This document shows, one piece after another, positions 1 through 64,000 of a DNA stretch of 64,000 nucleotides. Origin of the DNA: Candidatus Saccharimonadota bacterium (GTDB lineage: Bacteria; Patescibacteriota; Saccharimonadia; Saccharimonadales; Saccharimonadaceae). The notes beneath the pieces were generated by a model that searched no databases, had not been told where the DNA came from, and was given only the letters and a program-made list of their open reading frames with translations. Position 1 is the first letter of the stretch; each line of letters starts with the position of its first letter. Location of the stretch: assembly GCA_030523715.1 (NCBI GenBank), contig JAUNHY010000003.1, positions 7,201-71,200 of the forward strand, read 5' to 3'. The position numbers and the translations under genes are program-made.

Positions 1-1
1 A

Positions 2-1075
2 GCTCCGGCCGAAAATCCTACTCCAGAAGCCCCAATCATCCCTGTTTTACCAGCAGACGGTACGCCGGCCAATCTAGCCCCAATTAATCTTCCACCAGCC
101 AATGCACCAGAAGCAGCTACGCCAGTTCCAATCCAAGTCCCGCAAGCTCCGACTGTGCCAACTCCAGAATCGGTAATCGTTGCGCCAGAAGTATCCCCAG
201 AAGAAGTAGCTCGCGAAACGCATGTAGCAGAGCCACTAAACGAAACAGACCTGAATCCGGAAGATCACGCAGCAGAGAATGCTATAGACGCTGCGCTTCA
301 GAAGGCAGCTGAGGCGGCCCGCCAACAAGCCGAAGCTACTGCACAGTTGAATCAGATGGTAGCTGCTAATACTCCAGCACAAAATCCTGTTATGACCGAG
401 CTTGCTGCTACTGGCATTAAGAATATTACTCCTCCTGGTCAAGCCACCCAAGCGCCAGCCTTGCCGAAAGATTATTCCGCCATGATGAATGAGGCGCTTG
501 CTGAGCCGCTCGTAGCCGAACCCGTACAGTCTCCGATTGAATCGGCGCCAGTAATGGCTCCACAGATGCCAATGCAGCAGCCTGTACAGCAGATGCAAAT
601 GCAGCAACCAATGCAGCAAGCTGCCGTCCCTCAGATGCAAATGCAGCAGCCTGTACAGCAGATGCCACAGATGGCAGCACCAGCCGAATATGCCGCACAA
701 TTACCGATGCCGGATCCGAACGGAATTCTACCACCACCGCCAGCCCCATTTGCTCCAGAAGCTTCGTTGCCAGTTGCTAGCCCGGCCGAGTTGCCGACTG
801 CTCAGGCTTATGCTGAACAGATTCAGGCTACTAACCCAATGGTCCAGACTGTTCCTACTATGCCAGCTACCGCTCCGGCCATGCCGGCGCCAGTACTGCC
901 AGTAGAAGCCCCAGTAACGCCAATCGCACCAGCCGTCCCAGAAGAAGAGCCAACTCTTAGTAATGGTTTGATGACCGGCCAGAGTGCTAGCCCAGCAGTA
1001 CAGGGCGTGAATCCGGTAATGCAGGATCAGATTTATCCATCAGATCCAAGCGCGTTCCGCATCCCTGGTATGTAG
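2..1075 (+). CDS. Pro/Gln/Ala-rich low-complexity protein, 5' end outside window
   Basis: Frame is open from the first bases of the window, with no stop upstream of the GTG at 155. Stop at 1073-1075. Repeated MQMQQPVQQM units. Followed by a hairpin terminator. Confidence 0.5.
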   Translation, partial: APAENPTPEAPIIPVLPADGTPANLAPINLPPANAPEAATPVPIQVPQAPTVPTPESVIVAPEVSPEEVARETHVAEPLNETDLNPEDHAAENAIDAALQKAAEAARQQAEATAQLNQMVAANTPAQNPVMTELAATGIKNITPPGQATQAPALPKDYSAMMNEALAEPLVAEPVQSPIESAPVMAPQMPMQQPVQQMQMQQPMQQAAVPQMQMQQPVQQMPQMAAPAEYAAQLPMPDPNGILPPPPAPFAPEASLPVASPAELPTAQAYAEQIQATNPMVQTVPTMPATAPAMPAPVLPVEAPVTPIAPAVPEEEPTLSNGLMTGQSASPAVQGVNPVMQDQIYPSDPSAFRIPGM

Positions 1076-1081
1076 TTAAAG

Positions 1082-1106
1082 ATCCCGCGATATCGCGGGA
1101 TTTTTG
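1082..1106 (+). terminator. Rho-independent terminator
   Basis: Perfect 20-nt palindrome atcccgcgatatcgcgggat followed by tttt. Confidence 0.7.
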
Positions 1107-1111
1107 ATGCT

Positions 1112-1423
1112 TTAAGCAAAATGCGTATGTTTAATGCGCCACTTCTTCAATGAAATACCGATCCAGAAGCTATAAATTCCTAAAGTAATAATCGTCAAAA
1201 GAAGCCATTTAATCCAGTTTCCAAATAATTGAGTAGCTTTTCCGTCGAATGTCAGTCTTTTTCCGTTGATGACGGTGTGCCTAGTCTCCCAATCGTAAAA
1301 CATACAACATGCCCATGGGAAACATATACCCAGCGTTAAAGTAGTTATGATACCGCCTAATAATCTCCAGCCTATTAACTGTAATAAGCCTCCGTCGAAA
1401 TATGACTCGTTTTCCTTACTCAT
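1112..1423 (-). CDS. Small membrane protein, DUF898/YjgN-like
   Basis: 103 aa. Two copies of the hydrophobic TLGI(C/Y).(P/F)W motif separated by a short loop, as I recall for the DUF898 repeat unit. Confidence 0.55.
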   Translation of the reverse strand: MSKENESYFDGGLLQLIGWRLLGGIITTLTLGICFPWACCMFYDWETRHTVINGKRLTFDGKATQLFGNWIKWLLLTIITLGIYSFWIGISLKKWRIKHTHFA

Positions 1424-1480
1424 TATTTGCCTCCTTCTAGCTCAATTATACAAAAAAGAAGCCAGCGGCTCCTATAAAAA

Positions 1481-1556
1481 TGGTCGGGGTTAGCAGGCTC
1501 GAACTGCTGACCTCGCGCTCCCAAAGCGCGCGCGCTACCAACTGCGCCAAACCCCG
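1481..1556 (-). tRNA. tRNA-Pro (anticodon UGG)
   Basis: Cloverleaf read by eye on the reverse complement: acceptor cggggtt/aaccccg, anticodon stem cgcgc/gcgcg, loop tttggga, T-loop ttcgagc, encoded CCA. Confidence 0.9.
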
Positions 1557-1597
1557 GCTAGCTATAACTATACCACAAAATATGCTAAAATTAAAGC

Positions 1598-3133
1598 ATG
1601 AAAAACTACTTGCAACGACGCAAGCGTATCTTTTGTTTGGTTGCGCCTGCTCTGATTGGCTTGTTGTATATAATCTTATGTTTTATAAATATTCGCCAGT
1701 CTATTTGGTTCGATGAATCCTACAGTTCATATATTACGCGCTTCGATTATCCAACAATGCTCAGATTCACCGCTGCAGATGTACATCCGCCACTTTATTA
1801 CATAGTTTTAAAGACTTGGGCGCACTTTTTTGGACATACGGATTTTGCAATGCGACTTTTGTCGGCATTTTTAGGCGCCGCAGCAATAGTTTTTGTATTC
1901 TTGTGGCTAAAATATAAGCATGGCGCTTCGGCCGCCATACTTGGCTCTCTGATGGTGGCAATCTCACCAGTTTTTGTACGTTATGGCCAGGAGATGCGCA
2001 TGTATACTATGGTCGCCTTAATTGTATTTGCGGCAACCTACATTTTGCAACTAGCAGTTGATAATGGCGCCAAAAAATGGTGGGTAATATACGCTATCTT
2101 GCTTGCGGCCGGAATGTATACGCACTATTTTGCGGCATTCGCATGGATTGCGCACTTAGTGTATCTCATAAAAATATATGGCAAAAAAGTATTTCAGAAG
2201 AAGATCGTTCTCGCTTATGTCGCGGCTGTTGTCATGTATTTGCCGTGGATACCAAGCTTTATTGCGCAGGCCACCACAGTCCAAAACGGATTTTGGATTA
2301 GTAAAGCTAATGCAACCAGTTTTATGGATTATTGGACGGAGGTATTCCTATACGATAAAGCGGTCAATATTCAAAACTGGCTTCTAGCATTGTTTATTGC
2401 CGTAGTATTAACGGTTGCCTATCTCGCAATCCGCTATCGCAAAAAGCTAGCCATGATTTTTTGTCTAGCCTTTGTCCCGCTTATTGTCCTTATTTTGCTA
2501 TCCATGCCACCGCTAGAATCAATGTTTATTTCACGCTACATTGTTTATGCCATGGTCGCGATTTCAATTTTGGAAGCTCTACTGATCGTATTATTTGCTC
2601 GCGAAAAAATGGCTCAAAAAATCAAAAAGGGAACGCCATTTTATAAATACCCCGCTGCACATATAGCAATTGTTGTCGCACTTTTTGTTAGCTGTAGTAT
2701 TTGTGGACTCAAATCCGTGTACGGATATGGTAACTATAATTTTGTTACGGACGTAAAACCAACCGCAAAGGAGGCTTTCGACAATCTTGTCGCATTAGAT
2801 AATGGTGAGAACCTATCCATTATTTCTGAAGACCCATGGCTCTACTATGACTTAGCCGTGTACACGAGTGACCAGCATAATGTTTACTTTATCGATGAGC
2901 AAACTAGCTACGAGTACGGGTCATTGCTCCCGCTTAAAGAAAGCTATTTTGGTAAAATTAACGACTTAGACAAATTTCTGGAAAAGCGTGATGCAGTTTG
3001 GTATATCGGCAAATATTCCAAGGATCAGCCACTTACTTTCCCACGTGAAGGCTGGCGCGTTACGACCGAAGCATCCTGGCGTTTCGATGAGCGTGGCGAC
3101 CGCTACGAAATCTTGAAATTGGAACGCGACTAG
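1598..3133 (+). CDS. Polytopic glycosyltransferase, GT39/PMT_2 (ArnT-like) family
   Basis: 511 aa with many TM helices. N-terminal DESYS...VHPPLYY motif region typical of dolichyl/undecaprenyl-phosphate-sugar-dependent glycosyltransferases. Soluble C-terminal domain. Confidence 0.7.
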   Translation: MKNYLQRRKRIFCLVAPALIGLLYIILCFINIRQSIWFDESYSSYITRFDYPTMLRFTAADVHPPLYYIVLKTWAHFFGHTDFAMRLLSAFLGAAAIVFVFLWLKYKHGASAAILGSLMVAISPVFVRYGQEMRMYTMVALIVFAATYILQLAVDNGAKKWWVIYAILLAAGMYTHYFAAFAWIAHLVYLIKIYGKKVFQKKIVLAYVAAVVMYLPWIPSFIAQATTVQNGFWISKANATSFMDYWTEVFLYDKAVNIQNWLLALFIAVVLTVAYLAIRYRKKLAMIFCLAFVPLIVLILLSMPPLESMFISRYIVYAMVAISILEALLIVLFAREKMAQKIKKGTPFYKYPAAHIAIVVALFVSCSICGLKSVYGYGNYNFVTDVKPTAKEAFDNLVALDNGENLSIISEDPWLYYDLAVYTSDQHNVYFIDEQTSYEYGSLLPLKESYFGKINDLDKFLEKRDAVWYIGKYSKDQPLTFPREGWRVTTEASWRFDERGDRYEILKLERD

Positions 3134-3152
3134 GGGTATAATTACGCTTAGT

Positions 3153-3228
3153 CGGGGCGTGGCGCAGTTGGTAGCGCGCGCGGTTCGGGACTGCGAGGTC
3201 GCCTGTTCGAGTCAGGTCGCCCCGACCA
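3153..3228 (+). tRNA. tRNA-Pro (anticodon CGG)
   Basis: Acceptor cggggcg/cgccccg, anticodon loop ttcggga, T-loop ttcgagt, encoded CCA. Shares a 23-nt identical D-arm segment with the Pro-UGG gene. Confidence 0.9.
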
Positions 3229-3241
3229 GATACATTATAGG

Positions 3242-3264
3242 TAGAGCAGAAATGCTCTATTTTT
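3242..3264 (+). terminator. Rho-independent terminator after tRNA-Pro
   Basis: Stem tagagca/tgctcta with a GAAA loop, followed by ttttt. Confidence 0.6.
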
Positions 3265-3272
3265 GCTAAAAT
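3264..3272 (+). promoter_or_regulatory. Extended -10 element (TGCTAAAAT), 9 nt upstream of ATG 3282
   Basis: TGnTAAAAT match. No Shine-Dalgarno between it and the start codon. Confidence 0.45.
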
Positions 3273-3281
3273 GAAAGTAGT

Positions 3282-4679
3282 ATGACGGATCGCAAAATCG
3301 TAGAGAGCATCTGTATGGGGAAGATGAACGATGCGGAAACCCGTAAATTCTTTCAATCTGCCCTAGACAATACTCGCAAAAAGAGCCTCGCCGACGTCTT
3401 TCCGGCGGCTTGCTATGTGGCATCAAAAACCAATAATTATGACTGTTTCAGCCTTGCACAAGAAATCATGAACCAGGTCTGGATTCGTCTTTCGCCATGG
3501 TTTAGCTATTGGCGTTTCGAGCATGTTGTCTACAACATTTTCTGGCCACGCGTTTGTAGTATTCGCAAAATTAAAATTCGCACAGCCGAACCAGACGATG
3601 ACGTCTTTTTCTGGGATTCCCTAAATTGGATTCGAAGTATTCGTAATATTAAGCGCTACAACCATGATTTATATCGCTATTTTGAAAGCCTTTCGCGCCT
3701 TGATGATGCGGCGCTGAGGGAGGTGCCGCTAGAACTAAAGGGGCGCGCACTCGAGATGAAAAATAAAAAAGCCACGCCAGAAGAACGCTTACGCAGCACG
3801 CTTGCCAGCAGCCAGATTCAGGACGCCGTATCAGAGTTTGCTTATGTCATTAATAGTACCGAAGAGGCCCGCATCCTGCTTGATTCGATTATTCAGAAAG
3901 ATGGTCTTATTGAACTCGATGATGGCGTAATTTGCATTAACAAGCTTCTGCGCCGCAATCGCAATAAACGCGTGCTCAAGTATGTATTAACGCGCATCCA
4001 AAACGAGAAATTTTTCTTTGCCGAGCGTGATTTGGCGGATTTTTATACTTCTGCCGCAATCGGCATCATGACCGATTATGAATTGCAAATCCTGAAAGAA
4101 TTAGCGCCAGGCCTCAAGGATAATTATCCAAATATCAGTGAAACTCTTAAGCTTGCACGCGATAATCTCGCGGCAGAGAAGTTCCAAACTGAAGCGATTC
4201 GTAATAGCGAAATCGTGAAAGAAACCATTAAAAAATACAGTTATCAGTACCATCCAGTTTACGATATGGATCGTTTTCACAAAATGGACGAAATATATTA
4301 CGAGACCGCCGTCAAGGAGCTTCGTGCTGGCCAAAAACGCAGCCATTATATGTGGTATTTATTCCCGCAACTGAAAGGGCTAGGGAAGAGCCTTAACTCC
4401 GAATATTATGGCGTCGAAGACTTAGATGAAGCCAAGCAGTACTTTGCCGATCCAGTTTTACGCGAGCACCTACTAAACCTATCACAGATTATTCTTGATT
4501 CTGATGTTCAAAATATTCAGAAATATTTACCGGACCCAGATTATCTTAAACTCCACTCTTGCATGACACTTTTTCGCCTCGTTTCACCACATCATACGGT
4601 ATTTAATAAGGTGCTCAACAAGTACTTCAATGGCGAACCAGACCGCGCCACACTTTACCTTCTTTCCAAAATCGATTAA
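3282..4679 (+). CDS. Two-part protein: unknown about 340-aa N-terminal region plus C-terminal DUF1810-like domain
   Basis: The C-terminal 120 aa carry RSHYMWYLFPQLKGLGKS...YFADPVLREHL...LHSCMTLF...FNGEPDRATL, which matches my recollection of the DUF1810 signature. Confidence 0.6.
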   Translation: MTDRKIVESICMGKMNDAETRKFFQSALDNTRKKSLADVFPAACYVASKTNNYDCFSLAQEIMNQVWIRLSPWFSYWRFEHVVYNIFWPRVCSIRKIKIRTAEPDDDVFFWDSLNWIRSIRNIKRYNHDLYRYFESLSRLDDAALREVPLELKGRALEMKNKKATPEERLRSTLASSQIQDAVSEFAYVINSTEEARILLDSIIQKDGLIELDDGVICINKLLRRNRNKRVLKYVLTRIQNEKFFFAERDLADFYTSAAIGIMTDYELQILKELAPGLKDNYPNISETLKLARDNLAAEKFQTEAIRNSEIVKETIKKYSYQYHPVYDMDRFHKMDEIYYETAVKELRAGQKRSHYMWYLFPQLKGLGKSLNSEYYGVEDLDEAKQYFADPVLREHLLNLSQIILDSDVQNIQKYLPDPDYLKLHSCMTLFRLVSPHHTVFNKVLNKYFNGEPDRATLYLLSKID

Positions 4680-4761
4680 TCATGGTATAATATAAAAACT
4701 ATTACATCAGTGTGTACGTACTTTTTGATTTGATGGGAAGATTCTAAAAGGAGGTGGTTGT

Positions 4762-5298
4762 ATGAACCTACCCAACAAACTCACCATGATGAGAGTCCTG
4801 CTAATCCCGGTGTTCGTAATCGCATTGCTTGTGCCAATAGGCATCAGCTGGCAAAAATGGATCGCCTTGGCGATTTTTATCGTAGCCAGTCTGACCGACC
4901 TTGCGGATGGGAAGATTGCACGTAAGTACAACCTCGTGACCAATTTTGGCAAATTCATGGACCCGCTCGCGGACAAACTGTTAGTCTGCGCGGCACTCGT
5001 CTGCCTTGTTAGCCTTGAGCGCATTCCGGCCTGGGTAGTGATTATCATCATCTCGCGTGAGTTCATCGTCAGTGGACTGCGTCTAATCGCGGTAGATCAA
5101 GGTGTCGTTATTGCTGCCAGCATGTGGGGCAAAGTAAAGACCGTTTTCCAGATGACTATGATTATCCTTATGCTCGCAGATATTGCGCAGCTTGCGCTTA
5201 TCACGGTCATAGTCATGTGGATTGCGCTCGTTTTAACTATTGTCTCCCTTGCTGATTACATCATCAAGAACATCCATCTCATCAACGACGCAATATAA
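4762..5298 (+). CDS. pgsA: CDP-diacylglycerol--glycerol-3-phosphate 3-phosphatidyltransferase
   Basis: CDP-alcohol phosphatidyltransferase motif DLADGKIARKYNLVTNFGKFMDPLADKL. Strong SD AAGGAGGTG upstream. Confidence 0.85.
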   Translation: MNLPNKLTMMRVLLIPVFVIALLVPIGISWQKWIALAIFIVASLTDLADGKIARKYNLVTNFGKFMDPLADKLLVCAALVCLVSLERIPAWVVIIIISREFIVSGLRLIAVDQGVVIAASMWGKVKTVFQMTMIILMLADIAQLALITVIVMWIALVLTIVSLADYIIKNIHLINDAI

Positions 5299-5302
5299 AA
5301 AA

Positions 5303-5323
5303 ATCCCCGGTTTATCCGGGGAT
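5303..5323. terminator. Bidirectional hairpin terminator between convergent pgsA and dgkA
   Basis: Stem atccccgg/ccggggat flanked by an A-run and T-rich sequence. Overlaps the last codons of the minus-strand gene. Confidence 0.55.
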
Positions 5324-5743
5324 AATTGCTTGCCACCAGGCAAAACCCGCCAAGTGACAAACGATGAAACCGATCACGCAAATGATGTAGACCAAATGAC
5401 AGATCCATACGGCTGCCGATGCCAGGTCTTTCGAACGCTTCACGCGCTCATCTTCTTCCAATGTTACCAAATCATTGACTTCCTCTACGGCCGTATTCAT
5501 AGTCTCGGTTATAAACAGCCAAACCAAGAACAATGCCATGATGATATATTCCAAAGGAATGAAGTGAAAGATCAAGCCAATCGCCACTCCGACGCCAAGC
5601 TCAATCGGCGCGAGCTGCCTTACGGTGCTGGATTCCTTGAACATGATCTTCAGTCCGTTGTTTGAATCAGAGATGTTGCGGTAAATCTGATAGAAGACGT
5701 TCTTCTTATCTGGTTTCTTGAATCTCAAGGTACTCACCCCCAC
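5312..5743 (-). CDS. dgkA: Prokaryotic diacylglycerol/undecaprenol kinase family protein
   Basis: Three-TM small protein with an ETMNTAVEEVNDLV segment (E..NTA.E..VD motif of the DAGK_prokar family). The exact start (GTG region) is uncertain. Confidence 0.7.
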   Translation of the reverse strand: MGVSTLRFKKPDKKNVFYQIYRNISDSNNGLKIMFKESSTVRQLAPIELGVGVAIGLIFHFIPLEYIIMALFLVWLFITETMNTAVEEVNDLVTLEEDERVKRSKDLASAAVWICHLVYIICVIGFIVCHLAGFAWWQAIIPG

Positions 5744-5907
5744 TAGGAAAAATTAGCAGCCAAAAAGCCACCATCTTTAATTATAGCACAAACATCCCAA
5801 AAAGTCAATGGAGCGCTAAGGTCGCCAACCCCTTGAAATAGTGCTATACTAAGATATAGTCGCATGAGTTTTATGTGCAAGATTTAGATTATTATTTAGG
5901 AGTGTAA

Positions 5908-7803
5908 ATGCCAGAATACAAAAATACTGCCGGCAAGAAAAAGCCACAAAAAAATAACAATATTACCAATGCTATTCGCGTCCTATTCTTTTGGGTTATT
6001 GTTGCTGTTTTTGTCGTTGCTGTTTTCGGCGGTTTTAATCTCAATAATAGTAAAGTAACCGAGGAAGAAAAAACCCTCACCGAAGTGTTAACACTCGTTA
6101 ATGAAGGTTCCATTGAAAAGATTGTCGTTAAGGGCGACGAGCTTCATGTCGTTCCAAAAGAAAACGCCGACATGAATCCAATCGTTTCACGCAAGGAATC
6201 CGGCAGCTCACTTCAGGAGCAGGGTTTCGCCGACGCCGTAAAAGAGGGTAAGGTTAATATTGAGGTTCAGGAAAATGTCGATATGCTTGGCATTATTCTC
6301 GATGCTGCTCTAATTATTGTGCCGGTTGTCCTTCTTGGCGCATTCCTTATTTATATGGTTCGCCAAGCTCAAAACATGAACAATCAAAATATCGGTTTTG
6401 GTAAAGCCAAAGCACGTCTTTACGGCAACGAAAAGAAAAAAGTACTCTTCTCGGATGTTGCTGGTAACGAATCTGCCAAGCAAGACCTTGCCGAGGTGGT
6501 TGATTTTCTCAAAAATCCAAAAAAATACGAGCGCCTTGGCGCTAAGATTCCGCGCGGCGTTCTCCTCGCCGGTGAACCTGGTACAGGCAAGACTCTCATG
6601 GCGCGTGCCGTAGCTGGCGAAGCCGGTGTGCCATTCTTCTCGATTTCCGGTTCCGAATTCGCCGAGATGTTCGTTGGCGTCGGTGCTTCTCGTGTTCGTG
6701 ATCTCTTTGGTAAGGCAAAGAAAAATGCCCCAAGCATTATCTTTATTGATGAGATTGATGCTGTAGCCCACAAGCGCGATGCGCGTGGTGGCGCCGGCCG
6801 CGAAGATGAGCAAACACTCAACCAGATTCTCGTCGAGATGGATGGTTTCGATAATGATACCGGCGTCATCGTGATGGCCGCCACAAACCGTGTCGATATG
6901 CTCGATAAGGCTTTGCTCCGTCCGGGTCGCTTCGATCGCCATGTCAACGTCGCTTTACCAGAGCGTAAAGATCGTGTCGATATCCTTAACGTTCACTTCA
7001 AGAACAAACCAGTCGCAGATGACGTAAATCTTGATGCGCTCGCCGCTAAAACTGCTGGTTCCAGCGGTGCTGATTTGGCAAACATCGCCAACGAAGCTGC
7101 CATTACCGCTGCTCGCGAAAACCACAAAGTTATCACTAATGCAGATGTGACAGAAGCCTTCGAGCGTGTTGCTATTGGTCCAGAACGCAAGTCTAAGGTT
7201 ATGAACGACCAAGAGCGCAAGATTACTGCTTATCATGAGGCTGGTCACGCTATCGTCGGCCATGTTTTACCAGATTCTGACCCTGTTCATAAAGTTACAA
7301 TTATCCCACGCGGCCACGCTGGTGGTGTTACTTGGTTCCTTCCGCCAGAAGATCGCAGCTACAAGAATATCTACGAACTCAAAGATGTCCTTGCGCGTGC
7401 TATGGGCGGCCGTGTTGCCGAACGTATGATTTTCGGTGAAGATGGCATCACTACCGGTGCTAGCTCCGACTTACAGCATGTTGCCGAACTCGCTCGCGAG
7501 ATGGTGGCCGAAGAGGGTATGGGCGCTAAACTTCGCGACCAAGTTTTCAATACCGAAGAAGTAAACTTCTTTGGCGATCGCGCCAAAATCTATTCCGAAA
7601 AGACTTCCGAAATTATCGATGCGGAAATCGAGGCTCTCAATAAAGAAGCTGGTACCCGTGCCGAAGCTGTTCTTAAGGCTAATCGCAAATATCTTGACGC
7701 CCTTGCAAAAGAGCTACTCGAGAAAGAAACTCTCGAAGAGACTGAAGTTGCCGAAATCCTCAAAGGTACTACGCTTCCAACTGCTGCAAAATTACACGAT
7801 TAA
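5908..7803 (+). CDS. ftsH: ATP-dependent zinc metalloprotease FtsH
   Basis: N-terminal TM pair, Walker A GEPGTGKT, Walker B IIFIDEID, zinc site HEAGH. SD TAGGAG upstream. Confidence 0.97.
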
Positions 7804-7812
7804 GGAGTAAAA

Positions 7813-8472
7813 ATGGCTCGCTCAAAAAACCGCGAACAAATCGAATTTGAAAATCGCAAACAACTTTTCAAGCTCGGCGGTTTGGTATTTGGCGTATTAG
7901 TCATAATTGCCATAGTAGCTTGGATTATCGAGGCTCCAAAAACTGCCAAAGTCAATGTTCTGGTTGCGCCATTGGATGCTAAGGTCACAATTGGCGGCAA
8001 GTCATTCAAGAACGGCACGCATCGTATCGAGCCAGGGACTTATGATGTCGAGATATCGCGCGACGAATTTGGTTCATACTCTGGTCAGATTGTTACCGAG
8101 GCAGGTAAAATAACGCGCCTCTATATATGTTTACAGAAAAATGAAGACAACGATGCATATTACGAGTCGCACCAAAAAGATTACGAAGCTTGCTATACCG
8201 TCCAAGAGTATCAGTCCGAGAAAGCCGAAAAGGACACTTATTCCGATCCGGTATTTAGTATTGCGCCATATCACAACTACGACAAGGGTTTTTATATTGA
8301 CCCATATATAGCTGACGATAATAGTGTGCGTATTCGCATCACGCTCATTACTTGTAACGCCGAACGTGCTGAAGGGCTTAAGCAAAACGCGCTTGAGTGG
8401 TTAGGCGGCAAGGGTATTGATACGTCTAAGTATGATTATGATTATCAAAGCTGCGCTTACGGAGATGAGTAA
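7813..8472 (+). CDS. Membrane-anchored hypothetical protein with a PEGA-like beta domain
   Basis: Single N-terminal TM, then VTIGGKSFKNGTHRIEPGTYDVEISRDEF. SD AAGGAG upstream. Confidence 0.5.
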   Translation: MARSKNREQIEFENRKQLFKLGGLVFGVLVIIAIVAWIIEAPKTAKVNVLVAPLDAKVTIGGKSFKNGTHRIEPGTYDVEISRDEFGSYSGQIVTEAGKITRLYICLQKNEDNDAYYESHQKDYEACYTVQEYQSEKAEKDTYSDPVFSIAPYHNYDKGFYIDPYIADDNSVRIRITLITCNAERAEGLKQNALEWLGGKGIDTSKYDYDYQSCAYGDE

Positions 8473-9410
8473 TGGAGAAAACCGAAAAACGTAAACGCGC
8501 CTGGCTAAGGGTCATTTTAAACTTACTGATAGTATTAGCTATAATTGGACTGGTCTATTTGCGCAGCCTAATCGCTGGCAAGGAATACTTCTTTATATCT
8601 TATGCACCTTTTTCGTCGACTGTGCGTATCGGTGATAAATATTACAAGAACAATTCCTACAATTACATTGAGCCGGGAGAATATGACCTTATCGTAGAGC
8701 GTGAACATTTCGCGACGGTTATCGATCATATCACAATACCGAATGAGTTTAATAGCGCGTACGGCGCGCTTGAATCTATCGACGACGAAGGTGATCGCAT
8801 CGCAGCCGAAGCAACTAAGGATTATCAGCAGGTCGGCAAAGGTTTAGCTTCCGAATCTTCGCCAAAACTCGAATATAAAATTGAGCAATATTTACCAATT
8901 CAAAACTCGCTCTATAAGATAGCTGGCAACTTCACTCCAGAGTTCGAAGATAGCGATAAGTTACTCTATAGTATCAATATCGAAGCTGGCGACGTCTATA
9001 TCGATTCAGCCGTAAAGAAACTTTTCAGTTTTATAGATAAGGATCCGGCACTCTCAGCATACGATATTCGCCTCTTGAATTACGAAAACCCATTTGCCGA
9101 ACGCGATTTTGTGTCCTTTACTGACGATCCAATTGAGTACGTCAAAAACACGTACGATACAACGATAGAAGAAGGCGATTATATCTTTACCGACACTATT
9201 AAAAGCGGTCGCTATGTCGGCGTAGTTATGTGCTCAAACAAAAATACTGGTAGCTCTACAATCTATAAAACTTCGCGCGTTATTATGAAGCGCGATGGGG
9301 ACAATTGGGCTATTCTTAGCGAGCCTTACCCGATCCTAACCAAGACAAGTTTACCGGATTTGCCGACCACATTTTTAAACCGCGTAAATCTCGTAAATTG
9401 TGGAGCATGA
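8472..9410 (+). CDS. Membrane-anchored hypothetical protein, N-terminal paralog of 7813..8472
   Basis: Same layout (TM, then VRIGDKYYKNNSYNYIEPGEYDLIVEREHF). Start overlaps the upstream stop (TAATG). Confidence 0.5.
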   Translation: MEKTEKRKRAWLRVILNLLIVLAIIGLVYLRSLIAGKEYFFISYAPFSSTVRIGDKYYKNNSYNYIEPGEYDLIVEREHFATVIDHITIPNEFNSAYGALESIDDEGDRIAAEATKDYQQVGKGLASESSPKLEYKIEQYLPIQNSLYKIAGNFTPEFEDSDKLLYSINIEAGDVYIDSAVKKLFSFIDKDPALSAYDIRLLNYENPFAERDFVSFTDDPIEYVKNTYDTTIEEGDYIFTDTIKSGRYVGVVMCSNKNTGSSTIYKTSRVIMKRDGDNWAILSEPYPILTKTSLPDLPTTFLNRVNLVNCGA

Positions 9411-9424
9411 CCATCCATCTAGGT

Positions 9425-9430
9425 TATAAT
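9425..9430 (+). promoter_or_regulatory. -10 hexamer TATAAT, 7 nt upstream of murJ ATG
   Basis: Perfect TATAAT with no SD before ATG 9438. Confidence 0.4.
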
Positions 9431-9437
9431 TAATAAG

Positions 9438-11069
9438 ATGAAGCATCGATTACATTTCCGTTCAGTAGTGTCTCTCGCGAACTCGCAGCTTTCAGTAAAA
9501 ACCGCCGCGATTGTTTTGGCTAGTTCGACTCTAGTGTCGGCCCTGCTCGGCATCTTCCGTGACCGCTGGCTCAACTCCATGTATTACGATACTTACCCGG
9601 CTGGTCTCGATGCCTATACGGCAGCTTTCACGGTGCCAGATTTCCTATTTTTCTTAATTACCTCTGGTGCTTTGGCGGTTACATTCATCCCAGTTTTCAA
9701 TCAGCGTCTTGTCAGTGGCAATAAAAAATCTGCCTGGGAGTTGAGCTCTAGTCTGCTTAATCTCTTGGCTATTATCGCCCTAGTCTCATCAGTTCTAATG
9801 ATGATTTTTGCAGATCCGCTCGTGCGCTATATCGTAGCACCTGGCCTCAACGAGTCGGCCATGTCTTTGGCCATTAACATGATGCGCGTCATTGCGATTA
9901 ACCCGTTCCTGTTTTCAATTTCGACGGTGTTGTCCAGTATGCAACAGGCCGTGAAGCGCTTTATTTTCTACGCTATTGCGCCAGCACTCTATAATATCGG
10001 TATTATCATTGGCATTCTCAGCTTTACTAACGGCATTAATATCTTCGGCTGGCAACTTTTCGAAGGCGGCATCATGGGCGTCGCTATCGGTGTGGTCTTC
10101 GGTGCATTAATGCAGCTTTGCGCTAGTATTATTGGCTTGGTCGGTCTCGGCTTTGATTATGAATTTAAGATTCATTGGAAAAATCAGGGCTTCCGTACCG
10201 TACTTAAAATGCTTCCAACTCGTTCTATTGATCAGGGCATCGATTATGTTACAGGCATCATGAATACCAATCTTGCTTCTCGTATGGGTGAGCAGTCGAT
10301 TCGCGCCTTTCAGCAGGCATCATCTCTGCGTGGCATGCCAGTTAACTTAATTGGCGTCGCTATCTCTACGGCATTCTATCCAAAACTTAGCGACGAGGCA
10401 GGGAAGAATGACGAAGCTGCTTTCCGCGAAACACTCCGTTCTGCACTTAGTACAATCGTATGGATATCACTCCCAGTCTCCATTATCGCTTTCTTCATCC
10501 GTGGTTACGTCGTCTTCTTTATTAAGAACGGCGGTGACGCAAAAATCGCCAGCGTACTCGGCGCGCTCGTGGTTGCTATCTTTACGCAATCGCTCTACCA
10601 TATCGTGGCGCGTGGCTACTACGCCAAACAGAAACTCAAGAAGCCACTCATTGTTTCGGTTATCGCCTTTGTAGTTCAAGTCATTTTTGCACTATTATTC
10701 AGCTTCCTCAACTTCGGCCCAGAAGGTCTCGCGCACGCTATGTCTATCAGCGCATTATTTGAGGTTATTGTCCTCCTGATTTGCGAGAATCGGGATATGA
10801 ACCACGAGCTATTAAATACGAAGTTCTGGATTTCGATGGGCAAAATTTTACTTGCTTCCGTTGTCGCTGGTATTGTTTCTTATATCCTTACAAAGCTGTT
10901 GCCACTCCGTGCCACGGATATATCCTTCCTTGCTGTGTTCCCGAAGTTCTGCCTTATTGTTGGCGGCAGCGCCCTCACTTATATCTTCGTCTGTCTACTA
11001 CTCGGCGTCGAGGAGGTAAAACCAGTTGTCGATAAAATCTTCGGCGCATTATTTAAAAACGTAAAATAA
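9438..11069 (+). CDS. murJ: Lipid II flippase MurJ/MviN
   Basis: 543 aa, about 14 TM. N-terminal SALLGIFRDRW...AFTVPDFLFFL...FIPVF pattern typical of MviN. Confidence 0.85.
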   Translation: MKHRLHFRSVVSLANSQLSVKTAAIVLASSTLVSALLGIFRDRWLNSMYYDTYPAGLDAYTAAFTVPDFLFFLITSGALAVTFIPVFNQRLVSGNKKSAWELSSSLLNLLAIIALVSSVLMMIFADPLVRYIVAPGLNESAMSLAINMMRVIAINPFLFSISTVLSSMQQAVKRFIFYAIAPALYNIGIIIGILSFTNGINIFGWQLFEGGIMGVAIGVVFGALMQLCASIIGLVGLGFDYEFKIHWKNQGFRTVLKMLPTRSIDQGIDYVTGIMNTNLASRMGEQSIRAFQQASSLRGMPVNLIGVAISTAFYPKLSDEAGKNDEAAFRETLRSALSTIVWISLPVSIIAFFIRGYVVFFIKNGGDAKIASVLGALVVAIFTQSLYHIVARGYYAKQKLKKPLIVSVIAFVVQVIFALLFSFLNFGPEGLAHAMSISALFEVIVLLICENRDMNHELLNTKFWISMGKILLASVVAGIVSYILTKLLPLRATDISFLAVFPKFCLIVGGSALTYIFVCLLLGVEEVKPVVDKIFGALFKNVK

Positions 11070-11101
11070 AAAAATACCTCCGCTAGTCGGAGGTATTTTT
11101 G
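11066..11101. terminator. Bidirectional rho-independent terminator
   Basis: Stem atacctccg/cggaggtat flanked by an A-run and a T-run, between convergent genes. Confidence 0.75.
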
Positions 11102-11109
11102 CTGGTTAA

Positions 11110-11430
11110 TTATTTATCTTCTTTGCCGGACTTGGCTTTTTTGTCGACAGTTTTCTTAACTTCTTCGACCTTAGCCTTAACTTCTTTCTCGGCTTTCTTG
11201 GCGGTTTTTTCTACTTTTTCGCCCAAATCCTCAGCAGTCTTTTTGCCGCTTTTAAACAGCTTTTTGCCGCCTTCTTTGGCATCCTTCACGGCCTTGTCGC
11301 TCGCGTTCTTAATGTCTTCGCGCGTTTCTTTGCCAGACTTCGGCGCCATGACAATACCAGCGATTGCGCCCGCAGCTGCACCAAGTAGTGCGCCGAGGAA
11401 GAATTTGCCAGTGCCTTTACTTTCGCTCAT
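11110..11430 (-). CDS. YtxH-like general stress protein
   Basis: GKFFLGALLGAAAGAIAGIVMAPKSGKETREDIK N-terminus, then a Lys/Glu-rich helical tail. Confidence 0.7.
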   Translation of the reverse strand: MSESKGTGKFFLGALLGAAAGAIAGIVMAPKSGKETREDIKNASDKAVKDAKEGGKKLFKSGKKTAEDLGEKVEKTAKKAEKEVKAKVEEVKKTVDKKAKSGKEDK

Positions 11431-11445
11431 TTTCTCCTCCTTGGA

Positions 11446-11721
11446 TTAATCCTTACTTTTACTTTTCTTTTCATTCTTATTGTCGGATGCTTCGAGGTAA
11501 GATTCCGCGAAGTGCTTTACGAGGCCACCGACAGTGGTCATATCGCGCACATTTCCGGCAATATCGTCAGCTTTTTCAGCGATGTCTTGACCTTGAAGTA
11601 CTATCTTCTTGGCCTCTTTTGTTACGCTGATAAGTTTAACGATCAATATAATGCCCACCACTAAGAAGATGAACAGTGTCACCGACAGCATTATAACTAA
11701 TATCCAAGCAGGAGTTTCCAT
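11446..11721 (-). CDS. DUF948-like membrane-anchored coiled-coil protein
   Basis: N-terminal TM plus a helical region. Classic pairing with YtxH as recalled from Firmicutes. Confidence 0.5.
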   Translation of the reverse strand: METPAWILVIMLSVTLFIFLVVGIILIVKLISVTKEAKKIVLQGQDIAEKADDIAGNVRDMTTVGGLVKHFAESYLEASDNKNEKKSKSKD

Positions 11722-11724
11722 GAA

Positions 11725-12567
11725 CTATGCCTCCATTTTATTAAATTCTTCGTAAGCCTGGTAATAGTTCTTTGGATCACCAGTTGTGAGCCATTTACCT
11801 TTACTTTTAACGACAAAAACGTCGCCAGACTTTGCAAGTTTCGTAATAGCATCGACGGTCCAGAGTTCATCATCAAGACCAGTATTTTTTGGAATCAAAT
11901 GCGCAAATACTTCAGGGGTCAATAAGTAGCGACCATAAGAAGTAAGATTAGATGGTGATAGCTCTGGCTTAGCAGGCTTTTCAACGATGTGGCTAAGAGT
12001 CTGCTTCTTCTTATCTTTCATTGCAATCATGCCATACTTATTCCAAACTTCTTTTGGCATTTCCTGAGCAGCAATAATTGCTTTAGCATCTGGATGTTTC
12101 TCGTAAGCCTCGACTAACGTTTGAACATCGCCCTGGCCAAAGATGAGGTCGTCGCTATACATTGCGATGAAGGCCTCGTCATCGTTTAGATATGGCTTCG
12201 CGGATGCGATTGGGGAACCGTTACCATATGGGAAGCTCGGGTCCTGTTCGATTACTGTAATGTCTGCCATTGATAGTACATCTCGTACAGCTGCAAAGCG
12301 ATCGAGTTTACCCTGTGATTCAAGCTGTTTGTAAACCTTTTCGCATGGATTATTGAAATAATCTTCGTAAATTGGCTTACCTTCATGTGTAGCAACGATG
12401 ATAATCTGTTTAATGCCGCCGGCAACGCACTCTTCAACAACATATTGCATGATTGGCTTGGCGCCAAGTGGAATCATTGCTTTTGGAATAGTCTTAGTAA
12501 TTGGCAAGAAACGGCTCGCAAAACCTGCGTCTGTAATAACGGCCTTAGTTGGTGCTTTATATGACAT
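11725..12567 (-). CDS. galU: UTP--glucose-1-phosphate uridylyltransferase-like nucleotidyltransferase
   Basis: KAVITDAGFASRFLPITKTIPKAMIPLGAKPIMQYVVEE aligns with the GalU N-terminus. The G-x-G-T-R loop reads G-F-A-S-R here. Confidence 0.75.
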   Translation of the reverse strand: MSYKAPTKAVITDAGFASRFLPITKTIPKAMIPLGAKPIMQYVVEECVAGGIKQIIIVATHEGKPIYEDYFNNPCEKVYKQLESQGKLDRFAAVRDVLSMADITVIEQDPSFPYGNGSPIASAKPYLNDDEAFIAMYSDDLIFGQGDVQTLVEAYEKHPDAKAIIAAQEMPKEVWNKYGMIAMKDKKKQTLSHIVEKPAKPELSPSNLTSYGRYLLTPEVFAHLIPKNTGLDDELWTVDAITKLAKSGDVFVVKSKGKWLTTGDPKNYYQAYEEFNKMEA

Positions 12568-12581
12568 AATTATTCTCCTCC

Positions 12582-14000
12582 TTAGGATAATTTCTTTTTT
12601 ATTAACTCGTTCACGGTCGCTGGGTTTGCTTTACCCTTGGACTTCTTCATTACTTGACCGACTAAGAAACCAATTGCTTTCATCTCGCCATTGCGGACAT
12701 CTTCGGCCGCCTTAGCACACTCTGGTGCAGTTAATACTTCGTCGATAATCGCTTCAATTGCGCCTTCGTCATTCTCCTGAAGAAGATTCATTTCCTTTGC
12801 GAGCGTATGTGGCGTCTTGGAAGTATTCTTTTTATCATACATTTCCAAGAAAACCTCTTTCGCTGCGGTTGATGAAAGTTCTTTCTTTTCTACCATTTCC
12901 GATAACTCTACCAACTCTGGGGCAGTAGCCAGGCTGTAGTTCTTGTCTGCATTTTCTTCGGCGAGCAAAACACCAGAAAACCAGTGTGCCACGCGCGGAG
13001 CGAGCTTAATGTCTTTATCGCATACTTCACTCAAGCGTTCAGCGAGAACAGGGTAATTCAAGATTGCTTCGCTTTCGCTATGATCGAGATTCAAAATACC
13101 AAACTTCGAGCGATATTCATCTGGCATCATTGGCATATTGGCCGCCACTTTATCGACATAGGATTGCTCGAGTACTACTGGGGGCACATCTGGTTCTGGC
13201 ATATAGCGATAATCTTGCGCCTCTTCCTTGCTGCGCTGCGAAGTGGTCTTGCCAGTTGTATCGTTCCAGCCGCGCGTTTCTTGTTTGACTTTTTCGCCGC
13301 GCTCAAGCACTTCGATTTGACGCTTAACTTCGTACTCTACGGCGCGCTCAATTGAGCGGAAGGAATTGAGATTCTTTGTCTCAGTGCGTGTGCCAAGCTC
13401 GTCCGTCTTTGAGACAGATACGTTAATGTCAAAACGCATATTACCCTGATAAAGATCGCCATTTGTTACGCCGGCGTACATCATCAAACGATGCAATTCT
13501 TCACAGTACATGCGCGCCTGCGCGGCCGAGTGAATATCTGGCATCGATACAATTTCAATTAGCGGTGTGCCGGCACGGTTTAAATCGACTAATGAATAAG
13601 TGCCAAAATGCGTCAACTTGCCAGCATCTTCCTCAAGATGTGCGTGCTCAATGTGCACTTCGGAACCATCTGGTAAACGAATAGTGCCGGCGCCAATAAT
13701 TGGCATATACATCTGTGTAATCTGGTAGCCCTTTGGTAGATCTGGATAATAATAATGCTTGCGGTCGAAGCGGCTGACGAGATTAATCTTACAATTCATT
13801 GCCAGGCCGGCGCGCACGCATTTCTCGATTGCGGCCTTATTTAACACTGGCAGCATGCCCGGCAATGCGTAATCGATTGGGCTTACGCAAGCGTTCGGTT
13901 CTTTGTCTACGGCGTCATTATCGGTGGCGCTGAATAATTTTGTCGCGGTATTGAGCTGCACATGACATTCAATACCAATTGTCGTTTTATATTCGCTCAT
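12582..14000 (-). CDS. gatB: Asp/Glu-tRNA amidotransferase subunit B
   Basis: IGIECHVQLNTATKLF N-terminus and a C-terminal GatB_Yqey-type tail. Confidence 0.95.
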   Translation of the reverse strand: MSEYKTTIGIECHVQLNTATKLFSATDNDAVDKEPNACVSPIDYALPGMLPVLNKAAIEKCVRAGLAMNCKINLVSRFDRKHYYYPDLPKGYQITQMYMPIIGAGTIRLPDGSEVHIEHAHLEEDAGKLTHFGTYSLVDLNRAGTPLIEIVSMPDIHSAAQARMYCEELHRLMMYAGVTNGDLYQGNMRFDINVSVSKTDELGTRTETKNLNSFRSIERAVEYEVKRQIEVLERGEKVKQETRGWNDTTGKTTSQRSKEEAQDYRYMPEPDVPPVVLEQSYVDKVAANMPMMPDEYRSKFGILNLDHSESEAILNYPVLAERLSEVCDKDIKLAPRVAHWFSGVLLAEENADKNYSLATAPELVELSEMVEKKELSSTAAKEVFLEMYDKKNTSKTPHTLAKEMNLLQENDEGAIEAIIDEVLTAPECAKAAEDVRNGEMKAIGFLVGQVMKKSKGKANPATVNELIKKKLS

Positions 14001-14422
14001 TATATCGCTCCTAAATCTTTTAATGCCTGTTTGTAGGTCTCTAGCGCATGGCTGGCCTGTGCATAGGTTGGTTGAAAATCTTGCTCGTGTGCAATCTGAT
14101 TGCGCAACTTATGCGCATGCCAAACGGCATTAAGCTGAGAAAATTTTTCCTTGCCAATTTTCTTGAGGCGATCGCCCATTGTACGCCCTGGTACACCCAT
14201 TTCGCAGAGCGCTTTGTCGAGCAACTTGTCGCCATTAATGATCGCCATCGAATAAGACTGTTCGTTTCCGTCCGTCAATGCGTTTTCGATGCGCAAGAAA
14301 TCAACCTGGTAATCTTCTTTATTAAAAGATGGACCACGTTTTTTCGAAATCGAAATGGCTACAAATAATAAAATCCCAACCGCAATTACCGCAACCAAGA
14401 AGGCAATTAACGATTTGTCCAT
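14000..14422 (-). CDS. Membrane-anchored 140-aa protein inserted between gatA and gatB
   Basis: TAATG overlaps at both ends (14422 and 14000). N-terminal TM followed by KKR. C-terminal helical domain containing HKLRNQIAHE (R-x4-H). Confidence 0.6.
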   Translation of the reverse strand: MDKSLIAFLVAVIAVGILLFVAISISKKRGPSFNKEDYQVDFLRIENALTDGNEQSYSMAIINGDKLLDKALCEMGVPGRTMGDRLKKIGKEKFSQLNAVWHAHKLRNQIAHEQDFQPTYAQASHALETYKQALKDLGAI

Positions 14423-15810
14423 TATTTGACCTCCGCGATAGTCTTGGCGATATTAAGCAACATTTGGTCGCTCTTGCGTGGGCCAACTAACTGAATACCA
14501 ATTGGTAGACCATCTTTGGATTTTCCAGCTGGAGCCGCCAAAGCAGGCAAACCCGCCATGCTCGGTGGCACGCTCATTACATCTTCCATGTACATTTGTA
14601 GCGGATCATTGGTCTTTTCGCCAAATTTGAATGCTGGCGCTGGCGCTACGGCACAGAGCAGGGCATCATATTTTTCGAAAGCTTCGTTATAAGCATTAAT
14701 CAGGAGCGTACGAGCCTTCTGAGCTTTGAGATAATAAGCATCAAAGAAGCCAGAGCTCAACACGAAGTTGCCAATCATGATGCGGCGCTTGTTTTCCGGC
14801 ATAAAGCCCTCATCGCGCGTCTTACTATAGACACTATCAAGGTCGGTAATTTCTGCGGCGCGGTGGCCATAACGTACGCCATCGTAACGGCTTAAGTTCG
14901 AAGCGACTTCGGCTGGCTGCACGATGTAATAAATTGCTAAACCGTACTTCATGATAGGCATTTCGATTTCTTCGACTTCAAAACCCGCCTTTTTCATCTT
15001 GGCAGCATAATCTTTTACGGTGTTCACTACTTCTGGATTTACACCATCGCCCATGAAATCTTTAATAATGCCAATCTTTTTCTTCTTTGGTTTGGCATCT
15101 TCAAGCTCTTTATTCCAGAAATCGTCCAAGGTGGTAGAATCTTTCGGGTCTTTACCGGCCATGATACTCATTACTAAGTCGACGTCGTCTGCGGTATTTG
15201 CAAAACAGCCCATCACATCGGTAGAAGAGGCCATTGCCACTACACCATAGCGACTTACGGTACCGTAAGTTGGCTTCATACCCCAAACGCCATTATAACT
15301 AGCTGGCTGACGAATCGAGCCACCCGTATCGGAGCCTAATGCGAATTGGACAATACCGAGTGCTACCGCCGATGCGGAACCGCCAGACGAACCGCCAGGA
15401 ACTCGTTCGAAATCGACCGCATTGTGAGACGGTCCAAAATAGGAGTTCTCTGTACTGGAGCCATGTGCATAAGCATCAAGATTGGCGCGTCCAATCATAA
15501 TAGCGCCCTCTGCTTCTAGTTTTGCAACTGCCGTTGCGGTAATTGGCGAAGGGAAGTTATCGAGCATGCGCGCGGCCGCAGTAGTTACACCTTCGCGGCT
15601 AAGGTAATTATCTTTAAGTGCATACGGCACGCCAGCCAAACGACCGACTTTTTCGCCACGAGTGATCTTCTCATCTATTGCCTTCGCACGTTCTAGTGCG
15701 CGCGCTTCGTTCATCGATATAAAACAATGATAATCTTCGAATTCTTTGGCCTTTTCTAGTGCTTCGCGCACGAGATCTACGGCCTTGGTGTTTTTATCGG
15801 CAATTTTCAT
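14422..15810 (-). CDS. gatA: Asp/Glu-tRNA amidotransferase subunit A
   Basis: Amidase signature GGSSGGSASAVA...GSDTGGSIRQPA. Confidence 0.95.
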   Translation of the reverse strand: MKIADKNTKAVDLVREALEKAKEFEDYHCFISMNEARALERAKAIDEKITRGEKVGRLAGVPYALKDNYLSREGVTTAAARMLDNFPSPITATAVAKLEAEGAIMIGRANLDAYAHGSSTENSYFGPSHNAVDFERVPGGSSGGSASAVALGIVQFALGSDTGGSIRQPASYNGVWGMKPTYGTVSRYGVVAMASSTDVMGCFANTADDVDLVMSIMAGKDPKDSTTLDDFWNKELEDAKPKKKKIGIIKDFMGDGVNPEVVNTVKDYAAKMKKAGFEVEEIEMPIMKYGLAIYYIVQPAEVASNLSRYDGVRYGHRAAEITDLDSVYSKTRDEGFMPENKRRIMIGNFVLSSGFFDAYYLKAQKARTLLINAYNEAFEKYDALLCAVAPAPAFKFGEKTNDPLQMYMEDVMSVPPSMAGLPALAAPAGKSKDGLPIGIQLVGPRKSDQMLLNIAKTIAEVK

Positions 15811-16094
15811 AGTACTTTCGGAACCTTTATCTGATTATCCTCGCTCTCGACCGTAAGCTCGAGCAAATCCTCGCGATTTGCTTCAAAATCTTCAACTACG
15901 TCTTCGCGCCAAACGTTTTGCATATCAAAACACTGATAAGTTGGCTCGACTCCTTCGGTATCCAACTCGTCGAGCTGGGAAATATAACCGACAATATTGT
16001 CGAGATCTTTCATCAATGGCTCAATCTGATCTTCGCTCAGCGAAATATTTGACAGTTCTGCCAAATGTAAGACATTTTCTCTAGTAATAGCCAT
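15807..16094 (-). CDS. gatC: Asp/Glu-tRNA amidotransferase subunit C
   Basis: MAITRENVLHLAELSNISLSEDQIE... Start chosen at ATG 16094 rather than the upstream TTG. 4-nt overlap with gatA. Confidence 0.85.
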   Translation of the reverse strand: MAITRENVLHLAELSNISLSEDQIEPLMKDLDNIVGYISQLDELDTEGVEPTYQCFDMQNVWREDVVEDFEANREDLLELTVESEDNQIKVPKVL

Positions 16095-16100
16095 AGAACT

Positions 16101-16109
16101 ATTATAACA
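16101..16109 (-). promoter_or_regulatory. Extended -10 (TGTTATAAT), 6 nt upstream of gatC ATG
   Basis: The reverse complement of attataaca is tgttataat. No SD before the ATG. Confidence 0.5.
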
Positions 16110-16144
16110 GAGAAACGTCAATGATACAGGTATAAAAAGCCCAA

Positions 16145-19100
16145 TTATCTACGTCTACGAATAACTACAAAACCAGTTGCACTCACTGCAATCGCAATAG
16201 CGCCACCCAGGAAGAATGTTCTAATATTATCGTTTGTCTTCGGCAAGACATCGTCGCCCGTTGGGTCCGGATCAGGGTCAGGGTCTGGGTCTCCGCCCGT
16301 ACCAGGGTCATCACGCGTAATTGTATTCGTAAATGTTATGACTCCTATATCATTCTTAACGGAGCTACTTTGATACTCATTGATAACAACTTCCTGTACG
16401 GAGTATAAGTTTTGGTCTGGTGTAGATAATCCGCTAAATACAACTTGCGTTTCGCCATTTGCTACGTTTAGCTCCTTAGTATCAACCACATCAGAGCCTT
16501 TCAAAAGATTGAATGTAATCGTATCCGGGCGGATTCCGTAATGGTTGTTGTAGTCAGACCACTCTTTTTTGACTGTTAAATCAAATGTTTCGGATAAGAA
16601 TACTACGACTACATTAGATTCAATGCCGGTGATATTGTAAATTAACTCACCAGTTAGATTATCAATGGCATTCCATTCGCTATGCGAGTTGTTATAAGCT
16701 AGCGACATAATGTTTTCGCCATCTGGGGCCTTCATGTCTACAATTACGTAGGTATAGAATGATTGTGGCAAGATAGCAGGATTACCTTCTTGGTCTAAGT
16801 ATTCAAACGCTATTGAACGGACTTTGGTCTTATCTGTCGTGTCTTCGTCGTATTCTTGCCAGGATGTATCGGTTTTTAGTGAACCTGCATCACTTTTTTC
16901 GGACCAATATACTTTAATTTGAACAGGATTATCGTAATAGTCTAATCTTGTTTCTGCGTATTCAGTATTAATGCCGCCAAAGTTACCTTGCCAGTGCTCA
17001 TTAGTTCCATACTCTTCTTCTAGATGTTCGTAGAGCACGAGATTTGTGACACGGTTTGGTCCAGTCCTTACGCGAAGTTTATATGAATAGTCTTCGTTAT
17101 AGCCACTTAATGCCGGATCGGTATCGTATTTACCATTATGGTTGGTCAGAACAGACGTTTGGATATCTTGGCGAGACGGCGAAGCGGAAATTAGCGACAC
17201 TGTTACGTTAGCAAACACAACATTATCTTCCGTGCTGCCATCGTCATTAATGTCTATTGCTTGGCTATCCTTTACGCCGTTATCGCGGATTAATTGATAA
17301 GAATAATTTGCTCCATCAAAGTTATTTGTCGTAGCATAGGCATAATTTTCGTAGCTTCTCCCAATTTCAATATATGAATCCATAGAGACCTTGTATGGTA
17401 TGGTAATCGAAGGCATAGATGAGCCACCCATCGTAAAGAACGGAGCATCAGAAAAATCAAACCGTACGGCTACATGTGTTCTTCCGGTATTATGCCAGTT
17501 TTTTGTGATTATCACTGTAGTACGATTCTTCATGTACGCGGCACACTCATTTCTCCCAGATGGGAACATTGCTTCACCATCCTTGTTATAATAGTTATTC
17601 GATGCTTGGCTACTATGAATGTTTCCCCCACACATGAAATCCCCAGCCGTCGCAGCAATTTCTGCTTCCGTTCCATTTATGTCCATTCCGAAAGGTAACA
17701 AATCGTAATAATTTGCCTCTTTGTACCAATCTTCGTCTTGCAATTGCTCGGCTATCATTTTCGGATCAGAGAACTGATCCTTTGCGCTCCAATAGGCATG
17801 CGAGACTACATTATATGAACCAAAGAAGAACTCTCCATCTGGGTCATACTGCGTTATGCCGTTATTTCTCTTGAACATTTCAAGTTTAACTGTGGCTGGT
17901 CCCATAGTCTGATATGCCCACGTAGCGAAATCAGATGCGCGTAGTATATAGCTTCCGTGATGTTCCAAGTCATATGCTGCTACAACTTCCTTAGTGATAT
18001 TATTTGCGTAATTATCTAAAACTGCTGGGTTTAGGAGATTTCCATCCTTCATTTGTTTAAGGAATCCGAAATTATAAAAAGTCCCCGTCTTCGTAGTTTC
18101 GCTCATGTTTAAGGTTATATCGGTCCTAACATTGAAGTTGTAAAAGCTTTCGTCTACATTCTCAATTAATAAATACCAAGAATGAATATCATCATCTTTG
18201 GTAAAGTTATCGTTTATCGATAACGAATCGTATTGTTTATATTCTACGTAATCCGTAGAATTTTTATGGCGAACATATAACACGGGATGATACTTTGTTA
18301 AAGATATTGCTACCTCATTTGCATTCTTCAATTTATGCGTATCCACAATGCCGATATGAGATACATAATAATTATCGTCCGACAAAATACCAGAGCTACC
18401 ATCTTCGTCAATCGCATAAATAAGGTCATCGCCAATAATCAAGTCATATTTTACGCCAGGATAGAAAGAATATGCGGTTAGTTTAAATGCGCCGCTTGCT
18501 CCATTTTCGCTAACGATATCTTGATAATAATATACACTTTGTGGATAGCAGCCATAAGAACTCTTGCTGCAGAATTGTTTTGATAAATAACTTCTTCCGG
18601 GAGTATAGTTAAAAACAAAATCTGCAAGATTAATATCAACTTCGTCTTCGGCTAATACTTCCTTTGTGTCTCTGTCTGAATATATCCCACGAAGCTCAAT
18701 CTTATTTGTGATATTCATTGTCCCCAAATCGTCATTAAACTGACTTTTTGGGTAGCCAACGATTATTTCTTCGCAAGACCAGTCTTCATGGCAATATGGC
18801 GAAGTAGGGTAGTCGAAAACCGAACCTTCCCGTTTAATGACAATATACCCATCTTCGTTCGCAGTTAGTTCATTTCCCTCAAAATCCAGTACCTTAACGC
18901 CATCAGGAAACTTGTCGGCCATTTCATATTCTTTAAGACCAATATAGTATTCTCCGTAGCCAGTATCATAATCTGTCTGATAGTAATCGATCGGGAAATC
19001 GCCCATGCCATTCATCGGAAAATATTCATTTGAGCTACCGCGAAATACATATCTTACCCAAATATAATCTTCTGCATTGTCGCCAAGAGAATCATAGGAA

Positions 19101-19867
19101 GATAGCTTATAGGCATATTTATTTATGTTGTAGGTCAATCTACTCCAGGCATGAGTAACGTGTCTCGAGTAATGAAATTCCACTGGATTACTCGTTATAT
19201 TGTTCATGGTCGCTTTCAAGAATGGATTGTGGCTATAATCGGCATAATCAAATGTGGTCGTGTGCTCGTCTACATATTGTAGGTACGAATCAGTCGAGGT
19301 TACTTCGAAAGCTATCTGAATGCTCCCCTCGACATTTGCATTAATTTCGAACGGCACTCTATTTACGAATTCAAATCTCTGAAAGTGAAGACTACCGCCG
19401 TTAATAGCGTAATCCCAGTCATACTTTGATTGACCGCTAAGGTTAGCGCTAATTGTAACGGCGTAGTTTGAATCGATGCAGTATATCTCGGAATTCATGA
19501 CGTCATCTCTACAAGAATATTGCATCATGTCAAAAGGATTTGGAACGGATATTTTTAGCTCACCTGGCTCATAAGTGCGATCAACATTTTCATTACGATA
19601 GTTAACTTGTAGCTTTATGACCTTAGTAAATTTATCGTATGGAGTTGATTCATCGATTGTCCATTGCAAATTCGTTATTGGGTCTTTGCCATTATTCACG
19701 TCTTCGTCAAAGAACACAAGCTCGAGACTCCAGTCGTCAGGTAACTCTACGAGCGCATTTGCAAAATTAGCTCTAGCAATCAAAAAGCTAGCTGCTGCAA
19801 TTATTAAAAATCCAAATAACCCAAGGATTAATCTACCCTTAGAAATACGCCTCCGCGCAAGACTCAT
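16145..19867 (-). CDS. 1240-aa cell-surface protein with a C-terminal CnaB-like domain and an LPKTN-type sorting signal
   Basis: N-terminal signal anchor. Near the C-terminus DLTVKKEWSDYNNHYGIRPDTITFNLLKG (CnaB-like), a DPDPDPDPDP linker, then LPKTNDN, a hydrophobic stretch and RRRR. SD GGAGG upstream. Confidence 0.8.
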   Translation of the reverse strand: MSLARRRISKGRLILGLFGFLIIAAASFLIARANFANALVELPDDWSLELVFFDEDVNNGKDPITNLQWTIDESTPYDKFTKVIKLQVNYRNENVDRTYEPGELKISVPNPFDMMQYSCRDDVMNSEIYCIDSNYAVTISANLSGQSKYDWDYAINGGSLHFQRFEFVNRVPFEINANVEGSIQIAFEVTSTDSYLQYVDEHTTTFDYADYSHNPFLKATMNNITSNPVEFHYSRHVTHAWSRLTYNINKYAYKLSSYDSLGDNAEDYIWVRYVFRGSSNEYFPMNGMGDFPIDYYQTDYDTGYGEYYIGLKEYEMADKFPDGVKVLDFEGNELTANEDGYIVIKREGSVFDYPTSPYCHEDWSCEEIIVGYPKSQFNDDLGTMNITNKIELRGIYSDRDTKEVLAEDEVDINLADFVFNYTPGRSYLSKQFCSKSSYGCYPQSVYYYQDIVSENGASGAFKLTAYSFYPGVKYDLIIGDDLIYAIDEDGSSGILSDDNYYVSHIGIVDTHKLKNANEVAISLTKYHPVLYVRHKNSTDYVEYKQYDSLSINDNFTKDDDIHSWYLLIENVDESFYNFNVRTDITLNMSETTKTGTFYNFGFLKQMKDGNLLNPAVLDNYANNITKEVVAAYDLEHHGSYILRASDFATWAYQTMGPATVKLEMFKRNNGITQYDPDGEFFFGSYNVVSHAYWSAKDQFSDPKMIAEQLQDEDWYKEANYYDLLPFGMDINGTEAEIAATAGDFMCGGNIHSSQASNNYYNKDGEAMFPSGRNECAAYMKNRTTVIITKNWHNTGRTHVAVRFDFSDAPFFTMGGSSMPSITIPYKVSMDSYIEIGRSYENYAYATTNNFDGANYSYQLIRDNGVKDSQAIDINDDGSTEDNVVFANVTVSLISASPSRQDIQTSVLTNHNGKYDTDPALSGYNEDYSYKLRVRTGPNRVTNLVLYEHLEEEYGTNEHWQGNFGGINTEYAETRLDYYDNPVQIKVYWSEKSDAGSLKTDTSWQEYDEDTTDKTKVRSIAFEYLDQEGNPAILPQSFYTYVIVDMKAPDGENIMSLAYNNSHSEWNAIDNLTGELIYNITGIESNVVVVFLSETFDLTVKKEWSDYNNHYGIRPDTITFNLLKGSDVVDTKELNVANGETQVVFSGLSTPDQNLYSVQEVVINEYQSSSVKNDIGVITFTNTITRDDPGTGGDPDPDPDPDPTGDDVLPKTNDNIRTFFLGGAIAIAVSATGFVVIRRRR

Positions 19868-19954
19868 CTGATGGCCTCCAAATTATTAATGAATAACTAT
19901 AAGACCACACTCACTTGAGTCTACTATAACATAAGCGTTAAGAGGGTGTAAATA

Positions 19955-21496
19955 CTAAATATCAGACAGCGGTTCAATGTCGGCGCCGAGTTTCTTTAGG
20001 CGGTTTGCAAAATCTTCATAGCCACGCGCAATCGAATAAACGTTGCGCAAAATCGATTCACCAGGAGCGGCCAACATCGCCAGCATAATTACGACGGCTG
20101 GACGAAGCGCTGGTGGTGCCATCATTTCAGCTGGGCGCCAATTAGTTGGTCCGGTAATAAAGATGCGATGCGCATCCAAAAGCTCGACTTTTGCGTTCAG
20201 ATTCGTAAGTTCGGTCGAATAAATTGCACGATTCTCAAATACCCAGTCGTGAATCATCGTGCGGCCTTCGGCGGTTGCGGCGATCAACGAGAAGAATGGC
20301 AAGCTGTCAATATTTAGGCCAGGGAATGGCATCGGATGAATCTTATCAATCGGCGCCTTAAGGTTAGAGGCGAGCAACTTTACGTCAACCAGGCGCGAGC
20401 GTCCATTTTCGGATAGATACTCGTCGCTAATTTTCATTTTTTGGCCCATACTGCGCAAAACTTCAAACTCAATTTCTAGAAATTCAATCGGCACGCGCTT
20501 AATTTCAATCTCGGATTTGGTTGCAACGCCAGCCGCTACGAAACTAATTGCTTCAATTGGATCCTCGGCTGGAGCATACTTAACATCTTTGCTGATTTTT
20601 TCTTTGCCATGTACGACCAAATTCGTAGTACCAACGCCATCGATTTGAACGCCGAGCGCCTGCAGATAGAAACAGACATCTTGCACCATATAGTTCGGGC
20701 TAGCACCGACAATTGTTGTCTTGCCCGGGTAAAGCGCTGCTGCCATCAAGGCGTTTTCCGTAACCGTATCGCCACGCTCAATCAAGACAATCTTCTTGTC
20801 GGTTGGCTTAACAGTCTTAACTTTCGCAAGATAGAAACCAGATTCGGCTTTTGCGTCAACTTCCAGGCCAAATTCTTTCAAAGCATGCAGATGCGGTTCG
20901 ACTGTACGTGAACCGAGCGAGCAACCACCTGCGTAAGGCAGTTTGAATTCTTTAAACCGGTGGAGAAGCGGCCCCATAAACATAATGATGGAGCGCGTAC
21001 GGCGTGCCGCTTCGATATCTAGGTTTTCGAGTTCTAAGCGCTTTGGTGGAGTAATTTTAAGGTCGCGATTATTGTGTACCCATTCGGTTTTTACACCGAT
21101 AGATTCAAGCACTTCGATGATACGATAAACCTCTTCAATATGCGCCAGATGAATAAGTGTAGTCGGTTTGTTATTTAAGAGAGAAGCACAGAGAAGACCA
21201 ACTGCAGCGTTCTTAGAGGTATTCACGGTTACCTCGCCATGCAGTTTCTTGCCACCACGGATACGATAGCCGGTTGTGGCACTATCATTGACGGTCACAA
21301 TCTGAGTGCGCAGCGCCTTGCTTATCTTGCTGATTATCTCGAGAGAGGCATTCTGTTTGCCATGCTCGATGCGGTTGATCGCGGATTGGCTAGTGCCAAC
21401 TTTCTTCGCGAGTTCAACCTGAGTCATATTTTGGCGGGTGCGTGCTGTAGCAATCAGCTCGCCGATTTCCACCATGTAATCTGCTTGCTTCTTCAT
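19955..21496 (-). CDS. murA: XRE-type HTH domain fused to UDP-N-acetylglucosamine 1-carboxyvinyltransferase
   Basis: Residues about 8-65 read IGELIATARTRQNMTQVELAKKVGTSQSAINRIEHGKQN (HTH_3). The rest aligns to MurA (GEVTVNTSKNAAVGLL, active-site loop LPYAGGCSLGSRTVEPH, C-terminal IARGYEDF). Confidence 0.85.
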   Translation of the reverse strand: MKKQADYMVEIGELIATARTRQNMTQVELAKKVGTSQSAINRIEHGKQNASLEIISKISKALRTQIVTVNDSATTGYRIRGGKKLHGEVTVNTSKNAAVGLLCASLLNNKPTTLIHLAHIEEVYRIIEVLESIGVKTEWVHNNRDLKITPPKRLELENLDIEAARRTRSIIMFMGPLLHRFKEFKLPYAGGCSLGSRTVEPHLHALKEFGLEVDAKAESGFYLAKVKTVKPTDKKIVLIERGDTVTENALMAAALYPGKTTIVGASPNYMVQDVCFYLQALGVQIDGVGTTNLVVHGKEKISKDVKYAPAEDPIEAISFVAAGVATKSEIEIKRVPIEFLEIEFEVLRSMGQKMKISDEYLSENGRSRLVDVKLLASNLKAPIDKIHPMPFPGLNIDSLPFFSLIAATAEGRTMIHDWVFENRAIYSTELTNLNAKVELLDAHRIFITGPTNWRPAEMMAPPALRPAVVIMLAMLAAPGESILRNVYSIARGYEDFANRLKKLGADIEPLSDI

Positions 21497-21502
21497 AATT
21501 CA

Positions 21503-21511
21503 AATATATCA
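21503..21511 (-). promoter_or_regulatory. Extended -10-like element (TGATATATT), 6 nt upstream of murA ATG
   Basis: Read on the reverse complement. No SD. Confidence 0.35.
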
Positions 21512-21555
21512 TGAAATGCATAATTGCAACAACTTTCTGAAAAATGTTGTAAATA

Positions 21556-21604
21556 TTACAAAAAATAGTGTTCCAAACAACAGATAGAACGCTATATATA
21601 GCGT
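21556..21604. promoter_or_regulatory. NrdR-box-like palindrome pair (distal)
   Basis: Perfect 16-bp palindrome ACGCTATATATAGCGT at 21589-21604. Degenerate copy TTACAAAAAATAGTGT at 21556-21571, offset by 33 bp. Confidence 0.5.
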
Positions 21605-21663
21605 TTTCGGCCAAAAAAATCCCCATCTGTTATCGTTGTATTATTTACATTTTCTATTGAAAA

Positions 21664-21712
21664 ACCATACATATAGCGTTAACATTATGACAACAAACAC
21701 TATATATAGTGT
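21664..21712. promoter_or_regulatory. NrdR-box-like palindrome pair (proximal to nrdD)
   Basis: Perfect palindrome ACACTATATATAGTGT at 21697-21712. 13/16 copy ACCATACATATAGCGT at 21664-21679, offset by 33 bp. Lies 48 bp upstream of the nrdD ATG. Confidence 0.65.
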
Positions 21713-21759
21713 TTAAGGTCAGAAAAAACACAAATTGATTCAGAACTACGGAGGTTAAA

Positions 21760-24108
21760 ATGTTCAAGTCAATTCGAAAGCGCGATGGGAAAGTAGTCGC
21801 TTTCAATCAAGATAAAATTACCGAGGCTATCGCCAAGGCCGGTGCTGCTACCGGCGAATTTGGTCACGATCGTGCTGCTAATATTGCCGAAAAGGTTGTC
21901 CGCGTTGCTCAGGAGAAAATCACTAGTCGCATTCCAACCGTCGAACAGATTCAGGATATCGTCGAAGAAGTCCTCATGGAATCCGCCTTCAAGAACACGG
22001 CCAAGGCTTACATCGAATATCGTGCCGAGCGCACTCGTGTCCGCGAGGCTAAGACTAAACTCATGCAGACTTACGACACCATTTCTCAGCTCGATGCTGA
22101 GGAAGATTCCGACGTCAAGCGCGGCAACGCTAACGTTGATGGTAACTCTGCGATGGGCAAGATGCTCCAATTCGGTGCAGAAGGTTCCAAGGAATACGCC
22201 AAGATTTGTATCCTCAAACCAGAATTTAGCTGGGCGCATGATCATGGCGATATTCACATTCATGATCTCGACTTCTTAGCAACCGGTACTCTAACTTGCT
22301 GCCAAACAGACGTCCTAAAATTATTTGAAAAAGGTTTCAATACTGGTCACGGCTTCCTCCGTACCCCACAATCTATTGGTACTGCTGCTGCTCTCGCCGC
22401 CATTATCCTCCAGGCCAACCAGAACGAACAGCATGGTGGGCAGTCCATTCCTTACTTCGACTATTGTCTCGCCCCATCCGTCAACAAGACCTTCCGCAAA
22501 TCCCTTAAAGAGAACCTCAAAAAATACAACGAATTCACCGGCAAAGATTTAAAGATTGAAATTAAAGATGATATTACCTTGGGTGACGACAAGAAGCTCA
22601 AGAAGGCTAAGGTGCCAGAAAAGGTTATCGAAGAGGCGCATGCTGACACCGAGCATCAGACTCTCCAGGCCATGGAAGGCTTTGTGCATAATCTCAACAC
22701 TATGCATAGCCGCGCCGGCGCCCAGGTGCCATTTACTAGTATTAACTTCGGTACCGATACTACCCCAGAAGGTCGCCTTGTTTCCAAGATGTTGCTCGAA
22801 GCTACCATGAATGGTCTCGGGCATCATGAAACGCCAATCTTCCCAATCTCGATCTTCAAGGTCAAGGAAGGTATCAACTACAACCCAGAAGATCCAAATT
22901 ACGATCTCTTTAAGCGCTCGATGGAAGTTTCCGCCAAGCGTCTCTTCCCGAACTTCACCTTTATTGATGCGCCATTCAACCTCCAATACTACAAGCCAGG
23001 CGATCCAGATACTGAAATCGCAACCATGGGCTGCCGCACGCGCGTCTTTGGCTCTTGCTTCCCAGAAACCGATGGTCATGTCTCTGGCCGTGGCAACCTT
23101 TCTTTCACAACGCTCAACTTAGTTCGCATCGGTATTAAGCATGGTATCTGCCTCGGCGAGCGCAAAGAGCCAGATTGGGATGGCTTCTATAAAGAACTCG
23201 ACGAAAAACTCAACCTTTGCGCCGAACAGCTACTTCAGCGCTTTGAATTCCAGGCTAACCAAAAGGTCAAAAACTTCCCATTCCTCATGGGGCAAGGCAA
23301 CTGGGTTGGCAGCGAAAAGCTTGGTCCAAATGACAAGCTCCGCGATGTTATCAAGCACGGTACGCTTTCGATTGGTTTCATTGGTCTTGCCGAAACGCTC
23401 GTTGCGATGATTGGCAAACATCATGGCGAATCTGCTGAAGCTCAAGAAATTGGCCTTGATATTGTTAGCCACATGCGCGAGTTCTGTGATGCTCGCACCA
23501 AGAAACATCATCTAAACTTCTCGCTCCTCGCCACTCCAGCCGAAGGTCTTTCTGGCCGCTTTACCCGCATCGACCGCAAGGAATACGGCAAGATTAAAGG
23601 TGTTACCGACCGCGATTTCTATACCAATTCCTTCCATGTTCCGGTTTATTATCCAATTTCCGCCTTCGAGAAGATTGACATTGAGGCACCATATCACGCC
23701 CTCTGTAACGCTGGTCACATTACCTACATCGAAATGGACGGCGATCCTTCCGATAACATTGAAGCTTTCGAAGCGGTCATCCGCCACATGAAAGAAGCCG
23801 GCATTGGTTATGGCTCCGTCAACCACCCAGTTGATCGCGACCCAGTTTGTGGCTTTTCTGGCATTATCGAAGGCGATGTTTGTCCAGGTTGTGGCCGCCA
23901 CGAATCCGATGGTGAATTCGGCTTTGAGCGCCTCCGCCGTATTACCGGCTACCTCGTTGGCTCGCTTGAGCGCTGGAATGATGGCAAAAAGGCCGAGGAA
24001 AAGGCCCGCGTCAAACACAATGTCAGCGCTGGTCAATATGATGTCAAAACCAAGGTCGAGCGTGAGCAGAAAAAAGCTCGTGCCAAGAAAGCCGTAGGAA
24101 AAGAATAA
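21760..24108 (+). CDS. nrdD: Anaerobic ribonucleoside-triphosphate reductase (class III)
   Basis: N-terminal ATP-cone (KRDGKVVAFNQDKITEAI), C-terminal Cys cluster CGFSG...CPGCG, and glycyl radical motif RRITGYLVG. SD GGAGG upstream. Confidence 0.95.
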   Translation: MFKSIRKRDGKVVAFNQDKITEAIAKAGAATGEFGHDRAANIAEKVVRVAQEKITSRIPTVEQIQDIVEEVLMESAFKNTAKAYIEYRAERTRVREAKTKLMQTYDTISQLDAEEDSDVKRGNANVDGNSAMGKMLQFGAEGSKEYAKICILKPEFSWAHDHGDIHIHDLDFLATGTLTCCQTDVLKLFEKGFNTGHGFLRTPQSIGTAAALAAIILQANQNEQHGGQSIPYFDYCLAPSVNKTFRKSLKENLKKYNEFTGKDLKIEIKDDITLGDDKKLKKAKVPEKVIEEAHADTEHQTLQAMEGFVHNLNTMHSRAGAQVPFTSINFGTDTTPEGRLVSKMLLEATMNGLGHHETPIFPISIFKVKEGINYNPEDPNYDLFKRSMEVSAKRLFPNFTFIDAPFNLQYYKPGDPDTEIATMGCRTRVFGSCFPETDGHVSGRGNLSFTTLNLVRIGIKHGICLGERKEPDWDGFYKELDEKLNLCAEQLLQRFEFQANQKVKNFPFLMGQGNWVGSEKLGPNDKLRDVIKHGTLSIGFIGLAETLVAMIGKHHGESAEAQEIGLDIVSHMREFCDARTKKHHLNFSLLATPAEGLSGRFTRIDRKEYGKIKGVTDRDFYTNSFHVPVYYPISAFEKIDIEAPYHALCNAGHITYIEMDGDPSDNIEAFEAVIRHMKEAGIGYGSVNHPVDRDPVCGFSGIIEGDVCPGCGRHESDGEFGFERLRRITGYLVGSLERWNDGKKAEEKARVKHNVSAGQYDVKTKVEREQKKARAKKAVGKE

Positions 24109-24693
24109 ATGCCAGCCAAAGGTGATTTAGATCCAAAAACGCTTGCCGCCTCTAGCGGCAAGCGCAACAAAAACATGCTCTGTGAACCTCAAATGGATAT
24201 TCCGGAAGGCTTCATCCTTTTATCTGGCGAAACGGAGCACGACTCAATCGTAAATGGTCCCGGCCTCCGCGCCGTACTATGGACACAGGGTTGCCGCCAG
24301 CATTGTCCTGGTTGTCAAAATCCAGAAACTTGGGCCGAATCAGGCGTTGGCAAACTCGTTAGCATCGAAGAAGTAAAAGAAGAACTCCGCGCCCTTAAGG
24401 GGCAGAGCGGCCTCACTTTTTGCGGTGGCGAGCCGATGTTACAGGCTAAAGCCTGCCGCGAAATCGCCGAATTCTGCCACAAAGAGCTCGGCTGGAACGT
24501 CTGGTCCTTTACTGGCCTTGTTTATGAGCAGATTCCGCACGATTCCGAAGCCTGGAAATTCGTCGAAGAACTCGACGCTCTCATCGATGGCCCATTTATT
24601 TTGTCGCAGCGCGATTTGACGCTCAAATTTCGCGGTAGCCGCAATCAGCGTATTTTGCATCTTAAACATGGCAAAATAATTTCACAAGAATAA
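24109..24693 (+). CDS. nrdG: Class III RNR activating enzyme (radical SAM)
   Basis: GPGLRAVLWTQGCRQHCPGCQN (CxxxCxxC). The ATG abuts the nrdD stop. An N-terminal extension of about 25 aa makes an internal start possible. Confidence 0.9.
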   Translation: MPAKGDLDPKTLAASSGKRNKNMLCEPQMDIPEGFILLSGETEHDSIVNGPGLRAVLWTQGCRQHCPGCQNPETWAESGVGKLVSIEEVKEELRALKGQSGLTFCGGEPMLQAKACREIAEFCHKELGWNVWSFTGLVYEQIPHDSEAWKFVEELDALIDGPFILSQRDLTLKFRGSRNQRILHLKHGKIISQE

Positions 24694-24719
24694 CCCTAAT
24701 ATATCTATTATACCACACT

Positions 24720-25325
24720 ATGCGTAAAAAGTCAAGCATAAGCAAGAAGCAACTCTATACAGAGCTATTAAGTAAATCGGCCGCCGCCGCACTCTTAATC
24801 GGCCTCGGCGACTATGTTCTATTAAAACTCGGCAACCCACTTGGCCCATTCCTATTTTCTTTTGGCCTCTTAGGTGTCTGCGTAATGGGCGCCAATCTCT
24901 TTACGGGGAAGTGCGGCTTCCTGTTCGAAGACAAGATCAAGCCGCTCCACCTTGCGTTAATCCTGGCGGGAAATCTCGTTGCTGGCTACCTTTTTGGTCT
25001 CATGTTCAGTGTTTGCGACTCGACCATCGTAACGGCCGCCCAAGAAAAAGTTGCTAGCTGGGATTTTTCCTGGGCGTTTTTCATTAAGTCAATTTTGTGC
25101 GGCGTCATTATGTATCTCGCCGTCGCTATTTATCGCAAAGGCTCCAAACTTGGCATTTTGCTTGGTGTGCCACTCTTTATCTTTTGCGGTTTTCAGCACT
25201 GTATTGCCAATATCATTACGCTTGGCGTAGCGCAAACTTTCAGCTGGACTATCGTCATCTGTATCGCTGGGAACTTCATTGGCTCACTCGCCGTTTGGTA
25301 CTTAAGCCGTAGTAAATCTAATTAA
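24720..25325 (+). CDS. Compact formate/nitrite transporter (FNT)-like membrane protein
   Basis: Six predicted TM in 201 aa. GANLFTGK and CGFQHCIANI segments resemble the two FNT half-helix motifs. Confidence 0.55.
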   Translation: MRKKSSISKKQLYTELLSKSAAAALLIGLGDYVLLKLGNPLGPFLFSFGLLGVCVMGANLFTGKCGFLFEDKIKPLHLALILAGNLVAGYLFGLMFSVCDSTIVTAAQEKVASWDFSWAFFIKSILCGVIMYLAVAIYRKGSKLGILLGVPLFIFCGFQHCIANIITLGVAQTFSWTIVICIAGNFIGSLAVWYLSRSKSN

Positions 25326-26352
25326 AGCCGACAATTTTTTGCGCCGTTTTATAGCCCACGCGCATAATCATACGGCCGCTCTTGCCTGGTAAATTCGTTG
25401 CCACGCCGAGCGGAGTATTCCGTAGACGGTAAAAGAGTGTCTTGTCCTTATTCTTCATGTAGCGCCACAAGTTTTTCTTTTTGCGGAGCGCCTCTTTGGA
25501 ACCATCCAGAGATAACATCATTGATGCTACAGTCATCACCTTATCAAGGTAAATCAGCATATAGTGTTTTAGGCGCGGGCTTTTTCCTTTGAAATCCTGT
25601 GCCGCCATGATATCAATCATGATTTTATTCACCCTAATCTGTTGGTCAATGCGCTTGATGATATTATTCTCGTTCACTGACTGATCGGCACGGCCAATAA
25701 AGTAGTGGTATAAATCGACATCTAGGTAATAAATCTTCTCTACATATGGTAAAGGCTGAAAAGCAAAAATATTATCAACGTAAAAGGTGTGGCGCGGCAG
25801 CTTAATCCCACAATCACGTAACATCTGCGTGCGATAGAAGATATTATGCATCAGCAGATACTGCGTTTGCGTCATGCGGCCGACTTTGTCCCAACCAAAA
25901 ATTTCATTGCGCGGGAAGACATGGCGGAAACGCATTGTTTTTTTGTGTCGCTCGCCAACTTTGTCGTAAATAAAGTTTGCCAAGAACATATCTACTGGCG
26001 TGCCGGCCATCTCGAGTTTAATCATGCGTTTAACGAGCTTAATAAACGCTCGTGAATCAACCCAATCGTCGCTATCAACCACCTTGTAATATAAGCCCTT
26101 CGCACGACGTAAACCAGTATTTACGGCTGCACCATGCCCGCCGTTTCTCTGGTGAATCGCGCGCACGATATTTGGATATTCTTTGGCATATCGGTCGGCA
26201 ATTTCAGCCGTTTTATCAGTTGAACCATCATCGACAATTAAAATCTCAATCTCTTCGCCGGCCGGCAAAAGCGACTTAATACACTTTTCCATGTAGGCTT
26301 CAGAATTATAACAGGGAATCGCAACCGATAAAATTTTCACTAGTTCTATCAT
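25318..26352 (-). CDS. Family 2 glycosyltransferase
   Basis: SVAIPCYNSEAYMEKCIKSLL...ILIVDDGSTDKT...DSDDW motifs. Confidence 0.85.
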   Translation of the reverse strand: MIELVKILSVAIPCYNSEAYMEKCIKSLLPAGEEIEILIVDDGSTDKTAEIADRYAKEYPNIVRAIHQRNGGHGAAVNTGLRRAKGLYYKVVDSDDWVDSRAFIKLVKRMIKLEMAGTPVDMFLANFIYDKVGERHKKTMRFRHVFPRNEIFGWDKVGRMTQTQYLLMHNIFYRTQMLRDCGIKLPRHTFYVDNIFAFQPLPYVEKIYYLDVDLYHYFIGRADQSVNENNIIKRIDQQIRVNKIMIDIMAAQDFKGKSPRLKHYMLIYLDKVMTVASMMLSLDGSKEALRKKKNLWRYMKNKDKTLFYRLRNTPLGVATNLPGKSGRMIMRVGYKTAQKIVGFN

Positions 26353-26396
26353 AGCATATCAGAGCATGCATATTTAACGACACTTAAAAATGCTCA

Positions 26397-26405
26397 TGCT
26401 ATAAT
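26397..26405 (+). promoter_or_regulatory. Extended -10 (TGCTATAAT), 8 nt upstream of ATG 26414
   Basis: Perfect TGnTATAAT. No SD. Confidence 0.5.
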
Positions 26406-26413
26406 AAAAGCAA

Positions 26414-27466
26414 ATGTCGATACTATTAACTATTGCTGATACCTGCATTGATACGATGCTTTTGGGCACTTTTTGTGATGACTGCGAAGGCGGCCCAATC
26501 TTAAAAATTATATTAATGGCGGTGAAAATTCTCACCATCGGTTTTGGCATTCTTGCCACAATCGGCATTATCGTCGTCGGCGTCCAATACATGACTGCCC
26601 GCGATAATGAGGGGCAGTTGGTTAGAGCCAAGAAGCGTCTTATTGATATCATTATTGGCATTGGCATTTATGGCCTAATGTATCTCATATTAGAGCTTCT
26701 CACCCCTGGTAATATTATGACTATCACGCCAGACGTGAGCACTTCGACTTGTTCGAATCCTACGATGGCTACGCCTTCTCCAATTAATGGCGGCCCTATC
26801 AGTGGTAGTAGCACCGGTAGTAGTAGTGGAAGCAGTAGTAGCACTAGTAGTGGAACCAGTAGTAGTGGCACTTCGTCTCAGCCAATCGGTTCCACTAAGG
26901 CCGAGCAACTCGCCATTAATGCCGTCAGTGCCGCTTGGCCATATACGTCTGGCGAGCATGCCGGCAAATGCAAGACCCCAGCTGGCAGTTGGGTAAGCTG
27001 GAACAAAAAGAAGGTTTATAGCGATGACACAAAATATTGCGGCTATAGCCTTAAACCAGAGAATGAAGCTATTTATAAATCCGCTTATAAAAAGAGCTCA
27101 ATCAATGATTCTTATTTTAAGAGCCACGTTCAAGACTGCGTTTACTTCTTAAAGGCGGTTGTTGTCTATACCGGCATGGATACAAAATCTAGCTTCCCGA
27201 GCTCGCCAAAAGGCCAGCGCGACTATCTTGCCAAATCCAAAAAGTGGAAGGAAATCACTAACAATGGTAATACGAAGAATCTTCAGCCAGGCGATGTCTT
27301 TGCAAATAGTACTCACGTTATGATTTATGTGGGTAAATATGGCAGTAGTTATGGCGACATGGTCGGCGCATCGGCGCGAACTTGGTCAGCTCGCATTCAT
27401 AGTGCCTACTTCAAGAACAGCAAAAGTGGTGAAAAATTTAGAATCTTTAGGTACATAGGAGATTAA
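26414..27466 (+). CDS. Fusion: N-terminal two-TM hairpin (TrbC/VirB2-like look), Ser/Gly/Thr linker, C-terminal NlpC/P60-like papain-fold domain
   Basis: ILKIILMAVKILTIGFGILATIGIIVVGVQYMTARDNEGQLVRAKKRLIDIIIGIGIYGLMYLILELL, then an SSTGSSSGSSSSTSSGTSSSGTSS linker, then QDCVYFLKAV...LQPGDVF...THVMIYVG (candidate Cys/His pair). Confidence 0.5.
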   Translation: MSILLTIADTCIDTMLLGTFCDDCEGGPILKIILMAVKILTIGFGILATIGIIVVGVQYMTARDNEGQLVRAKKRLIDIIIGIGIYGLMYLILELLTPGNIMTITPDVSTSTCSNPTMATPSPINGGPISGSSTGSSSGSSSSTSSGTSSSGTSSQPIGSTKAEQLAINAVSAAWPYTSGEHAGKCKTPAGSWVSWNKKKVYSDDTKYCGYSLKPENEAIYKSAYKKSSINDSYFKSHVQDCVYFLKAVVVYTGMDTKSSFPSSPKGQRDYLAKSKKWKEITNNGNTKNLQPGDVFANSTHVMIYVGKYGSSYGDMVGASARTWSARIHSAYFKNSKSGEKFRIFRYIGD

Positions 27467-27468
27467 CT

Positions 27469-27861
27469 ATGTTGAACGGCCTTTCAAAAGATCAGAAAAA
27501 AGCAATCCTAATCATAATTATCGGAATAATCGCAATTTTAGCAATTATCTCTGTTGTGACGGTTATTAATAATGGTGGTATAGAAGACACTGGGGGCGGT
27601 TCGACCTATGAAGACGACCAAGCCTTTGATAAAGAAGCTGCCGAGTTTTACGACAACTACCCGATTATTAGCTATTTGCCGATTATCGGCAACAACTATC
27701 GAATAGATTATGGCGTTTGTGAAACTATGGAAGGCGATTTCTGTATCATGATTTCCGCCAATACTCAGGCTGCCCGCGAGCGCGCGCTTGTTGAGCTCTA
27801 TAATACTGCCCCGGACCAATCCGGCAAATACCCAATCGAATATTTTGATTTTAGTGAATAA
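27469..27861 (+). CDS. Membrane-anchored hypothetical protein
   Basis: 130 aa with a single N-terminal TM. SD GGAG upstream. Tightly packed in the operon. Confidence 0.5.
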   Translation: MLNGLSKDQKKAILIIIIGIIAILAIISVVTVINNGGIEDTGGGSTYEDDQAFDKEAAEFYDNYPIISYLPIIGNNYRIDYGVCETMEGDFCIMISANTQAARERALVELYNTAPDQSGKYPIEYFDFSE

Positions 27862-28977
27862 ATGGCAAAAGCTCGCTCCATAATTATTCGAATCGTTAGC
27901 ATCGTAGCGGCGGTAGCACTAGTAGCGTTACTCGTTTTTGCTGGGCTTAGTTTCTTTAGACCGTCACGTTCCGAGAGCCAAATTGGCTCGGCAAATCCCA
28001 GCGAGACCGTCGAACCAGATAAGGATTATGTAGTTAGCATCGTTGGCGACATTTCTTTGGCGGACAACTGGGAAGTGATGCCGTGGTATGATCGTCGTGG
28101 CCAAGGAGTGAATGGAATTCTGTCAGAAGAAGTCCTCAAGATTATGCGCGAGAGTGATTTTATGGTTGCTAACAGTGAATTTACCGTTAGCAATCGCGGC
28201 TCCAAAACCCCGGGCAAATACTATACTTTTCGCGCCAAACCGGAGCGCCTAGCGATTTATGGCGACATGGGCGTCGATTTGGTAACGCTTGCAAACAACC
28301 ATGTTTACGATTTTGGCCCACTCGCCTTTAACGATATGCTCGAAAGCTTTGAGGCTATCAATATGCCCTATGTCGGTGCTGGTCGGAACCTTGCCGAAGC
28401 CAAAAAGCCATATTACCTAACTCTACCAAATGGTTATCGCGTCGCCTTTGTTAACGCGACTCGTGCTGAGAAATGGGGCATCGATACGCCTGGCGCCACG
28501 GCAACTACCGGCGGCGTTTTACTCTGTTATGACACTACTGAATTTATCGATACTATCAAAACGGCTAAGGCTAATAGCGACTACGTAATAGCTATTATTC
28601 ACTGGGGCACCGAAGAGTCGCATCGCCTCGAGCAGGTGCAGAAAACTACCGCCAAGGATTATCTTAATGCTGGCGCGGACATTATTGTCGGCGGACACGC
28701 TCATACTCTGCAGGGCATCGACTATAACAATGGCAAACCAATCGTCTATAATCTTGGTGATTTTATCTTTAACGACGAAACCGAAGATACCGGTATTCTG
28801 CAGATTAAGTTCCTAGCTGAAGGTGGCGTAAAATTCTATTTTCTCCCTGGCCAGCAGAAAAGCGTATTTACGAGCTTGCTCTCTGGCGATGCACGTATCA
28901 AAAAGATCAACCAAATCTTATCTTGGGACGGTTCAAGTGCTCAAATTCTCGACGACGGCGAAATCGTCGCGAAATAA
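27862..28977 (+). CDS. CapA/PGA_cap family metallophosphatase-like protein
   Basis: N-terminal TM, SIVGDISLADNW, LANNHVYDFG, IHWGTE, GGHAHTLQG motifs. Confidence 0.8.
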   Translation: MAKARSIIIRIVSIVAAVALVALLVFAGLSFFRPSRSESQIGSANPSETVEPDKDYVVSIVGDISLADNWEVMPWYDRRGQGVNGILSEEVLKIMRESDFMVANSEFTVSNRGSKTPGKYYTFRAKPERLAIYGDMGVDLVTLANNHVYDFGPLAFNDMLESFEAINMPYVGAGRNLAEAKKPYYLTLPNGYRVAFVNATRAEKWGIDTPGATATTGGVLLCYDTTEFIDTIKTAKANSDYVIAIIHWGTEESHRLEQVQKTTAKDYLNAGADIIVGGHAHTLQGIDYNNGKPIVYNLGDFIFNDETEDTGILQIKFLAEGGVKFYFLPGQQKSVFTSLLSGDARIKKINQILSWDGSSAQILDDGEIVAK

Positions 28978-29045
28978 TCTCACGTTGTACTCCAGCCGTA
29001 GTGTTGCTGATATGCTACAATTGACATAAGCAGAATAGGGTCAGA

Positions 29046-31016
29046 ATGAAATACGCAAAAATCATCGCAACAGCAGTGGCTATAATTTCGTTATTTGCGC
29101 CATCATATGTAAGTGCCGCAATGTGCAGTACGAATGCTGTCTGTCCTACGTCGATTGAATTTCTCGAAAAATCAGAAAATACAGTCGTACTTAATGACCC
29201 ATCAATAGACGATGCCAGTATCAATACCGATGTTAAGATGTTGGAAATTGGTGATTATATTAAATACAAGCTTTTGCTAGAAAACGCTTCGGGCGATACG
29301 TTTGAGCTGAGCGACTTATCATTCGACGATAATGAGGCCATAGCGTATTCGTTTGTTTTTACCGACAATAACAATAAAATTGCTCCAAACGAAACGAAAG
29401 AAGCCATCTTGACGATTGAATATAAAAATCCAATTGAAGATGATGATTATCTAGATAACGTATACACAGGCAATCTTAGTGCTACGCTTACTTTAATTAA
29501 GAACAATTCCACTATTAATCCCGCCACTTCTTTTGATTCACCGTTAATTCCTATTATCGCGATAGTCGCAATTATTACAGTCTCTTATGTGCTTTATCGA
29601 AAGTATGGCCGCATTCGATCGGCTGCCATTATAGTTCTATTGCTTGGCGCTTTCATCTCAATCGGCGTTTATGCTGTTGAATCTTGTGTGATAGAAATAA
29701 AAACCAAAGTTACCGTGCCAAGATATGAGGGGCGCGAAATTAATAACGTAATTATGGATAAGCCGATTATTGATGACGAGCACAGTGAATATATGGAGCC
29801 GGTCACGGGAGTGAACTTTTTGGAACCATCAAGCGACACTAACGGAAAAGGTGTCTATATCTTTGCGCCAACCAAAAATGACGAAATTCCAATTTATTAT
29901 TACCGTGGCGCCGTCAACAATAATAATTTAATCTTCGCGGATTATTGCTGGAAGATATTCCGAACCACCGAAACGGAAGGTCTTAAAATCATCTACAATG
30001 GCGTCCCAACTAATGGACGGTGCGTTGCCGAAGGAGATGACACGATGATTGCTACTGGAGTTAAATATAACGCCGCCGTAAACAATCTCAGCTATTTTGG
30101 CTATAGTTACGCGTCAAATGGCCACACTTTCAGTTATATGAATAATTCCAGAATCACTAACGGCATGATTTTTGCCAATGATGTTTCTTACGTTGACGGC
30201 CATTATGTTTTAAGCGGCGATCAATATGTTAAAGATAGTGATTTTGCAACTAATCGTGATTCTATCCTAAAAACTCACCATTACACCTGTTATGCTGTTA
30301 ATGGCACTGAATGTACTACGGTAAGATACGTCTATATGACAAGAAGTGTAAATATGTTCTATGTCACGCTCAAAAATGGTGAAAAAATCGAAGATGTCGT
30401 CAGAGATGAAGTTACCAACGAAAAAAACGAAAACAAGTCAATTGTTCGCGAAACCGTCGATAACTGGTATAGAGATCATATGACAGTGTACACGGATGAT
30501 CTTGAGGATGCCGTATGGTGCAATGACCGCAGTCTCTACGATATTGGCGGTTGGGATAAGAATAATGATGTATTCGAAATAACGAACGAGCAAGATGGCA
30601 AGATGATTTTTAATGCTAACTATCGCGTTTTCACTTCTGGCAAGCCAGACATCAATTGCGCCAATAAAAATGACGCGTTTACTGTTAGTGAAGAAAACGG
30701 CAACGGAAACCTTGAATATCCTGTAGGTTTAATGACACTCGACGAAGCGGTAATGGCCGGCTTCAACTGGTATCGTTATGACAATAGCTCCGACAACTAC
30801 CTCAATAATGGCAAAGGTTGGTGGCTGATGTCTCCATCGCTCGTGAGTGCTAATAACGTCTATGTCGGTGTCGCATATTCGAGAGTGGATCACGTTACGC
30901 CAATTTTCACCAGTAATGGTCTCGGCGGTGTCCGGCCAATGGTTTCACTCAAGAAGGGCTTTAGGGTGCAAAGCGGTGATGGCACTAGTGACAGCCCATT
31001 CATTATAGAAAAATAA
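29046..31016 (+). CDS. 656-aa surface/membrane protein
   Basis: Signal peptide (...SYVSAA), a beta-rich domain of about 130 aa, two TM helices (aa about 170-215), then a large C-terminal domain ending in a GKGWWLMSP...GGVRPMVSL motif pair. Confidence 0.6.
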   Translation: MKYAKIIATAVAIISLFAPSYVSAAMCSTNAVCPTSIEFLEKSENTVVLNDPSIDDASINTDVKMLEIGDYIKYKLLLENASGDTFELSDLSFDDNEAIAYSFVFTDNNNKIAPNETKEAILTIEYKNPIEDDDYLDNVYTGNLSATLTLIKNNSTINPATSFDSPLIPIIAIVAIITVSYVLYRKYGRIRSAAIIVLLLGAFISIGVYAVESCVIEIKTKVTVPRYEGREINNVIMDKPIIDDEHSEYMEPVTGVNFLEPSSDTNGKGVYIFAPTKNDEIPIYYYRGAVNNNNLIFADYCWKIFRTTETEGLKIIYNGVPTNGRCVAEGDDTMIATGVKYNAAVNNLSYFGYSYASNGHTFSYMNNSRITNGMIFANDVSYVDGHYVLSGDQYVKDSDFATNRDSILKTHHYTCYAVNGTECTTVRYVYMTRSVNMFYVTLKNGEKIEDVVRDEVTNEKNENKSIVRETVDNWYRDHMTVYTDDLEDAVWCNDRSLYDIGGWDKNNDVFEITNEQDGKMIFNANYRVFTSGKPDINCANKNDAFTVSEENGNGNLEYPVGLMTLDEAVMAGFNWYRYDNSSDNYLNNGKGWWLMSPSLVSANNVYVGVAYSRVDHVTPIFTSNGLGGVRPMVSLKKGFRVQSGDGTSDSPFIIEK

Positions 31017-31025
31017 AAAAAGTCC

Positions 31026-31541
31026 TTGCTCAATACCTTGCTTTTAGGCATGGGTTCGGGTAAGGACTTTTTAGTGGAACTAGCTGGACTTTACTCAAAC
31101 ACATTTCAGAGAATAGTCAATGCTAAAAAATCACTTCCAAAAGAGGCTGAGATAGTCGAAAAACGCAAGAATATAGACGATAGAGTCAAAAACGAACGTG
31201 GCGAGGTTGAAGTAAAACGCTATAGGCAAAGACAAATAATATTATCTGAAAAAGGTCGCAAAGAAGTTGTCCGCCTCTATCTTGAGGGTGTAAACACTTA
31301 TACTATCGCCAAATCATTCGGCTGTCACCGCAATACGGTAAGCAAGATCCTTAAAGATGCCGGCGTAAACGTTACTATCGAGAAGATAAATTTAGATGAG
31401 GCTATTCGGTTGTACGAGTCGGGTTGGACTACCAAGCAAATAGCCGAGAAATACGACATATCTGATAATGCCGTCAGTCGTAGGCTAAAAGCTGCTGGCG
31501 TAAAAATGCGCACGAGGTGGGATTATTCGCAGAAAATGTAA
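31026..31541 (+). CDS. DNA-binding protein with two HTH repeats
   Basis: GVNTYTIAKSFGCHRNTVSKILKDAGV and GWTTKQIAEKYDISDNAVSRRLKAAGV. The start is uncertain: TTG 31026, ATG 31050, or GTG 31074 with AAGGA 7 nt upstream. Confidence 0.55.
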   Translation: MLNTLLLGMGSGKDFLVELAGLYSNTFQRIVNAKKSLPKEAEIVEKRKNIDDRVKNERGEVEVKRYRQRQIILSEKGRKEVVRLYLEGVNTYTIAKSFGCHRNTVSKILKDAGVNVTIEKINLDEAIRLYESGWTTKQIAEKYDISDNAVSRRLKAAGVKMRTRWDYSQKM

Positions 31542-31801
31542 ATAATACAACATTTTTATTATAAAATAATTCGGTAAAAATAATAGACCAAAAATAGCAC
31601 TTTTGCACATGTTTTCCACAGGTGTAATGTTAACGCTTAACAGATACGAAATGCTTATGCTTGAAATGATTTATGAATGCGTTATAACAGGGGTAACCCG
31701 AAAGCATAACCTCTATAAGGGATGTTGCAGCCGTGTTAAAAACATGCTACGATTATAGTGACTCTGGGAGGTGTAAAACCGGAGTCGCGTCTTAAGTATT
31801 T

Positions 31802-31880
31802 AAAAGGCGCCTGCAGAGGGAGTTAAGCAAGTAGTGTGGAGGTAACATGAAATGGCTTATTCTTTTCGCAGGCGCCTTTT
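31802..31880 (+). repeat. Perfect 13-bp inverted repeat (aaaaggcgcctgc ... gcaggcgcctttt) with a 53-nt spacer
   Basis: Arms at 31802-31814 and 31868-31880 are exact reverse complements. An inner taagc/gctta pairing is also possible. Confidence 0.85.
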
Positions 31881-31906
31881 CTTATATGCCGTGGATGCGA
31901 ATCTAA
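31847..31906 (+). CDS. Candidate 19-aa hydrophobic peptide (MKWLILFAGAFSYMPWMRI)
   Basis: GGAGG lies 5 nt upstream of the ATG. The ORF was hand-translated because it is below the ORF-track length cutoff. The 3' arm of the 13-bp inverted repeat lies inside the ORF. Confidence 0.25.
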   Translation: MKWLILFAGAFSYMPWMRI

Positions 31907-32085
31907 ATCTCAGAATCGCACAAAAATAGCGTATTCGTTCACCGGAAAATGATCCGAATACGCTAACAATCTGTATACCTCGTTTTTGCTCGGTATGCGT
32001 CTTATATTATATCAAAAGCAGATTCCGAGCAAACTCGAGCGTAATGGACTAAATAAAAACATAACGTGGAGAAAAAAGGAGGAAA

Positions 32086-32736
32086 ATGCCACTATTACTT
32101 AAGGAGGAGTCCTTCAAATACTCGAAATATTTACAAGGTGCAGAATTGGTTGGATCTGAAGGATTTCCCAAAATCAGCCCAACTCAATCTATACCGGAAA
32201 GTGTTATATCTTTTAATGAATGGATGGCGAACGGACATCCAGAGAGGTATTGGGTTGACCATTTCGTAGATGACTATCGTTTTAACTGTGTCTACAATAA
32301 CTGTGACCGATACCTCGAACGTTATCGTAGGGCGAAAGGTGTAATCGGTACTGATTTCTCGGCGTATCGCAATATGCCAGCTTATCGCAGGAAAGACAGT
32401 GTAGGCAAAAACCGAGAACTTGATTTTTATCTACAACAGAACGGCATTGATGTTATTCCGGTAGTCTCATACGCCTATCCGCGCGACTTCGAGTGGTGCC
32501 TGGATGGCTTGCCGTCGAATTCGTCTGTCGCCATATCGACGAATGGCTCCATGCAAAACTTTGTGAGCCATGAAATGTTCATCGAAGGCGCAATCGAGGT
32601 CCAAAAACGGCTCAATCCATCGCACCTCATCATTGTTGGGGGTCCCGTACCAGAGCTAGATGCGCTTTTCGACAACATCGTCTACTACCCGAATTTTTCC
32701 CAACGCTTAAGCATGAGGAGGCGTAAAAATGGGTAG
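32086..32736 (+). CDS. DUF4417-like protein
   Basis: HFVDDYRFNCVYNN..RYLERYRRAKGVIGTDFSAYRNMP...QQNGIDVIPVVSY matches my recollection of the DUF4417 core (FF.DDyrFe...PDFS.y.dmP...G..VIP..sW). SD AAGGAGG upstream. Confidence 0.6.
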   Translation: MPLLLKEESFKYSKYLQGAELVGSEGFPKISPTQSIPESVISFNEWMANGHPERYWVDHFVDDYRFNCVYNNCDRYLERYRRAKGVIGTDFSAYRNMPAYRRKDSVGKNRELDFYLQQNGIDVIPVVSYAYPRDFEWCLDGLPSNSSVAISTNGSMQNFVSHEMFIEGAIEVQKRLNPSHLIIVGGPVPELDALFDNIVYYPNFSQRLSMRRRKNG

Positions 32737-33127
32737 TACTGGCGCATTCCTTGAAACAGGGGGCTTCAAGTGGCAGGGCTGGGAGGACACCGGAGAAAAA
32801 CTATGCGGCCTGAAAATATTGAAGAAGAAAACAGCCAACTCGAACGAGAGTCAATCGCTACCTCTATATAGCGATACGCCAGGCACGGCCTATGTCCTAT
32901 TGGATGAAGATGGCAACTTCAAGCAGATGATTCAGTATGGAGAAGATCGCAGGCCGGAGTTTGAATTGAACTATGGCCCCGACGACAATAAAGAATCATG
33001 CCATCTTCATCGTTGGGAAAATGGTAAGCGCCAAAAAGCTGAGATTATCGCCTCCAAAGAAGAAGGCATAGTCAATCAAGCGTTATATAATAAATTTAAG
33101 AAGTTTTTGAAAGGAATCGACTTATGA
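32729..33127 (+). CDS. Hypothetical protein
   Basis: 132 aa. 8-nt overlap with the upstream gene. No TM. Confidence 0.5.
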   Translation: MGSTGAFLETGGFKWQGWEDTGEKLCGLKILKKKTANSNESQSLPLYSDTPGTAYVLLDEDGNFKQMIQYGEDRRPEFELNYGPDDNKESCHLHRWENGKRQKAEIIASKEEGIVNQALYNKFKKFLKGIDL

Positions 33128-33408
33128 ATCCACAAGATGAGAAGCATGATCCTATGGGTGACTACATCGAAGCACTCGGCGTTAACCGAGAAATCGAGTT
33201 TGTCTACAATAACGTTAGCTATCGTTTTGAGCCGAATTACGAAAAGAATGGCTACGATATTTGGAGGTATTCCGACGGATTCAAAACTGATGGCGGAGAG
33301 GTTATAGCCTACGCTAGCACTCCGGAGGAAGCTTTATCGTTGAAGTGTTTCGACAGCAAAAGCTTTTCTGAAATTGAGGGCGAAGCCACCCATAAGTACA
33401 TCGTCTAG
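33124..33408 (+). CDS. Hypothetical protein
   Basis: 94 aa. ATGA overlap with the upstream gene. Followed by a terminator. Confidence 0.5.
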   Translation: MNPQDEKHDPMGDYIEALGVNREIEFVYNNVSYRFEPNYEKNGYDIWRYSDGFKTDGGEVIAYASTPEEALSLKCFDSKSFSEIEGEATHKYIV

Positions 33409-33416
33409 CAGAAAGA

Positions 33417-33438
33417 CCGGCCCAGCGCCGGCTTTTTT
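33417..33438 (+). terminator. Rho-independent terminator
   Basis: Stem ccggc/gccgg followed by tttttt. Confidence 0.6.
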
Positions 33439-33595
33439 GTCTGCTAATCCAAAGTCGGGTTTAAATAACGCGATTTACCTCTAAATTGCCCAGCTTTAAT
33501 CAAAACTTTTAGATTTTTGTGCAAAATAAAAAATCCACCCCTGTTACATTTTGACAAAATGCACAAATTATGGGTGGGTTAGAATAAGCTAACCG

Positions 33596-33672
33596 TGGTG
33601 GATCTTACTGGGCTCGAACCAGTGACCTTACGAATGTGAATCGTACGCTCTAGCCAACTGAGCTAAAGATCC
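33596..33672 (-). tRNA. tRNA-Val (anticodon CAC)
   Basis: The reverse complement folds as ggatctt/aagatcc acceptor, anticodon stem tacga/tcgta, loop ttcacat, T-loop ttcgagc, encoded CCA. Confidence 0.9.
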
Positions 33673-33735
33673 ATAGCACTAGTTTAGCACAAGAAAGTCT
33701 CTCTGTCAGGGCAAATCGACAAATCGTCCATAAGA

Positions 33736-33744
33736 TGTTAAAAT
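33736..33744 (+). promoter_or_regulatory. Extended -10 (TGTTAAAAT), 7 nt upstream of prfA ATG
   Basis: TGnTAAAAT. No SD. Confidence 0.5.
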
Positions 33745-33751
33745 ATCATTA

Positions 33752-34786
33752 ATGAACCTAGAACTAGATTTTGATGCATTAACTAAAGAGCGCCAGGAAA
33801 TTACGGACTTTTTGAGTCGCCCGGATGCCTATGCTGATCCAGATTTTGCGGCCAAAAATCGCCGTCTCCAAGAGGTGGACGAGCTAATTTCGCTCGGTAA
33901 AAAACGCGAGCAGCTCCAAAACGACATCAAAGAGGCCGAAAATGACCCAGAATTAGCCGAAATGAAGCCGGATTTAGAGGCGGAGCTCCAAGAAACCGAG
34001 GCGAAACTCTCTGAAATGCTCATTCCGCGCGACCCTAACGATGACAAACCGGCTATTATTGAAATCCGTGCCGGTGCTGGCGGTGATGAGGCGAGCCTTT
34101 TCGCGGGCGACCTCTATCGTATGTATGTCCGTTACGCCGAGACGCATGGCCTTAAATGCGAGCTCCAGTCTGAATCTATCAACGATGCCGGCGGCTATAA
34201 AGAGGTTATTTTCCGCGTCTCCGGCGATCAGCCTTATGGGAAACTTAAGTTCGAAGGTGGCGTCCACCGCGTTCAGCGTATCCCTGTAACAGAGAGCCAG
34301 GGCCGCATTCATACTAGTACCGCTACTGTTGCTGTTCTTCCAGAGGCAGAAGAGCACGATTTAGAGATAAACCCAGAAGACCTTCGCATTGATATCTATC
34401 GTTCTGGTGGTCATGGCGGCCAGGGTGTAAATACCACCGATTCCGCTGTTCGTATTACGCACCTGCCAACTGGCCTTGTTGTTGCTATGCAAGACGAGCG
34501 TTCCCAGCAGCAAAACCGTATCAAAGCCATGACGGTTCTTCGTAGCCGTCTCTTGGAGCGCAAGATTGCCGAGGACCGCGCCAACGCCTCCGATGCTCGC
34601 AAAACTCTCATCGGAACAGGGGATCGCAGCGAAAAAATCCGTACCTACAACTTCCCGCAAGACCGCATTACAGATCACCGCATTCATTACAACCGTAGCA
34701 ATATTTCCGCCGCCATGAATGGCGACATTGAAGATATTATTGAGGCACTTCAAGCTCATGAACGTGAGCTCTTGGCTGACAAATAG
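33752..34786 (+). CDS. prfA: Peptide chain release factor 1
   Basis: GGQ motif ([24 protein letters not shown]) and an RF1-type PVT tripeptide ([14 protein letters not shown]). Confidence 0.95.
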
Positions 34787-35537
34787 CCAGATAGACCGCC
34801 TCGATGCGGAATTAATCATGGCGCGCGCCATCGGAAAAGACCGTACTTTTTTGCACGCCCACCCAGATTATGAATTCTCTGCCGCCGAGTTTAAACAGAT
34901 AAAGTCCGACACGCTCCGTCGCCAAAAACATGAGCCACTCGCCTATATTCTCGGTGAAAAAGAATTTTATGGTCGTTTTTTCACGGTTACGCCAGATACG
35001 CTCATTCCACGCCCAGAGACGGAAGCGCTTATAGATATTATTAAGGCGCAAAAACCGCACAAAGTCCTTGATGTTGGGACGGGGAGTGGTTGCATTGCCG
35101 TCACTCTGGCTCTCGAACTGCCAGAAACAGAGGTAAACGCTCTCGATATTTCGCAGAAAGCTCTCAAAATCGCCCGTCAAAATGCCCAAAATCTTGGCGC
35201 AAAGGTTAATTTTTTCGAGTCCAACCTCTTAGAAAACGCCCAAAAATACGACCTTATAGTCGCAAATCTCCCTTATGTTGACCGAAAATGGGATTGGCTC
35301 AGCCCCGAGCTCGCTTACGAGCCAAAAACTGCGCTTTTTGCAGAAGATGGCGGCCTTGAGCTAATCAAAAAACTTATTAAACAAGCCCCCACACACCTCG
35401 AAAAACAGGGAAAACTTATCTTAGAAGCCGACATTTCTCAACATCAAAAAATTGCCGATTTCGCAACCAGCAACTCCTTTGAGATTATCCCTAGTGACCG
35501 CCAAAATTTGGCTTTATGTTTGGCGCTATCCGACTAG
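34758..35537 (+). CDS. prmC: Release factor glutamine N5-methyltransferase
   Basis: SAM motif [12 protein letters not shown]. The catalytic tetrapeptide reads NLPY ([10 protein letters not shown]). Start chosen at ATG 34758, overlapping the prfA end. Confidence 0.85.
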
Positions 35538-36117
35538 CCGCCCCTGGTGCACGCGGCGCTGGTGCAGTCGCCGCCCCGCCTCCAGCCGGGGTATATTTCC
35601 TAACGCCGCCAGCGAAACGCTCGGCCTGCATTGCTCGGTAGCCAGATGCCTGCCTCTGTACGTGCGTTTCTGGCGTTTTCGCCATCGAATTATGCACGTT
35701 CGCAGGAGTTTTCATTACTTCCACCTCGCCATTCATGGCGCGCATCCCCTTATCAAACTTCTGTAACCCCTGTTTGTGCATCTTAATATTCGCCTCTTGT
35801 AGCGTCATCTGATTATTTCCGCCAGCCGAACCGGTAGCTTGTTGCATCTTCGCCATCGCGTTCTGCTCCTGGGCAGTCATGGCGCGTTCATATCTATTGC
35901 CCCCCTGAGCAATAGAGGAAACCTTATAGGCCTGAATATTTTGACGGTTATGCTCCATCTTGCGGCGATCAGCAAAAGTTTCGTGGTTTAGATTAGATAC
36001 ATCGAGGTACCCCTGTTTCTGTGCACTAGCAAAAGCCCCATTATGGACGACATCCTTAGTTTCTGTCTTCGTAATCCGATTAATTAATTTCGAATTTAAC
36101 CTCTGTGTGTATCCCAT
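35491..36117 (-). CDS. Hypothetical Met/Gln/Asn-rich protein with an Ala/Pro/Gly-rich tail
   Basis: 208 aa with no TM. Its 3' end overlaps the prmC 3' end by 47 nt (convergent). An extended -10 lies directly upstream. Confidence 0.45.
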   Translation of the reverse strand: MGYTQRLNSKLINRITKTETKDVVHNGAFASAQKQGYLDVSNLNHETFADRRKMEHNRQNIQAYKVSSIAQGGNRYERAMTAQEQNAMAKMQQATGSAGGNNQMTLQEANIKMHKQGLQKFDKGMRAMNGEVEVMKTPANVHNSMAKTPETHVQRQASGYRAMQAERFAGGVRKYTPAGGGAATAPAPRAPGAASRIAPNIKPNFGGH

Positions 36118-36126
36118 ACTGACCCC

Positions 36127-36135
36127 ATTATACCA
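36127..36135 (-). promoter_or_regulatory. Extended -10 (TGGTATAAT), 9 nt upstream of ATG 36117
   Basis: Read on the reverse complement. Confidence 0.45.
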
Positions 36136-36184
36136 CTTATGTATAACATATTTTGCGCTAATGGTAAATTATATCAAAATGGTA

Positions 36185-36213
36185 TTGACAAAAATCAAAA
36201 TGTTTGATATAAT
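36185..36213 (+). promoter_or_regulatory. Consensus sigma70-type promoter
   Basis: TTGACA (36185-36190), an exactly 17-nt spacer, then TATAAT (36208-36213). Confidence 0.65.
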
Positions 36214-36473
36214 AAACCCAGCTAATTGCAAGACTGCGAAAGGCTTTAGCAAGAGGCGCAAAGTTAACAAATCAGATCATTACTGCATACAAGCAATTGC
36301 ATGCAGTAGGAAGAAGGTTGGTTGCGAAAGCAATCCCGGTAATCTATCGTCTCCGCCGGTACAAAAGGAGCGCTTCTATATATATTCTCTGTCAACGCAC
36401 CCCGCGTGGTGCAACACCTCAAGCCCGTAAGGGTAATATTTTAGAAAGGGCTCCGTATCAGAAAGACGGAGTA

Positions 36474-37010
36474 ATGGTGATTATCATGGCTAAGAAAACT
36501 CTTGAGGAGATGTTCTCCGAAACCAAGTACGTGAGCGCTGAGGTTGGCCGCAGGGTCAACGCGCACACGGACAAGAAGACCAGCGAGGTCCAGGAAACTG
36601 TGGCCCGTGCTGGCAAGCGTATCAACGATCACACGACCGCTGAGCACGCTGCGACGCGCAAGCACAGTGACGACAATCACGCCGCCACTCGTCAGCGCAG
36701 CGACGACAACCACGCCGAAACCAGGGAAGTGGTCCACTCCGAAGCGGCTGCTACCCGCAAGGCCCTTCGCGACTACATGGAGTGGCCGGAGATTATCTTC
36801 GGTCTCATCCTCGGCATCATCGCCGGCGTCGCTCTGTGGCTGATGGAAAAGGACGTCATCGTCAAGCCGACCGCTATGGATGCGGCTGGTAACGTGACGG
36901 CCTACGGCACCGATGTCTTCATGGTCGCCATCCTGGCTGCCGTGTTTGGCATCTTCGTCTTCTTCGTTGTGAGCTGGATCGTTCATGCGATCCGTGGCCG
37001 CAACCGCTAA
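36474..37010 (+). CDS. His/Thr-repeat protein with C-terminal TM helices (GC3-rich)
   Basis: Repeats of the type DHTTAEHAATRK / SDDNHAATRQR / SDDNHAETREV, then two TM. The start is ambiguous (ATG 36474, GTG 36477, ATG 36486). Lys is encoded almost only by AAG. Confidence 0.55.
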   Translation: MVIIMAKKTLEEMFSETKYVSAEVGRRVNAHTDKKTSEVQETVARAGKRINDHTTAEHAATRKHSDDNHAATRQRSDDNHAETREVVHSEAAATRKALRDYMEWPEIIFGLILGIIAGVALWLMEKDVIVKPTAMDAAGNVTAYGTDVFMVAILAAVFGIFVFFVVSWIVHAIRGRNR

Positions 37011-37046
37011 TCCCCGCCGTCAACAAGGAAAGGATGTGATGTATGT

Positions 37047-38228
37047 ATGACGAGCAAGCGCACTAAGGTGGGCGCACTGGTTTCCGCAGTGTTCCTTATC
37101 CTTGCGATTTGCATCTGCGTACCCTCTGTGAGAGGCCACATCATGCACCTTGCCTATGCGGTGGAGGGGCGTGTTGTGCGCTATTTCAACAACGAGGTAC
37201 AGAACGATGGAATCGCGAACAACAACTACAACTTCGGTTACGACCGCAAGGCCGCAGCCGACAAGGATGTAGCTGACGGAAAGGCCAACTCCGTTCAGGA
37301 GTGGGTCGCAACTAAAAACGGTGAAGGGGACTTCTTCTACTCCATCTCCGTGGACCCCGCGCTTTGCGCTGCGGTGGCTCTGCATATGGATGAGAGCCTG
37401 GAGCTTCCCGAAACCATCCTCGTGGATGAGCAGAATGAGGTTATCGGTCAGCGTGCCGACAAAGCCCATCTGCATTTCCTGGAAGATCAGAAGTACTGGG
37501 ATCGTGCTATCGAGCTGATCAAAAAGTATCTGACTTCTGGCGACATCCGCATCGAAGAACTCACTGACTATACCTCTCAGATGTATATGGCCAATAACCG
37601 TCTTGAAGGCAACAAGCCTTCGGTTATCGTGCGCAATACTCAGAACGAGGGCGGTCATGTGGTAGTCTTCGACCTCGGCAAACCCGGAATCGTGAAGTTC
37701 AGACTGGAATGCGGCTATCAGCCGGTTGACGTTCCTTACTGGACCCCTCCGACTCCTCCGGGACCTCCGGAACCTCCCGAGCCTCCGACTCCTACTCTCG
37801 AGCCCAAGGACCCCGACGCGGGACCTCAGCCTCAGGGACAGGGTCAGCCCGGATACGAGGACTTCGGTGGTGGCCAGAACCACGACAATGACGAAACTCT
37901 GACTGACGAGCCGCAGTCTCCGGACACTTACGTTCCGCCTGCTCCTCCGAAGAGTGACGACACTTCGACTGGCACTGGCAGCAAGCCGAGCGAGTCCAAG
38001 CCCGACGGTTCTACTGGAACCCACAGTGGTTCTCATACAGTAGACACCGATCACGGCACAACCGAAACTCATGGCGGTCAAGACTATACTGTTCAGGCAG
38101 GCGACGGTCAGAATCATTCTGACCTTAACCAGACGCAGGAGCAGCAGCACAGCCACGATACGGTTGAAACGCCCGTAAAAGACGACGGCGTGAACGAGGG
38201 TGACCTCGATCCCGACGACGTCGAATAA
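37047..38228 (+). CDS. Secreted/anchored protein with a Pro-rich disordered C-terminal half (GC3-rich)
   Basis: N-terminal signal anchor, a folded region of about 220 aa, then PPTPPGPPEPPEPPTPTLEPKDP and an acidic Ser/Thr/Gly-rich tail. Confidence 0.6.
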   Translation: MTSKRTKVGALVSAVFLILAICICVPSVRGHIMHLAYAVEGRVVRYFNNEVQNDGIANNNYNFGYDRKAAADKDVADGKANSVQEWVATKNGEGDFFYSISVDPALCAAVALHMDESLELPETILVDEQNEVIGQRADKAHLHFLEDQKYWDRAIELIKKYLTSGDIRIEELTDYTSQMYMANNRLEGNKPSVIVRNTQNEGGHVVVFDLGKPGIVKFRLECGYQPVDVPYWTPPTPPGPPEPPEPPTPTLEPKDPDAGPQPQGQGQPGYEDFGGGQNHDNDETLTDEPQSPDTYVPPAPPKSDDTSTGTGSKPSESKPDGSTGTHSGSHTVDTDHGTTETHGGQDYTVQAGDGQNHSDLNQTQEQQHSHDTVETPVKDDGVNEGDLDPDDVE

Positions 38229-38311
38229 CCACCTTCTTCCATTTGGGCTTTAAAACCCAAGCACCTTAAAGGAGAGCTGATTATCCGCCTCGGCGGTTAT
38301 GAAGTAATCTC

Positions 38312-38337
38312 GGGGAGGGACGCCTCGCGCCCCTCCC
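38312..38337 (+). terminator. GC-rich hairpin at the end of the GC3-rich block
   Basis: Stem ggggaggg/cccctccc with a 10-nt loop. The downstream T tract is weak. Confidence 0.45.
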
Positions 38338-38456
38338 AACTTCCTTGTTTTGTATTCGGTAATGATCTGATTTGAAGACGTTTTAACAATGCGGCTAGAG
38401 AGAGTTCAAACAAACATTCCTAGATTAATTATTTATTAGAAAGGAATATATTTATT

Positions 38457-40556
38457 ATGAATAAAATCGCTAAGACTAGCCTTGGCATCGCAGCCGTTGC
38501 TGCTCTTGCTGGTGCTGGTGCCTACATGGCCTTCGCTTGGGGTCCTTCTCGTGATACTTACACGATGCAGAAACCAGCTGACCACGTAGTCTTTAACTCT
38601 ATTACAGATAATAACAATGAAGTCGGTGATGAGCGTTACTTCGTAAGCGCTTCTGAGTACACCGGCAACGCTTCCAATAATTATTGGAGCGACAAAACTC
38701 AGGTTGAGAATGGTAAGGAATACGTTGTTCGTATGTATGTACACAACAACGCTGCTTCTAACCTTAATCTCACTGCCGAGAATGTACGTGCTTACGTCGT
38801 TCTCCCAACTGATACTGCTACTTCCATTACGGTAAGTGGTAAGATCTATTCTTCCAATGCTAATCCAACTACTGTTTGGGATGAAACTACTTTCACTTCT
38901 AAGAATGGTGAAAAATTCAACCTTGCTTACGTAGATGGTACTGCAAAATATTACAACACCAAGGATGGCAAACTCCGCACTTTCAACCTCAATGCTTCTA
39001 ACCTTTTGACCAGCAAGGGCGAATTGCTCGGTTATGATCAAATGGATGGTAAGATTCCTGGTTGTAGCCAATACTCTGGTTACGTAACCTTCCATGTTAA
39101 AGCTCAATTTGCTGAAAAACCAGCTATTGAAGTTTCCAAGGAAGTTAAAATTCTTGGCTCTGACACCTGGAGCGAAGAAGTAAAAGCAAAATCTGGTGAA
39201 ACCGTTCGTTATCGTATTCACGTAAAGAACTCTGGTAACACTACTTTGCAAAATGTTGTCGTTCGCGACATTCTCCCTACTGGCTTAACTTATGTTGCTG
39301 GTAGTACTACTATCGTTAACACTGCTCATCCAAAGGGCGTTGCTCTCAGTGATGGCATTGTTACCGATAAAGGCATCAACCTCGGTGATTATGCCGCTGG
39401 TGCTGGTGCTTGGTTGTATTTCAACGCTACTGTCGATAAGGCTGTTAGCGAAAAGTGCAACAACACTCTTCTCCGTAACGTAATCCAAGCTTCCGCTGGT
39501 ACCACTACTGGTACTAAGGAAGATACTGCCGACGTCCTCGTCGACGGTAAGGTTTGTGTTGATGGCTTCACCATCGATAAGATGGTTAAGCTCCCAAGCG
39601 AATCCGAATGGCATGAGACCATTACCGCTAAGGGTGGTTCTACTGTCGATTATCGCATCCGCTTCACCAACACTGGCAACACGACCCTTAATAATGTCGT
39701 TATCGTCGATACCCTTCCAGAGAACATGAGCTACATCAAGAATAGTAGCAAGCTCGATGGTAAGGCTGTTGCTGATGGCGTCGAGTCCAAGAGTGGTCTC
39801 AATATTGGTAGCGTTGCTGCTGGTAAGACTGCTACTTTGACCTTCCAGGTCCGTGTCAGCGACTTACTCTCTGATAAGTGTGAAGATTCTACCCTTACTA
39901 ATACTGCTAAGGGTAAATACAACAACGATGACAAGACTGCAAAGTCTGACACTGCTGTTGTTAAGGTAAATGGTAAAATTTGTGAACCAGAACAACCTGG
40001 TTTCAAGATCGATAAAATGGTCCAACTTGATGGTGGTAAAGAATGGTCCGAAACCGTCAATGCTAAGGCCGGCGACAAAGTTCGCTATCGCATTCAATTC
40101 AAGAACACTGGTAACACCACTCTCAAGAATGTTGTTATCCGTGATAACCTCCCTGCTGGTATGACCTATGTAAGTGGCAGTACTGTCCTTTACAACAAGG
40201 CCAACACCAACGGTAAAACTCTCTCTGATGGCATCGTATCCAAGAGTGGCATCAATATTGGTAGCTACGACAAGGGTACGGAAGCTACTATCTACTTCTA
40301 CGCTACCGTCAACGAATCCCTCAAGGATAACTGTGAAGATTCTACTCTCACGAACGTTGCTGATAGCTGGTACAACGGCGATATCGCTACTAAGAAATCC
40401 GATACTGCTGATACCAAGGTAGCTGGTAAGACTTGTGAAGAACCAGTAACTCCAGAACTTCCAAAGACTGGTGCTGCTTCTATGATCAGTGGCATTATTG
40501 GCGCTGCTAGCGTCGCAACCGCTGCTGGTTACTACATCATTAGCCGCAAAAAATAA
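38457..40556 (+). CDS. LPKTG-anchored surface protein with three DUF11-like repeat domains
   Basis: Signal peptide, N-terminal WGPSRDTYT...FNSITDNNNEVGDERYF domain, three V.YRI.(F/V)(K/T)N(T/S)GNTTL.NVV..D.LP repeats, then LPKTG, a hydrophobic stretch and RKK. Confidence 0.85.
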   Translation: MNKIAKTSLGIAAVAALAGAGAYMAFAWGPSRDTYTMQKPADHVVFNSITDNNNEVGDERYFVSASEYTGNASNNYWSDKTQVENGKEYVVRMYVHNNAASNLNLTAENVRAYVVLPTDTATSITVSGKIYSSNANPTTVWDETTFTSKNGEKFNLAYVDGTAKYYNTKDGKLRTFNLNASNLLTSKGELLGYDQMDGKIPGCSQYSGYVTFHVKAQFAEKPAIEVSKEVKILGSDTWSEEVKAKSGETVRYRIHVKNSGNTTLQNVVVRDILPTGLTYVAGSTTIVNTAHPKGVALSDGIVTDKGINLGDYAAGAGAWLYFNATVDKAVSEKCNNTLLRNVIQASAGTTTGTKEDTADVLVDGKVCVDGFTIDKMVKLPSESEWHETITAKGGSTVDYRIRFTNTGNTTLNNVVIVDTLPENMSYIKNSSKLDGKAVADGVESKSGLNIGSVAAGKTATLTFQVRVSDLLSDKCEDSTLTNTAKGKYNNDDKTAKSDTAVVKVNGKICEPEQPGFKIDKMVQLDGGKEWSETVNAKAGDKVRYRIQFKNTGNTTLKNVVIRDNLPAGMTYVSGSTVLYNKANTNGKTLSDGIVSKSGINIGSYDKGTEATIYFYATVNESLKDNCEDSTLTNVADSWYNGDIATKKSDTADTKVAGKTCEEPVTPELPKTGAASMISGIIGAASVATAAGYYIISRKK
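39119..40436 (+). repeat. Three tandem coding repeats of about 145 aa
   Basis: Units of about 39119-39556, 39557-39983 and 39984-40436. Each ends in GK(V/I/T)C and has an internal (K/N)C(N/E)(N/D) cysteine. Confidence 0.8.
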
Positions 40557-40610
40557 GTTGACCGCCTAGTATAGAGCTTCCCAAAGCTTTAAGCAAGACG
40601 GGAAACACAT

Positions 40611-40647
40611 AAAAAATGACGATCCTACGGGGTCGTCATTTTTTTGT
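40611..40647 (+). terminator. Rho-independent terminator
   Basis: Stem atgacgatcc/ggggtcgtcat followed by a T7 run. Confidence 0.8.
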
Positions 40648-40669
40648 TTGTATATATTTAAATTGTTTA

Positions 40670-40678
40670 TGCTAAAAT
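40670..40678 (+). promoter_or_regulatory. Extended -10 (TGCTAAAAT), 7 nt upstream of ATG 40686
   Basis: TGnTAAAAT. No SD. Confidence 0.5.
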
Positions 40679-40685
40679 ATAAAGT

Positions 40686-41792
40686 ATGAACGAGGGTGAT
40701 AATTTTGGTACGGCGAGTGGCGGCGCCAACCAACCACAATTTAGCAATTCTTTTGACCGCCCAGCAGGAGCAATAACTAGTTCTCCGGAAGGAGGCGTGC
40801 CAACCGTATCAACCGGCGGTGCGTCCAACTCTAGTAAATTCTTTGGCGGAAGATCAAAATACTCCAGCCGCTCATCTAGTGGCTCGCAAGCGAATTTTGC
40901 TGCCGCCCAACAAATTGCATCCAATCCAAACACCCCTCAATTCTTTAGCGAAGCGGTAATCGCCAACAATCCCGCTCCAGTTGAAACAGAAAGAAAACCA
41001 AAAAAAGGTCTTATCTTTGCCGTCGTCGGCGCAGTTGCCCTCATCTTAGTCGTTGTATTAGTAGTTGCCTTATTGCCGAAGAGTGGTGGTACGGGCGACA
41101 CGCCTGAGGAACGCCTTGCCAACCTGGGCAAGCTAATAGACGACTATCGTGACAATGTTAAATACTATGAGTCCATACACAAAATGGCGCGTGAGTATGG
41201 CTTTGGTTTTAATCCATCGGGTATTAAGGACGAAGAGGCGTATAAAGAAAATAAGAGCGCGCTAGATAATAATCTTTCGAGAATTAAAGATTTTCGTTCT
41301 GAACTAGATAAATACAACAATGTTTCCGTAAAAGATATCAATACTGACGATCAGGTGGCAGTTGACGATTATATAGCAAGCCTTAAAAAGAGCCTCGATG
41401 GTAGAATCAATGCTTATGAGAGTTATTCAAAATTACTGAATGGCCTCACGCATGCATACGCAACCAAAGGTAGTGAAGACGCAATAAAAGAAATAAAAGA
41501 AGCATTGCCTAATGATAATTCGAAGGCAGCCGGTGAGTTAGTAGACCGATATTATGACAGTTTGAAAAATTATCAGAGTATCGGTATGAAAAATAATTGC
41601 AACGAAAAGCCGAACACTTCAGTATGTGTTAATAATTTAGCGAATATCGGAGCGCTGAATACTAATGTGGAAAATGATTCTTCGATTTCTAGCGCGTTCT
41701 TTTCTATTGCCTCGGGGATTTCAGGTGATTCGGATGATCCATTAGTAATAATGAATAAGATATCGAATGTAGAAGAAACGGAGCAAAAATAA
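40686..41792 (+). CDS. Bitopic membrane protein (disordered N-terminus, one TM, helical C-terminal domain)
   Basis: 368 aa. TM is IFAVVGAVALILVVVLVVALL. The next gene starts 2 nt after its stop. Confidence 0.55.
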   Translation: MNEGDNFGTASGGANQPQFSNSFDRPAGAITSSPEGGVPTVSTGGASNSSKFFGGRSKYSSRSSSGSQANFAAAQQIASNPNTPQFFSEAVIANNPAPVETERKPKKGLIFAVVGAVALILVVVLVVALLPKSGGTGDTPEERLANLGKLIDDYRDNVKYYESIHKMAREYGFGFNPSGIKDEEAYKENKSALDNNLSRIKDFRSELDKYNNVSVKDINTDDQVAVDDYIASLKKSLDGRINAYESYSKLLNGLTHAYATKGSEDAIKEIKEALPNDNSKAAGELVDRYYDSLKNYQSIGMKNNCNEKPNTSVCVNNLANIGALNTNVENDSSISSAFFSIASGISGDSDDPLVIMNKISNVEETEQK

Positions 41793-41793
41793 T

Positions 41794-44700
41794 ATGAGAA
41801 AGAAGATATTCAGCTTATCAGCTACAGTCGCTATCATAGCATCATTAATATTAAGCATACCGGTACAAGCAGCTACGCTCGTGGTCGCGAAACAAGACGA
41901 TATATACGGGTACTTACAAGAAGCTGCTAAAATAAACGTTTTAACTAATAATGTCAAAAAATGTCTAAAGGCTGGATCGACGTATAATTACGTTAATTAC
42001 GACAGCTCCGCCTTGTCTGGTTCTAACGCTAGCGCAGGTAAAATTTTCTATAAACCAGGCGGCACCGGTATCACAAATACGGACCACAGTACATCGCTTT
42101 GGCTGGAAGATGCTGTCCAGGGTAATGGTGGCGATGATGGCGCTATTTGGTGCTGGCAAGGGCAAAGTGACAATAAGGGCCTATTCCAATTGTGGCTGAA
42201 AGCGACTGGTCTATCTGCGGCTCAAGCTTTATGTAAAGAGGGCTACGGCAGAATTATTCAGCGCGCAAAATACGAATACTCATATGATTATGGATATTAT
42301 ACTTATGCCGACGATGTAAACTGTAGCTCGTTTAATGATAGTGGCGCATATTATATTCTTAAATCTAACTGGGAAGACGGCTTCAAAGAGGCGTACAACC
42401 TGTTTAGAAGTAATTCTCAAAACAAATATCTCCCAACTTACGACCAAATCGGTAATTACAATAACGTAGATGGTTATTTCAACTATATTCTAGACTTTAA
42501 CCTGAAATGTAGCGCCGATGTCTATGATTCTCAGCCGTCTGGTACCACTGTCTATCCAATCACGACCTTTGATCGTTCAACCAATAAGATAGTTGCTAAA
42601 ACTAAATACATACACGTATCAAATAATAAGAGCTGGGATTATTCATTAGGTTCAAACACTGCAAACTCCTGTACCAGCCTTTTGACGCGCATTGAGGAGC
42701 TGCGTACCCAAAATAACGGCATAGGCGATGATCGTGTCAACGGTTATGAGGGTATTATCCTCGCCAAGTTGCAAGACGAGTGCAATAATCTAAAATCGAC
42801 TGAAACTGGCGAAAACGCTTGGGAAGAGCTCAAGAAGAAACTCAATGAAATCTTGGCTAGTGATACCGCATCACAAGAGCAAAAAGATAAAGCCCAGGAC
42901 AGTTTAAATAAAATTAATGCTGCCAATGGTAACTATATGGTATCATCTGGCTCCGAGACTGATGCCGGGGGCAAGGTTTACGAATGTCTTAACATAGATG
43001 AACTGAAAGTCGACTTCGACGAATATAAACCACCGATTGATGAAATTACCGATCCACCTAGTGGAACCACGGAAGCATCCTGTTATGATAATGCACAATC
43101 GCTTGGTTGGATTCTATGTCCTATCATTGACCAGTTAGCCGATGCTATCCAAGGTATTTATGAAAAATATATTACACCTTTCTTGGTATTGGATTCAGAA
43201 TTGTTTGATAATACGGGCGGAAAAGTATCCGGTACTTATGAAGCCTGGAAGCAGTTCCGCGATATGGGTAACCTCGCGTTCATCATTCTATTTATAATTG
43301 TCATATTCTCGCAGTTGACTGGTGTCGGTATAGACAACTACGGCATTAAGAAGGCGTTACCGAAGCTCATTATTGGCGCAATCTTAATTAATATGTCTTA
43401 TATTATCTGCCAGCTCTGTATTGATGTTGCTAATATCGTTGGCTATAGTATTGGCGGCTTGTTCGAAAACATTGCAAAAATAGATACAAGCGGTTTATCA
43501 TTGGCGGAAACTGGCGGGCAAGGTCATACGCTTGGCGCAGTGGTAATTCTCGGTGCGTTAGTCGTACTTCTTGCTGCAGGTGCATATTTAGCTATCGGTC
43601 CAACAGTGTTAATCCCGGTATTTATGGCTTTGGTCTCGGTCTTTATCGCTATCTTGTTCTGCTTTATCCTTCTAGCAGTACGCAAGGCATTTGCGGTGCT
43701 TCTAGTTGCCGTATCGCCTCTAGCGTTTGCGTGTTATATGCTCCCAAATACAAAACCGATATACGATAAGTGGTTTAATGCGTTTAAGGGTGTACTCTTA
43801 GCATTCCCAATCTGTAGCGCCATGATTTATGGCGGTCAGATGGTAGCGCGCATTATTGTAGCGGCTTCCGGCGGCTCCAATATGCCTTCCACTATCGCTC
43901 TCTCGGCGGCAGTCATCAGTATTGTCCCAATCTTCATGATTCCAAAAGCAATTTCTGGCTCCATGGCGGCCATCTCTGGCGGTATCGTTGGCCTCCAGAA
44001 CAGGCTTACCGGCCGCGCAAGGGGTGGAATTGCAAGAAGCGGTTTCGCTCAAGATATGCAGCGTCGTACCATGATGCAAAAATCTGGCTTCAAATACGAT
44101 AAGGATGGTAATGTAATCGGTCAATCTGTTAGGGGTAAGATTCAAGATAAAATGGCCTTGACTAAAGGCTCTCAGCGACGCCTTGCTATGCGCCGCGCTG
44201 GCGCTGCTCGTGCGGCCACAATGGAAGGTGATGTAACTCAGAGATGGGGCGGCGCTAAGGGCGCGGAACAAGCCGCTCTAATGGGTCAAGCGGCCGCCGC
44301 TCAACGCGATGCTCAAGAAGTTAGCGACATTGAGTCTACGATTAGTAGAAGTGGCGAAATAGACGATAATGCGGCTCTACAAAATGGGTTAAGAGACGCC
44401 ATGGTTTCCGGCGATACTAAGCGCATGATGGCATATCAAAACATTCTTTATGGAAAAGGCGAAGATGGTCGCGACACTGCGCGCAAAGCTGTTGAGGAGG
44501 CTCAGGCTACCGGTAAGGTATCGAGCGATACGATTAAGGCTTATGGTTCGAACGCTATGAACAAATGGGCAAGAGATCTTAAAGCAAATGCAAGGTCCGA
44601 CTTTGAATTCGTTAAACAGGCGGCCGCGACAGGATCTGGCGCTGGAGACATTGGTGGCTACAGGGCAATCGATAAAGCTCAGAAATACACCGCCGAAAAT

Positions 44701-45360
44701 ATGGCTACAATGGACGATTCTCAAATTAAGAGCATGATTGCATCCATGGGCGATGCTAGCGTTTCTCAAGAACAGAAAGATCATGCTGCACGTGCCGCTT
44801 ATGAAGCTCTACATAATGACAACATCAGCCTTAAGGGCGAGAGACGAACGGACCTCGAGAAGCTCGCAGCTGGTTATACTCCGTCAGCAGATGCTTCTGC
44901 GGGTGGCGGCGAAGAGGGTGGCGGCACTCCAGCCCCAGCACCGGCTCCGGAAGCTGGCGGCGGTCCAATTTCTCCGGCCATGCTAACAGATGATGATATT
45001 GCGTATCATAACAAGCTTAAAGAGATGGCTGGACGTGACGGTGGCAGCCCGGACGAGTTGCATATCGACCATAGCACTCCTCCTGCTGGTGGTGGCGCAA
45101 GCGGTGGCAGTGCACCAAAGCCAAGTACCCCATCTCCAACTGGCACAAACTCCGGTACTGGTAAACCACGTGCCAAAGAGGGCAACAAGTTCGATTATTA
45201 CCCACGCCAAAAGGGCGAATCCAGCGCGGCTTATGGTCAACGCTTGAATCGTCAAAAACTGATTGAGCAAAAGTATCAATCCGATCCGCCAAAAGCTGGC
45301 GAGAGTCACGCCGATTGGATGAAACGCGTAGGCATTCCTCCATCGGGAACAGGCGCATAA
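41794..45360 (+). CDS. 1188-aa polytopic membrane protein; central TM bundle resembles TrbL/VirB6
   Basis: Signal peptide, an extracytoplasmic domain of about 480 aa with several Cys, then about 6-7 TM (FIILFIIVIFSQLTGVGIDNYGIKKALPKLIIGAILINMSYIICQL...), then a disordered tail of about 400 aa rich in Ala/Gly/Pro. Confidence 0.6.
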   Translation: MRKKIFSLSATVAIIASLILSIPVQAATLVVAKQDDIYGYLQEAAKINVLTNNVKKCLKAGSTYNYVNYDSSALSGSNASAGKIFYKPGGTGITNTDHSTSLWLEDAVQGNGGDDGAIWCWQGQSDNKGLFQLWLKATGLSAAQALCKEGYGRIIQRAKYEYSYDYGYYTYADDVNCSSFNDSGAYYILKSNWEDGFKEAYNLFRSNSQNKYLPTYDQIGNYNNVDGYFNYILDFNLKCSADVYDSQPSGTTVYPITTFDRSTNKIVAKTKYIHVSNNKSWDYSLGSNTANSCTSLLTRIEELRTQNNGIGDDRVNGYEGIILAKLQDECNNLKSTETGENAWEELKKKLNEILASDTASQEQKDKAQDSLNKINAANGNYMVSSGSETDAGGKVYECLNIDELKVDFDEYKPPIDEITDPPSGTTEASCYDNAQSLGWILCPIIDQLADAIQGIYEKYITPFLVLDSELFDNTGGKVSGTYEAWKQFRDMGNLAFIILFIIVIFSQLTGVGIDNYGIKKALPKLIIGAILINMSYIICQLCIDVANIVGYSIGGLFENIAKIDTSGLSLAETGGQGHTLGAVVILGALVVLLAAGAYLAIGPTVLIPVFMALVSVFIAILFCFILLAVRKAFAVLLVAVSPLAFACYMLPNTKPIYDKWFNAFKGVLLAFPICSAMIYGGQMVARIIVAASGGSNMPSTIALSAAVISIVPIFMIPKAISGSMAAISGGIVGLQNRLTGRARGGIARSGFAQDMQRRTMMQKSGFKYDKDGNVIGQSVRGKIQDKMALTKGSQRRLAMRRAGAARAATMEGDVTQRWGGAKGAEQAALMGQAAAAQRDAQEVSDIESTISRSGEIDDNAALQNGLRDAMVSGDTKRMMAYQNILYGKGEDGRDTARKAVEEAQATGKVSSDTIKAYGSNAMNKWARDLKANARSDFEFVKQAAATGSGAGDIGGYRAIDKAQKYTAENMATMDDSQIKSMIASMGDASVSQEQKDHAARAAYEALHNDNISLKGERRTDLEKLAAGYTPSADASAGGGEEGGGTPAPAPAPEAGGGPISPAMLTDDDIAYHNKLKEMAGRDGGSPDELHIDHSTPPAGGGASGGSAPKPSTPSPTGTNSGTGKPRAKEGNKFDYYPRQKGESSAAYGQRLNRQKLIEQKYQSDPPKAGESHADWMKRVGIPPSGTGA

Positions 45361-45364
45361 AAAC

Positions 45365-45396
45365 AAAAAATCTCCGGAGCAATCCGGAGATTTTTA
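45365..45396. terminator. Bidirectional rho-independent terminator
   Basis: Stem tctccgga/tccggaga flanked by an A-run and a T-run, between convergent genes. Confidence 0.8.
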
Positions 45397-45409
45397 GATG
45401 ACAAGATAA

Positions 45410-46186
45410 TTATTTTCCGGCCACTTGAATTACTTTTTCAAACAGCATTGCAACCGTAAGTGGTCCTACTCCGCCAATCTTCGGCGTAAGTGTTAGGTCG
45501 TCGCGTTCGCGCGCGGCGTCGTCGAGGTCGCCTTTTATCACGCCGCCTTCCGAAGCTGTACCAGCATCGACGATTACGCCACCATACTTGATCATGGTAG
45601 CCTTAATCAGGCCCGGTACACCTGTCGCCGTTACGATTACATCGTAATCAGATAGTAAGTTCAAATCACTACCTTTATCAAAAACCGTCACATCATAGTT
45701 GCTCTCGCGCCACATTTTTTCAAGCGGAGCACCAACCAACTTTCCATGACCGACGATTGCCAGTTTTTTATTCTCAAGCTCGACGCCATAGCCAGTCAAT
45801 AGCCAATGAATCGCCATCGCGGTTGCCGTATCGGATTCGCCACGAAGACCATCAACATCTTTTGCGAGCGGAATCAGATCCAAAATCTTCATATCGCACT
45901 CAGCGAGCGGCAATTGTACGATAATTCCCGTCACTTTTTCATCATCGGCTGCGGTGTGCAATTTTTCCTCCGCATCCGCCGCTGTTAATTTTATTACTTC
46001 AACATCGATATTAATATCTTCGCCGTATTTCTGCTTTAGTGACATGTATTTTGCGATTACTGGCGAATCGTTATCGTAGAAAATCGTGAGCTTCGGAAAA
46101 ATCTTTTTTGCCCGTAATTGGCGCACTTGTCTAGCCTGACGTTCTTTTACGTAGCCAGCCAATTCACGCCCGTTTAATTCTTTCAT
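45410..46186 (-). CDS. folD: Methylenetetrahydrofolate dehydrogenase/cyclohydrolase
   Basis: GRELAGYVKERQA N-terminus, VGHGKLVGAPL Rossmann loop, and PKIGGVGPLTVAML C-terminal motif. Short form (258 aa). Confidence 0.88.
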   Translation of the reverse strand: MKELNGRELAGYVKERQARQVRQLRAKKIFPKLTIFYDNDSPVIAKYMSLKQKYGEDINIDVEVIKLTAADAEEKLHTAADDEKVTGIIVQLPLAECDMKILDLIPLAKDVDGLRGESDTATAMAIHWLLTGYGVELENKKLAIVGHGKLVGAPLEKMWRESNYDVTVFDKGSDLNLLSDYDVIVTATGVPGLIKATMIKYGGVIVDAGTASEGGVIKGDLDDAARERDDLTLTPKIGGVGPLTVAMLFEKVIQVAGK

Positions 46187-47214
46187 TTATCTCCTAATTC
46201 CATTGGCTCTTGTTCGAGTTTGTAGCCGTACTTCTCGTAGACCGCATCGATTACGGCTTGGCGAGCCTTAGCGAGATCGGCATAATTCTTGGCGCTCTCA
46301 TTTATTAATACTAGTGCCGCCTTATCCGATACGCGCATGCCGTAAAATTCCTTGCCTTTTAGCCCGGCATTTTCAATCAGCCAGCCGCTCGGCACTTTGC
46401 CACCATCCCAAACCGGTATGCCCTTTGCCTCGGCCTTTTTTGTTTCTTCTTCGTCGAGATAAACATTCTTAAAGAAGGAGCCGGCGGATGCAAATTCGGC
46501 CGGATCCGGCAACTTGCCAGCACGTACGGCTGCCACGCCATCGCGAATTACCTGCGGATTAAACTCGGTAATTTTATGTTCGTCAAAATATGCTTGAAGG
46601 GAAGTGTAAAACGGAGGTTTGAGCCAATTCTTGTGTAATTCCAGAGTTACACTCGTAATAAAATAGCGGCCAACACCATCTCCAGTATTGAATATGCTGT
46701 GACGATAGCCCAAATCTAGTTCGTCGGCCATCATGTGCTTGAAACAGTTATCTTTATTGTCGTAAACGCAAACCGAATGTAGCGTTTGCGCAATTTCTTG
46801 CCCATATGCGCCAACGTTCTGTACCGGCGCAGCTCCGACGGTGCCCGGAATTTTGCTTAAAGCCTCAATCCCGCACCAACCATAGAATTCGCCATTCCAA
46901 AGCTTTACGCTGTACTCAACTAAATCATCGAGTAATTCGCCACTTTTTGCGCATAGGCGAATACTATCTTTATCGCTATCTATTACATAAATCCCATGCA
47001 ATTTGTTGACGAAAATTACACCATTAAATCCTCCGTCGCGGCCGATTACATTACTGCCGCCGCCCAAAATATAAGTTGGTAAATCTTTTTCTTTCGCGAA
47101 ACGATAAGCCTCAGCGAGGTCTTTGTCTTCCTCTATCTCAATGACATACCTTGCGGCGCCACCGAGCCTCATGGTTGTTAATTCTGCTATTGGTACATTT
47201 TCGCGAATCTTCAT
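46183..47214 (-). CDS. murB: UDP-N-acetylenolpyruvoylglucosamine reductase
   Basis: LTTMRLGGAARY...ILGGGSNVI FAD-binding N-terminus. ATGA overlap with folD. Confidence 0.9.
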   Translation of the reverse strand: MKIRENVPIAELTTMRLGGAARYVIEIEEDKDLAEAYRFAKEKDLPTYILGGGSNVIGRDGGFNGVIFVNKLHGIYVIDSDKDSIRLCAKSGELLDDLVEYSVKLWNGEFYGWCGIEALSKIPGTVGAAPVQNVGAYGQEIAQTLHSVCVYDNKDNCFKHMMADELDLGYRHSIFNTGDGVGRYFITSVTLELHKNWLKPPFYTSLQAYFDEHKITEFNPQVIRDGVAAVRAGKLPDPAEFASAGSFFKNVYLDEEETKKAEAKGIPVWDGGKVPSGWLIENAGLKGKEFYGMRVSDKAALVLINESAKNYADLAKARQAVIDAVYEKYGYKLEQEPMELGDK

Positions 47215-47317
47215 ATCTCAATTATATCATGAGCCGTATAATTGACCAAATGTAAAGAAAATAATATAATATATACCGCACCTTAAAAAATCATGACAAG
47301 AAAAGGGGGAATATGGT

Positions 47318-48352
47318 TTGGCAAATGAAAAACTTAGCCCAGAAGTCGCTGCGCAAATAGAACAATTTCGCCGCGAATTCGAGGAACATCTTTCGCACCC
47401 GAGCCTTGGCCTGGCGTCAAGAATGCGTTCCGAGCTCAATCGCCGCCAGATGGCTTACGCGAAATACGACAAGTATATTTTGGCGCCCATTCCGCAGGAT
47501 TATCCACTGCCCGCAAAAGGTAAGCTGATTCTCCGTGAGAAAGACGATGAAGACCCGACGCCATACGTAACTGTAATCTGCGATATGACACCCGCTTTCC
47601 AGCGTAACGATATCCGACGCGCCCGTCAGAACCTTATCGACAACTCTCAGAGCTTTGACTATGTTGCGCTTAGCGACGATGAGTGGGGCGATTTGATCGA
47701 TCGCGAAATCGAAAAGCGTGATAATCTACCGATACCGTACTATCATGAGGCGTTACGGGATTTTACGATCTATTCGGACGATGGCGTAATTCTGCCGTTT
47801 TGTCGCAGTAATTTACCTCGCATCAAATACAATGGCTACGACATCATTCCGGTGGTTGACACGCTCGTCAACTGCGAGCGCAATCAATTGCTGCTGTTTG
47901 GCCTTGGCCTGATGAATATCGAAGAAGATATCTACCAAGTTACAATCTACTGGTTTGGAAATGTTAAATCCGACTATCACGACAACGTGGTTCGTACTCT
48001 GCTGGGATATTTCTATGCTCAGTGGGCTTTCCACACTTGTCCCGAGCGCATTATAGAAGTTCGTCCCGGAGATCCCGATCCGTTCGAAGAGGAAGACGCA
48101 GCCCAGAAAAAGCCGCGTAAGGACTATGCACGCCGGCCCGGCCAGGCTAGCATTGCGCGCAAAATCTATATTCGCGACTATCCATCCGATAAGAAACGCG
48201 CCATCGAGCGCCGCTGTCGCTGCTGGTATGTGCATGGCTTTATGCGTACTTACAAGAACGGTAAACAGGTCTGGATTGATGGCTACTTCAAGGGCCCCGA
48301 CCGCGATAATCCGAATGCTCGCCAACACACTAAAGATTATGTCATGACCTAA
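47318..48352 (+). CDS. Hypothetical 344-aa protein (mildly GC-elevated)
   Basis: TTG start 6 nt after GGGGGA. No TM. C-terminal RRCRCWYVHGFMRTYKNGKQVWIDGYFKGP motif of unknown family. Uses CCG/CCC Pro codons and two CGG Arg codons. Confidence 0.55.
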   Translation: MANEKLSPEVAAQIEQFRREFEEHLSHPSLGLASRMRSELNRRQMAYAKYDKYILAPIPQDYPLPAKGKLILREKDDEDPTPYVTVICDMTPAFQRNDIRRARQNLIDNSQSFDYVALSDDEWGDLIDREIEKRDNLPIPYYHEALRDFTIYSDDGVILPFCRSNLPRIKYNGYDIIPVVDTLVNCERNQLLLFGLGLMNIEEDIYQVTIYWFGNVKSDYHDNVVRTLLGYFYAQWAFHTCPERIIEVRPGDPDPFEEEDAAQKKPRKDYARRPGQASIARKIYIRDYPSDKKRAIERRCRCWYVHGFMRTYKNGKQVWIDGYFKGPDRDNPNARQHTKDYVMT

Positions 48353-48355
48353 AAA

Positions 48356-48386
48356 GCGGGCGCCCCACCGAGGGACGCCCCTTTTT
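48356..48386 (+). terminator. Rho-independent terminator
   Basis: GC-rich stem gggcgcccc/gggacgccc (one mismatch) followed by ttttt. Confidence 0.7.
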
Positions 48387-48409
48387 CATGCTAAAATAGA
48401 GCAGTAAGT

Positions 48410-48485
48410 GCACCCGTAGCTCAGTGGATAGAGCACTGGTTTCCGGTACCAGGTGTCGGAGGTTCGACTCCTCTCGGGTGTACCA
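48410..48485 (+). tRNA. tRNA-Arg (anticodon CCG)
   Basis: Acceptor gcacccg/cgggtgt (G1-U72 wobble), anticodon stem ctggt/accag, loop ttccggt, T-loop ttcgact, encoded CCA. Confidence 0.88.
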
Positions 48486-48495
48486 TTTTTTGTGC

Positions 48496-48522
48496 ATAAA
48501 AATGCCCCGCATCGTGCGGGGC
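48496..48522 (-). terminator. Minus-strand terminator for the small HhH gene
   Basis: Stem gccccgc/gcggggc with the T-rich tract on the minus strand. Confidence 0.6.
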
Positions 48523-48549
48523 GCGCAGTTTCGGACGTGAGCCTGTTGC

Positions 48550-48801
48550 TCAGCTGTCCTTGTGGATATGTCGGAAGAGGAAGAGGTAAACCTCATGGAG
48601 CTTCTCCTTTTCGTCGGCGGAGATACCTTCGATTTTGTCGAGCTCAGTCGGCTCAGTCTTCAGCAGATCCTCGATGATGCTGATGCCTTGCTTCTGCAGC
48701 GCGGCGATAGTGCTAGCCTTCAGCACGCGCAAACGCGTAATGCTGTGGGCTTCTTCAAGGCGGAACAAATAGCCCTGAACGGCGCGAGGAATTTGATACA
48801 T
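48550..48801 (-). CDS. 83-aa helix-hairpin-helix protein resembling the RNA polymerase alpha C-terminal domain
   Basis: LKASTIAALQKQGISIIEDLLKTEPTELDKIEGISADEKEKL parallels the alpha-CTD HhH pattern. Start chosen at ATG 48801, preceded by GGAGGTGG. Confidence 0.5.
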   Translation of the reverse strand: MYQIPRAVQGYLFRLEEAHSITRLRVLKASTIAALQKQGISIIEDLLKTEPTELDKIEGISADEKEKLHEVYLFLFRHIHKDS

Positions 48802-48931
48802 AGTCCACCTCCAATGTGCTAGGAAATTCCGAATTTTTGGCGAATCCCAAAAATTCAGCCCGCTTCCTACGCGGACTATCAAAAATATACCACATCATAA
48901 GCTTTTTGTCAAGACACATCTGGTGGAATCG

Positions 48932-48940
48932 TGATATAAT
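48932..48940 (+). promoter_or_regulatory. Extended -10 (TGATATAAT), 10 nt upstream of tRNA-Arg(UCG)
   Basis: Perfect TGnTATAAT. Confidence 0.5.
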
Positions 48941-48950
48941 ACTCACAGAT

Positions 48951-49027
48951 GCACCCGTAGCTCAGTGGATTAGAGCACCTGTCTTCGGAACAGGGGGTCG
49001 TGAGTTCGAATCTCTCCGGGTGTACCA
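48951..49027 (+). tRNA. tRNA-Arg (anticodon UCG)
   Basis: Same acceptor stem as the CCG isoacceptor, anticodon stem cctgt/acagg, loop cttcgga. The T-stem has one U-U mismatch. Encoded CCA. Confidence 0.8.
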
Positions 49028-49030
49028 TCC

Positions 49031-49052
49031 GAGACTCCCTAGTCTCTTTTTT
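49031..49052 (+). terminator. Rho-independent terminator after tRNA-Arg
   Basis: Stem gagact/agtctc followed by tttttt. Confidence 0.7.
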
Positions 49053-49060
49053 GTTATAAT
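49052..49060 (+). promoter_or_regulatory. Extended -10 (TGTTATAAT), 6 nt upstream of ATG 49067
   Basis: Perfect TGnTATAAT. No SD. Confidence 0.5.
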
Positions 49061-49066
49061 AAAAAC

Positions 49067-49252
49067 ATGAGTGTAATTGGTTTTTCTAGCGTGATGAACA
49101 CGCGCCGCCATATTCGCGCAGCTGAAAATAGGCGTGCCAGAGAAAAGAAGGCAGAAAAAGCACTGACGATGCTTCATCTGAAAGCCCAGAGCGAGATTGG
49201 GAGGCGATGGCGAAGGCCGCCGAGCAAGAACGTCAGCGTCGAGCTGCAATAG
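49067..49252 (+). CDS. 61-aa Arg/Lys-rich ORF
   Basis: Supported mainly by the leaderless-type promoter geometry. Overlaps the next ORF by 46 nt in another frame. Confidence 0.35.
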   Translation: MSVIGFSSVMNTRRHIRAAENRRAREKKAEKALTMLHLKAQSEIGRRWRRPPSKNVSVELQ

Positions 49253-49746
49253 AAGCTGAGCGTAAAACAGCATGGGGCGAAAAGTGGAGCGAGCAAACCG
49301 ATGACAGAAAAGAGCGTATGTTGATAGCACATCTTTGTAATTATGATAAATTATCGTATGTGGGATGGGGCGAATCTTTCTTTACCAATGCGCCTTTAGG
49401 TGAAGAAGAAAGTTATCACGACCGAATCAGGCGCCAAACATTTGATGCATCGCAGCGTCTGAAATACGGTAGAGGATATAAAGACGTTAGAATGCTTAAG
49501 AAAGTTATTTCTCACTATCCGGATCAAAAAGAATATGCCGAATTATTAATTGAACGTATCCGAGAATTGGACGCGCGCGATGGCATGACGCCGCGTGAAT
49601 ATCGTATTGCCCTGCGTCAACAAAAGAAGCGCGGTGAAACAGGCGATGAAAAAGCTGTGCATTCCGATGTAATGGAAAGACTTGGCGAAGAAATAATTGA
49701 AGCCGGTGAGGCGACAAGTGAGGATAAAGATGGAGCAGAAAAATAA
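49207..49746 (+). CDS. Hypothetical 179-aa charged helical protein
   Basis: The ATG sits only 2 nt after GGGAGG. This frame is closed upstream by TAG at 49129-49131. Confidence 0.45.
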   Translation: MAKAAEQERQRRAAIEAERKTAWGEKWSEQTDDRKERMLIAHLCNYDKLSYVGWGESFFTNAPLGEEESYHDRIRRQTFDASQRLKYGRGYKDVRMLKKVISHYPDQKEYAELLIERIRELDARDGMTPREYRIALRQQKKRGETGDEKAVHSDVMERLGEEIIEAGEATSEDKDGAEK

Positions 49747-52144
49747 TCCCCAGCCAACTAAGGGAAAAACCGAAACCACAGAGTCGAAAGCCAAAGCTGA
49801 GCCGACGCTAAAAACCGAAGTGCCTACACCTAAGGAAGAACAACCAAAAAAGAAGGGCGATGGCTGGATAAAGTTCCTTCGCATCTTAATATGGTGCGCC
49901 GTAATAATTATCCTAACAGTCGGACTTCAACTTCGTGCTCTTAGTAGGACCTCTTCTGCATACGCTGACGGTTCATATGCGGCTAAAGCTAATCTTGGCA
50001 ATACGCTTTTCTGGATAGGTTTAATTCTCGGTCTCGCCAACCTTGCCTGGGGTGCTTATCGTTGGTTCTCGCGTCTCGTTAAAGAAAAATGGAAAGCTGG
50101 TAAGATTATTGGTAAACTTATTGGCGGTGGTATCTGGCGCACTTTAGCGATTATGCCAGTAATTGCTATCGCGTATTTCTTTATCTCTCCGGCAATTATC
50201 GCCAAAACCGCACCAAAAACGACGGAATTTACGAAATACGGCTCAGTTCTGCATAACGTTGACGTTGAAGATATGGAAAGCCTTTCCGAAAACGAAAAAG
50301 AGCAATTGATCGAATTACTATTTCTACCAAATGTTAAATTCGACACGGATGCCAGTCAGAATATTTCGACAAAAAAATCATTGTTTACGCCTAGTGCTTA
50401 TGCCGGCTCAAAAGTGACAGTTCTAAATAAGGCGAAACTCTCGCCAGACAAAAAATTCGTAATCTTCTATACCGACACTGGAGACGATAAAGTTTCCGAC
50501 GATGGTGTTGCAAACATGGGAGCCATGCTCGATGAAATTGTAAAATCTTATAAAACCATCTATGGCCAAAACCTTGATTATCATAAATCCGATTTCAATG
50601 GCGTAGATAATACTGAAACCATGCAGAAAGTTTTAGCTAGCAATGGCATCGACAAAAACATCATGAACACGGCTATGCCAGTATATATCGTCAATCCTTA
50701 CACGGATAACATTGAGGGGACTTTGGCTTCATATGCTGGAACGGAATGGAACGATGAAACGCACCAAAAGGCGCTAAGATGGGCATTTATTGCCGAAAAA
50801 TATCAAAGAGAACAGGCAAATCTATATAAGTCGGCTCCTAGCCTACCATTTATCCATGTTCAACCGGAGGCGGTCGGAAATATTAGTACGTACGAATCCG
50901 TCGCGCACGAGCTGGGGCACCATTACATATCGAATTATTGTTTCATTAATGGCGGTGGTAGCTGCGAGATTCATAAAGCATTAAATGAAGCCACGGCAAA
51001 TTATCTAGCTATTAATGTTACGCCATCGGAAAAACAGGGTGAGGTCATTAATGGGCATTATCAATCATTTTTAATTGGCAACTGTTACTCGCCAGACAAG
51101 ACTATCCAGGAGCCAATCAAGAATTATGGATGTCATAGTACGGGTAGTTTTATAGGATATCCGGCCTTGGCTTATGTCCATAATTATTCAAAAACCGTTC
51201 CTAACGGTAGCAAGATTATATTTGATTCATTTATGCAGAGTAATCAGATTGAGTATCTTGCAGCTCAGGCCGGCCAAGCAAATTACAAAAAAGTCATGCA
51301 GGCATACTCTTCCCATACCATCCTGAATGATTATGGTATCAAAGACTTAAATGCGGATTCGCTACCAAATGGTCATAAAGTTCCATGCTATGACTTCTGT
51401 ACGGAAGATTATAAGATGTTCTATTCGAGTATACGTTTTATGTATGCCACGAAGTCGGATTTCTTAAACAAAACTATAAAAATGACCACGAATGATAACG
51501 ATATTACTTTCCAATTGTTTGGCGAAAAAAATGATACTTGGCAAATAATCGAATCGGCGGATAGTGAAATATCCTTTACATTCCTGGGAAAGACCGAATA
51601 CGACACGGTAGCCTTCTCGCCAATAAACTATTCCGCAGACCAAGACCGCATGATTACGATTAGTATTTCCGATAGCGAAATTGAGGAAATTCTCGAAGAG
51701 CCGGAGCCGACGGAAGAGGAAGAGGAGGACCCGTACAATCCTGTAACCACGGACGATAATGGCTGTATGCGCATCGAGATCAAGAGTCTCATGGAGCTTC
51801 CGGGCAGGCTTTATAAAATTCTCAGCGAATCGGAATTTTCCGAGAGTGAAATCGCCAAAGAGCTTCAGCAGGCCGACAAGGATGCGACTGCCGCTGCTGA
51901 AAAAATCGACTTCGAGATTTTGACTATCTGCGAAGATAAGATTAAGCAGGGTATATCATTTGACCAGGCCAATTCAATTATTAAAAAATCCACGCATTCT
52001 TTCCATCTTGGCACTAATAAGAGTAGTGAAGCGAATATTTCGGCATTAGTAAGATATGAGCCACTTACGCGTCGAGCCAAAGGTTATGTTTTGGTCGAAA
52101 CGCCAGACATTGGTCTCCATTTATATAGCATTATGGTCGATTAA
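49730..52144 (+). CDS. Membrane-anchored gluzincin-type metalloprotease candidate
   Basis: Start at ATG 49730 (GAGGA 5 nt upstream). Disordered N-terminus, about 4 TM, then a large domain with HELGHH followed 21 aa later by ALNEATANY (thermolysin-like HExxH ... NExxSD spacing). Confidence 0.65.
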   Translation: MEQKNNPQPTKGKTETTESKAKAEPTLKTEVPTPKEEQPKKKGDGWIKFLRILIWCAVIIILTVGLQLRALSRTSSAYADGSYAAKANLGNTLFWIGLILGLANLAWGAYRWFSRLVKEKWKAGKIIGKLIGGGIWRTLAIMPVIAIAYFFISPAIIAKTAPKTTEFTKYGSVLHNVDVEDMESLSENEKEQLIELLFLPNVKFDTDASQNISTKKSLFTPSAYAGSKVTVLNKAKLSPDKKFVIFYTDTGDDKVSDDGVANMGAMLDEIVKSYKTIYGQNLDYHKSDFNGVDNTETMQKVLASNGIDKNIMNTAMPVYIVNPYTDNIEGTLASYAGTEWNDETHQKALRWAFIAEKYQREQANLYKSAPSLPFIHVQPEAVGNISTYESVAHELGHHYISNYCFINGGGSCEIHKALNEATANYLAINVTPSEKQGEVINGHYQSFLIGNCYSPDKTIQEPIKNYGCHSTGSFIGYPALAYVHNYSKTVPNGSKIIFDSFMQSNQIEYLAAQAGQANYKKVMQAYSSHTILNDYGIKDLNADSLPNGHKVPCYDFCTEDYKMFYSSIRFMYATKSDFLNKTIKMTTNDNDITFQLFGEKNDTWQIIESADSEISFTFLGKTEYDTVAFSPINYSADQDRMITISISDSEIEEILEEPEPTEEEEEDPYNPVTTDDNGCMRIEIKSLMELPGRLYKILSESEFSESEIAKELQQADKDATAAAEKIDFEILTICEDKIKQGISFDQANSIIKKSTHSFHLGTNKSSEANISALVRYEPLTRRAKGYVLVETPDIGLHLYSIMVD

Positions 52145-52146
52145 TC

Positions 52147-52178
52147 AAAAAGCGGAGCCATGAAGGCCCCGCTTTTTA
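52147..52178. terminator. Bidirectional rho-independent terminator
   Basis: Stem gcggagcc/ggccccgc (one mismatch) flanked by an A-run and a T-run. Confidence 0.7.
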
Positions 52179-52186
52179 GTGCGCCG

Positions 52187-52756
52187 TTATTTATTCATAT
52201 ACCATTTGGCGAATTGATGAATTGCATCGCCATAATATTGGCGTTTTAGTTCGTAGCTTTCGTCGCCGATTTCGGCGAGCGTGCGCGTTTCGCCATCTGG
52301 AATGTAGAAGAAATCGTGCCAACGACCATCGTTGCCGCGTTTCTCGGTTATAGTACTGCCAGTGCTACCGCCCTTAAAAACGACTGGTTCTTGGCCGGGC
52401 TCGCAGTAGGCGAAGCAATGTTCGATGTAAGCCTTACGATTTTTCTCGTTCTTGATTAAACTTAGAAATTTCTCGACGCCAATTTGCTTATCGAAGTAGG
52501 CGTTGTATGGGCCAGGCAAGCCACCCAAAGCCTCGAGATATAGGCCAGTGTCGGACTTTAGGCATGGTTTGCCGAGTTTGTTGGCGCCGTATTTTGCGGT
52601 AAAGGCGACCACTTCGGCGCAGGTCTTAGCTTGAATCTCGTAGAGCTCGAAATCTGGATCCATAATTTCCAAATCGAAGCCATATTGATCGATTAAGACT
52701 TCGGCTGCCTCGCGGTATTTAAATTGATTGCTAGTCAAATATAGTAATTTTTTCAT
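52187..52756 (-). CDS. rdgB: Non-canonical purine NTP pyrophosphatase (HAM1/RdgB family)
   Basis: LTSNQFKYREA...EIQ...KSDTGLYLEALGGLPGPY pattern. Start at ATG 52756, 5 nt after GAGG. Confidence 0.75.
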   Translation of the reverse strand: MKKLLYLTSNQFKYREAAEVLIDQYGFDLEIMDPDFELYEIQAKTCAEVVAFTAKYGANKLGKPCLKSDTGLYLEALGGLPGPYNAYFDKQIGVEKFLSLIKNEKNRKAYIEHCFAYCEPGQEPVVFKGGSTGSTITEKRGNDGRWHDFFYIPDGETRTLAEIGDESYELKRQYYGDAIHQFAKWYMNK

Positions 52757-52802
52757 AAAAAACCTCGTAATAATAAATAAAAACAAAAGATATAATTAGA
52801 GA

Positions 52803-52964
52803 CTAACGCTCTTGCGCGTTTTGGCGTTCACGCTCATCCGCACGCTCATGCTCAACGCGACGCTCATTCAAGATGCGCTCATCCTGCGCATTCACATACA
52901 CTAACAAAATAACCAGGCCACCAGCCAGTAAGACAGACCAAATTATTCCAAATAGTATACTCAT
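52803..52964 (-). CDS. 53-aa membrane peptide with an E/R-repeat tail
   Basis: Hand-translated as MSILFGIIWSVLLAGGLVILLVYVNAQDERILNERRVEHERADERERQNAQER. An extended -10 lies directly upstream. Confidence 0.4.
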   Translation of the reverse strand: MSILFGIIWSVLLAGGLVILLVYVNAQDERILNERRVEHERADERERQNAQER

Positions 52965-52970
52965 GGTTCT

Positions 52971-52979
52971 ATTGTATCA
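52971..52979 (-). promoter_or_regulatory. Extended -10 (TGATACAAT), 6 nt upstream of ATG 52964
   Basis: Read on the reverse complement. Confidence 0.4.
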
Positions 52980-52993
52980 GAAAACTTATGCTT

Positions 52994-53002
52994 TGCTATA
53001 AT
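52994..53002 (+). promoter_or_regulatory. Extended -10 (TGCTATAAT), 6 nt upstream of GTG 53009
   Basis: Perfect TGnTATAAT. It lies inside the longer ORF-track prediction. Confidence 0.45.
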
Positions 53003-53008
53003 AAAATA

Positions 53009-53692
53009 GTGAATATTTTGGAAACAGAAAAACTGACAAAAATATATGGCAAAGGCAGTAATTCCATTAAGGCCGTAGATAATGTTTCGTTTAAAGTTAA
53101 GGAAGGCGATTTTATCTCAATCGTCGGCACTTCCGGTTCGGGTAAATCGACCCTACTTCATCTATTGGGTGGCGTTGATCGGCCAACTTCCGGTAGGGTG
53201 CTCATTGATGGCAAAGATATTTATAAACTATCGAACAATGAATTAGCTATTTTTCGTCGTCGTGAGATTGGAATCGTTTACCAATCTTTTAACTTGATTC
53301 CAATATTAAACGTCGAAGATAATATCACTCTCCCACTTAAGCTGGACCATCAGAAAATTAACAATAAAAAGCTGGAGCATATATTAGGATTATTAAGCAT
53401 CAAGAGGCAGAGAAAGTATCTACCAAACCAACTTTCGGGTGGCCAACAACAACGCGTGGCAATAGCCCGAGCCTTAATTGGCGACCCTTGTGTCATCTTG
53501 GCTGATGAGCCGACCGGCAATCTTGATTCAAAAAATAGTCAAGAAATAATCGGGCTGCTACGTGCTCTTAATGATGATAGTGGATGCACAATTATTATCG
53601 TTACGCACGATGAAAATATAGCCAGACACACTAAGCGAATTATTCGTTTCGAAGATGGCAGAATAGTCGAAGACGAGAGAAAAAATACATGA
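53009..53692 (+). CDS. ABC transporter ATP-binding protein (MacB/LolD-like)
   Basis: Walker [10 protein letters not shown], signature [15 protein letters not shown], Walker [12 protein letters not shown]. Start moved to GTG 53009 (VNILETEKL...), which matches the paralog N-terminus MSILKVTNL. Confidence 0.88.
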
Positions 53693-55872
53693 ACATTCTG
53701 GCTCAACTAACTATAGAAAACATTAAATTAAATCGCCGGCGCACGATTGTGACGATAGTCGGCGTAGCTTTATCGTGCGCGTTAATTGTTGCTGTGGCCG
53801 GCATGGTTGCTAGCTTTCGCCAAATGATGATAGATGTTGCTGTTAATGAATATGGTAATTATCACGACATGTATGAAAATGTGTCACAAAATGGGCTTAC
53901 AATCATTAAGCAAAATCCAGACATTGCAAGTTATTATTATGGGCGTATAGAAATAAATGATGAGACTAAAACCGACTACCTTGGTAACGGCGTAATTGAC
54001 TGCAATTCGATTGAAATCACCGATAAGTATGACGATAACGCAGAGTGGCGCGGTGTATTCGTGCGTTATAAAAATATCAAAGATTATGAAAGAGTCCGCA
54101 GCGATATTATGACGAAGATATCGGAAGTAGATGGCAAGCACACCAAGATTCGCACTAATTCGGAGTTGATGCGTTACGAAGGCGTAATGGGTAATCGGCT
54201 ATTCCAAACTATCTTGGGCCTAGCCGCAGTGGTTATTAGTATTATTGTTATATGCAGTGTATTTGTGATTCGAAATTCGTTTAGTATTTCAGCCACAGAG
54301 CGCATGCGCCAGTTTGGATTATTAATGAGTATCGGTGCAACGACATGGCAAATTCGTACGCTTGTCTATATTGAGGGCGCTATCATTGCTATATTTGGCA
54401 TCATTTTAGGAACTGCAATTGGTGTTTTGGCTGATATAGTGCTTGTCTGGATTATCAACATACTTCTTAAGGAGATGTTATCTATGACGAACGGAATGAT
54501 AGAAGAGATACGATTTGTACTACCAGCTATCGTGCCATTATCCTCGGCGCTTTTTACGATTATAATCGTCTTCTTCTCGGGCATTTCGGCCGCACGCCGT
54601 GCCGCCAAATTATCTCCTATTGGTGCACTTCAAGGTACGCAAGATTATAAGATCGACAAAAAAATACGTAGTTCAAAGTTAATAAAGAAGCTATTTGGCA
54701 TTGGTGGAGTCGTGGCTGATAAAAACCTTCGTAGGAGTAGGCAAAAATACCGCACGACAGTTATCTCGCTTGTCGTGAGCATAGCGGTATTTATCGGATT
54801 ATCCAGTTTAACTAATTATGGTTCGAAGGTAATTGGTCTCCAGTATGCGAACATAAATTATGACATTATTACCATTACGGACAATAAGACTATCCTCGAA
54901 CAGATAAAGAACGTTCGCGAGATTGATGACATTTGCGTATTTCGGGAAGCTCGAACCAGCACGATAGATATTTATATTTTAGATGATGAAACCTTCTCGT
55001 CATACGCCAGGTCTGTTGGTGTGAAAGAAAACGATTATTCACGCACCGTAATCCTGAACGACTATGTATTAGAAAATATTAACGGAAAGAGAGAAGTCAA
55101 AAAAACGACGAATATCGATGATGGCGACGATGTGATAGTAGAAATAATGGACTATGACGATGATTATCACGCTATTTATAATCCGTTGAACTTGCATATT
55201 GCCAAAACTACCGATAAGCAACCAAATTTTTCAAAAGATAGTTATTTTGCTGCTTATTATATTTCCGATGACTATTATCAAATTCAGCAGATTATTAATT
55301 TTGCAGACGAACGAATTATGGATTACCACATTCTAATCTCAGCGAATAACTCGAGTTCGGTCGCAGAGAAAATAGAACAATTATATGAGAAAGAATCAGA
55401 TAACACTAAATCGTTCTATATCGACAACGTCTCGCAAGATGCGCGCATCATGCGGAACATGCACTTATTACTTTCGATCTTCTTGTATGGATTCGTTATT
55501 GTTATTAGTCTTATTGGATTAACGAATATCTTTAATACTATTTCGACCAATATCGCATTACGAGCAAAAGAATTTGCAATATTAAAATCTGTCGGCATGA
55601 CGAATAAAGAATTTAATCGCATGATTCGTCTCGAGAGCGCTTTATATTCATTGAAATCGCTAATGATTGGCGTTCCGTTAGGAGTAGTTTTGTCGTACTT
55701 AGTCTATCATGCTATTGCGAATTCATTTGATTATGGCTACGTTTTACCGTTAAACTCTATTATTATTTCTATAGCCGTAGTTGCTATTCTCGTTTTTGCC
55801 ATCATGGGCTACTCGGTCAAGCAGGTGGACAAGCAAAACATTATTGAAACTATTAGGAACGATAATATATAA
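53689..55872 (+). CDS. FtsX-family ABC permease with two FtsX modules and a large external loop
   Basis: 727 aa. ATGA overlap with the ATPase gene. Repeated ...RMRQFGLLMSIGAT / ...RAKEFAILKSVGMT FtsX motifs. Confidence 0.85.
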   Translation: MNILAQLTIENIKLNRRRTIVTIVGVALSCALIVAVAGMVASFRQMMIDVAVNEYGNYHDMYENVSQNGLTIIKQNPDIASYYYGRIEINDETKTDYLGNGVIDCNSIEITDKYDDNAEWRGVFVRYKNIKDYERVRSDIMTKISEVDGKHTKIRTNSELMRYEGVMGNRLFQTILGLAAVVISIIVICSVFVIRNSFSISATERMRQFGLLMSIGATTWQIRTLVYIEGAIIAIFGIILGTAIGVLADIVLVWIINILLKEMLSMTNGMIEEIRFVLPAIVPLSSALFTIIIVFFSGISAARRAAKLSPIGALQGTQDYKIDKKIRSSKLIKKLFGIGGVVADKNLRRSRQKYRTTVISLVVSIAVFIGLSSLTNYGSKVIGLQYANINYDIITITDNKTILEQIKNVREIDDICVFREARTSTIDIYILDDETFSSYARSVGVKENDYSRTVILNDYVLENINGKREVKKTTNIDDGDDVIVEIMDYDDDYHAIYNPLNLHIAKTTDKQPNFSKDSYFAAYYISDDYYQIQQIINFADERIMDYHILISANNSSSVAEKIEQLYEKESDNTKSFYIDNVSQDARIMRNMHLLLSIFLYGFVIVISLIGLTNIFNTISTNIALRAKEFAILKSVGMTNKEFNRMIRLESALYSLKSLMIGVPLGVVLSYLVYHAIANSFDYGYVLPLNSIIISIAVVAILVFAIMGYSVKQVDKQNIIETIRNDNI

Positions 55873-55880
55873 AGCATAAG

Positions 55881-55889
55881 TGGTAAAAT
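55881..55889 (+). promoter_or_regulatory. Extended -10 (TGGTAAAAT), 7 nt upstream of ATG 55897
   Basis: TGnTAAAAT. No SD. Confidence 0.45.
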
Positions 55890-55896
55890 AAAAGAA

Positions 55897-56649
55897 ATGA
55901 GTATTCTTAAGGTAACAAATTTGGTAAAAACGTACGGCAAAGGCAATAATCTAGTCAAAGCCGTAGATGATGTTAGTTTTGAAGTGCCAGAAGGTGAATT
56001 TGTCGCCGTAGTTGGCGCATCTGGTTCTGGTAAATCTACGCTCTTACATTTAATTGGTGGCGTCGATAATCCTACGTCCGGCAGTATTATTGTAGATGGG
56101 GAAGACATCTCAAAATATAACTCGGATAAACTTGCTGTTTTTCGCCGCGAAAAAGTCGGAATTGTTTATCAGTTTTATAACTTAATTCCAGTTTTAAATG
56201 TTGCAGAAAATATTACATTGCCGACTGATCTTGCAAATAAAAAAGTTGATCAAGGATATCTTAAGGAATTACTCGAAACGCTCGGTTTGGCTGATCGCGT
56301 CAAACATTTGCCGAATCAATTATCTGGTGGTCAACAACAACGCGTGGCGATTGGTCGTGCGCTATTTAATCGACCAAAGCTAATTCTTGCCGACGAGCCA
56401 ACGGGCAACCTTGATAAAAAATCTAGCGACGAAATTGTTGGCTTGCTTAAGACTGCGAACCAAAAATATCATCAGACTATCATTCTTGTTACGCACGACT
56501 TAAATATCGCGTCGCAAGCAGACCGCATCATCACATTTGAAGATGGCAAAATCATTTCCGACGAGCATAAGGCAACGGAACCGGTCACTGCTGAATTAGG
56601 GCAAATTGAGCAGACAGAGATGGATAATGAAAATCCTATCGAAGCTTAA
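55897..56649 (+). CDS. ABC transporter ATP-binding protein, paralog of 53009..53692
   Basis: [35 protein letters not shown]. Confidence 0.9.
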
Positions 56650-58972
56650 TCTCGATAATTTAAAACAAAATCGTACGCGCACCATCGTGACGATTTTGGG
56701 TGTCGCGATGTCAATTATGCTGATACTGACCACTATTGGTATCGCTACCAGTTTTTGGTTTACCGAATACGATTCGATTCGCAAAGAATATGGCGATTAC
56801 CATGTTATGTTTGAGAATATTCCAGGCGACAAAGTATCTATATTGGAAAACTCGAAATTCTTTAATGTGGAGTATTATTCTGAACCGGTGGAGGCGGTTA
56901 TTGACAAAGATGGAGAACGATATCTTTATTGGTATGGCCCATATCCGGTTTCGAGCTATACGAAAATTACAGCAGATGAACTGAAGCGCGATCGGAATCA
57001 TTCATACAATGTGTTTTTGAAATATAAAGATTTCGAAAATACGCAATTTGCTGACAAAATGCAAAAACGCGCACTGGAAGAAGCCGACGTCGAGGATGTC
57101 TATGTACGATACAATAGTGATCTTCAAATGTTGGAAGGTGGTATTCCAAGAACATCACGAATTGCTCTGGCCGCATTCACTACTTTAGTGCTAGGCGTAA
57201 TGGTAATTGCAGCCGCCTTCGTGATTCGTAATTCATTTAATATTTCAATTACCGAACGCGTGCGCCAATTTGGCATGCTTTCTAGTGTCGGAGCTCGTCC
57301 ACGTCAGATTCGTCGTATGGTCTATATGGAGTCCGCAATCATCGGCTTAATTGCTTTACCGATTGGCATTGGCTTAGGTTGCCTACTAACTTTTGGCGTA
57401 GTTGTTTTATTTAATACATTATTGAGCGATATTATGGATGCGATTGGCATGGAACTAGTATTTTTTATTCCATGGCAAGCCATTATTATCATTCTAATCG
57501 TGACGGCAGTGCTAATATTTCTGTCTGCCGTTTCGCCAGCTATTGTGGCTGGGCGGTATAGCCCACTATCAGCATTGCGCAGCAACCAAGACATAAAAAT
57601 CAAGGCGCGCAAAGTACGCACCTCAAAACTTACGCGCAAAATTTGGGGCATAGGCGGCGTAATAGCACGCAAAAATCTCAAACGCAGTCGACAAAAATAT
57701 CGCACCACGGTTGTGTCGATTGTTCTAAGCGTTTCAGTGTTCATTGGCGTGATGTCGTTCATGAATTATAGCCACCGCGTTATAAATTTATTCATTAATG
57801 ATAATGGCTCAAATTTTGTAATTTATGGCAACAGCAACAGCGTGGATACCAATGAAATTGCATCTAATTTTAATCTCAAAGAGTACGCGGCCTACCATTA
57901 TATTTCTTTTGAGACCATTGGCGACGATAATCGTATGCATTTGTCGTTTACTGTCGTGTCGCGCGATGAATTTGCGCGCTACGCCAAGAAAATTGGCGCT
58001 GGTGGCTCCGATTATTCGCGCATGGTAATTCTGCACGATAACCGGAAAATATACCATTCCGACGGCAGTATCTCTAGCGGTCGTTCTACGGATTATAAAG
58101 TTGGCGACACGGTACATATCCGCTCCGTATCCTATAATCTTGATGAGGAAGATAAAACAATTAGAGAACTTATCGAAGACGGCGAGCTCGATATGGACGA
58201 TTTATATGACAAAGACGCAGAGATGACGGAAGAAGAGTTAGCCGAAAGGCTCGATGATACTATTCGAGTATACGGTAATAAAAAATATAAAGACGCAGAT
58301 TTAACGTTTACGCACATTACCGAAAAGGCACCACTCGGCTACAATGAGTCTAGCTATAGCATAGGTGAAGTATTTATTTCCGAGGACTATTATCAAATAA
58401 ACAAAATATATACTACTGATTATTATACGATGTTTATTGCAGACTCCGGTGTAGGTTCCGATATCGCGGAATTTTTAGATAGTGAGGAGATTGTTAAGAA
58501 ATATGGCATTACGAGTTATGAGAATTACGAAGAGTTAATGCGCGTAATTCGTAATACGATTTTGCTAATCGAAATACTAATCTATGGCTTTATTGTAATA
58601 GTGTCACTAATTGGCGTAACAAATATTTTCAACACAATTACCACTAATGTAGCTTTACGCGCCCGCGAATTCGCGATTATTAAATCTGTTGGCATGACTA
58701 GTAAGGAGTTTAACCATATGATTCGCCTCGAAAGCGTCATGTACAGTGCTCGTGCGTTATTAATCGGCCTGCCGATTGGTTTATTAATATCATATGGCAC
58801 GTTCAAATTATTTGACGCGGCTGGTCTTGAGTTTGGTTGGATTATCCCATGGAACGCAATTATTATTAGCGTTGCTTCAGTTGGTCTACTAGTTGCCGCC
58901 ATCATGCGTTATTCGGTACGGAAAATCAAAAGACAAAATATTATCGAAACTATCCGATCGGAAAGTTTCTAA
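56627..58972 (+). CDS. FtsX-family ABC permease, paralog of 53689..55872
   Basis: Start chosen at ATG 56627 ([29 protein letters not shown], compared with [29 protein letters not shown] in the paralog). There is an acidic insert in the external loop. Confidence 0.85.
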   Translation: MKILSKLNLDNLKQNRTRTIVTILGVAMSIMLILTTIGIATSFWFTEYDSIRKEYGDYHVMFENIPGDKVSILENSKFFNVEYYSEPVEAVIDKDGERYLYWYGPYPVSSYTKITADELKRDRNHSYNVFLKYKDFENTQFADKMQKRALEEADVEDVYVRYNSDLQMLEGGIPRTSRIALAAFTTLVLGVMVIAAAFVIRNSFNISITERVRQFGMLSSVGARPRQIRRMVYMESAIIGLIALPIGIGLGCLLTFGVVVLFNTLLSDIMDAIGMELVFFIPWQAIIIILIVTAVLIFLSAVSPAIVAGRYSPLSALRSNQDIKIKARKVRTSKLTRKIWGIGGVIARKNLKRSRQKYRTTVVSIVLSVSVFIGVMSFMNYSHRVINLFINDNGSNFVIYGNSNSVDTNEIASNFNLKEYAAYHYISFETIGDDNRMHLSFTVVSRDEFARYAKKIGAGGSDYSRMVILHDNRKIYHSDGSISSGRSTDYKVGDTVHIRSVSYNLDEEDKTIRELIEDGELDMDDLYDKDAEMTEEELAERLDDTIRVYGNKKYKDADLTFTHITEKAPLGYNESSYSIGEVFISEDYYQINKIYTTDYYTMFIADSGVGSDIAEFLDSEEIVKKYGITSYENYEELMRVIRNTILLIEILIYGFIVIVSLIGVTNIFNTITTNVALRAREFAIIKSVGMTSKEFNHMIRLESVMYSARALLIGLPIGLLISYGTFKLFDAAGLEFGWIIPWNAIIISVASVGLLVAAIMRYSVRKIKRQNIIETIRSESF

Positions 58973-58975
58973 TTA

Positions 58976-61378
58976 TTACATTCCTAGTTCTTCGCGAATC
59001 ATTTCGGTTGTGACATGAATGTCGGCGCCATTACCAACTTCGCCACTAAGCACATATTTTGCCACAATATTTTCAACCGTCTTCTGGACGATGCGGCGCA
59101 TCGGACGCGCGCCAAGTTTTGGATCGTATCCAGCATCAACAAGCAGCTTTTTACCACCCTCATCAACAGTAACATTAATCTTTTGTGGTGCCAGGGTTTT
59201 ATTAACGCCTTTCAAAATCAAGTCAATAATCTGAACTAGCACTTCCTTAGATAACGGCTCAAAGGCGCAAATCTCATCAAAGCGGTTCAAGAATTCTGGC
59301 TTAAATGCGCCAGTCTTTATTAGTTCATTCGTAAGTTCATCCTTCACTTCTGCGATACTTAATCCTTGGTCAATATAATCGCGGATTTTTTCGGCGCCCG
59401 CGTTGCTCGTTGCGATCACGATCGTGTCGCGGAAACTGACTTCTTTGTTATTAATGTCGCGCAAGATACCTTCGTCTAGCAGCTGGAGCAGGGTAGTAAG
59501 TACCTGTGGATGTGCTTTCTCGATTTCGTCTAGTAATACGACGGCAAATGGATGTTTCATGACCTGTGCCGTTAAACTCAGCTCGTCGGTAGCACCATCG
59601 GCAATTAAACGTTGAACATCTGTAGAAGAAACATATTCGTTCAAGTCGATGCGAATCATTGTGCCTTCGCCATGGAAATATACTTCGCTCAATGCTTTTG
59701 CGAGCTCGGTTTTGCCTACGCCGGTTGGACCCATGAATAAGAATGTACCGATTGGGCGATTCTCATTTCGCACGCCTGCTGCGGCGCGCCTTAGGGCATC
59801 ACTCACGGCTTTTACTGCGCCCTCCTGATCAATCATGCGTTCATGGATGAGACTTTCGAGATTAAGCAGACGCTCTTTATCTTCGTCATTATTTGTTGAC
59901 TGCATCTTTACGCCGTAGATCTTCTCAATGGCCGCCTGTACGGATGCGTCGGTGACAAAATGATGTTCATCGGCTTGGCCGGCCGCTGCTTCAAGCAGGT
60001 TTAGCGCGCGTCCTGGCATTACTAAATCGTGGACGTAACGCGAAGATAATCGATAAGCTTCCGTCAGTGCCCAGTGCGTATAAATAACATTATGTTGATA
60101 CTCAAGCTGCGGTACATGGTCTTGCATAATTTTCATTGTTTCTTCTTCGTTGGCTTCCGCAACCATGACTTTATTGAGTGCATTTGCTAACGTGCTATTA
60201 CGCGAAGATATTTCGAGGAATCTTTGCTCGTCCATCGTTAAAATGATACGTAGCTTACCGCCTTCAAGTATTGGCAGTAATACATTCGCAATATCCACCG
60301 AACCAACACCCTCTTCGAAGAATAATTGTGCATTATCAAGCCAGATAATAATATTTTTTGCCATGTAAGCTTCAGCTAGAATGTTGCGCACTAGTCTTTC
60401 AATGCCGCCATGACCTTCCGAAACACTAATCAGGGCTGCCGCATCGAGTTTAAAAATCTGGCGGAACTGGAGGCGGGAAGAAACCTTACTATCAGCATCC
60501 ATTATTTTATCCGAGAATGCCGTCACGATAGTCGAGCGTCCACTGCCTTCTGGACCAATAATTGCCACATTCTGGCGACCGCCGCTCGAGAAAATTGAGA
60601 TAATTTTTTCAACGATTTCATCGTGTGCGGCTAAATGTACCTGTTCTTTGATAGCACCCTCGCGAGATTTTGAAACATTAATTGCGAGCTCTTGTAAAAG
60701 TGGCGTATAACCGAACATTAAGTCGCGCGCAAAGCCGCCCGTATGACGAGATTTACTCATACTCTTTACCAGGCCATGCAGATAGTTGTACCACTTAATA
60801 CCATCATAAAGATCATTGAGTGTTAGCTTCATGCGACGCAAAATATCTTCGTGATTTGGATGGCATTCGATAATTGCTACTCCAAGCATTGCTCCCGCAA
60901 TTTGCTCGCCATCAGTTTTCTGCATGATTTCGCGGGCTTTTTCAAAAATTGGCGTTGCGTCTTCTGGTAAATCGGCTGCCATCAACTCAAGTAGAGCCGG
61001 AGTTACAGCATAGCGGAGTGCTAAAAAGCCGCCGCTCTGAGTTTTGCAAACCAAATCTGCAATTTGGCGCACATTTGGTTTTCGGCCGAGTAAAGTCAGT
61101 ACGTCGCGCGAAATAATATTATTAATATCATCCGGGTTGCCCGATGTTGGGCGGACTAGCTCAAATTTGAGCCAAATCACGAACATCAAGAATAGCGAAG
61201 CGATGCCGATTAGCAACCACCCCATCGATTCGTGCTGAGTGATTAAAATTGCCAGACCGCCCGCCGTTAAAGCGATCATTGCTAGAATGAGCAAAGCGGT
61301 TACGAACCAATGCCCGAATACTTTACCAAGTCTCGCCTCTTGGGCACGCAGGGAATTATATCTAAATTCGTTTTTCAT
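58976..61378 (-). CDS. Membrane-anchored two-ring Clp/Hsp100-like AAA+ protein with a degenerate D1
   Basis: Two N-terminal TM, a Clp_N-like region, D1 Walker A GPEGSGRS and Walker B IIWLDNAQ, D2 Walker A GPTGVGKT and Walker B VVLLDEIEKA, plus GARPMRR. Start at ATG 61378, which forms an ATGA overlap with the upstream gene. Confidence 0.85.
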   Translation of the reverse strand: MKNEFRYNSLRAQEARLGKVFGHWFVTALLILAMIALTAGGLAILITQHESMGWLLIGIASLFLMFVIWLKFELVRPTSGNPDDINNIISRDVLTLLGRKPNVRQIADLVCKTQSGGFLALRYAVTPALLELMAADLPEDATPIFEKAREIMQKTDGEQIAGAMLGVAIIECHPNHEDILRRMKLTLNDLYDGIKWYNYLHGLVKSMSKSRHTGGFARDLMFGYTPLLQELAINVSKSREGAIKEQVHLAAHDEIVEKIISIFSSGGRQNVAIIGPEGSGRSTIVTAFSDKIMDADSKVSSRLQFRQIFKLDAAALISVSEGHGGIERLVRNILAEAYMAKNIIIWLDNAQLFFEEGVGSVDIANVLLPILEGGKLRIILTMDEQRFLEISSRNSTLANALNKVMVAEANEEETMKIMQDHVPQLEYQHNVIYTHWALTEAYRLSSRYVHDLVMPGRALNLLEAAAGQADEHHFVTDASVQAAIEKIYGVKMQSTNNDEDKERLLNLESLIHERMIDQEGAVKAVSDALRRAAAGVRNENRPIGTFLFMGPTGVGKTELAKALSEVYFHGEGTMIRIDLNEYVSSTDVQRLIADGATDELSLTAQVMKHPFAVVLLDEIEKAHPQVLTTLLQLLDEGILRDINNKEVSFRDTIVIATSNAGAEKIRDYIDQGLSIAEVKDELTNELIKTGAFKPEFLNRFDEICAFEPLSKEVLVQIIDLILKGVNKTLAPQKINVTVDEGGKKLLVDAGYDPKLGARPMRRIVQKTVENIVAKYVLSGEVGNGADIHVTTEMIREELGM

Positions 61379-61752
61379 AGCGCCACCCCCATGATCGTCA
61401 GAATAATTGTGGCTACTGGCACCAGCGGAATAAATGGCCAAGCTAAGAAGAGAATAAAGCCGAGTGTTGCCTCTAGAGCAATTGCCAGAATGCCGGCTAT
61501 CATAATTCCAATGCGCACAATTGCGCCAATCGTTCGCGAGAGAAGTTTATCGAAAAATGCCTGCATGCGCGCTTGCATCGAAGCGTTTTCGTCGGAATAT
61601 GCGGATATTTGTCTAAACGGATAGAACAGAGTGCGCGCTAAAAGTCCCAGAGAGAAGAAATCTGCTAAGTTGTGTAGTTTATCGAGTAGTTTATGCGCAA
61701 AAGTTGACCACCCGCGCGAGTACCACCACTTCAAAAAGCCGACCATTAACAT
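61375..61752 (-). CDS. Small polytopic membrane protein translationally coupled to the AAA+ gene
   Basis: About 125 aa with hydrophobic C-terminal helices. Start taken at ATG 61752, 6 nt after TATAAT. Confidence 0.55.
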   Translation of the reverse strand: MLMVGFLKWWYSRGWSTFAHKLLDKLHNLADFFSLGLLARTLFYPFRQISAYSDENASMQARMQAFFDKLLSRTIGAIVRIGIMIAGILAIALEATLGFILFLAWPFIPLVPVATIILTIMGVAL

Positions 61753-61758
61753 AACCAA

Positions 61759-61764
61759 ATTATA
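61759..61764 (-). promoter_or_regulatory. -10 hexamer TATAAT, 6 nt upstream of ATG 61752
   Basis: Read on the reverse complement. Confidence 0.4.
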
Positions 61765-61831
61765 TAATAAAACTTGAAGAATTTCGATGCTTATGCTAAT
61801 CTAAAATCAAAGTAACAATAAGGAAACAAAA

Positions 61832-62401
61832 ATGCAAAAACAGAAAAACTTCCAGTTAGCCGTTATTGGTGTGCTCGCCTTTGCGGTTATTTTCATGTCT
61901 GTCGGCTTCGCGGCCTATTCACAGACACTAAATATCAACGGTACAACCACAGTTCAGGGCAACAAGTGGAGCGTCCATTTTGATACTGCCACCTTCCAGC
62001 GCGCTGAGGGTTCCGTTGTGGAAACCAGTAAGAGCGTTAGCAACACTTCTATTACTTATGCTGCCACGCTCGAGAAGCCAGGCAACAAATTTGCTTTTAC
62101 TATTGATGTTGTGAACGACGGTACTTTTGATGCCACTCTAAATAAGATTACACTCTCAACGCTCACGGAAGAGCAGGCTAAATATCTAAAATACACGCTT
62201 GTTTACGATAATGATTCTGACAATCCATATACGGCCACAACTAGCGGCCTCAGCATCGGTTTGCCACATACTACCGGCTCAAACCGTAAGCCGGTAATGG
62301 TTGTAGTCGAATATGTCGCCCCAGACAACGCCGATGATCTTCCAGAATCGAGCGTAGCCATCAGCCTTACTGCCGCTCTTGATTACGTCCAAGCAGAATA
62401 A
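61832..62401 (+). CDS. Secreted beta-rich protein with a SipW-cognate-like signal peptide (TasA/camelysin-like)
   Basis: The N-terminus ...VIFMSVGFAAYSQTLNINGT resembles the GGT.A.F.D cleavage region of TasA/CalY-type signals. SD AAGGA upstream. Lies immediately upstream of a SipW-type peptidase. Confidence 0.45.
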   Translation: MQKQKNFQLAVIGVLAFAVIFMSVGFAAYSQTLNINGTTTVQGNKWSVHFDTATFQRAEGSVVETSKSVSNTSITYAATLEKPGNKFAFTIDVVNDGTFDATLNKITLSTLTEEQAKYLKYTLVYDNDSDNPYTATTSGLSIGLPHTTGSNRKPVMVVVEYVAPDNADDLPESSVAISLTAALDYVQAE

Positions 62402-62439
62402 TTAACTACCTATTTCCGGTTTGAAATAGGCATAAAACT

Positions 62440-63594
62440 ATGCATTTTTTAACAAACGAGAAGAAAATTCGTTTATTCGAATTGTTGATGCTTGTCTCTG
62501 CGCTCATCTTCTGCGTAATATTTTCGAGCGCCACGAGTTTATTTAAAACATATGCCATCATTCTCTCGTTTGTCCTTATCTTCTCAATTAGTGTAATAGC
62601 GATTGGCTACCGCAGGGATAAACATTATCTCCGCGGTAGTGCGTCGCGCACGATCATTGCAGTATTACTAGCTGCACTAATTTTGATTTTTATGCTGGGC
62701 GTATTCCTTGGCTTTAATCGAAGTTATGCTTCGCTAGATATATCCAAAAATCTGCAAGGTTTCGTTCCAGCACTTTTATTGGCAGTCATAACCGAATTAT
62801 TGCGACATACGTTATTAAGGAAAAATGTCGTAAAAACTATAGATGTTGTATTTTTTACAACAATAACTTCAATTATATGCATATTACTAGCGTTCAATCC
62901 TGCCACAATCGTCGATGCCGAGTCGGCCTTTATCTTTATTTGCACGATTATCCTTCCAATAATTGCAACCGAAACACTTTGTACTTTCTTGGTTCGACAT
63001 ATTGGGCTCCAACCGAGCCTTACTTACAAAATCCCCATTAAAGTTTACATGTACATTCTGCCGATTATTCCAAATCTCGGCTCTTATCTTTATGCCGTGA
63101 CGGCTATTGTGATGCCGTTTGTCATTTATCACTTGGTCTTAAAGCTTGAGTCGTTCGATCGCAATGCGGCCGTACGCATTCATAAAATGAATAGTGGGAT
63201 TATAGCAATTCCGGCGACTCTATTCTTAATTACAGTCGTAATATTCGTTTCGGGTATCTTTAAATTCCAGCTGATCGCCGTGGGGTCAAATTCGATGGCG
63301 GGGACATTCGACCGCGGCGATGCTGTGATGATAGAGAAAACCAACCCCAAAACGGTTAAGGATAATGATATAATTGCATTTAGGAAAGACGGGATGATTA
63401 TTACGCACCGCGTCGTCGAAACGCACATTACGGACAATCGTTATGAGTTTATTACAAAGGGGGATGCGAATGATGATATTGATAGCTTTACGACTGGCGG
63501 CGAGAACCTCATAGGCATAATTCGCTTCCGCACAAAGTATATTGGCTTTCCAACTCTTTGGATAAACGAATTATTTAATAAGGAAATAGAATGA
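62440..63594 (+). CDS. Polytopic membrane domain fused to a SipW-type (S26B) signal peptidase I domain
   Basis: About 8 TM in the first 260 aa. The C-terminal AVGSNSMAGTFDRGDAVMIEK...IIAFRKDGMIITHRVVE...ITKGDANDDID parallels the SipW SGSMEP...GDVI...THRI...TKGDNN pattern (Ser/His type). Confidence 0.7.
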   Translation: MHFLTNEKKIRLFELLMLVSALIFCVIFSSATSLFKTYAIILSFVLIFSISVIAIGYRRDKHYLRGSASRTIIAVLLAALILIFMLGVFLGFNRSYASLDISKNLQGFVPALLLAVITELLRHTLLRKNVVKTIDVVFFTTITSIICILLAFNPATIVDAESAFIFICTIILPIIATETLCTFLVRHIGLQPSLTYKIPIKVYMYILPIIPNLGSYLYAVTAIVMPFVIYHLVLKLESFDRNAAVRIHKMNSGIIAIPATLFLITVVIFVSGIFKFQLIAVGSNSMAGTFDRGDAVMIEKTNPKTVKDNDIIAFRKDGMIITHRVVETHITDNRYEFITKGDANDDIDSFTTGGENLIGIIRFRTKYIGFPTLWINELFNKEIE

Positions 63595-64000
63595 AAGAGA
63601 AGCTCGAAAAACTAAAAATCGGACCAGTAACTGCGCTAATTGCGGCCTGCTTATTGATGATTTTTGGTGTTTTTGCGACTATTTTTGGCTTTAATACAAA
63701 AAAGATTGTCTCAATCAACTATTCCGACCAAGGTACGATTGACTATAAAGTCTATCTCAAGGAAAACCGTTTCTTTGACACTCCGTATTTACCGGCCGGT
63801 CGCACTTATATTACGAACCTCATTAACTATCTTGATGTAGATATGAACTACGAACTCTATTTTGATGAGCCAGTGAATGTTAATTATAGCTACTATTACG
63901 TTGCGACCATCAGTGCTGCCAAAAATTCCAACACGCCAACGGCAAACAAGAATGAATATTGGAGCAAAGATTACAATTTAACCGAACAAGTAGATAAAAC
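63591..64000 (+). CDS. Membrane-anchored protein, 3' end outside window (possibly DUF5305-like)
   Basis: ATGA overlap with the peptidase gene. Hand-translated as MKEKLEKLKIGPVTALIAACLLMIFGVFATIFG...IDYKVYLKENRFFDTPYLPAG.... The frame stays open to the window end. Confidence 0.5.
   Translation, partial: MKEKLEKLKIGPVTALIAACLLMIFGVFATIFGFNTKKIVSINYSDQGTIDYKVYLKENRFFDTPYLPAGRTYITNLINYLDVDMNYELYFDEPVNVNYSYYYVATISAAKNSNTPTANKNEYWSKDYNLTEQVDK

Follow-up and report, generated by a model that had tools for sequence, protein, structure and literature searches.

A membrane-anchored Clp/Hsp100-derived AAA+ protein with a degenerate first ring, encoded together with a small membrane protein in Saccharibacteria

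The gene pair and the architecture of its products

The window, i.e., the whole stretch of 64,000 nucleotides analyzed here, contains two overlapping genes on the minus strand, as are all features described below. The upstream open reading frame (61375..61752) encodes the small membrane partner of 125 aa, and the downstream one (58976..61378) a membrane-anchored, Clp/Hsp100-derived double-AAA+ protein of 800 aa, counted from its ATG. The junction reads ...GCGCTATGAAAAA..., a 4-nt ATGA overlap (61375..61378) in which the AAA+ start codon and the small-gene stop codon have bases in common. The coordinates and frames of both genes were correct in the initial annotation; the overlap is, judging from the sequence, a case of translational coupling. 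A promoter-like element, TCGAAA-17-TATAAT, was found at 61759..61787 by consensus match only; three such sites were found versus 6.1 expected by chance, which makes it weak evidence. With the end of its -10 box lying 6 nt upstream of the small gene's ATG, the transcript may be leaderless or carry a very short leader.

The small protein has 143 homologs, every one of which is named hypothetical protein, and gives no match in Pfam, NCBIfam or PADLOC. No Pfam family was detected among 96 members of its family, and a PDB fold search with the predicted model gave no match either (best E = 2.1). The first 74 residues (61531..61752) form a conserved, aromatic-rich and basic N-terminal part with the translation-verified motifs WWY..GW, DFFS..LL..TLF.PFRQIS and FFDKLLSR, and would be cytoplasmic according to the positive-inside rule. 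In residues 75-125 (61378..61530), hydropathy marks two stretches that resemble TM segments, 75-93 and 107-125; such a pair is seen in 89 of the 96 family members. The AF2 monomer model (pLDDT 90) is all-helical and, unlike the two-TM reading, draws residues 59-120 as one long helix. Invariant residues are W9, W10, Y11, G14, S34, L38, F43, P45 and Q48 in the N-terminal part and G76, R80, G87, W105 and P109 in the hydrophobic region. The term ‘polytopic,’ as first applied to this protein, is thus too broad: a conserved amphipathic part of about 74 residues precedes the two hydrophobic segments.

The AAA+ protein was originally said to start with two TM helices. Both helices are recovered by hydropathy and AF2, but they are preceded by a conserved, basic tail of 23 residues (61310..61378; F.Y.S.RA.EAR.GK, from translation and conservation), predicted to be cytoplasmic, in which R11 is invariant and R16 nearly so. 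Residues 24-74 (61157..61309) form a TM helical hairpin whose outside loop, TQHES, is very short; the helices span residues 28-46 and 52-70 by hydropathy and residues 24-48 and 52-74 in the AF2 model. Two hydrophobic segments occur in 56 of 76 aligned relatives and a single one in the other 20. Hydropathy, the positive-inside rule and the monomer AF2 model together suggest an N-in/C-in topology, which would place the AAA+ rings in the cytoplasm.

Downstream of the hairpin, the AF2 model has an all-helical N-domain (residues 85-207; 60758..61126), followed by the linker GG.ARD..FGYTPLL (60692..60739; translation and conservation), a signature of the family with the invariant residues G215, R218, G223, P226 and L228. 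The proposed ClpB/ClpC layout stands as far as the double-ring Clp/Hsp100 order is concerned. The region described as ‘Clp_N-like,’ however, has no match to Pfam Clp_N at E <= 1 in the window protein and 17 relatives (18 members), and the family profile shows weak similarity to the N-domains of Hsp104 (E = 0.003) and ClpA (E = 0.26). The region is all-helical in the model, has the right size for a Clp_N double repeat, and reaches the Clp_N cut-off in one outer-group relative (L101); it is probably a very divergent Clp_N. The Pfam matches (AAA, 273-382; AAA_lid_9, 411-502; AAA_2, 541-703; ClpB_D2-small, 709-789) and the Foldseek matches to ClpC, ClpB and ClpA protomers reveal two tandem AAA+ modules and a D2-small domain. 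The AF2 model (pLDDT 84) fits the protomers of ClpC, ClpB, ClpC1 and ClpA (TM ~0.84, rmsd ~4 A). The whole-protein NCBIfam cut-offs of ClpB, ClpA, ClpG/K and ClpV are not reached by the AAA+ protein (388 bits versus a cut-off of 1232 for ClpB; 358 versus 993 for ClpA).

The D1 and D2 rings

The motifs of both rings were checked by translation and by aligning the protein with ClpE and with ClpB of T. thermophilus. The D1 AAA+ module (residues 250-500; 59879..60631; Pfam, alignment and fold match) has the features of a pseudo-ATPase. Its Walker A motif (60533..60556) reads GPEGSGRS versus GEPGVGKT, and its Walker B motif (60326..60349) IIWLDNAQ versus LFIDELH. The replacements of Lys by Arg and of the catalytic Glu by Asn noted initially are therefore both real, and no shifted Lys or Glu that could rescue D1 is present in the ClpB/ClpE alignment. 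A search for the AAA+ protein returned 1889 homologs, of which the closest 121 were used for motif counts; 115 of them have R at the Walker A position and 119 have N at that of Walker B, and substitutions this widespread are not due to chance. Environmental relatives within the Saccharimonadales keep the Walker A Lys, the change to Arg being clade-specific (a correction to an earlier note). Both arginine fingers are gone as well: the corresponding position TLANALNKV (60167..60193) aligns with ALERRFQPV of ClpB by alignment and translation, and this change of LERRF to LANALNK is conserved across the family. Lacking the Walker B Glu, the Arg fingers and, in the clade of the window, also the Walker A Lys, D1 should be unable to hydrolyze ATP. 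The D1 pore-1 loop position, SVSEGHGGIERL (60392..60427; AKYRGEFEERL in ClpB), contains no aromatic residue (AKYRGEFE to SEGHGGIE). The M-domain insertion is absent: residues 469 to 474 align with ClpB 392 to 520, leaving about 127 residues missing, and neither ClpB 392-520 nor ClpE 346-398 has a counterpart in the AAA+ protein, while ClpA aligns in one stretch.

The D2 large domain (residues 510-705; 59264..59851; Pfam, alignment, conservation and translation) is canonical, as the initial annotation had it, with GPTGVGKT, LLDEIEKA, the TSN sensor-1 and the FLNRFDE Arg finger all intact, together with the GARPMRR sensor-2 of the ClpB_D2-small domain (residues 709-789; 59012..59254; Pfam, conservation and translation). 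These motifs are 100% conserved in 121/121 close sequences and invariant in 76/76 broader relatives, and no part of the protein is more conserved than the D2 large domain (mean identity of 73%, versus 57.5% for D1). Alignment and family conservation agree on a catalytically dead-looking D1 next to an intact D2.

The catalytic conservation of D2 does not extend to its pore-1 loop, of which a remnant, LIADGATDELSLT, is found at 59570..59608 (alignment and translation). The ClpB loop GAPPGYVGYEEGG is replaced by ADGATDE, which is five residues shorter, acidic and free of aromatic residues. No pore-1 aromatic residue was found in either ring at any gap placement or in the 121 closest sequences; they are also gone across the Saccharibacteria representatives and in 46 of 50 outer-group members. 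Only the other four outer-group members keep a GAPPGY loop in D2, indicating that the conserved function tolerates its loss and that the ancestral machine may have threaded substrates. The position of the ClpP-docking loop, RDYIDQGLSIA (59351..59383; alignment and translation), lacks the [ILV]-G-[FL] tripeptide: V-G-F of ClpE aligns with I669-D670-Q671, and the family columns are I/V, then D/E, then variable. As controls, four canonical Clp genes show IGF or LGF, a tripeptide found in none of the TM-anchored proteins. The search for a ClpP-binding loop or a middle domain, suggested at the outset, thus yielded neither in the alignment to ClpE and ClpB.

Co-occurrence, distribution and fitness

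The small gene lies directly upstream on the same strand in all 79 usable Saccharibacteria loci, and in 76/79 related loci the stop and the nearest in-frame start overlap by 1-13 nt. The pair is retained by the environmental relatives that keep the Walker A Lys. In outer-group metagenome loci, a homolog of the small protein is encoded directly upstream of 44 out of 50 TM-anchored ATPases, and beside none of four soluble, canonical Clp genes. The pair also recurs in other Patescibacteria (Nealsonbacteria/Minisyncoccales), with UMX48282.1 and UMX48281.1 as an example from Nealsonbacteria, and is thus retained in distant members. Present in at least 495 species genomes, it is a vertically inherited core feature that occurs in housekeeping and cell-wall contexts; a third conserved neighbor gene was not found, the commonest one being present in 25/79 loci. 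In seven of 150 cluster-representative relatives, the small-protein domain is fused at residues 1-120 of the ATPase; these independent fusions imply a 1:1 stoichiometry. Members of the proposed family combine TM segment(s) at the N terminus with a degenerate D1 and an intact D2, and have a small-protein homolog that is either fused or encoded directly upstream. We found no published characterization of the small-protein/AAA+ pair.

Based on gene sizes, overlap and near-identical Pfam coordinates, SEML1_0700 and SEML1_0701 of Southlakia are the apparent orthologs of the window pair. The Southlakia genome also holds a canonical ClpC (with two Clp_N repeats and UVR) and ClpP. In Southlakia Tn-seq data, both genes were called NE, NE, GD, with normalized reads falling from T0 to T2 from 4124 to 1638 (SEML1_0700) and from 258 to 51 (SEML1_0701) (PMC10633639, Table S1). 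Loss of either gene apparently has only a mild fitness cost in laboratory co-culture.

Adjacency, overlap, retention in distant relatives, seven fusions and a common Tn-seq phenotype all point in the same direction, and the initial idea that the AAA+ protein and the small upstream protein form a complex, whether functional or physical, is well supported at the sequence level.

Interpretation and comparison with known systems

Very probably, the two genes form a membrane module that is inherited vertically in the Saccharibacteria and in at least some further Patescibacteria, and in which the 125-aa two-TM protein is translationally coupled to the hairpin-anchored 800-aa Clp/Hsp100 derivative. 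Both proteins would act as a 1:1 complex and, by analogy with all Hsp100s, as a hexamer, in which some 24 TM helices would sit over a stack of two AAA+ rings. D1 would be a pseudo-ATPase that keeps the P-loop glycines, may still bind nucleotide and serves as a scaffold for assembly and transmission, leaving D2 as the sole motor. The machine would neither feed ClpP nor work with DnaK via an M-domain. Because neither pore-1 loop has kept an aromatic residue in the Saccharibacteria lineage, we favor ATP hydrolysis by D2 that remodels, gates or cycles the membrane partner, or a client held by that partner, over processive threading. This non-threading mechanism is a default reading drawn from missing sequence features, and we give the explanation as a whole, a single-motor membrane machine with a remodeling D2, a probability of roughly 0.45. 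Having lost the D1 catalytic residues and the gripping tyrosines of both rings, the protein probably does not work as a standard Clp chaperone.

The initial suggestion that the protein could extract or thread substrates is the alternative that fares best, although we consider it rather unlikely. On this view, the protein would be an unfoldase or extractase, tethered to the membrane and with a single active ring, that grips membrane or membrane-proximal proteins and threads them through its axial pore, like Msp1/ATAD1 or the FtsH ATPase, with the small protein as adaptor or substrate receptor. The TM anchor with predicted cytoplasmic rings, the intact D2, a protomer fold that equals the ClpC and ClpB translocases, the GAPPGY loop of the four outer-group relatives and the mild fitness phenotype are all consistent with it. 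However, pore-loop tyrosines are needed for substrate translocation in ClpB, Hsp104, ClpA and ClpX, and to our knowledge every characterized Hsp100 grips its substrate with aromatic pore-1 loop residues. Their absence from both rings in the window protein, its 121 closest relatives, the Saccharibacteria representatives and 46/50 outer-group members, and the short, acidic D2 loop, argue against threading; other loop residues might still grip the substrate.

A regulatory pseudo-chaperone or scaffold that binds or sequesters its small membrane partner, or further factors, with the nucleotide state of D2 as a switch and no mechanical work, has a precedent in plant SMAX1/D53, degenerate Clp-like proteins that act as regulators. 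SMAX1 is a weak match to the AAA+ protein, several catalytic and substrate-handling features are lost, and the pair is non-essential by Tn-seq. Yet the invariance of Walker A/B, sensor-1, Arg finger and sensor-2 of D2 in all close and broader relatives argues for real hydrolysis under selection, and makes this reading improbable. A role as ATPase in a Clp protease bound to the membrane, delivering substrates to ClpP, is highly implausible: ClpP occurs in related genomes and the layout without M-domain is ClpA-like, but the docking tripeptide present in the canonical controls is replaced by acidic or variable columns, the pore-loop tyrosines are missing and Southlakia has a canonical ClpC alongside. 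Equally far-fetched is a ClpB-type disaggregase or an anti-phage defense ATPase of the Dodola DolB kind, despite ClpB being the best D2 sequence match and a PADLOC DolB match of E = 9e-32, since there are no pore tyrosines, no M-domain and hence no DnaK coupling, the DolB match spans generic D2 residues 484-669 only (profile positions 106-288 of 375), no DolA-like partner or other PADLOC match was found among the neighbor genes, and the core pair lies outside any variable island.

The single-motor membrane machine that we favor can be taken further, with little confidence, to an undescribed, Patescibacteria-specific apparatus: some 24 TM helices arranged in a ring (six times 2 + 2) on an Hsp100 derivative that does not thread through pore loops and that would power, at the epibiont membrane, gating, insertion/extraction or the transfer of material derived from the host. 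If true, this would link the machine to the way these bacteria live, reduced and dependent on a host. Most conserved membrane proteins of Patescibacteria have no known function. For the candidate phyla radiation, the pair offers a conserved, genetically tractable and, by its sequence, putative membrane complex with a measurable fitness effect, whose function is testable now that genetics are available in Southlakia and Nanosynbacter. For the AAA+ field, it provides a test case for an Hsp100 D2 ring without pore loops, and the analysis corrects a misleading database name.

Among known systems, class I Clp/Hsp100 proteins (ClpC, ClpA, ClpB, ClpE) share the order of N-domain, D1, D2 and D2-small, a D2 that is 45-50% alignable with all catalytic motifs, and a protomer on which the predicted one superposes (ClpC/ClpB/ClpA, TM ~0.84); ClpA also lacks the M-domain. 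The window protein differs in its N-terminal TM hairpin and apparently obligate small membrane partner, in a D1 without Walker B Glu, Arg fingers and Walker A Lys, in the absence of pore-loop Tyr in both rings, ClpP tripeptide and recognized Clp_N, and in NCBIfam scores of about one third of the family cut-offs.

Torsins are single-ring, luminal ATPases without an Arg finger of their own, which the cofactor supplies. In contrast, the Arg finger is retained in the window D2, the small partner does not resemble an AAA+ protein and the rings would be cytoplasmic. Both have in common AAA+ modules of the Clp-D2 lineage without aromatic pore-loop residues, a membrane site and a small membrane partner; Torsins act at the membrane and depend on the small membrane-spanning partner LAP1/LULL1 (PMC5425593). 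FtsH, Msp1/ATAD1 and Bcs1 likewise have their hexameric AAA+ ring fixed at one face of a membrane, cytoplasmic or matrix, by an N-terminal TM anchor, and FtsH shares a two-TM anchor and small membrane partners. These are, however, classical AAA proteins with a single ring and aromatic pore loops; FtsH adds a protease domain, and we know of none that derives from Hsp100 or carries an additional, dead ring. A division of labor between a ring that binds nucleotide or just scaffolds the hexamer and a second ring that does the work is found in NSF (D2) and PEX1/PEX6 (D1), which belong to another AAA+ clade, are soluble and keep pore-loop aromatics in the active ring.

Plasmodium PTEX (HSP101, EXP2 and PTEX150) resembles the proposed complex in docking a ClpB-type Hsp100 hexamer on a small membrane-pore protein, and HSP101 structures 6e10 and 6e11 are among the sequence matches of the AAA+ protein. 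Yet HSP101, a soluble protein, threads cargo and has pore tyrosines in both of its active rings, and the 125-aa protein is no relative of EXP2. Dodola DolB (PADLOC PDLC03838) has the ClpB-D2-type AAA_2 module in common, but is a single module of ~375 aa found with DolA in defense islands, unlike the vertically inherited window family, which has no DolA. In textbooks, Hsp100/Clp proteins are soluble machines that thread substrates with two motors; the window pair would represent a natural derivative that is bolted to the membrane, with one ring turned into a pseudo-ATPase, its tyrosines discarded in the lineage, and a two-TM partner that is sometimes fused to it.

Architecture of the ATPase and its departures from canonical Clp proteins

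The 800-aa ATPase encoded at 58976..61378 (-) gives Pfam matches to AAA_2 (541-703), ClpB_D2-small (709-789) and AAA_lid_9 (411-502), while its first AAA+ module (D1) gives a weak generic AAA match only. The NCBIfam models for ClpB, ClpA, ClpG/K and ClpV reach about one third of their cut-offs. The initial annotation had placed two TM helices at the start of the protein, and hydropathy (segments 28-46 and 52-70) agrees on this with the AF2 model (pLDDT 84.3), in which a basic 23-residue tail precedes a helical hairpin (helices 24-48 and 52-74). Five basic residues lie ahead of the first TM segment, the loop reads TQHES and K/R residues follow the second segment; because of this positive-inside distribution both rings are presumably cytoplasmic. 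Both AAA+ modules superpose on the protomers of ClpC, ClpB, ClpC1 and ClpA (TM ~0.84, rmsd ~4 A, ~575 residues). The N-domain (85-207) is modeled as all-helical and has no Pfam match to Clp_N, either in this protein or in 17 related sequences. A family profile nevertheless gives weak but consistent matches to the N-domains of Hsp104 (E = 0.003) and ClpA (E = 0.26), and one distant relative (L101, a metagenome locus) reaches the Pfam Clp_N cut-off, so that the region probably represents a Clp_N domain that has diverged strongly.

When the protein is aligned residue by residue with T. thermophilus ClpB and with ClpE, coordinates being checked on the translation, D1 proves to have lost all its catalytic elements. 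Its Walker A reads GPEGSGRS (GEPGVGKT in ClpB/ClpE), its Walker B IIWLDNAQ (LFIDELH), the arginine finger region LANALNK (ALERRFQ) and the pore loop SEGHGGIE (AKYRGEFE). The pore tyrosine is lost from the second module (D2) as well, where GAPPGYVGYEEGG of ClpB/ClpE is replaced by ADGATDE, a loop that is five residues shorter, acidic and without an aromatic residue. The Arg and Asn substitutions noticed earlier in the two D1 Walker motifs stand, as the alignment reveals no shifted Lys or Glu: GSGRST has no Lys nearby, and the EE at 355-356 belongs to a loop past the Walker B strand. The reading of D2 as canonical was also correct, with GPTGVGKT, LLDEIEKA, TSN, FLNRFDE and GARPMRR all intact. 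Neither a middle domain nor a ClpP-binding loop is present in the alignment to ClpB and ClpE. The M-domain (ClpB 392-520, ClpE 346-398) has no counterpart, ClpA aligning in one stretch, and the V-G-F docking tripeptide of ClpE corresponds to I669-D670-Q671.

These departures are conserved. Among the 121 sequences at least 60% identical to the ATPase, 115 have R and six have K at the D1 Walker A position, and 119 have N at the Walker B position; each D2 motif is invariant and the D2 loop reads LIADGA[TE]D.LSLT. A search with residues 1-500 against 1.84 billion cluster representatives gave 91 representatives with E < 1e-30. Family members at a greater distance (27-44% identity), of which the named Lys-retaining examples are environmental Saccharimonadales, keep the Walker A Lys, yet in all of them the Walker B Glu is missing, as are the two pore tyrosines. 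Since Lys is kept where Glu is already missing, the Lys-to-Arg exchange is a late step in a D1 that was already dead. Over 76 relatives, identity averages 73% in the large domain of D2, 57.5% in that of D1 and 33% in the TM hairpin. D1 is degenerate yet still under selection, which fits a structural pseudo-ATPase.

The small partner and the gene pair

The gene directly upstream of the ATPase gene (61375..61752 (-)) encodes a 125-aa protein, and its stop codon shares an ATGA tetranucleotide with the ATPase start codon. This small protein has no Pfam, NCBIfam or PADLOC match, which holds for 96 family members scanned permissively. Where homologues of the two proteins are named, the source is Candidatus Saccharibacteria (TM7). 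The small protein is strongly conserved, with W9, W10, Y11, G14, S34, L38, F43, P45, Q48, G76, R80, G87, W105 and P109 invariant. Its first ~74 residues form a basic, amphipathic stretch rich in aromatic residues, and two hydrophobic segments follow within residues 75-125. It is therefore a membrane protein as initially described, but ‘polytopic’ overstated the case for two TM segments behind a conserved, presumably cytoplasmic head. Its AF2 model is all-helical and confident (pLDDT 90), although residues 59-120 are drawn as a single long helix and the membrane region should not be over-read. A PDB fold search with this model found nothing significant (best E = 2.1). Resemblances to PspA/ESCRT-III-like and BAR-like proteins were dropped, all matches having E > 2, and hhalign gave no significant homology to the TM hairpin of the ATPase (probability 0.9%).

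The sole good promoter-like match for the pair, TCGAAA-17-TATAAT at 61759..61787 (-), ends its -10 box 6 nt ahead of the ATG of the small gene, which may point to an mRNA with no leader or almost none; the match is to the consensus only, and shuffled sequence yields more such matches than the region itself. Downstream and convergent lie two tandem ABC systems of the MacB/FtsX type (52988..58972 (+)), each composed of an ATPase (234 and 250 aa) followed by a large permease (727 and 788 aa) that contains a long insert outside the cytoplasm; the end of the second permease gene is 3 nt from the stop of the ATPase gene on the opposite strand. Upstream and divergent are a 189-aa protein that has a hydrophobic segment near its N-terminus but matches no family (61832..62401 (+)) and, after it, a 384-aa polytopic protein with a C-terminal SipW/archaeal-type signal peptidase I (62440..63594 (+); TIGR02228, 68 bits). 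In 13 of 79 related loci the corresponding position is taken by a homologue of this 189-aa product, pointing to a surface protein processed by SipW. Elsewhere in the window we found MurB (46183..47214), the anaerobic ribonucleotide reductase NrdD (21760..24108), a 699-aa DUF11-repeat surface-type protein (38457..40556) and four large open reading frames without a Pfam match at E <= 1e-5, all on the (+) strand: 29046..31016 (656 aa), 41794..45360 (1188 aa), 47318..48352 (344 aa) and 49697..52144 (815 aa).

With one genome per species scanned, at least 495 genomes contain a relative, and the best 80 loci were analyzed; save three records with other or unspecific titles, these belong to Saccharibacteria, Saccharimonadales, Nanosynbacter or Nanosyncoccus. 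The genomic coupling is obligate. A small-protein homologue lies directly upstream on the same strand in 79 of the 80 loci, the exception being truncated by a contig end, and the arrangement is identical in two distant Lys-retaining members inspected individually, so the pair does co-occur in other genomes. The nearest in-frame ATPase start overlaps the small-gene stop by 1-13 nt in 76 of 79 loci, with a 4-nt [A/G/T]TGA overlap in 35. No third gene or operon context is conserved among the 79. The commonest neighbors are divergent GatD (25 loci) and MurT (24), followed by MurB (16, downstream of the pair). MurT/GatD, the lipid II isoglutaminyl synthase, is divergently adjacent in about one third of the loci, an observation that takes in SEML1_0702 and SEML1_0703 of Southlakia. 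The cell-wall neighborhood is loose and not a conserved operon.

Distribution, fusions and fitness contribution

Many further representatives of 820-900 aa likewise start with hydrophobic segments. Seeding a metagenome scan with one of them gave 68 loci, 54 of which contain a full-length ATPase gene and upstream DNA. In 44 of these the ATPase is TM-anchored and a small-protein homologue is encoded directly upstream (HMM E 1e-24 to 1e-3); six more are TM-anchored without a scored match, several having a 112-118-aa upstream open reading frame with a hydrophobic segment. The remaining four, without a TM segment, are textbook Clp proteins (DE Walker B, RRF fingers, KYRG, GYVG, and an IGF or LGF loop) and serve as an internal control: none has the small partner next to it. 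None of the 50 TM-anchored proteins has the D1 Walker B Glu, D1 Arg fingers, D1 pore Tyr or ClpP tripeptide, and only four of them retain GAPPGY in D2. Because one pair is found in Candidatus Nealsonbacteria DGGOD1a / Minisyncoccales (UMX48282.1, ‘AAA family ATPase’, and UMX48281.1, ‘hypothetical protein’), the module appears to cover at least two classes of Patescibacteria, its range outside Saccharibacteria consisting of this named genome and metagenome contigs.

Occasionally both proteins are fused. Among the matches listed, seven of 150 cluster-representative relatives (P0363, P0345, P0334, P0320, P0329, P0351 and P0378) have the small-protein domain built into the ATPase, at residues ~1-120, with the pattern W.Y... 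and D.FS..LL.TLFAPWR.D followed by TM segments. As Rosetta-stone evidence, these natural fusions argue for a 1:1 physical association of the two proteins, and they would be convenient templates for interface modeling. Variants with three AAA+ modules also occur (L120:1847-5452, L131:3524-7093, L134:3431-7015 and L140:3419-7090); these are TM-anchored proteins of 1170-1224 aa with two copies of AAA_2 and ClpB_D2-small after a degenerate D1, and the small partner gene is still upstream. The protein of L101 (3407-6178) retains a GSPPGY pore loop in D2 and a Pfam-recognizable Clp_N repeat, has a weak zinc-ribbon-like (Anti-TRAP) match N-terminal to its TM segment, and may resemble the family's ancestor.

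Our literature search found no paper describing this family; the TM7x transcriptome paper names a ‘clpB’ (TM7x_03020) that may or may not belong to it. Tn-seq results for Southlakia epibionticum are tabulated by Wang et al. (2023; PMC10633639, Table S1). Here, SEML1_0700 (‘AAA family ATPase’; AAA_2 544-706, D2-small 713-792, no Clp_N) matches the Pfam coordinates of our ATPase, and SEML1_0701 is a 384-nt hypothetical gene directly upstream of and overlapping it; from this layout, rather than from sequence, we infer that they are the orthologous pair. Both were called NE, NE and GD across three passages, with normalized reads dropping from 4124 to 1638 (SEML1_0700) and from 258 to 51 (SEML1_0701) (PMC10633639). 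The canonical ClpC of Southlakia is SEML1_0512 (two Clp_N repeats, UVR, AAA_2, D2-small), and both this gene and that of ClpP (SEML1_0493) are NE (PMC10633639). Judging from these data, the module exists alongside a separate housekeeping Clp system and can be spared over short periods, although it contributes to fitness; both genes behave alike.

Proposed mechanism and comparison with known systems

We tentatively favor, at a probability of about 0.45 for the model as a whole, a remodeling or gating machine with one active ring and without processive threading. Six heterodimers would form a hexamer in which a ring of ~24 TM helices lies over a scaffold ring of D1 and a motor ring of D2. D1 may still bind nucleotide, since its P-loop glycines are invariant. 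Hydrolysis in D2 would be relayed by D1, then by the N-domain and the hairpin in the membrane, and would remodel or gate either the partner or some client held by it. Threading or extraction of substrates at the membrane, as first proposed, is the less probable reading and on balance unlikely. It stays in consideration because the D2 tyrosine persists in a few of the distant relatives; losing this residue is evidently compatible with the conserved function. Proteolysis coupled to ClpP, disaggregation of the ClpB kind and phage defense are each very improbable, given that the docking-loop alignment and the internal canonical Clp controls argue against a ClpP partner, the missing M-domain argues against a ClpB-type disaggregase, and the match to DolB of the Dodola defense system is generic to D2.

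The module is uncharacterized, widespread in Patescibacteria and experimentally tractable. By descent the ATPase is a Clp/Hsp100 protein, but it departs from the Clp/Hsp100 functional class in its D1 motifs, its pore loops, its lack of an M-domain or ClpP loop and its scores below curated cut-offs. It resembles NSF and PEX1/6 as a double AAA+ protein with one active ring, and FtsH and Msp1 as a membrane-anchored AAA+ protein, while the pair resembles the Torsin-cofactor pairs, which are of the Clp-D2 type, have no aromatic residues in their pore loops and need a membrane partner. The pair would work most like a cross of the NSF/PEX1/6, FtsH/Msp1 and Torsin-cofactor types.

Follow-up and report, generated by a model that had tools for sequence, protein, structure and literature searches.

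What is produced by three closely spaced genes at the 3' end of a 64,000-nucleotide stretch of a Candidatus Saccharimonadota genome (hereafter the window), in which a small secreted protein is followed by a signal peptidase with many membrane helices and by a further membrane protein? To our knowledge, type IV pili are the only surface appendages studied in Saccharibacteria. The initial annotation of this DNA raised the idea of a dedicated system for assembling fibres or appendages, and the analysis presented here indicates that the end of the window holds g1, g2 and the start of g3 from a cassette of four genes (g1-g2-g3-g4) that most likely encodes a secreted fibre. Drawing on gene content and order, the class of the peptidase, a shared sequence motif, predicted folds and conservation, we estimate at roughly 60% the probability that the cassette encodes a surface fibre of the TasA-superfamily type together with its own processing machinery.

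The open reading frames confirm the tight packing initially described (Table 1), with g2 starting 38 nt 3' of g1 and g3 overlapping the end of g2 as ATGA before continuing past the window edge. Exact-match contigs of other assemblies hold identical copies of the operon and place four genes in the cassette: g3, complete at 356 aa (11152-12222 of contig L001), is followed by a 794-aa g4, as could be expected from the earlier proposal that the operon extends beyond the window. The order g1-g2-g3(-g4) is retained across ~80 species-level genomes, occasionally in tandem copies, and a peptidase of the g2 type lies next to g1 in 83 of 83 loci. The hosts are Saccharibacteria and small-genome gut Firmicutes, and other Saccharibacteria have a minimal g1-g2-g3 version at the corresponding place in the chromosome. 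The recurrence of these proteins in one order across ~80 species makes this arrangement something other than chance, and the check on neighbourhood conservation proposed in the initial annotation has hence returned a strongly positive answer.

Table 1. Coordinates of the cassette features in the window, with the basis of each assignment or the corresponding NCBI record.
Feature	Position	Strand	Basis or NCBI copy
Operon leader, intergenic	61759..61831	+	Sequence reading
g1, presumed major fibre subunit, 189 aa	61832..62401	+	ORF list; MDO4219855.1, 'hypothetical protein'
g1 signal-anchor, aa 1-27	61832..61912	+	Lys-rich n-region, 18-19 residue hydrophobic helix ending V-G-F-A
g1 conserved strand motif, aa 25-41, G-F-A-A-Y-S-Q-T-L-N-I-N-G-T-T-T-V	61904..61954	+	Conservation in 54 sequences
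g1 beta-sandwich core, aa 48-187	61973..62392	+	Nine strands, pLDDT ~95; L-x-K-P-G-[DN]...V-x-N-D-G motif
Stem-loop between g1 and g2	62407..62432	+	MFE -9.8 kcal/mol, z -3.2
g2, 384-aa fusion: 8-TM CPBP-like domain, anchor helix, S26B peptidase	62440..63594	+	ORF list; MDO4219856.1, 'signal peptidase I'
g2 N-terminal eight-helix membrane domain, aa 1-238	62440..63153	+	AlphaFold2
g2 ninth helix, peptidase membrane anchor, aa 241-271	63160..63252	+	Model and hydrophobicity
g2 S26B signal peptidase domain, aa 272-384	63253..63591	+	Profile, alignment, Foldseek
g2 catalytic Ser285	63292-63294	+	Alignment to SEC11 motifs
g2 catalytic His323	63406-63408	+	Alignment to SEC11 motifs
g3, first 136 of 356 aa: TM1 (aa 16-32) and start of ectodomain	63591..64000	+	ORF list; MDO4219857.1, 'DUF5305 family protein'

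The C-terminal domain of g2 is a genuine signal peptidase of the ER/archaeal type (MEROPS S26B), with His rather than Lys as the general base. It scores 68.1 bits against the NCBIfam model for archaeal-type signal peptidase I (TIGR02228, curated cut-off 51.85 bits; residues 262-373) and 23.5 bits against Pfam Peptidase_S26, just over the cut-off of 22.9, and it displays the motifs GSNSM (Ser285), RGD, ITHRV (His323) and KGDANDD (Asp342 and Asp348, within G-D-A-N-D-D-I-D). The profile of the g2 family matches human SEC11C at 2e-21 and SEC11A at 1e-20; Ser285-Met286, His323-Arg324, Asp342 and Asp348 align with the SGSMEP, HRV and KGDNN..D of SEC11A/C, and 90% or more of 25 family members keep the SM, HR and GDxN..D residues. 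Foldseek places 7P2P_A and 7P2Q_A at the top for this domain (E 3e-5, TM 0.62 on target), and the eukaryotic signal peptidase complex (SEC11A/C with SPCS1-3; 7P2P, 7P2Q) is its closest solved relative in both sequence and fold. These results substantiate the Ser/His S26B peptidase first read at the end of the middle protein, and they qualify its description as SipW-type: g2 belongs to the SEC11/SipW class and is not a SipW orthologue, reaching 48.8 bits against an equivalog model (NF046067) whose cut-off is 190.

Ahead of the peptidase, the AlphaFold2 model of g2 (pLDDT 81) shows eight helices in residues 6-238 and a ninth in residues 241-271, followed by the beta-rich domain, in agreement with the polytopic N-terminal fusion recognized at the outset and with an added anchor. 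The distribution of Lys and Arg suggests, by the positive-inside rule, a topology with the N-terminus inside and the peptidase outside. The membrane domain has no family annotation, and its profile matches 1511 clusters (50% identity); among the 150 listed, nearly every one is a fusion of this kind or a shorter piece. This breadth contradicts the supposition that the fusion is rare or special to a reduced genome. In its 25 aligned members, G87, E119, R122 and P208 (in L-P-I-x-P-N-L-G) are invariant and F164 is conserved, with E119 and R122 forming an E-x-x-R at the cytoplasmic end of helix 4. The only polytopic matches among the Foldseek top 50 for g2 are SpdC (6U0O_A, E 5e-3, 261 columns, TM 0.52) and Rce1 (4CAD, TM 0.53). 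Assigned from its predicted fold alone, the domain appears to match the CPBP/Rce1/Abi family, with which it shares the eight-helix bundle (TM ~0.52-0.53 over ~260 columns) and an invariant acidic/basic pair on helix 4.

The third protein had been described as a further anchored protein, and it does span the membrane, twice: hydrophobic segments at residues 16-32 and 241-257 define a TM segment, an extracellular domain, a second TM segment and a cytoplasmic domain. The complete protein scores 26.3 bits against DUF5305 (PF17231, cut-off 29; profile positions 1-197 of 217), the 136-aa fragment in the window gives no DUF5305 match by itself, and 39 of 40 g3 orthologues match the family, at best with 1.3e-22, so that an early guess at DUF5305 has proved correct, in accordance with the NCBI name. 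The same arrangement of TM segments and domains has been described for DUF5305 proteins in the Tafi and AbpX loci considered below, where they are proposed to be signal-peptidase accessories (PMC11821415; bioRxiv 10.64898/2026.01.04.697558), and g3 is more likely such an accessory than a cargo protein. The g2-g3 pair recalls the eukaryotic complex, in which the catalytic subunit sits amid extra membrane helices and is paired with a protein whose beta domain is lumenal or external, although g2 carries its additional helices in cis, with a CPBP-like fold. Because the DUF5305 profile finds no solved structure linking DUF5305 to the SPCS subunits, this likeness is taken as functional and not as homology.

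The presumed major subunit, g1, is modelled by AlphaFold2 (pLDDT 88) as a helix, an unstructured conserved segment and a beta-sandwich, the helix of the signal-anchor spanning residues 3-24. Its signal region, GFAAYSQTLNINGT, had been compared with those of TasA-type proteins, and the comparison stands as a likeness of pattern: G-F-A|A-Y-S-Q in g1 and G-T-W-A|A-F-N-D in TasA share an aromatic-A|A-aromatic-polar cleavage context, the mature form of TasA beginning at A28. All of 129 homologues of g1 and g4 have G at -3 and 95% of them have A at -1, and both the -3/-1 rule and the A28 start of TasA point to a predicted cleavage of g1 at A27|A28. An alignment of 54 g1 sequences shows G25, A27 and L33 to be invariant and F26, I35 and G37 near-invariant, and the motif M-[ST]-[VI]-G-F-A-A-Y-x-Q-x-L-x-I-x-G is common to the small and the large proteins. 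Although this segment is the most conserved part of g1, it is unstructured in the monomer model (pLDDT 57-60), and we propose that it constitutes a putative recognition site for the peptidase and that, once freed, it may act as a donor strand. No NCBIfam family matches g1 at E <= 1, and hence neither does the model for SipW-cognate signal peptides, which we take to be TIGR04088 and to form part of the scanned library.

The TasA/camelysin likeness claimed for the body of g1 survives as a weak similarity of fold and is lost at the level of sequence. Foldseek ranks the TasA fibre first (8AUR, E 1.4e-3) and an archaeal cannula second (9H8B), with CanA (7UII, in 24th place) and the chaperone-usher pilins PapK and PapG among the lower-ranking matches, but TM-scores are about 0.30-0.38 and many unrelated beta-sandwiches score nearly as high. 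Neither g1 nor its 54 homologues match Peptidase_M73 (PF12389) at E <= 1; an hhalign comparison with TasA yields a probability of 1.8%, its sole local match, which is not significant, falling on the L-x-K-P-G-[DN]...V-x-N-D-G motif; and a search of PDB sequences with g1 returned no match. Weak DUF11 matches occur in 25 of the 54 family members, and none of the 113 clusters of g1 homologues has a functional name, the few named ones being labelled 'hypothetical protein'.

Beyond the window, g4 repeats the g1 module, its first ~165 residues being homologous to the whole of g1, and continues with adhesin-like FN3/Ig modules and then a Hint autoprocessing domain. The Hint profile finds two Hint domains in the PDB, 6Y75 and 6TMM (E 6e-7, 144 columns), Pfam Hint families match in up to 23 of 29 g4 members, and the Cys, G-T, His and N...T.D positions are invariant, with C-[LVF]-x-x-G-T retained in 40 of 42 long homologues. 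That the large subunit conserves this domain suggests a reaction on the cell surface, either autoprocessing or covalent transfer. A splicing intein was considered and ruled against, since the block ends in N-V-I-A-N-D-x-L-T-T-D-G and lacks the H-N plus Cys/Ser/Thr junction of inteins; without that junction, the domain resembles those of the Hedgehog/BIL type, and it would act on its N-terminal side only.

At the 5' end of the operon, a Shine-Dalgarno-like AAGGA is found at 61820-61824, 7 nt ahead of the g1 ATG, and a promoter scan of the leader gave no site on the + strand, with site counts at chance level. The stem-loop that separates g1 from g2 was equalled by none of 200 shuffled sequences, and strong hairpins (z <= -3.5), unrelated to this one, are present at the same position in 33 of 65 related cassettes. 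A possible role for the element is that of an attenuator holding subunit mRNA above machinery mRNA.

The tapA-sipW-tasA system is a three-gene operon that is not known to include a DUF5305 protein or a Hint-bearing subunit, both of which are present here. The cassette resembles its Bacillus subtilis counterpart in setting an S26B Ser/His peptidase beside a secreted beta-sandwich protein (presumed to be the subunit in the present case), and differs from it in having no TapA homologue, a small protein that fails Peptidase_M73 and a polytopic peptidase that fails the SipW equivalog model, SipW itself having terminal TM anchors only. Loci similar to the cassette have been published only recently (Tafi and AbpX, 2025-26), and none has been described in this phylum. 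In the Tat-fimbriae (Tafi) of Haloarcula hispanica, the subunits TafA/C/E/F are accompanied by the signal peptidase TafD and the DUF5305 protein TafG. Genetic evidence shows that processing of the major subunit depends on a dedicated S26-type peptidase, and the proposed fibre model has subunits joined by donor-strand exchange and includes large accessory subunits that resemble the major one over their N-terminal part (PMC11821415). An S26-type peptidase gene, a DUF5305 partner and a large subunit repeating the small one are found here as well, as read from the genes alone. Tafi subunits, however, bear Tat signals, in contrast to the Lys-rich Sec-type signal-anchors of g1 and g4; in TafD the peptidase domain comes first, ahead of four TM helices and a second outside domain, whereas g2 has eight TM helices first and its peptidase last; and Tafi, unlike this cassette, is archaeal and includes a regulator gene in its locus.

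The AbpX-type TasA-superfamily biomatrix loci of archaea, Bacillota and Chloroflexota (bioRxiv 10.64898/2026.01.04.697558; Nat Commun 2025, PMC12518558) share with the cassette a small, signal-bearing beta-sandwich subunit of ~160 mature residues, an adjacent signal peptidase I of the TIGR02228 class, a DUF5305 accessory of the same ectodomain/2-TM/cytoplasmic layout and minor or tip subunits that repeat the subunit fold. At the level of published description, the AbpX-linked peptidase has ten TM helices rather than two, whereas g2 has nine, because it has no C-terminal TM helix. Furthermore, AbpX is 30-35% identical to TasA-family proteins, in contrast with g1, which shows no detectable TasA sequence similarity and contains no Cys pair. 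The AbpX preprint (bioRxiv 10.64898/2026.01.04.697558) names no CPBP-like fold, Hint-bearing subunit or Saccharibacteria, and a literature search found no published fusion of a CPBP domain with a signal peptidase. The early idea of a dedicated fibre or appendage system is consistent with the Tafi and AbpX literature.

If the cassette encodes a fibre, g1 as the major subunit and g4 as a large minor subunit would enter the membrane through a long signal-anchor ending in the shared motif. There, g2 would lie with nine helices in the membrane and its SEC11-like Ser285/His323 domain facing outward, cutting after G-F-A (A27|A28 in g1), while its CPBP-like domain, with the catalytic histidines lost, would probably serve as a scaffold that, jointly with the two-pass g3, grips a signal-anchor of unusual length, in the way that accessory subunits act in the eukaryotic signal peptidase complex. 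Cleavage would release the strand A-Y-S-Q-T-L-N-I-N-G-T, which would then insert into the beta-sandwich of an adjacent subunit by donor-strand complementation, the FN3 and Hint domains of g4 may cap or anchor the resulting fibre, and the hairpin that follows g1 would maintain a surplus of subunit mRNA. Among the points against this reading is that no cell-wall anchor was identified.

All of the g2 and g3 evidence would fit equally well with a dedicated system that exports and matures non-polymerising surface proteins, in which g1 is a monomeric beta-sandwich associated with the wall or the membrane, g4 is a large adhesin, and g2 and g3 form a peptidase specialised for long signal-anchors. The adhesin-like modules of g4 favour this alternative, as do the weak match of g1 to fibre subunits and its missing sequence link to TasA. 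The most conserved segment of g1, however, sits just past the predicted cleavage site and outside the monomer fold, a position that is hard to explain by a role as a mere cleavage site, and g4 repeats the entire g1 module in the manner of the minor or tip subunits of donor-strand fibres (PMC11821415). The hairpin 3' of the small-subunit gene and the association of DUF5305 with Tafi and AbpX-like loci also speak for polymerisation, and the dedicated systems of S26B peptidase and subunit that have been studied by experiment (TasA, Tafi and AbpX, the last with a presumed peptidase) all build fibres. We hence regard non-polymerising export as unlikely, while granting it real weight.

The fibre interpretation can also be carried further, in a speculative form to which we accord little probability. 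The CPBP-like/SEC11 fusion would capture or cleave the signal-anchor in the membrane, as a one-chain bacterial analogue of the signal peptidase complex, and the extracellular Hint domain of g4 would break the chain at Cys504 via a thioester, transferring the fibre-bearing N-terminal half, as in Hedgehog, onto a lipid, a cell-wall amine or a molecule of the host cell. Such a transfer would amount to covalent anchoring without a sortase, which could in turn account for the success of the cassette both in lineages that are wall-less or reduced and in Saccharibacteria living as epibionts.

Another doubtful reading is a machine with two proteases, in which the CPBP-like domain is itself active and cuts in the membrane near the cytoplasmic face while the S26B domain cuts outside; the former might clear the leftover signal-anchor, or re-process substrates as the CPBP-family myxosortase does with sorting tags. 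CPBP proteins (PF02517) carry the catalytic motifs EExxxR (motif 1), FxxxH (motif 2) and HxxxN/D (motif 3). The invariance of E119 and R122 in 25 of 25 members, at the motif 1 position on helix 4, is compatible with activity, the fold is equally close to an active protease (Rce1) and to a CPBP-family partner protein (SpdC), and a permanent fusion in more than 1000 clusters (nearly all among the 150 listed) argues for tightly coupled function. Yet g2 has E-x-x-R in place of EExxxR, the His and Asn of motifs 2 and 3 are not matched by conserved residues, and the whole domain lacks a conserved His. Similarity at the HMM level is also missing: no CPBP family appears among the Pfam families listed (25 of 31) for the 25 members or among the NCBIfam families listed for 18 members, nor does g2 have a CPBP match among PDB sequences. 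Furthermore, g1, as read from its sequence, offers a sorting protease no hydrophobic tag at its C-terminus. Finally, G-F-A-A-Y superficially resembles the G|F-T-L-x-E of class III prepilins and CPBP/Abi proteins are often tied to bacteriocin immunity, but a type IV pilin-like system is scarcely credible with the hydrophobic helix before G-F-A and not after it, no Glu at +5, and a cassette of subunit, S26B peptidase, DUF5305 protein and large subunit, with no prepilin peptidase, ATPase or platform protein among the four. A bacteriocin with its immunity module is no more so, g1 being a 162-aa beta-sandwich accompanied by a 794-aa multidomain homologue, which sets the cassette apart from bacteriocin loci.

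The lifestyle of Saccharibacteria is one of attachment to other bacteria, and the TasA-type fibre favoured here would provide a new candidate for host attachment or aggregation in gut and rumen members. On the practical side, the g1-g3 core, at ~3.5 kb, is compact enough for heterologous expression, and g2 offers a single-chain bacterial model of how extra membrane helices help a SEC11-type peptidase choose its substrates. Annotation at the level of the system could be extended to about a hundred species; in GenBank, g1 and g4 are currently named 'hypothetical protein', and g2 and g3 carry generic names only.

The three plus-strand genes at the end of the window, encoding a presumed small fibre subunit (g1), an eight-helix membrane domain joined through an anchor helix to an S26B signal peptidase (g2) and a DUF5305 protein (g3), lie exactly where the initial annotation had placed them. 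That reading, a TasA/camelysin-like protein, a SipW-type peptidase on an eight-helix domain and a further anchored protein, is borne out as an observation, and its interpretation as a fibre or appendage assembly system proves right in outline. An AAGGA motif is found 7 nt before the g1 start, and scans for promoter and terminator consensus sequences returned matches at chance level only. The missing part of the cassette was read from three contigs of other assemblies (L001-L003) encoding exactly the same g2 protein, where a large subunit gene (g4) follows g3 and the unit is closed by a convergent methyltransferase gene. All four proteins are also present in GenBank, from a Candidatus Saccharibacteria MAG.

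Coordinates of the cassette genes and associated features (window positions unless a fetched locus, L, is named)
Feature	Coordinates	Strand	Description	GenBank record	GenBank name
g1	61832-62401	+	189 aa ORF	MDO4219855.1	hypothetical protein
g2	62440-63594	+	384 aa ORF	MDO4219856.1	signal peptidase I
g3	from 63591, past window end	+	ATGA overlap with g2; 356 aa at full length (L001-L003)	MDO4219857.1	DUF5305 family protein
g4	L001 12225-14609, just past window end		794 aa; 2 nt after g3	MDO4219858.1	hypothetical protein
g1-g2 stem-loop	62407-62432		z -3.2		
Sandwich-bearing ORF	29046-31016	+	656 aa		
ClpA/B-type protein	58976-61441	-	821 aa		
ClpA/B-type neighbour in L012	L012 4582-7047				
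ABC ATPase/FtsX permease pairs	56606-58972 and L001 549-6533	+ (window)	permeases of 727 and 781-788 aa		
g1-g2-g3 cassette in L012	L012 7432-10199				
g2 of L080	L080 8001-9014				

The peptidase domain of g2 (residues 262-373) is recognized by the NCBIfam model for archaeal-type signal peptidase I, TIGR02228, at 68.1 bits against a curated threshold of 51.85, and the same residues score below threshold with the SipW equivalog model (48.8 vs 190). A profile built from 25 members of the g2 family retrieves human SEC11C (2e-21) and SEC11A (1e-20), aligning the SEC11 motifs with Ser285-Met, His323-Arg and Gly-Asp342-x-Asn...Asp348 of g2, and these catalytic-motif residues are kept in at least 90% of members. 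In the AlphaFold2 model (pLDDT 81), helices 1-8 span residues 6-238 and the anchor, helix 9, residues 241-271; the beta domain behind it resembles SEC11A/C in Foldseek comparisons (TM 0.62). Because Lys/Arg clusters occur in alternate loops, the N-terminus is predicted to lie inside and the peptidase outside.

The helical domain of g2 matches S. aureus SpdC (6U0O_A; E 5e-3, 261 columns, TM 0.52) and the CAAX protease Rce1 (4CAD; TM 0.53); no other polytopic protein ranks in the top 50 Foldseek matches. On this model-based comparison the domain can be described as CPBP/Rce1-like in fold. No CPBP link was detected in sequence by Pfam on 25 members, by NCBIfam on 18 N-terminal domains or by a PDB profile, and the fetched loci contained no bona fide CPBP proteins for profile-profile comparison. 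Conservation in the membrane domain is confined to E119-x-x-R122 in helix 4, F164 and an L-P-I-x-P-N-L-G turn, and no conserved histidine is present. The domain is read here as a probable non-catalytic, SpdC-like scaffold, and an active second protease, as the likeness to Rce1 might suggest, is retained as a minority possibility. Searched alone, the membrane-domain profile gathers 1511 clusters at 50% identity, and of the 150 best, almost every one is either a fusion of 360-410 residues or a shorter, possibly truncated protein; the fusion to a peptidase is therefore common and not a peculiarity of this genome. The exhaustive profile search was saturated by the family itself and a word-indexed search added nothing, so that no remote relatives of the N-terminal domain emerged, and no description of a CPBP-signal peptidase fusion was found in the literature.

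The 113 clusters of g1 homologues are unnamed or, in a few cases, called hypothetical proteins, and a single DUF11 match is the only Pfam domain among them. The g1 model (pLDDT 88) comprises a membrane helix (3-24), an unstructured stretch (25-47; pLDDT 57-60) and a nine-strand beta-sandwich (48-187; pLDDT about 95). Conservation within the family peaks in precisely the stretch left unstructured, where G25, A27 and L33 never vary and F26, I35 and G37 almost never do. The consensus of 129 homologues, small and large, consists of a basic n-region, some 18 hydrophobic residues and the motif M-[ST]-[VI]-G-F-A-A-Y-x-Q-x-L-x-I-x-G, with the G of G-F-A-A-Y conserved in 100% and the first A in 95% of sequences. 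Cleavage would be expected at G-F-A|A-Y, since small residues occupy positions -3 and -1, in parallel with the G-T-W-A|A-F-N-D of TasA, whose mature chain in 8AUR starts at A28. In structural comparisons, g1 comes closest to the TasA fibre (8AUR, rank 1) and to Pyrodictium cannulae (9H8B, rank 2), in both cases weakly (E about 1e-3, TM 0.3-0.4); CanA as well as the chaperone-usher pilins PapK and PapG rank lower. The TasA/camelysin-like label derives from fold and context, and none of the sequence tests against TasA supported it: Pfam and NCBIfam scans of g1 revealed no link, a Pfam scan of 54 homologues gave only weak DUF11/CARDB-like matches, the g1 profile did not recover TasA from PDB sequences, and hhalign of g1 with the TasA sequence, checked against 8AUR, produced no significant match. 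The sole local similarity is an L-K-P-G-D...N-x-G strand motif common to many sandwich domains. The g1 protein presumably polymerizes. Elsewhere in the window, a 656-aa ORF with a classical signal peptide matches the beta-sandwich profile of the g1 family at residues 41-149 (E 4e-7 among window ORFs), after which an NPATS motif, then a hydrophobic helix and basic tail together resemble a sortase sorting signal. A second hydrophobic stretch comes next and then the sequence G-V-Y-A-V-E-S-C-V-I-E-I, in which the G-F-A-A-Y motif recurs in degenerate form; this protein may be a second substrate or a paralogue of the fibre subunit.

An HMM built from small subunits only can be aligned for most of its length with residues 1 to ~165 of the large g4 proteins, which therefore begin with a complete g1-like module. 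In g4, an FN3 domain (311-407) precedes a Hint (Hedgehog/intein-type) domain starting at Cys504, with invariant Cys, G-T, His and N...T.D. The g4 Hint profile matches solved Hint domains at 6e-7, Pfam Hint families are matched in up to 23 of 29 members, and the motif is kept in 40 of 42 long homologues. An intein reading of this domain was rejected, as the intein-type C-terminal junction is absent. Its sequence points to autoprocessing or to covalent transfer at the surface of the cell; for this domain, as for the CPBP-like one, the role is inferred. The Hint domain is followed by a conserved region of ~150 aa ending in a Listeria-Bacteroides-repeat-like motif.

Full-length g3 scores 26.3 bits against DUF5305, just under the cut-off of 29, and 39 of 40 orthologues match the family (best 1.3e-22). 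Two hydrophobic segments (16-32 and 241-257) leave ~200 residues outside and ~100 inside, an arrangement also described for DUF5305 proteins that accompany dedicated signal peptidases in haloarchaeal Tafi loci and in AbpX loci; these proteins, some of them fused to the peptidase, have been proposed to act as its accessories (PMC11821415; bioRxiv 10.64898/2026.01.04.697558). A DUF5305 profile searched against solved structures revealed nothing linking the family to SPCS subunits.

The cassette shares the logic of TasA/SipW, Tafi and AbpX loci, and is assigned to a kind of system that has been recognized only recently. In B. subtilis, TasA is a substrate of SipW and polymerizes by donor-strand exchange. 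In Haloarcula, processing of TafA requires the peptidase TafD, and the locus also encodes a DUF5305 protein, TafG, and large subunits that resemble the major subunit in their N-terminal part (PMC11821415). The AbpX-linked signal peptidases of bacteria and archaea, compared here by description only, have ten TM helices and are accompanied by DUF5305, minor subunits and tip proteins (January 2026 preprint, bioRxiv 10.64898/2026.01.04.697558). The present cassette differs from known systems in a subunit family without detectable TasA-likeness in sequence and in a large subunit bearing a Hint domain, and the extra helices of g2 can be assigned to a CPBP-like fold that the AbpX preprint does not mention. 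The host phylum is also new for such systems, and no paper linking Saccharibacteria to TasA-like systems was found. Readings of the cassette as a type IV pilin system or as a bacteriocin with its immunity protein were rejected.

When one genome per species was scanned, 113 species proved to have a g2 relative, and the best 80 loci were fetched. Nearly all of these present the small subunit, fused peptidase, DUF5305 and usually the large subunit in this order on one strand, and several genomes harbor two cassettes in tandem. Complete tandem cassettes occur in L020, L029, L041, L042, L047 and L060, all Firmicutes-labelled, with a longer second DUF5305 gene (489-560 aa) in some, and extra short stand-alone peptidase-like ORFs (about 190-200 aa) lie near the cassettes of L037, L040, L071 and L082. 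Some Saccharibacteria carry g1-g2-g3 alone at the same chromosomal position, between a ClpB-like gene and the methyltransferase; these three genes are therefore the core, and the large subunit is dispensable for the core system. Saccharibacterial loci of this kind, lacking the Hint-bearing subunit, are L012-L017, L019, L021 and L074. According to MAG-record labels, about a quarter of the loci belong to Saccharibacteria and the remainder, mostly from gut and rumen, to Bacilli, Erysipelotrichaceae, Tenericutes/Mollicutes or Clostridia. Clustering by g2 identity places the Saccharibacteria copies in one cluster and the others in about fifteen, and a Firmicutes origin of the cassette with one old transfer would fit. 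The g2 of L080, labelled Candidatus Nanosyncoccus, shows 42% identity to Firmicutes-labelled copies vs 29% to other Saccharibacteria, which suggests either a second transfer or an error in binning.

Besides the stem-loop between g1 and g2 in the window, 33 of 65 cassettes have a strong hairpin at this position, with a stem of 8-19 bp and a sequence unrelated to the others, which would fit excess expression of the structural subunit. Such hairpins are seen in L007, L020, L024-L026, L030, L032-L037, L045, L048-L056 and others; in other cassettes, the small-subunit and peptidase genes abut or overlap. The ClpA/B-type double AAA+ protein encoded upstream is predicted to carry two membrane helices close to its N-terminus, unusual for a Clp-type unfoldase, and is a conserved upstream neighbor of the cassette in other Saccharibacteria, as in L012. 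Upstream of this ClpB-like gene lie two consecutive pairs of an ABC ATPase and a large, MacB-like FtsX-domain permease.
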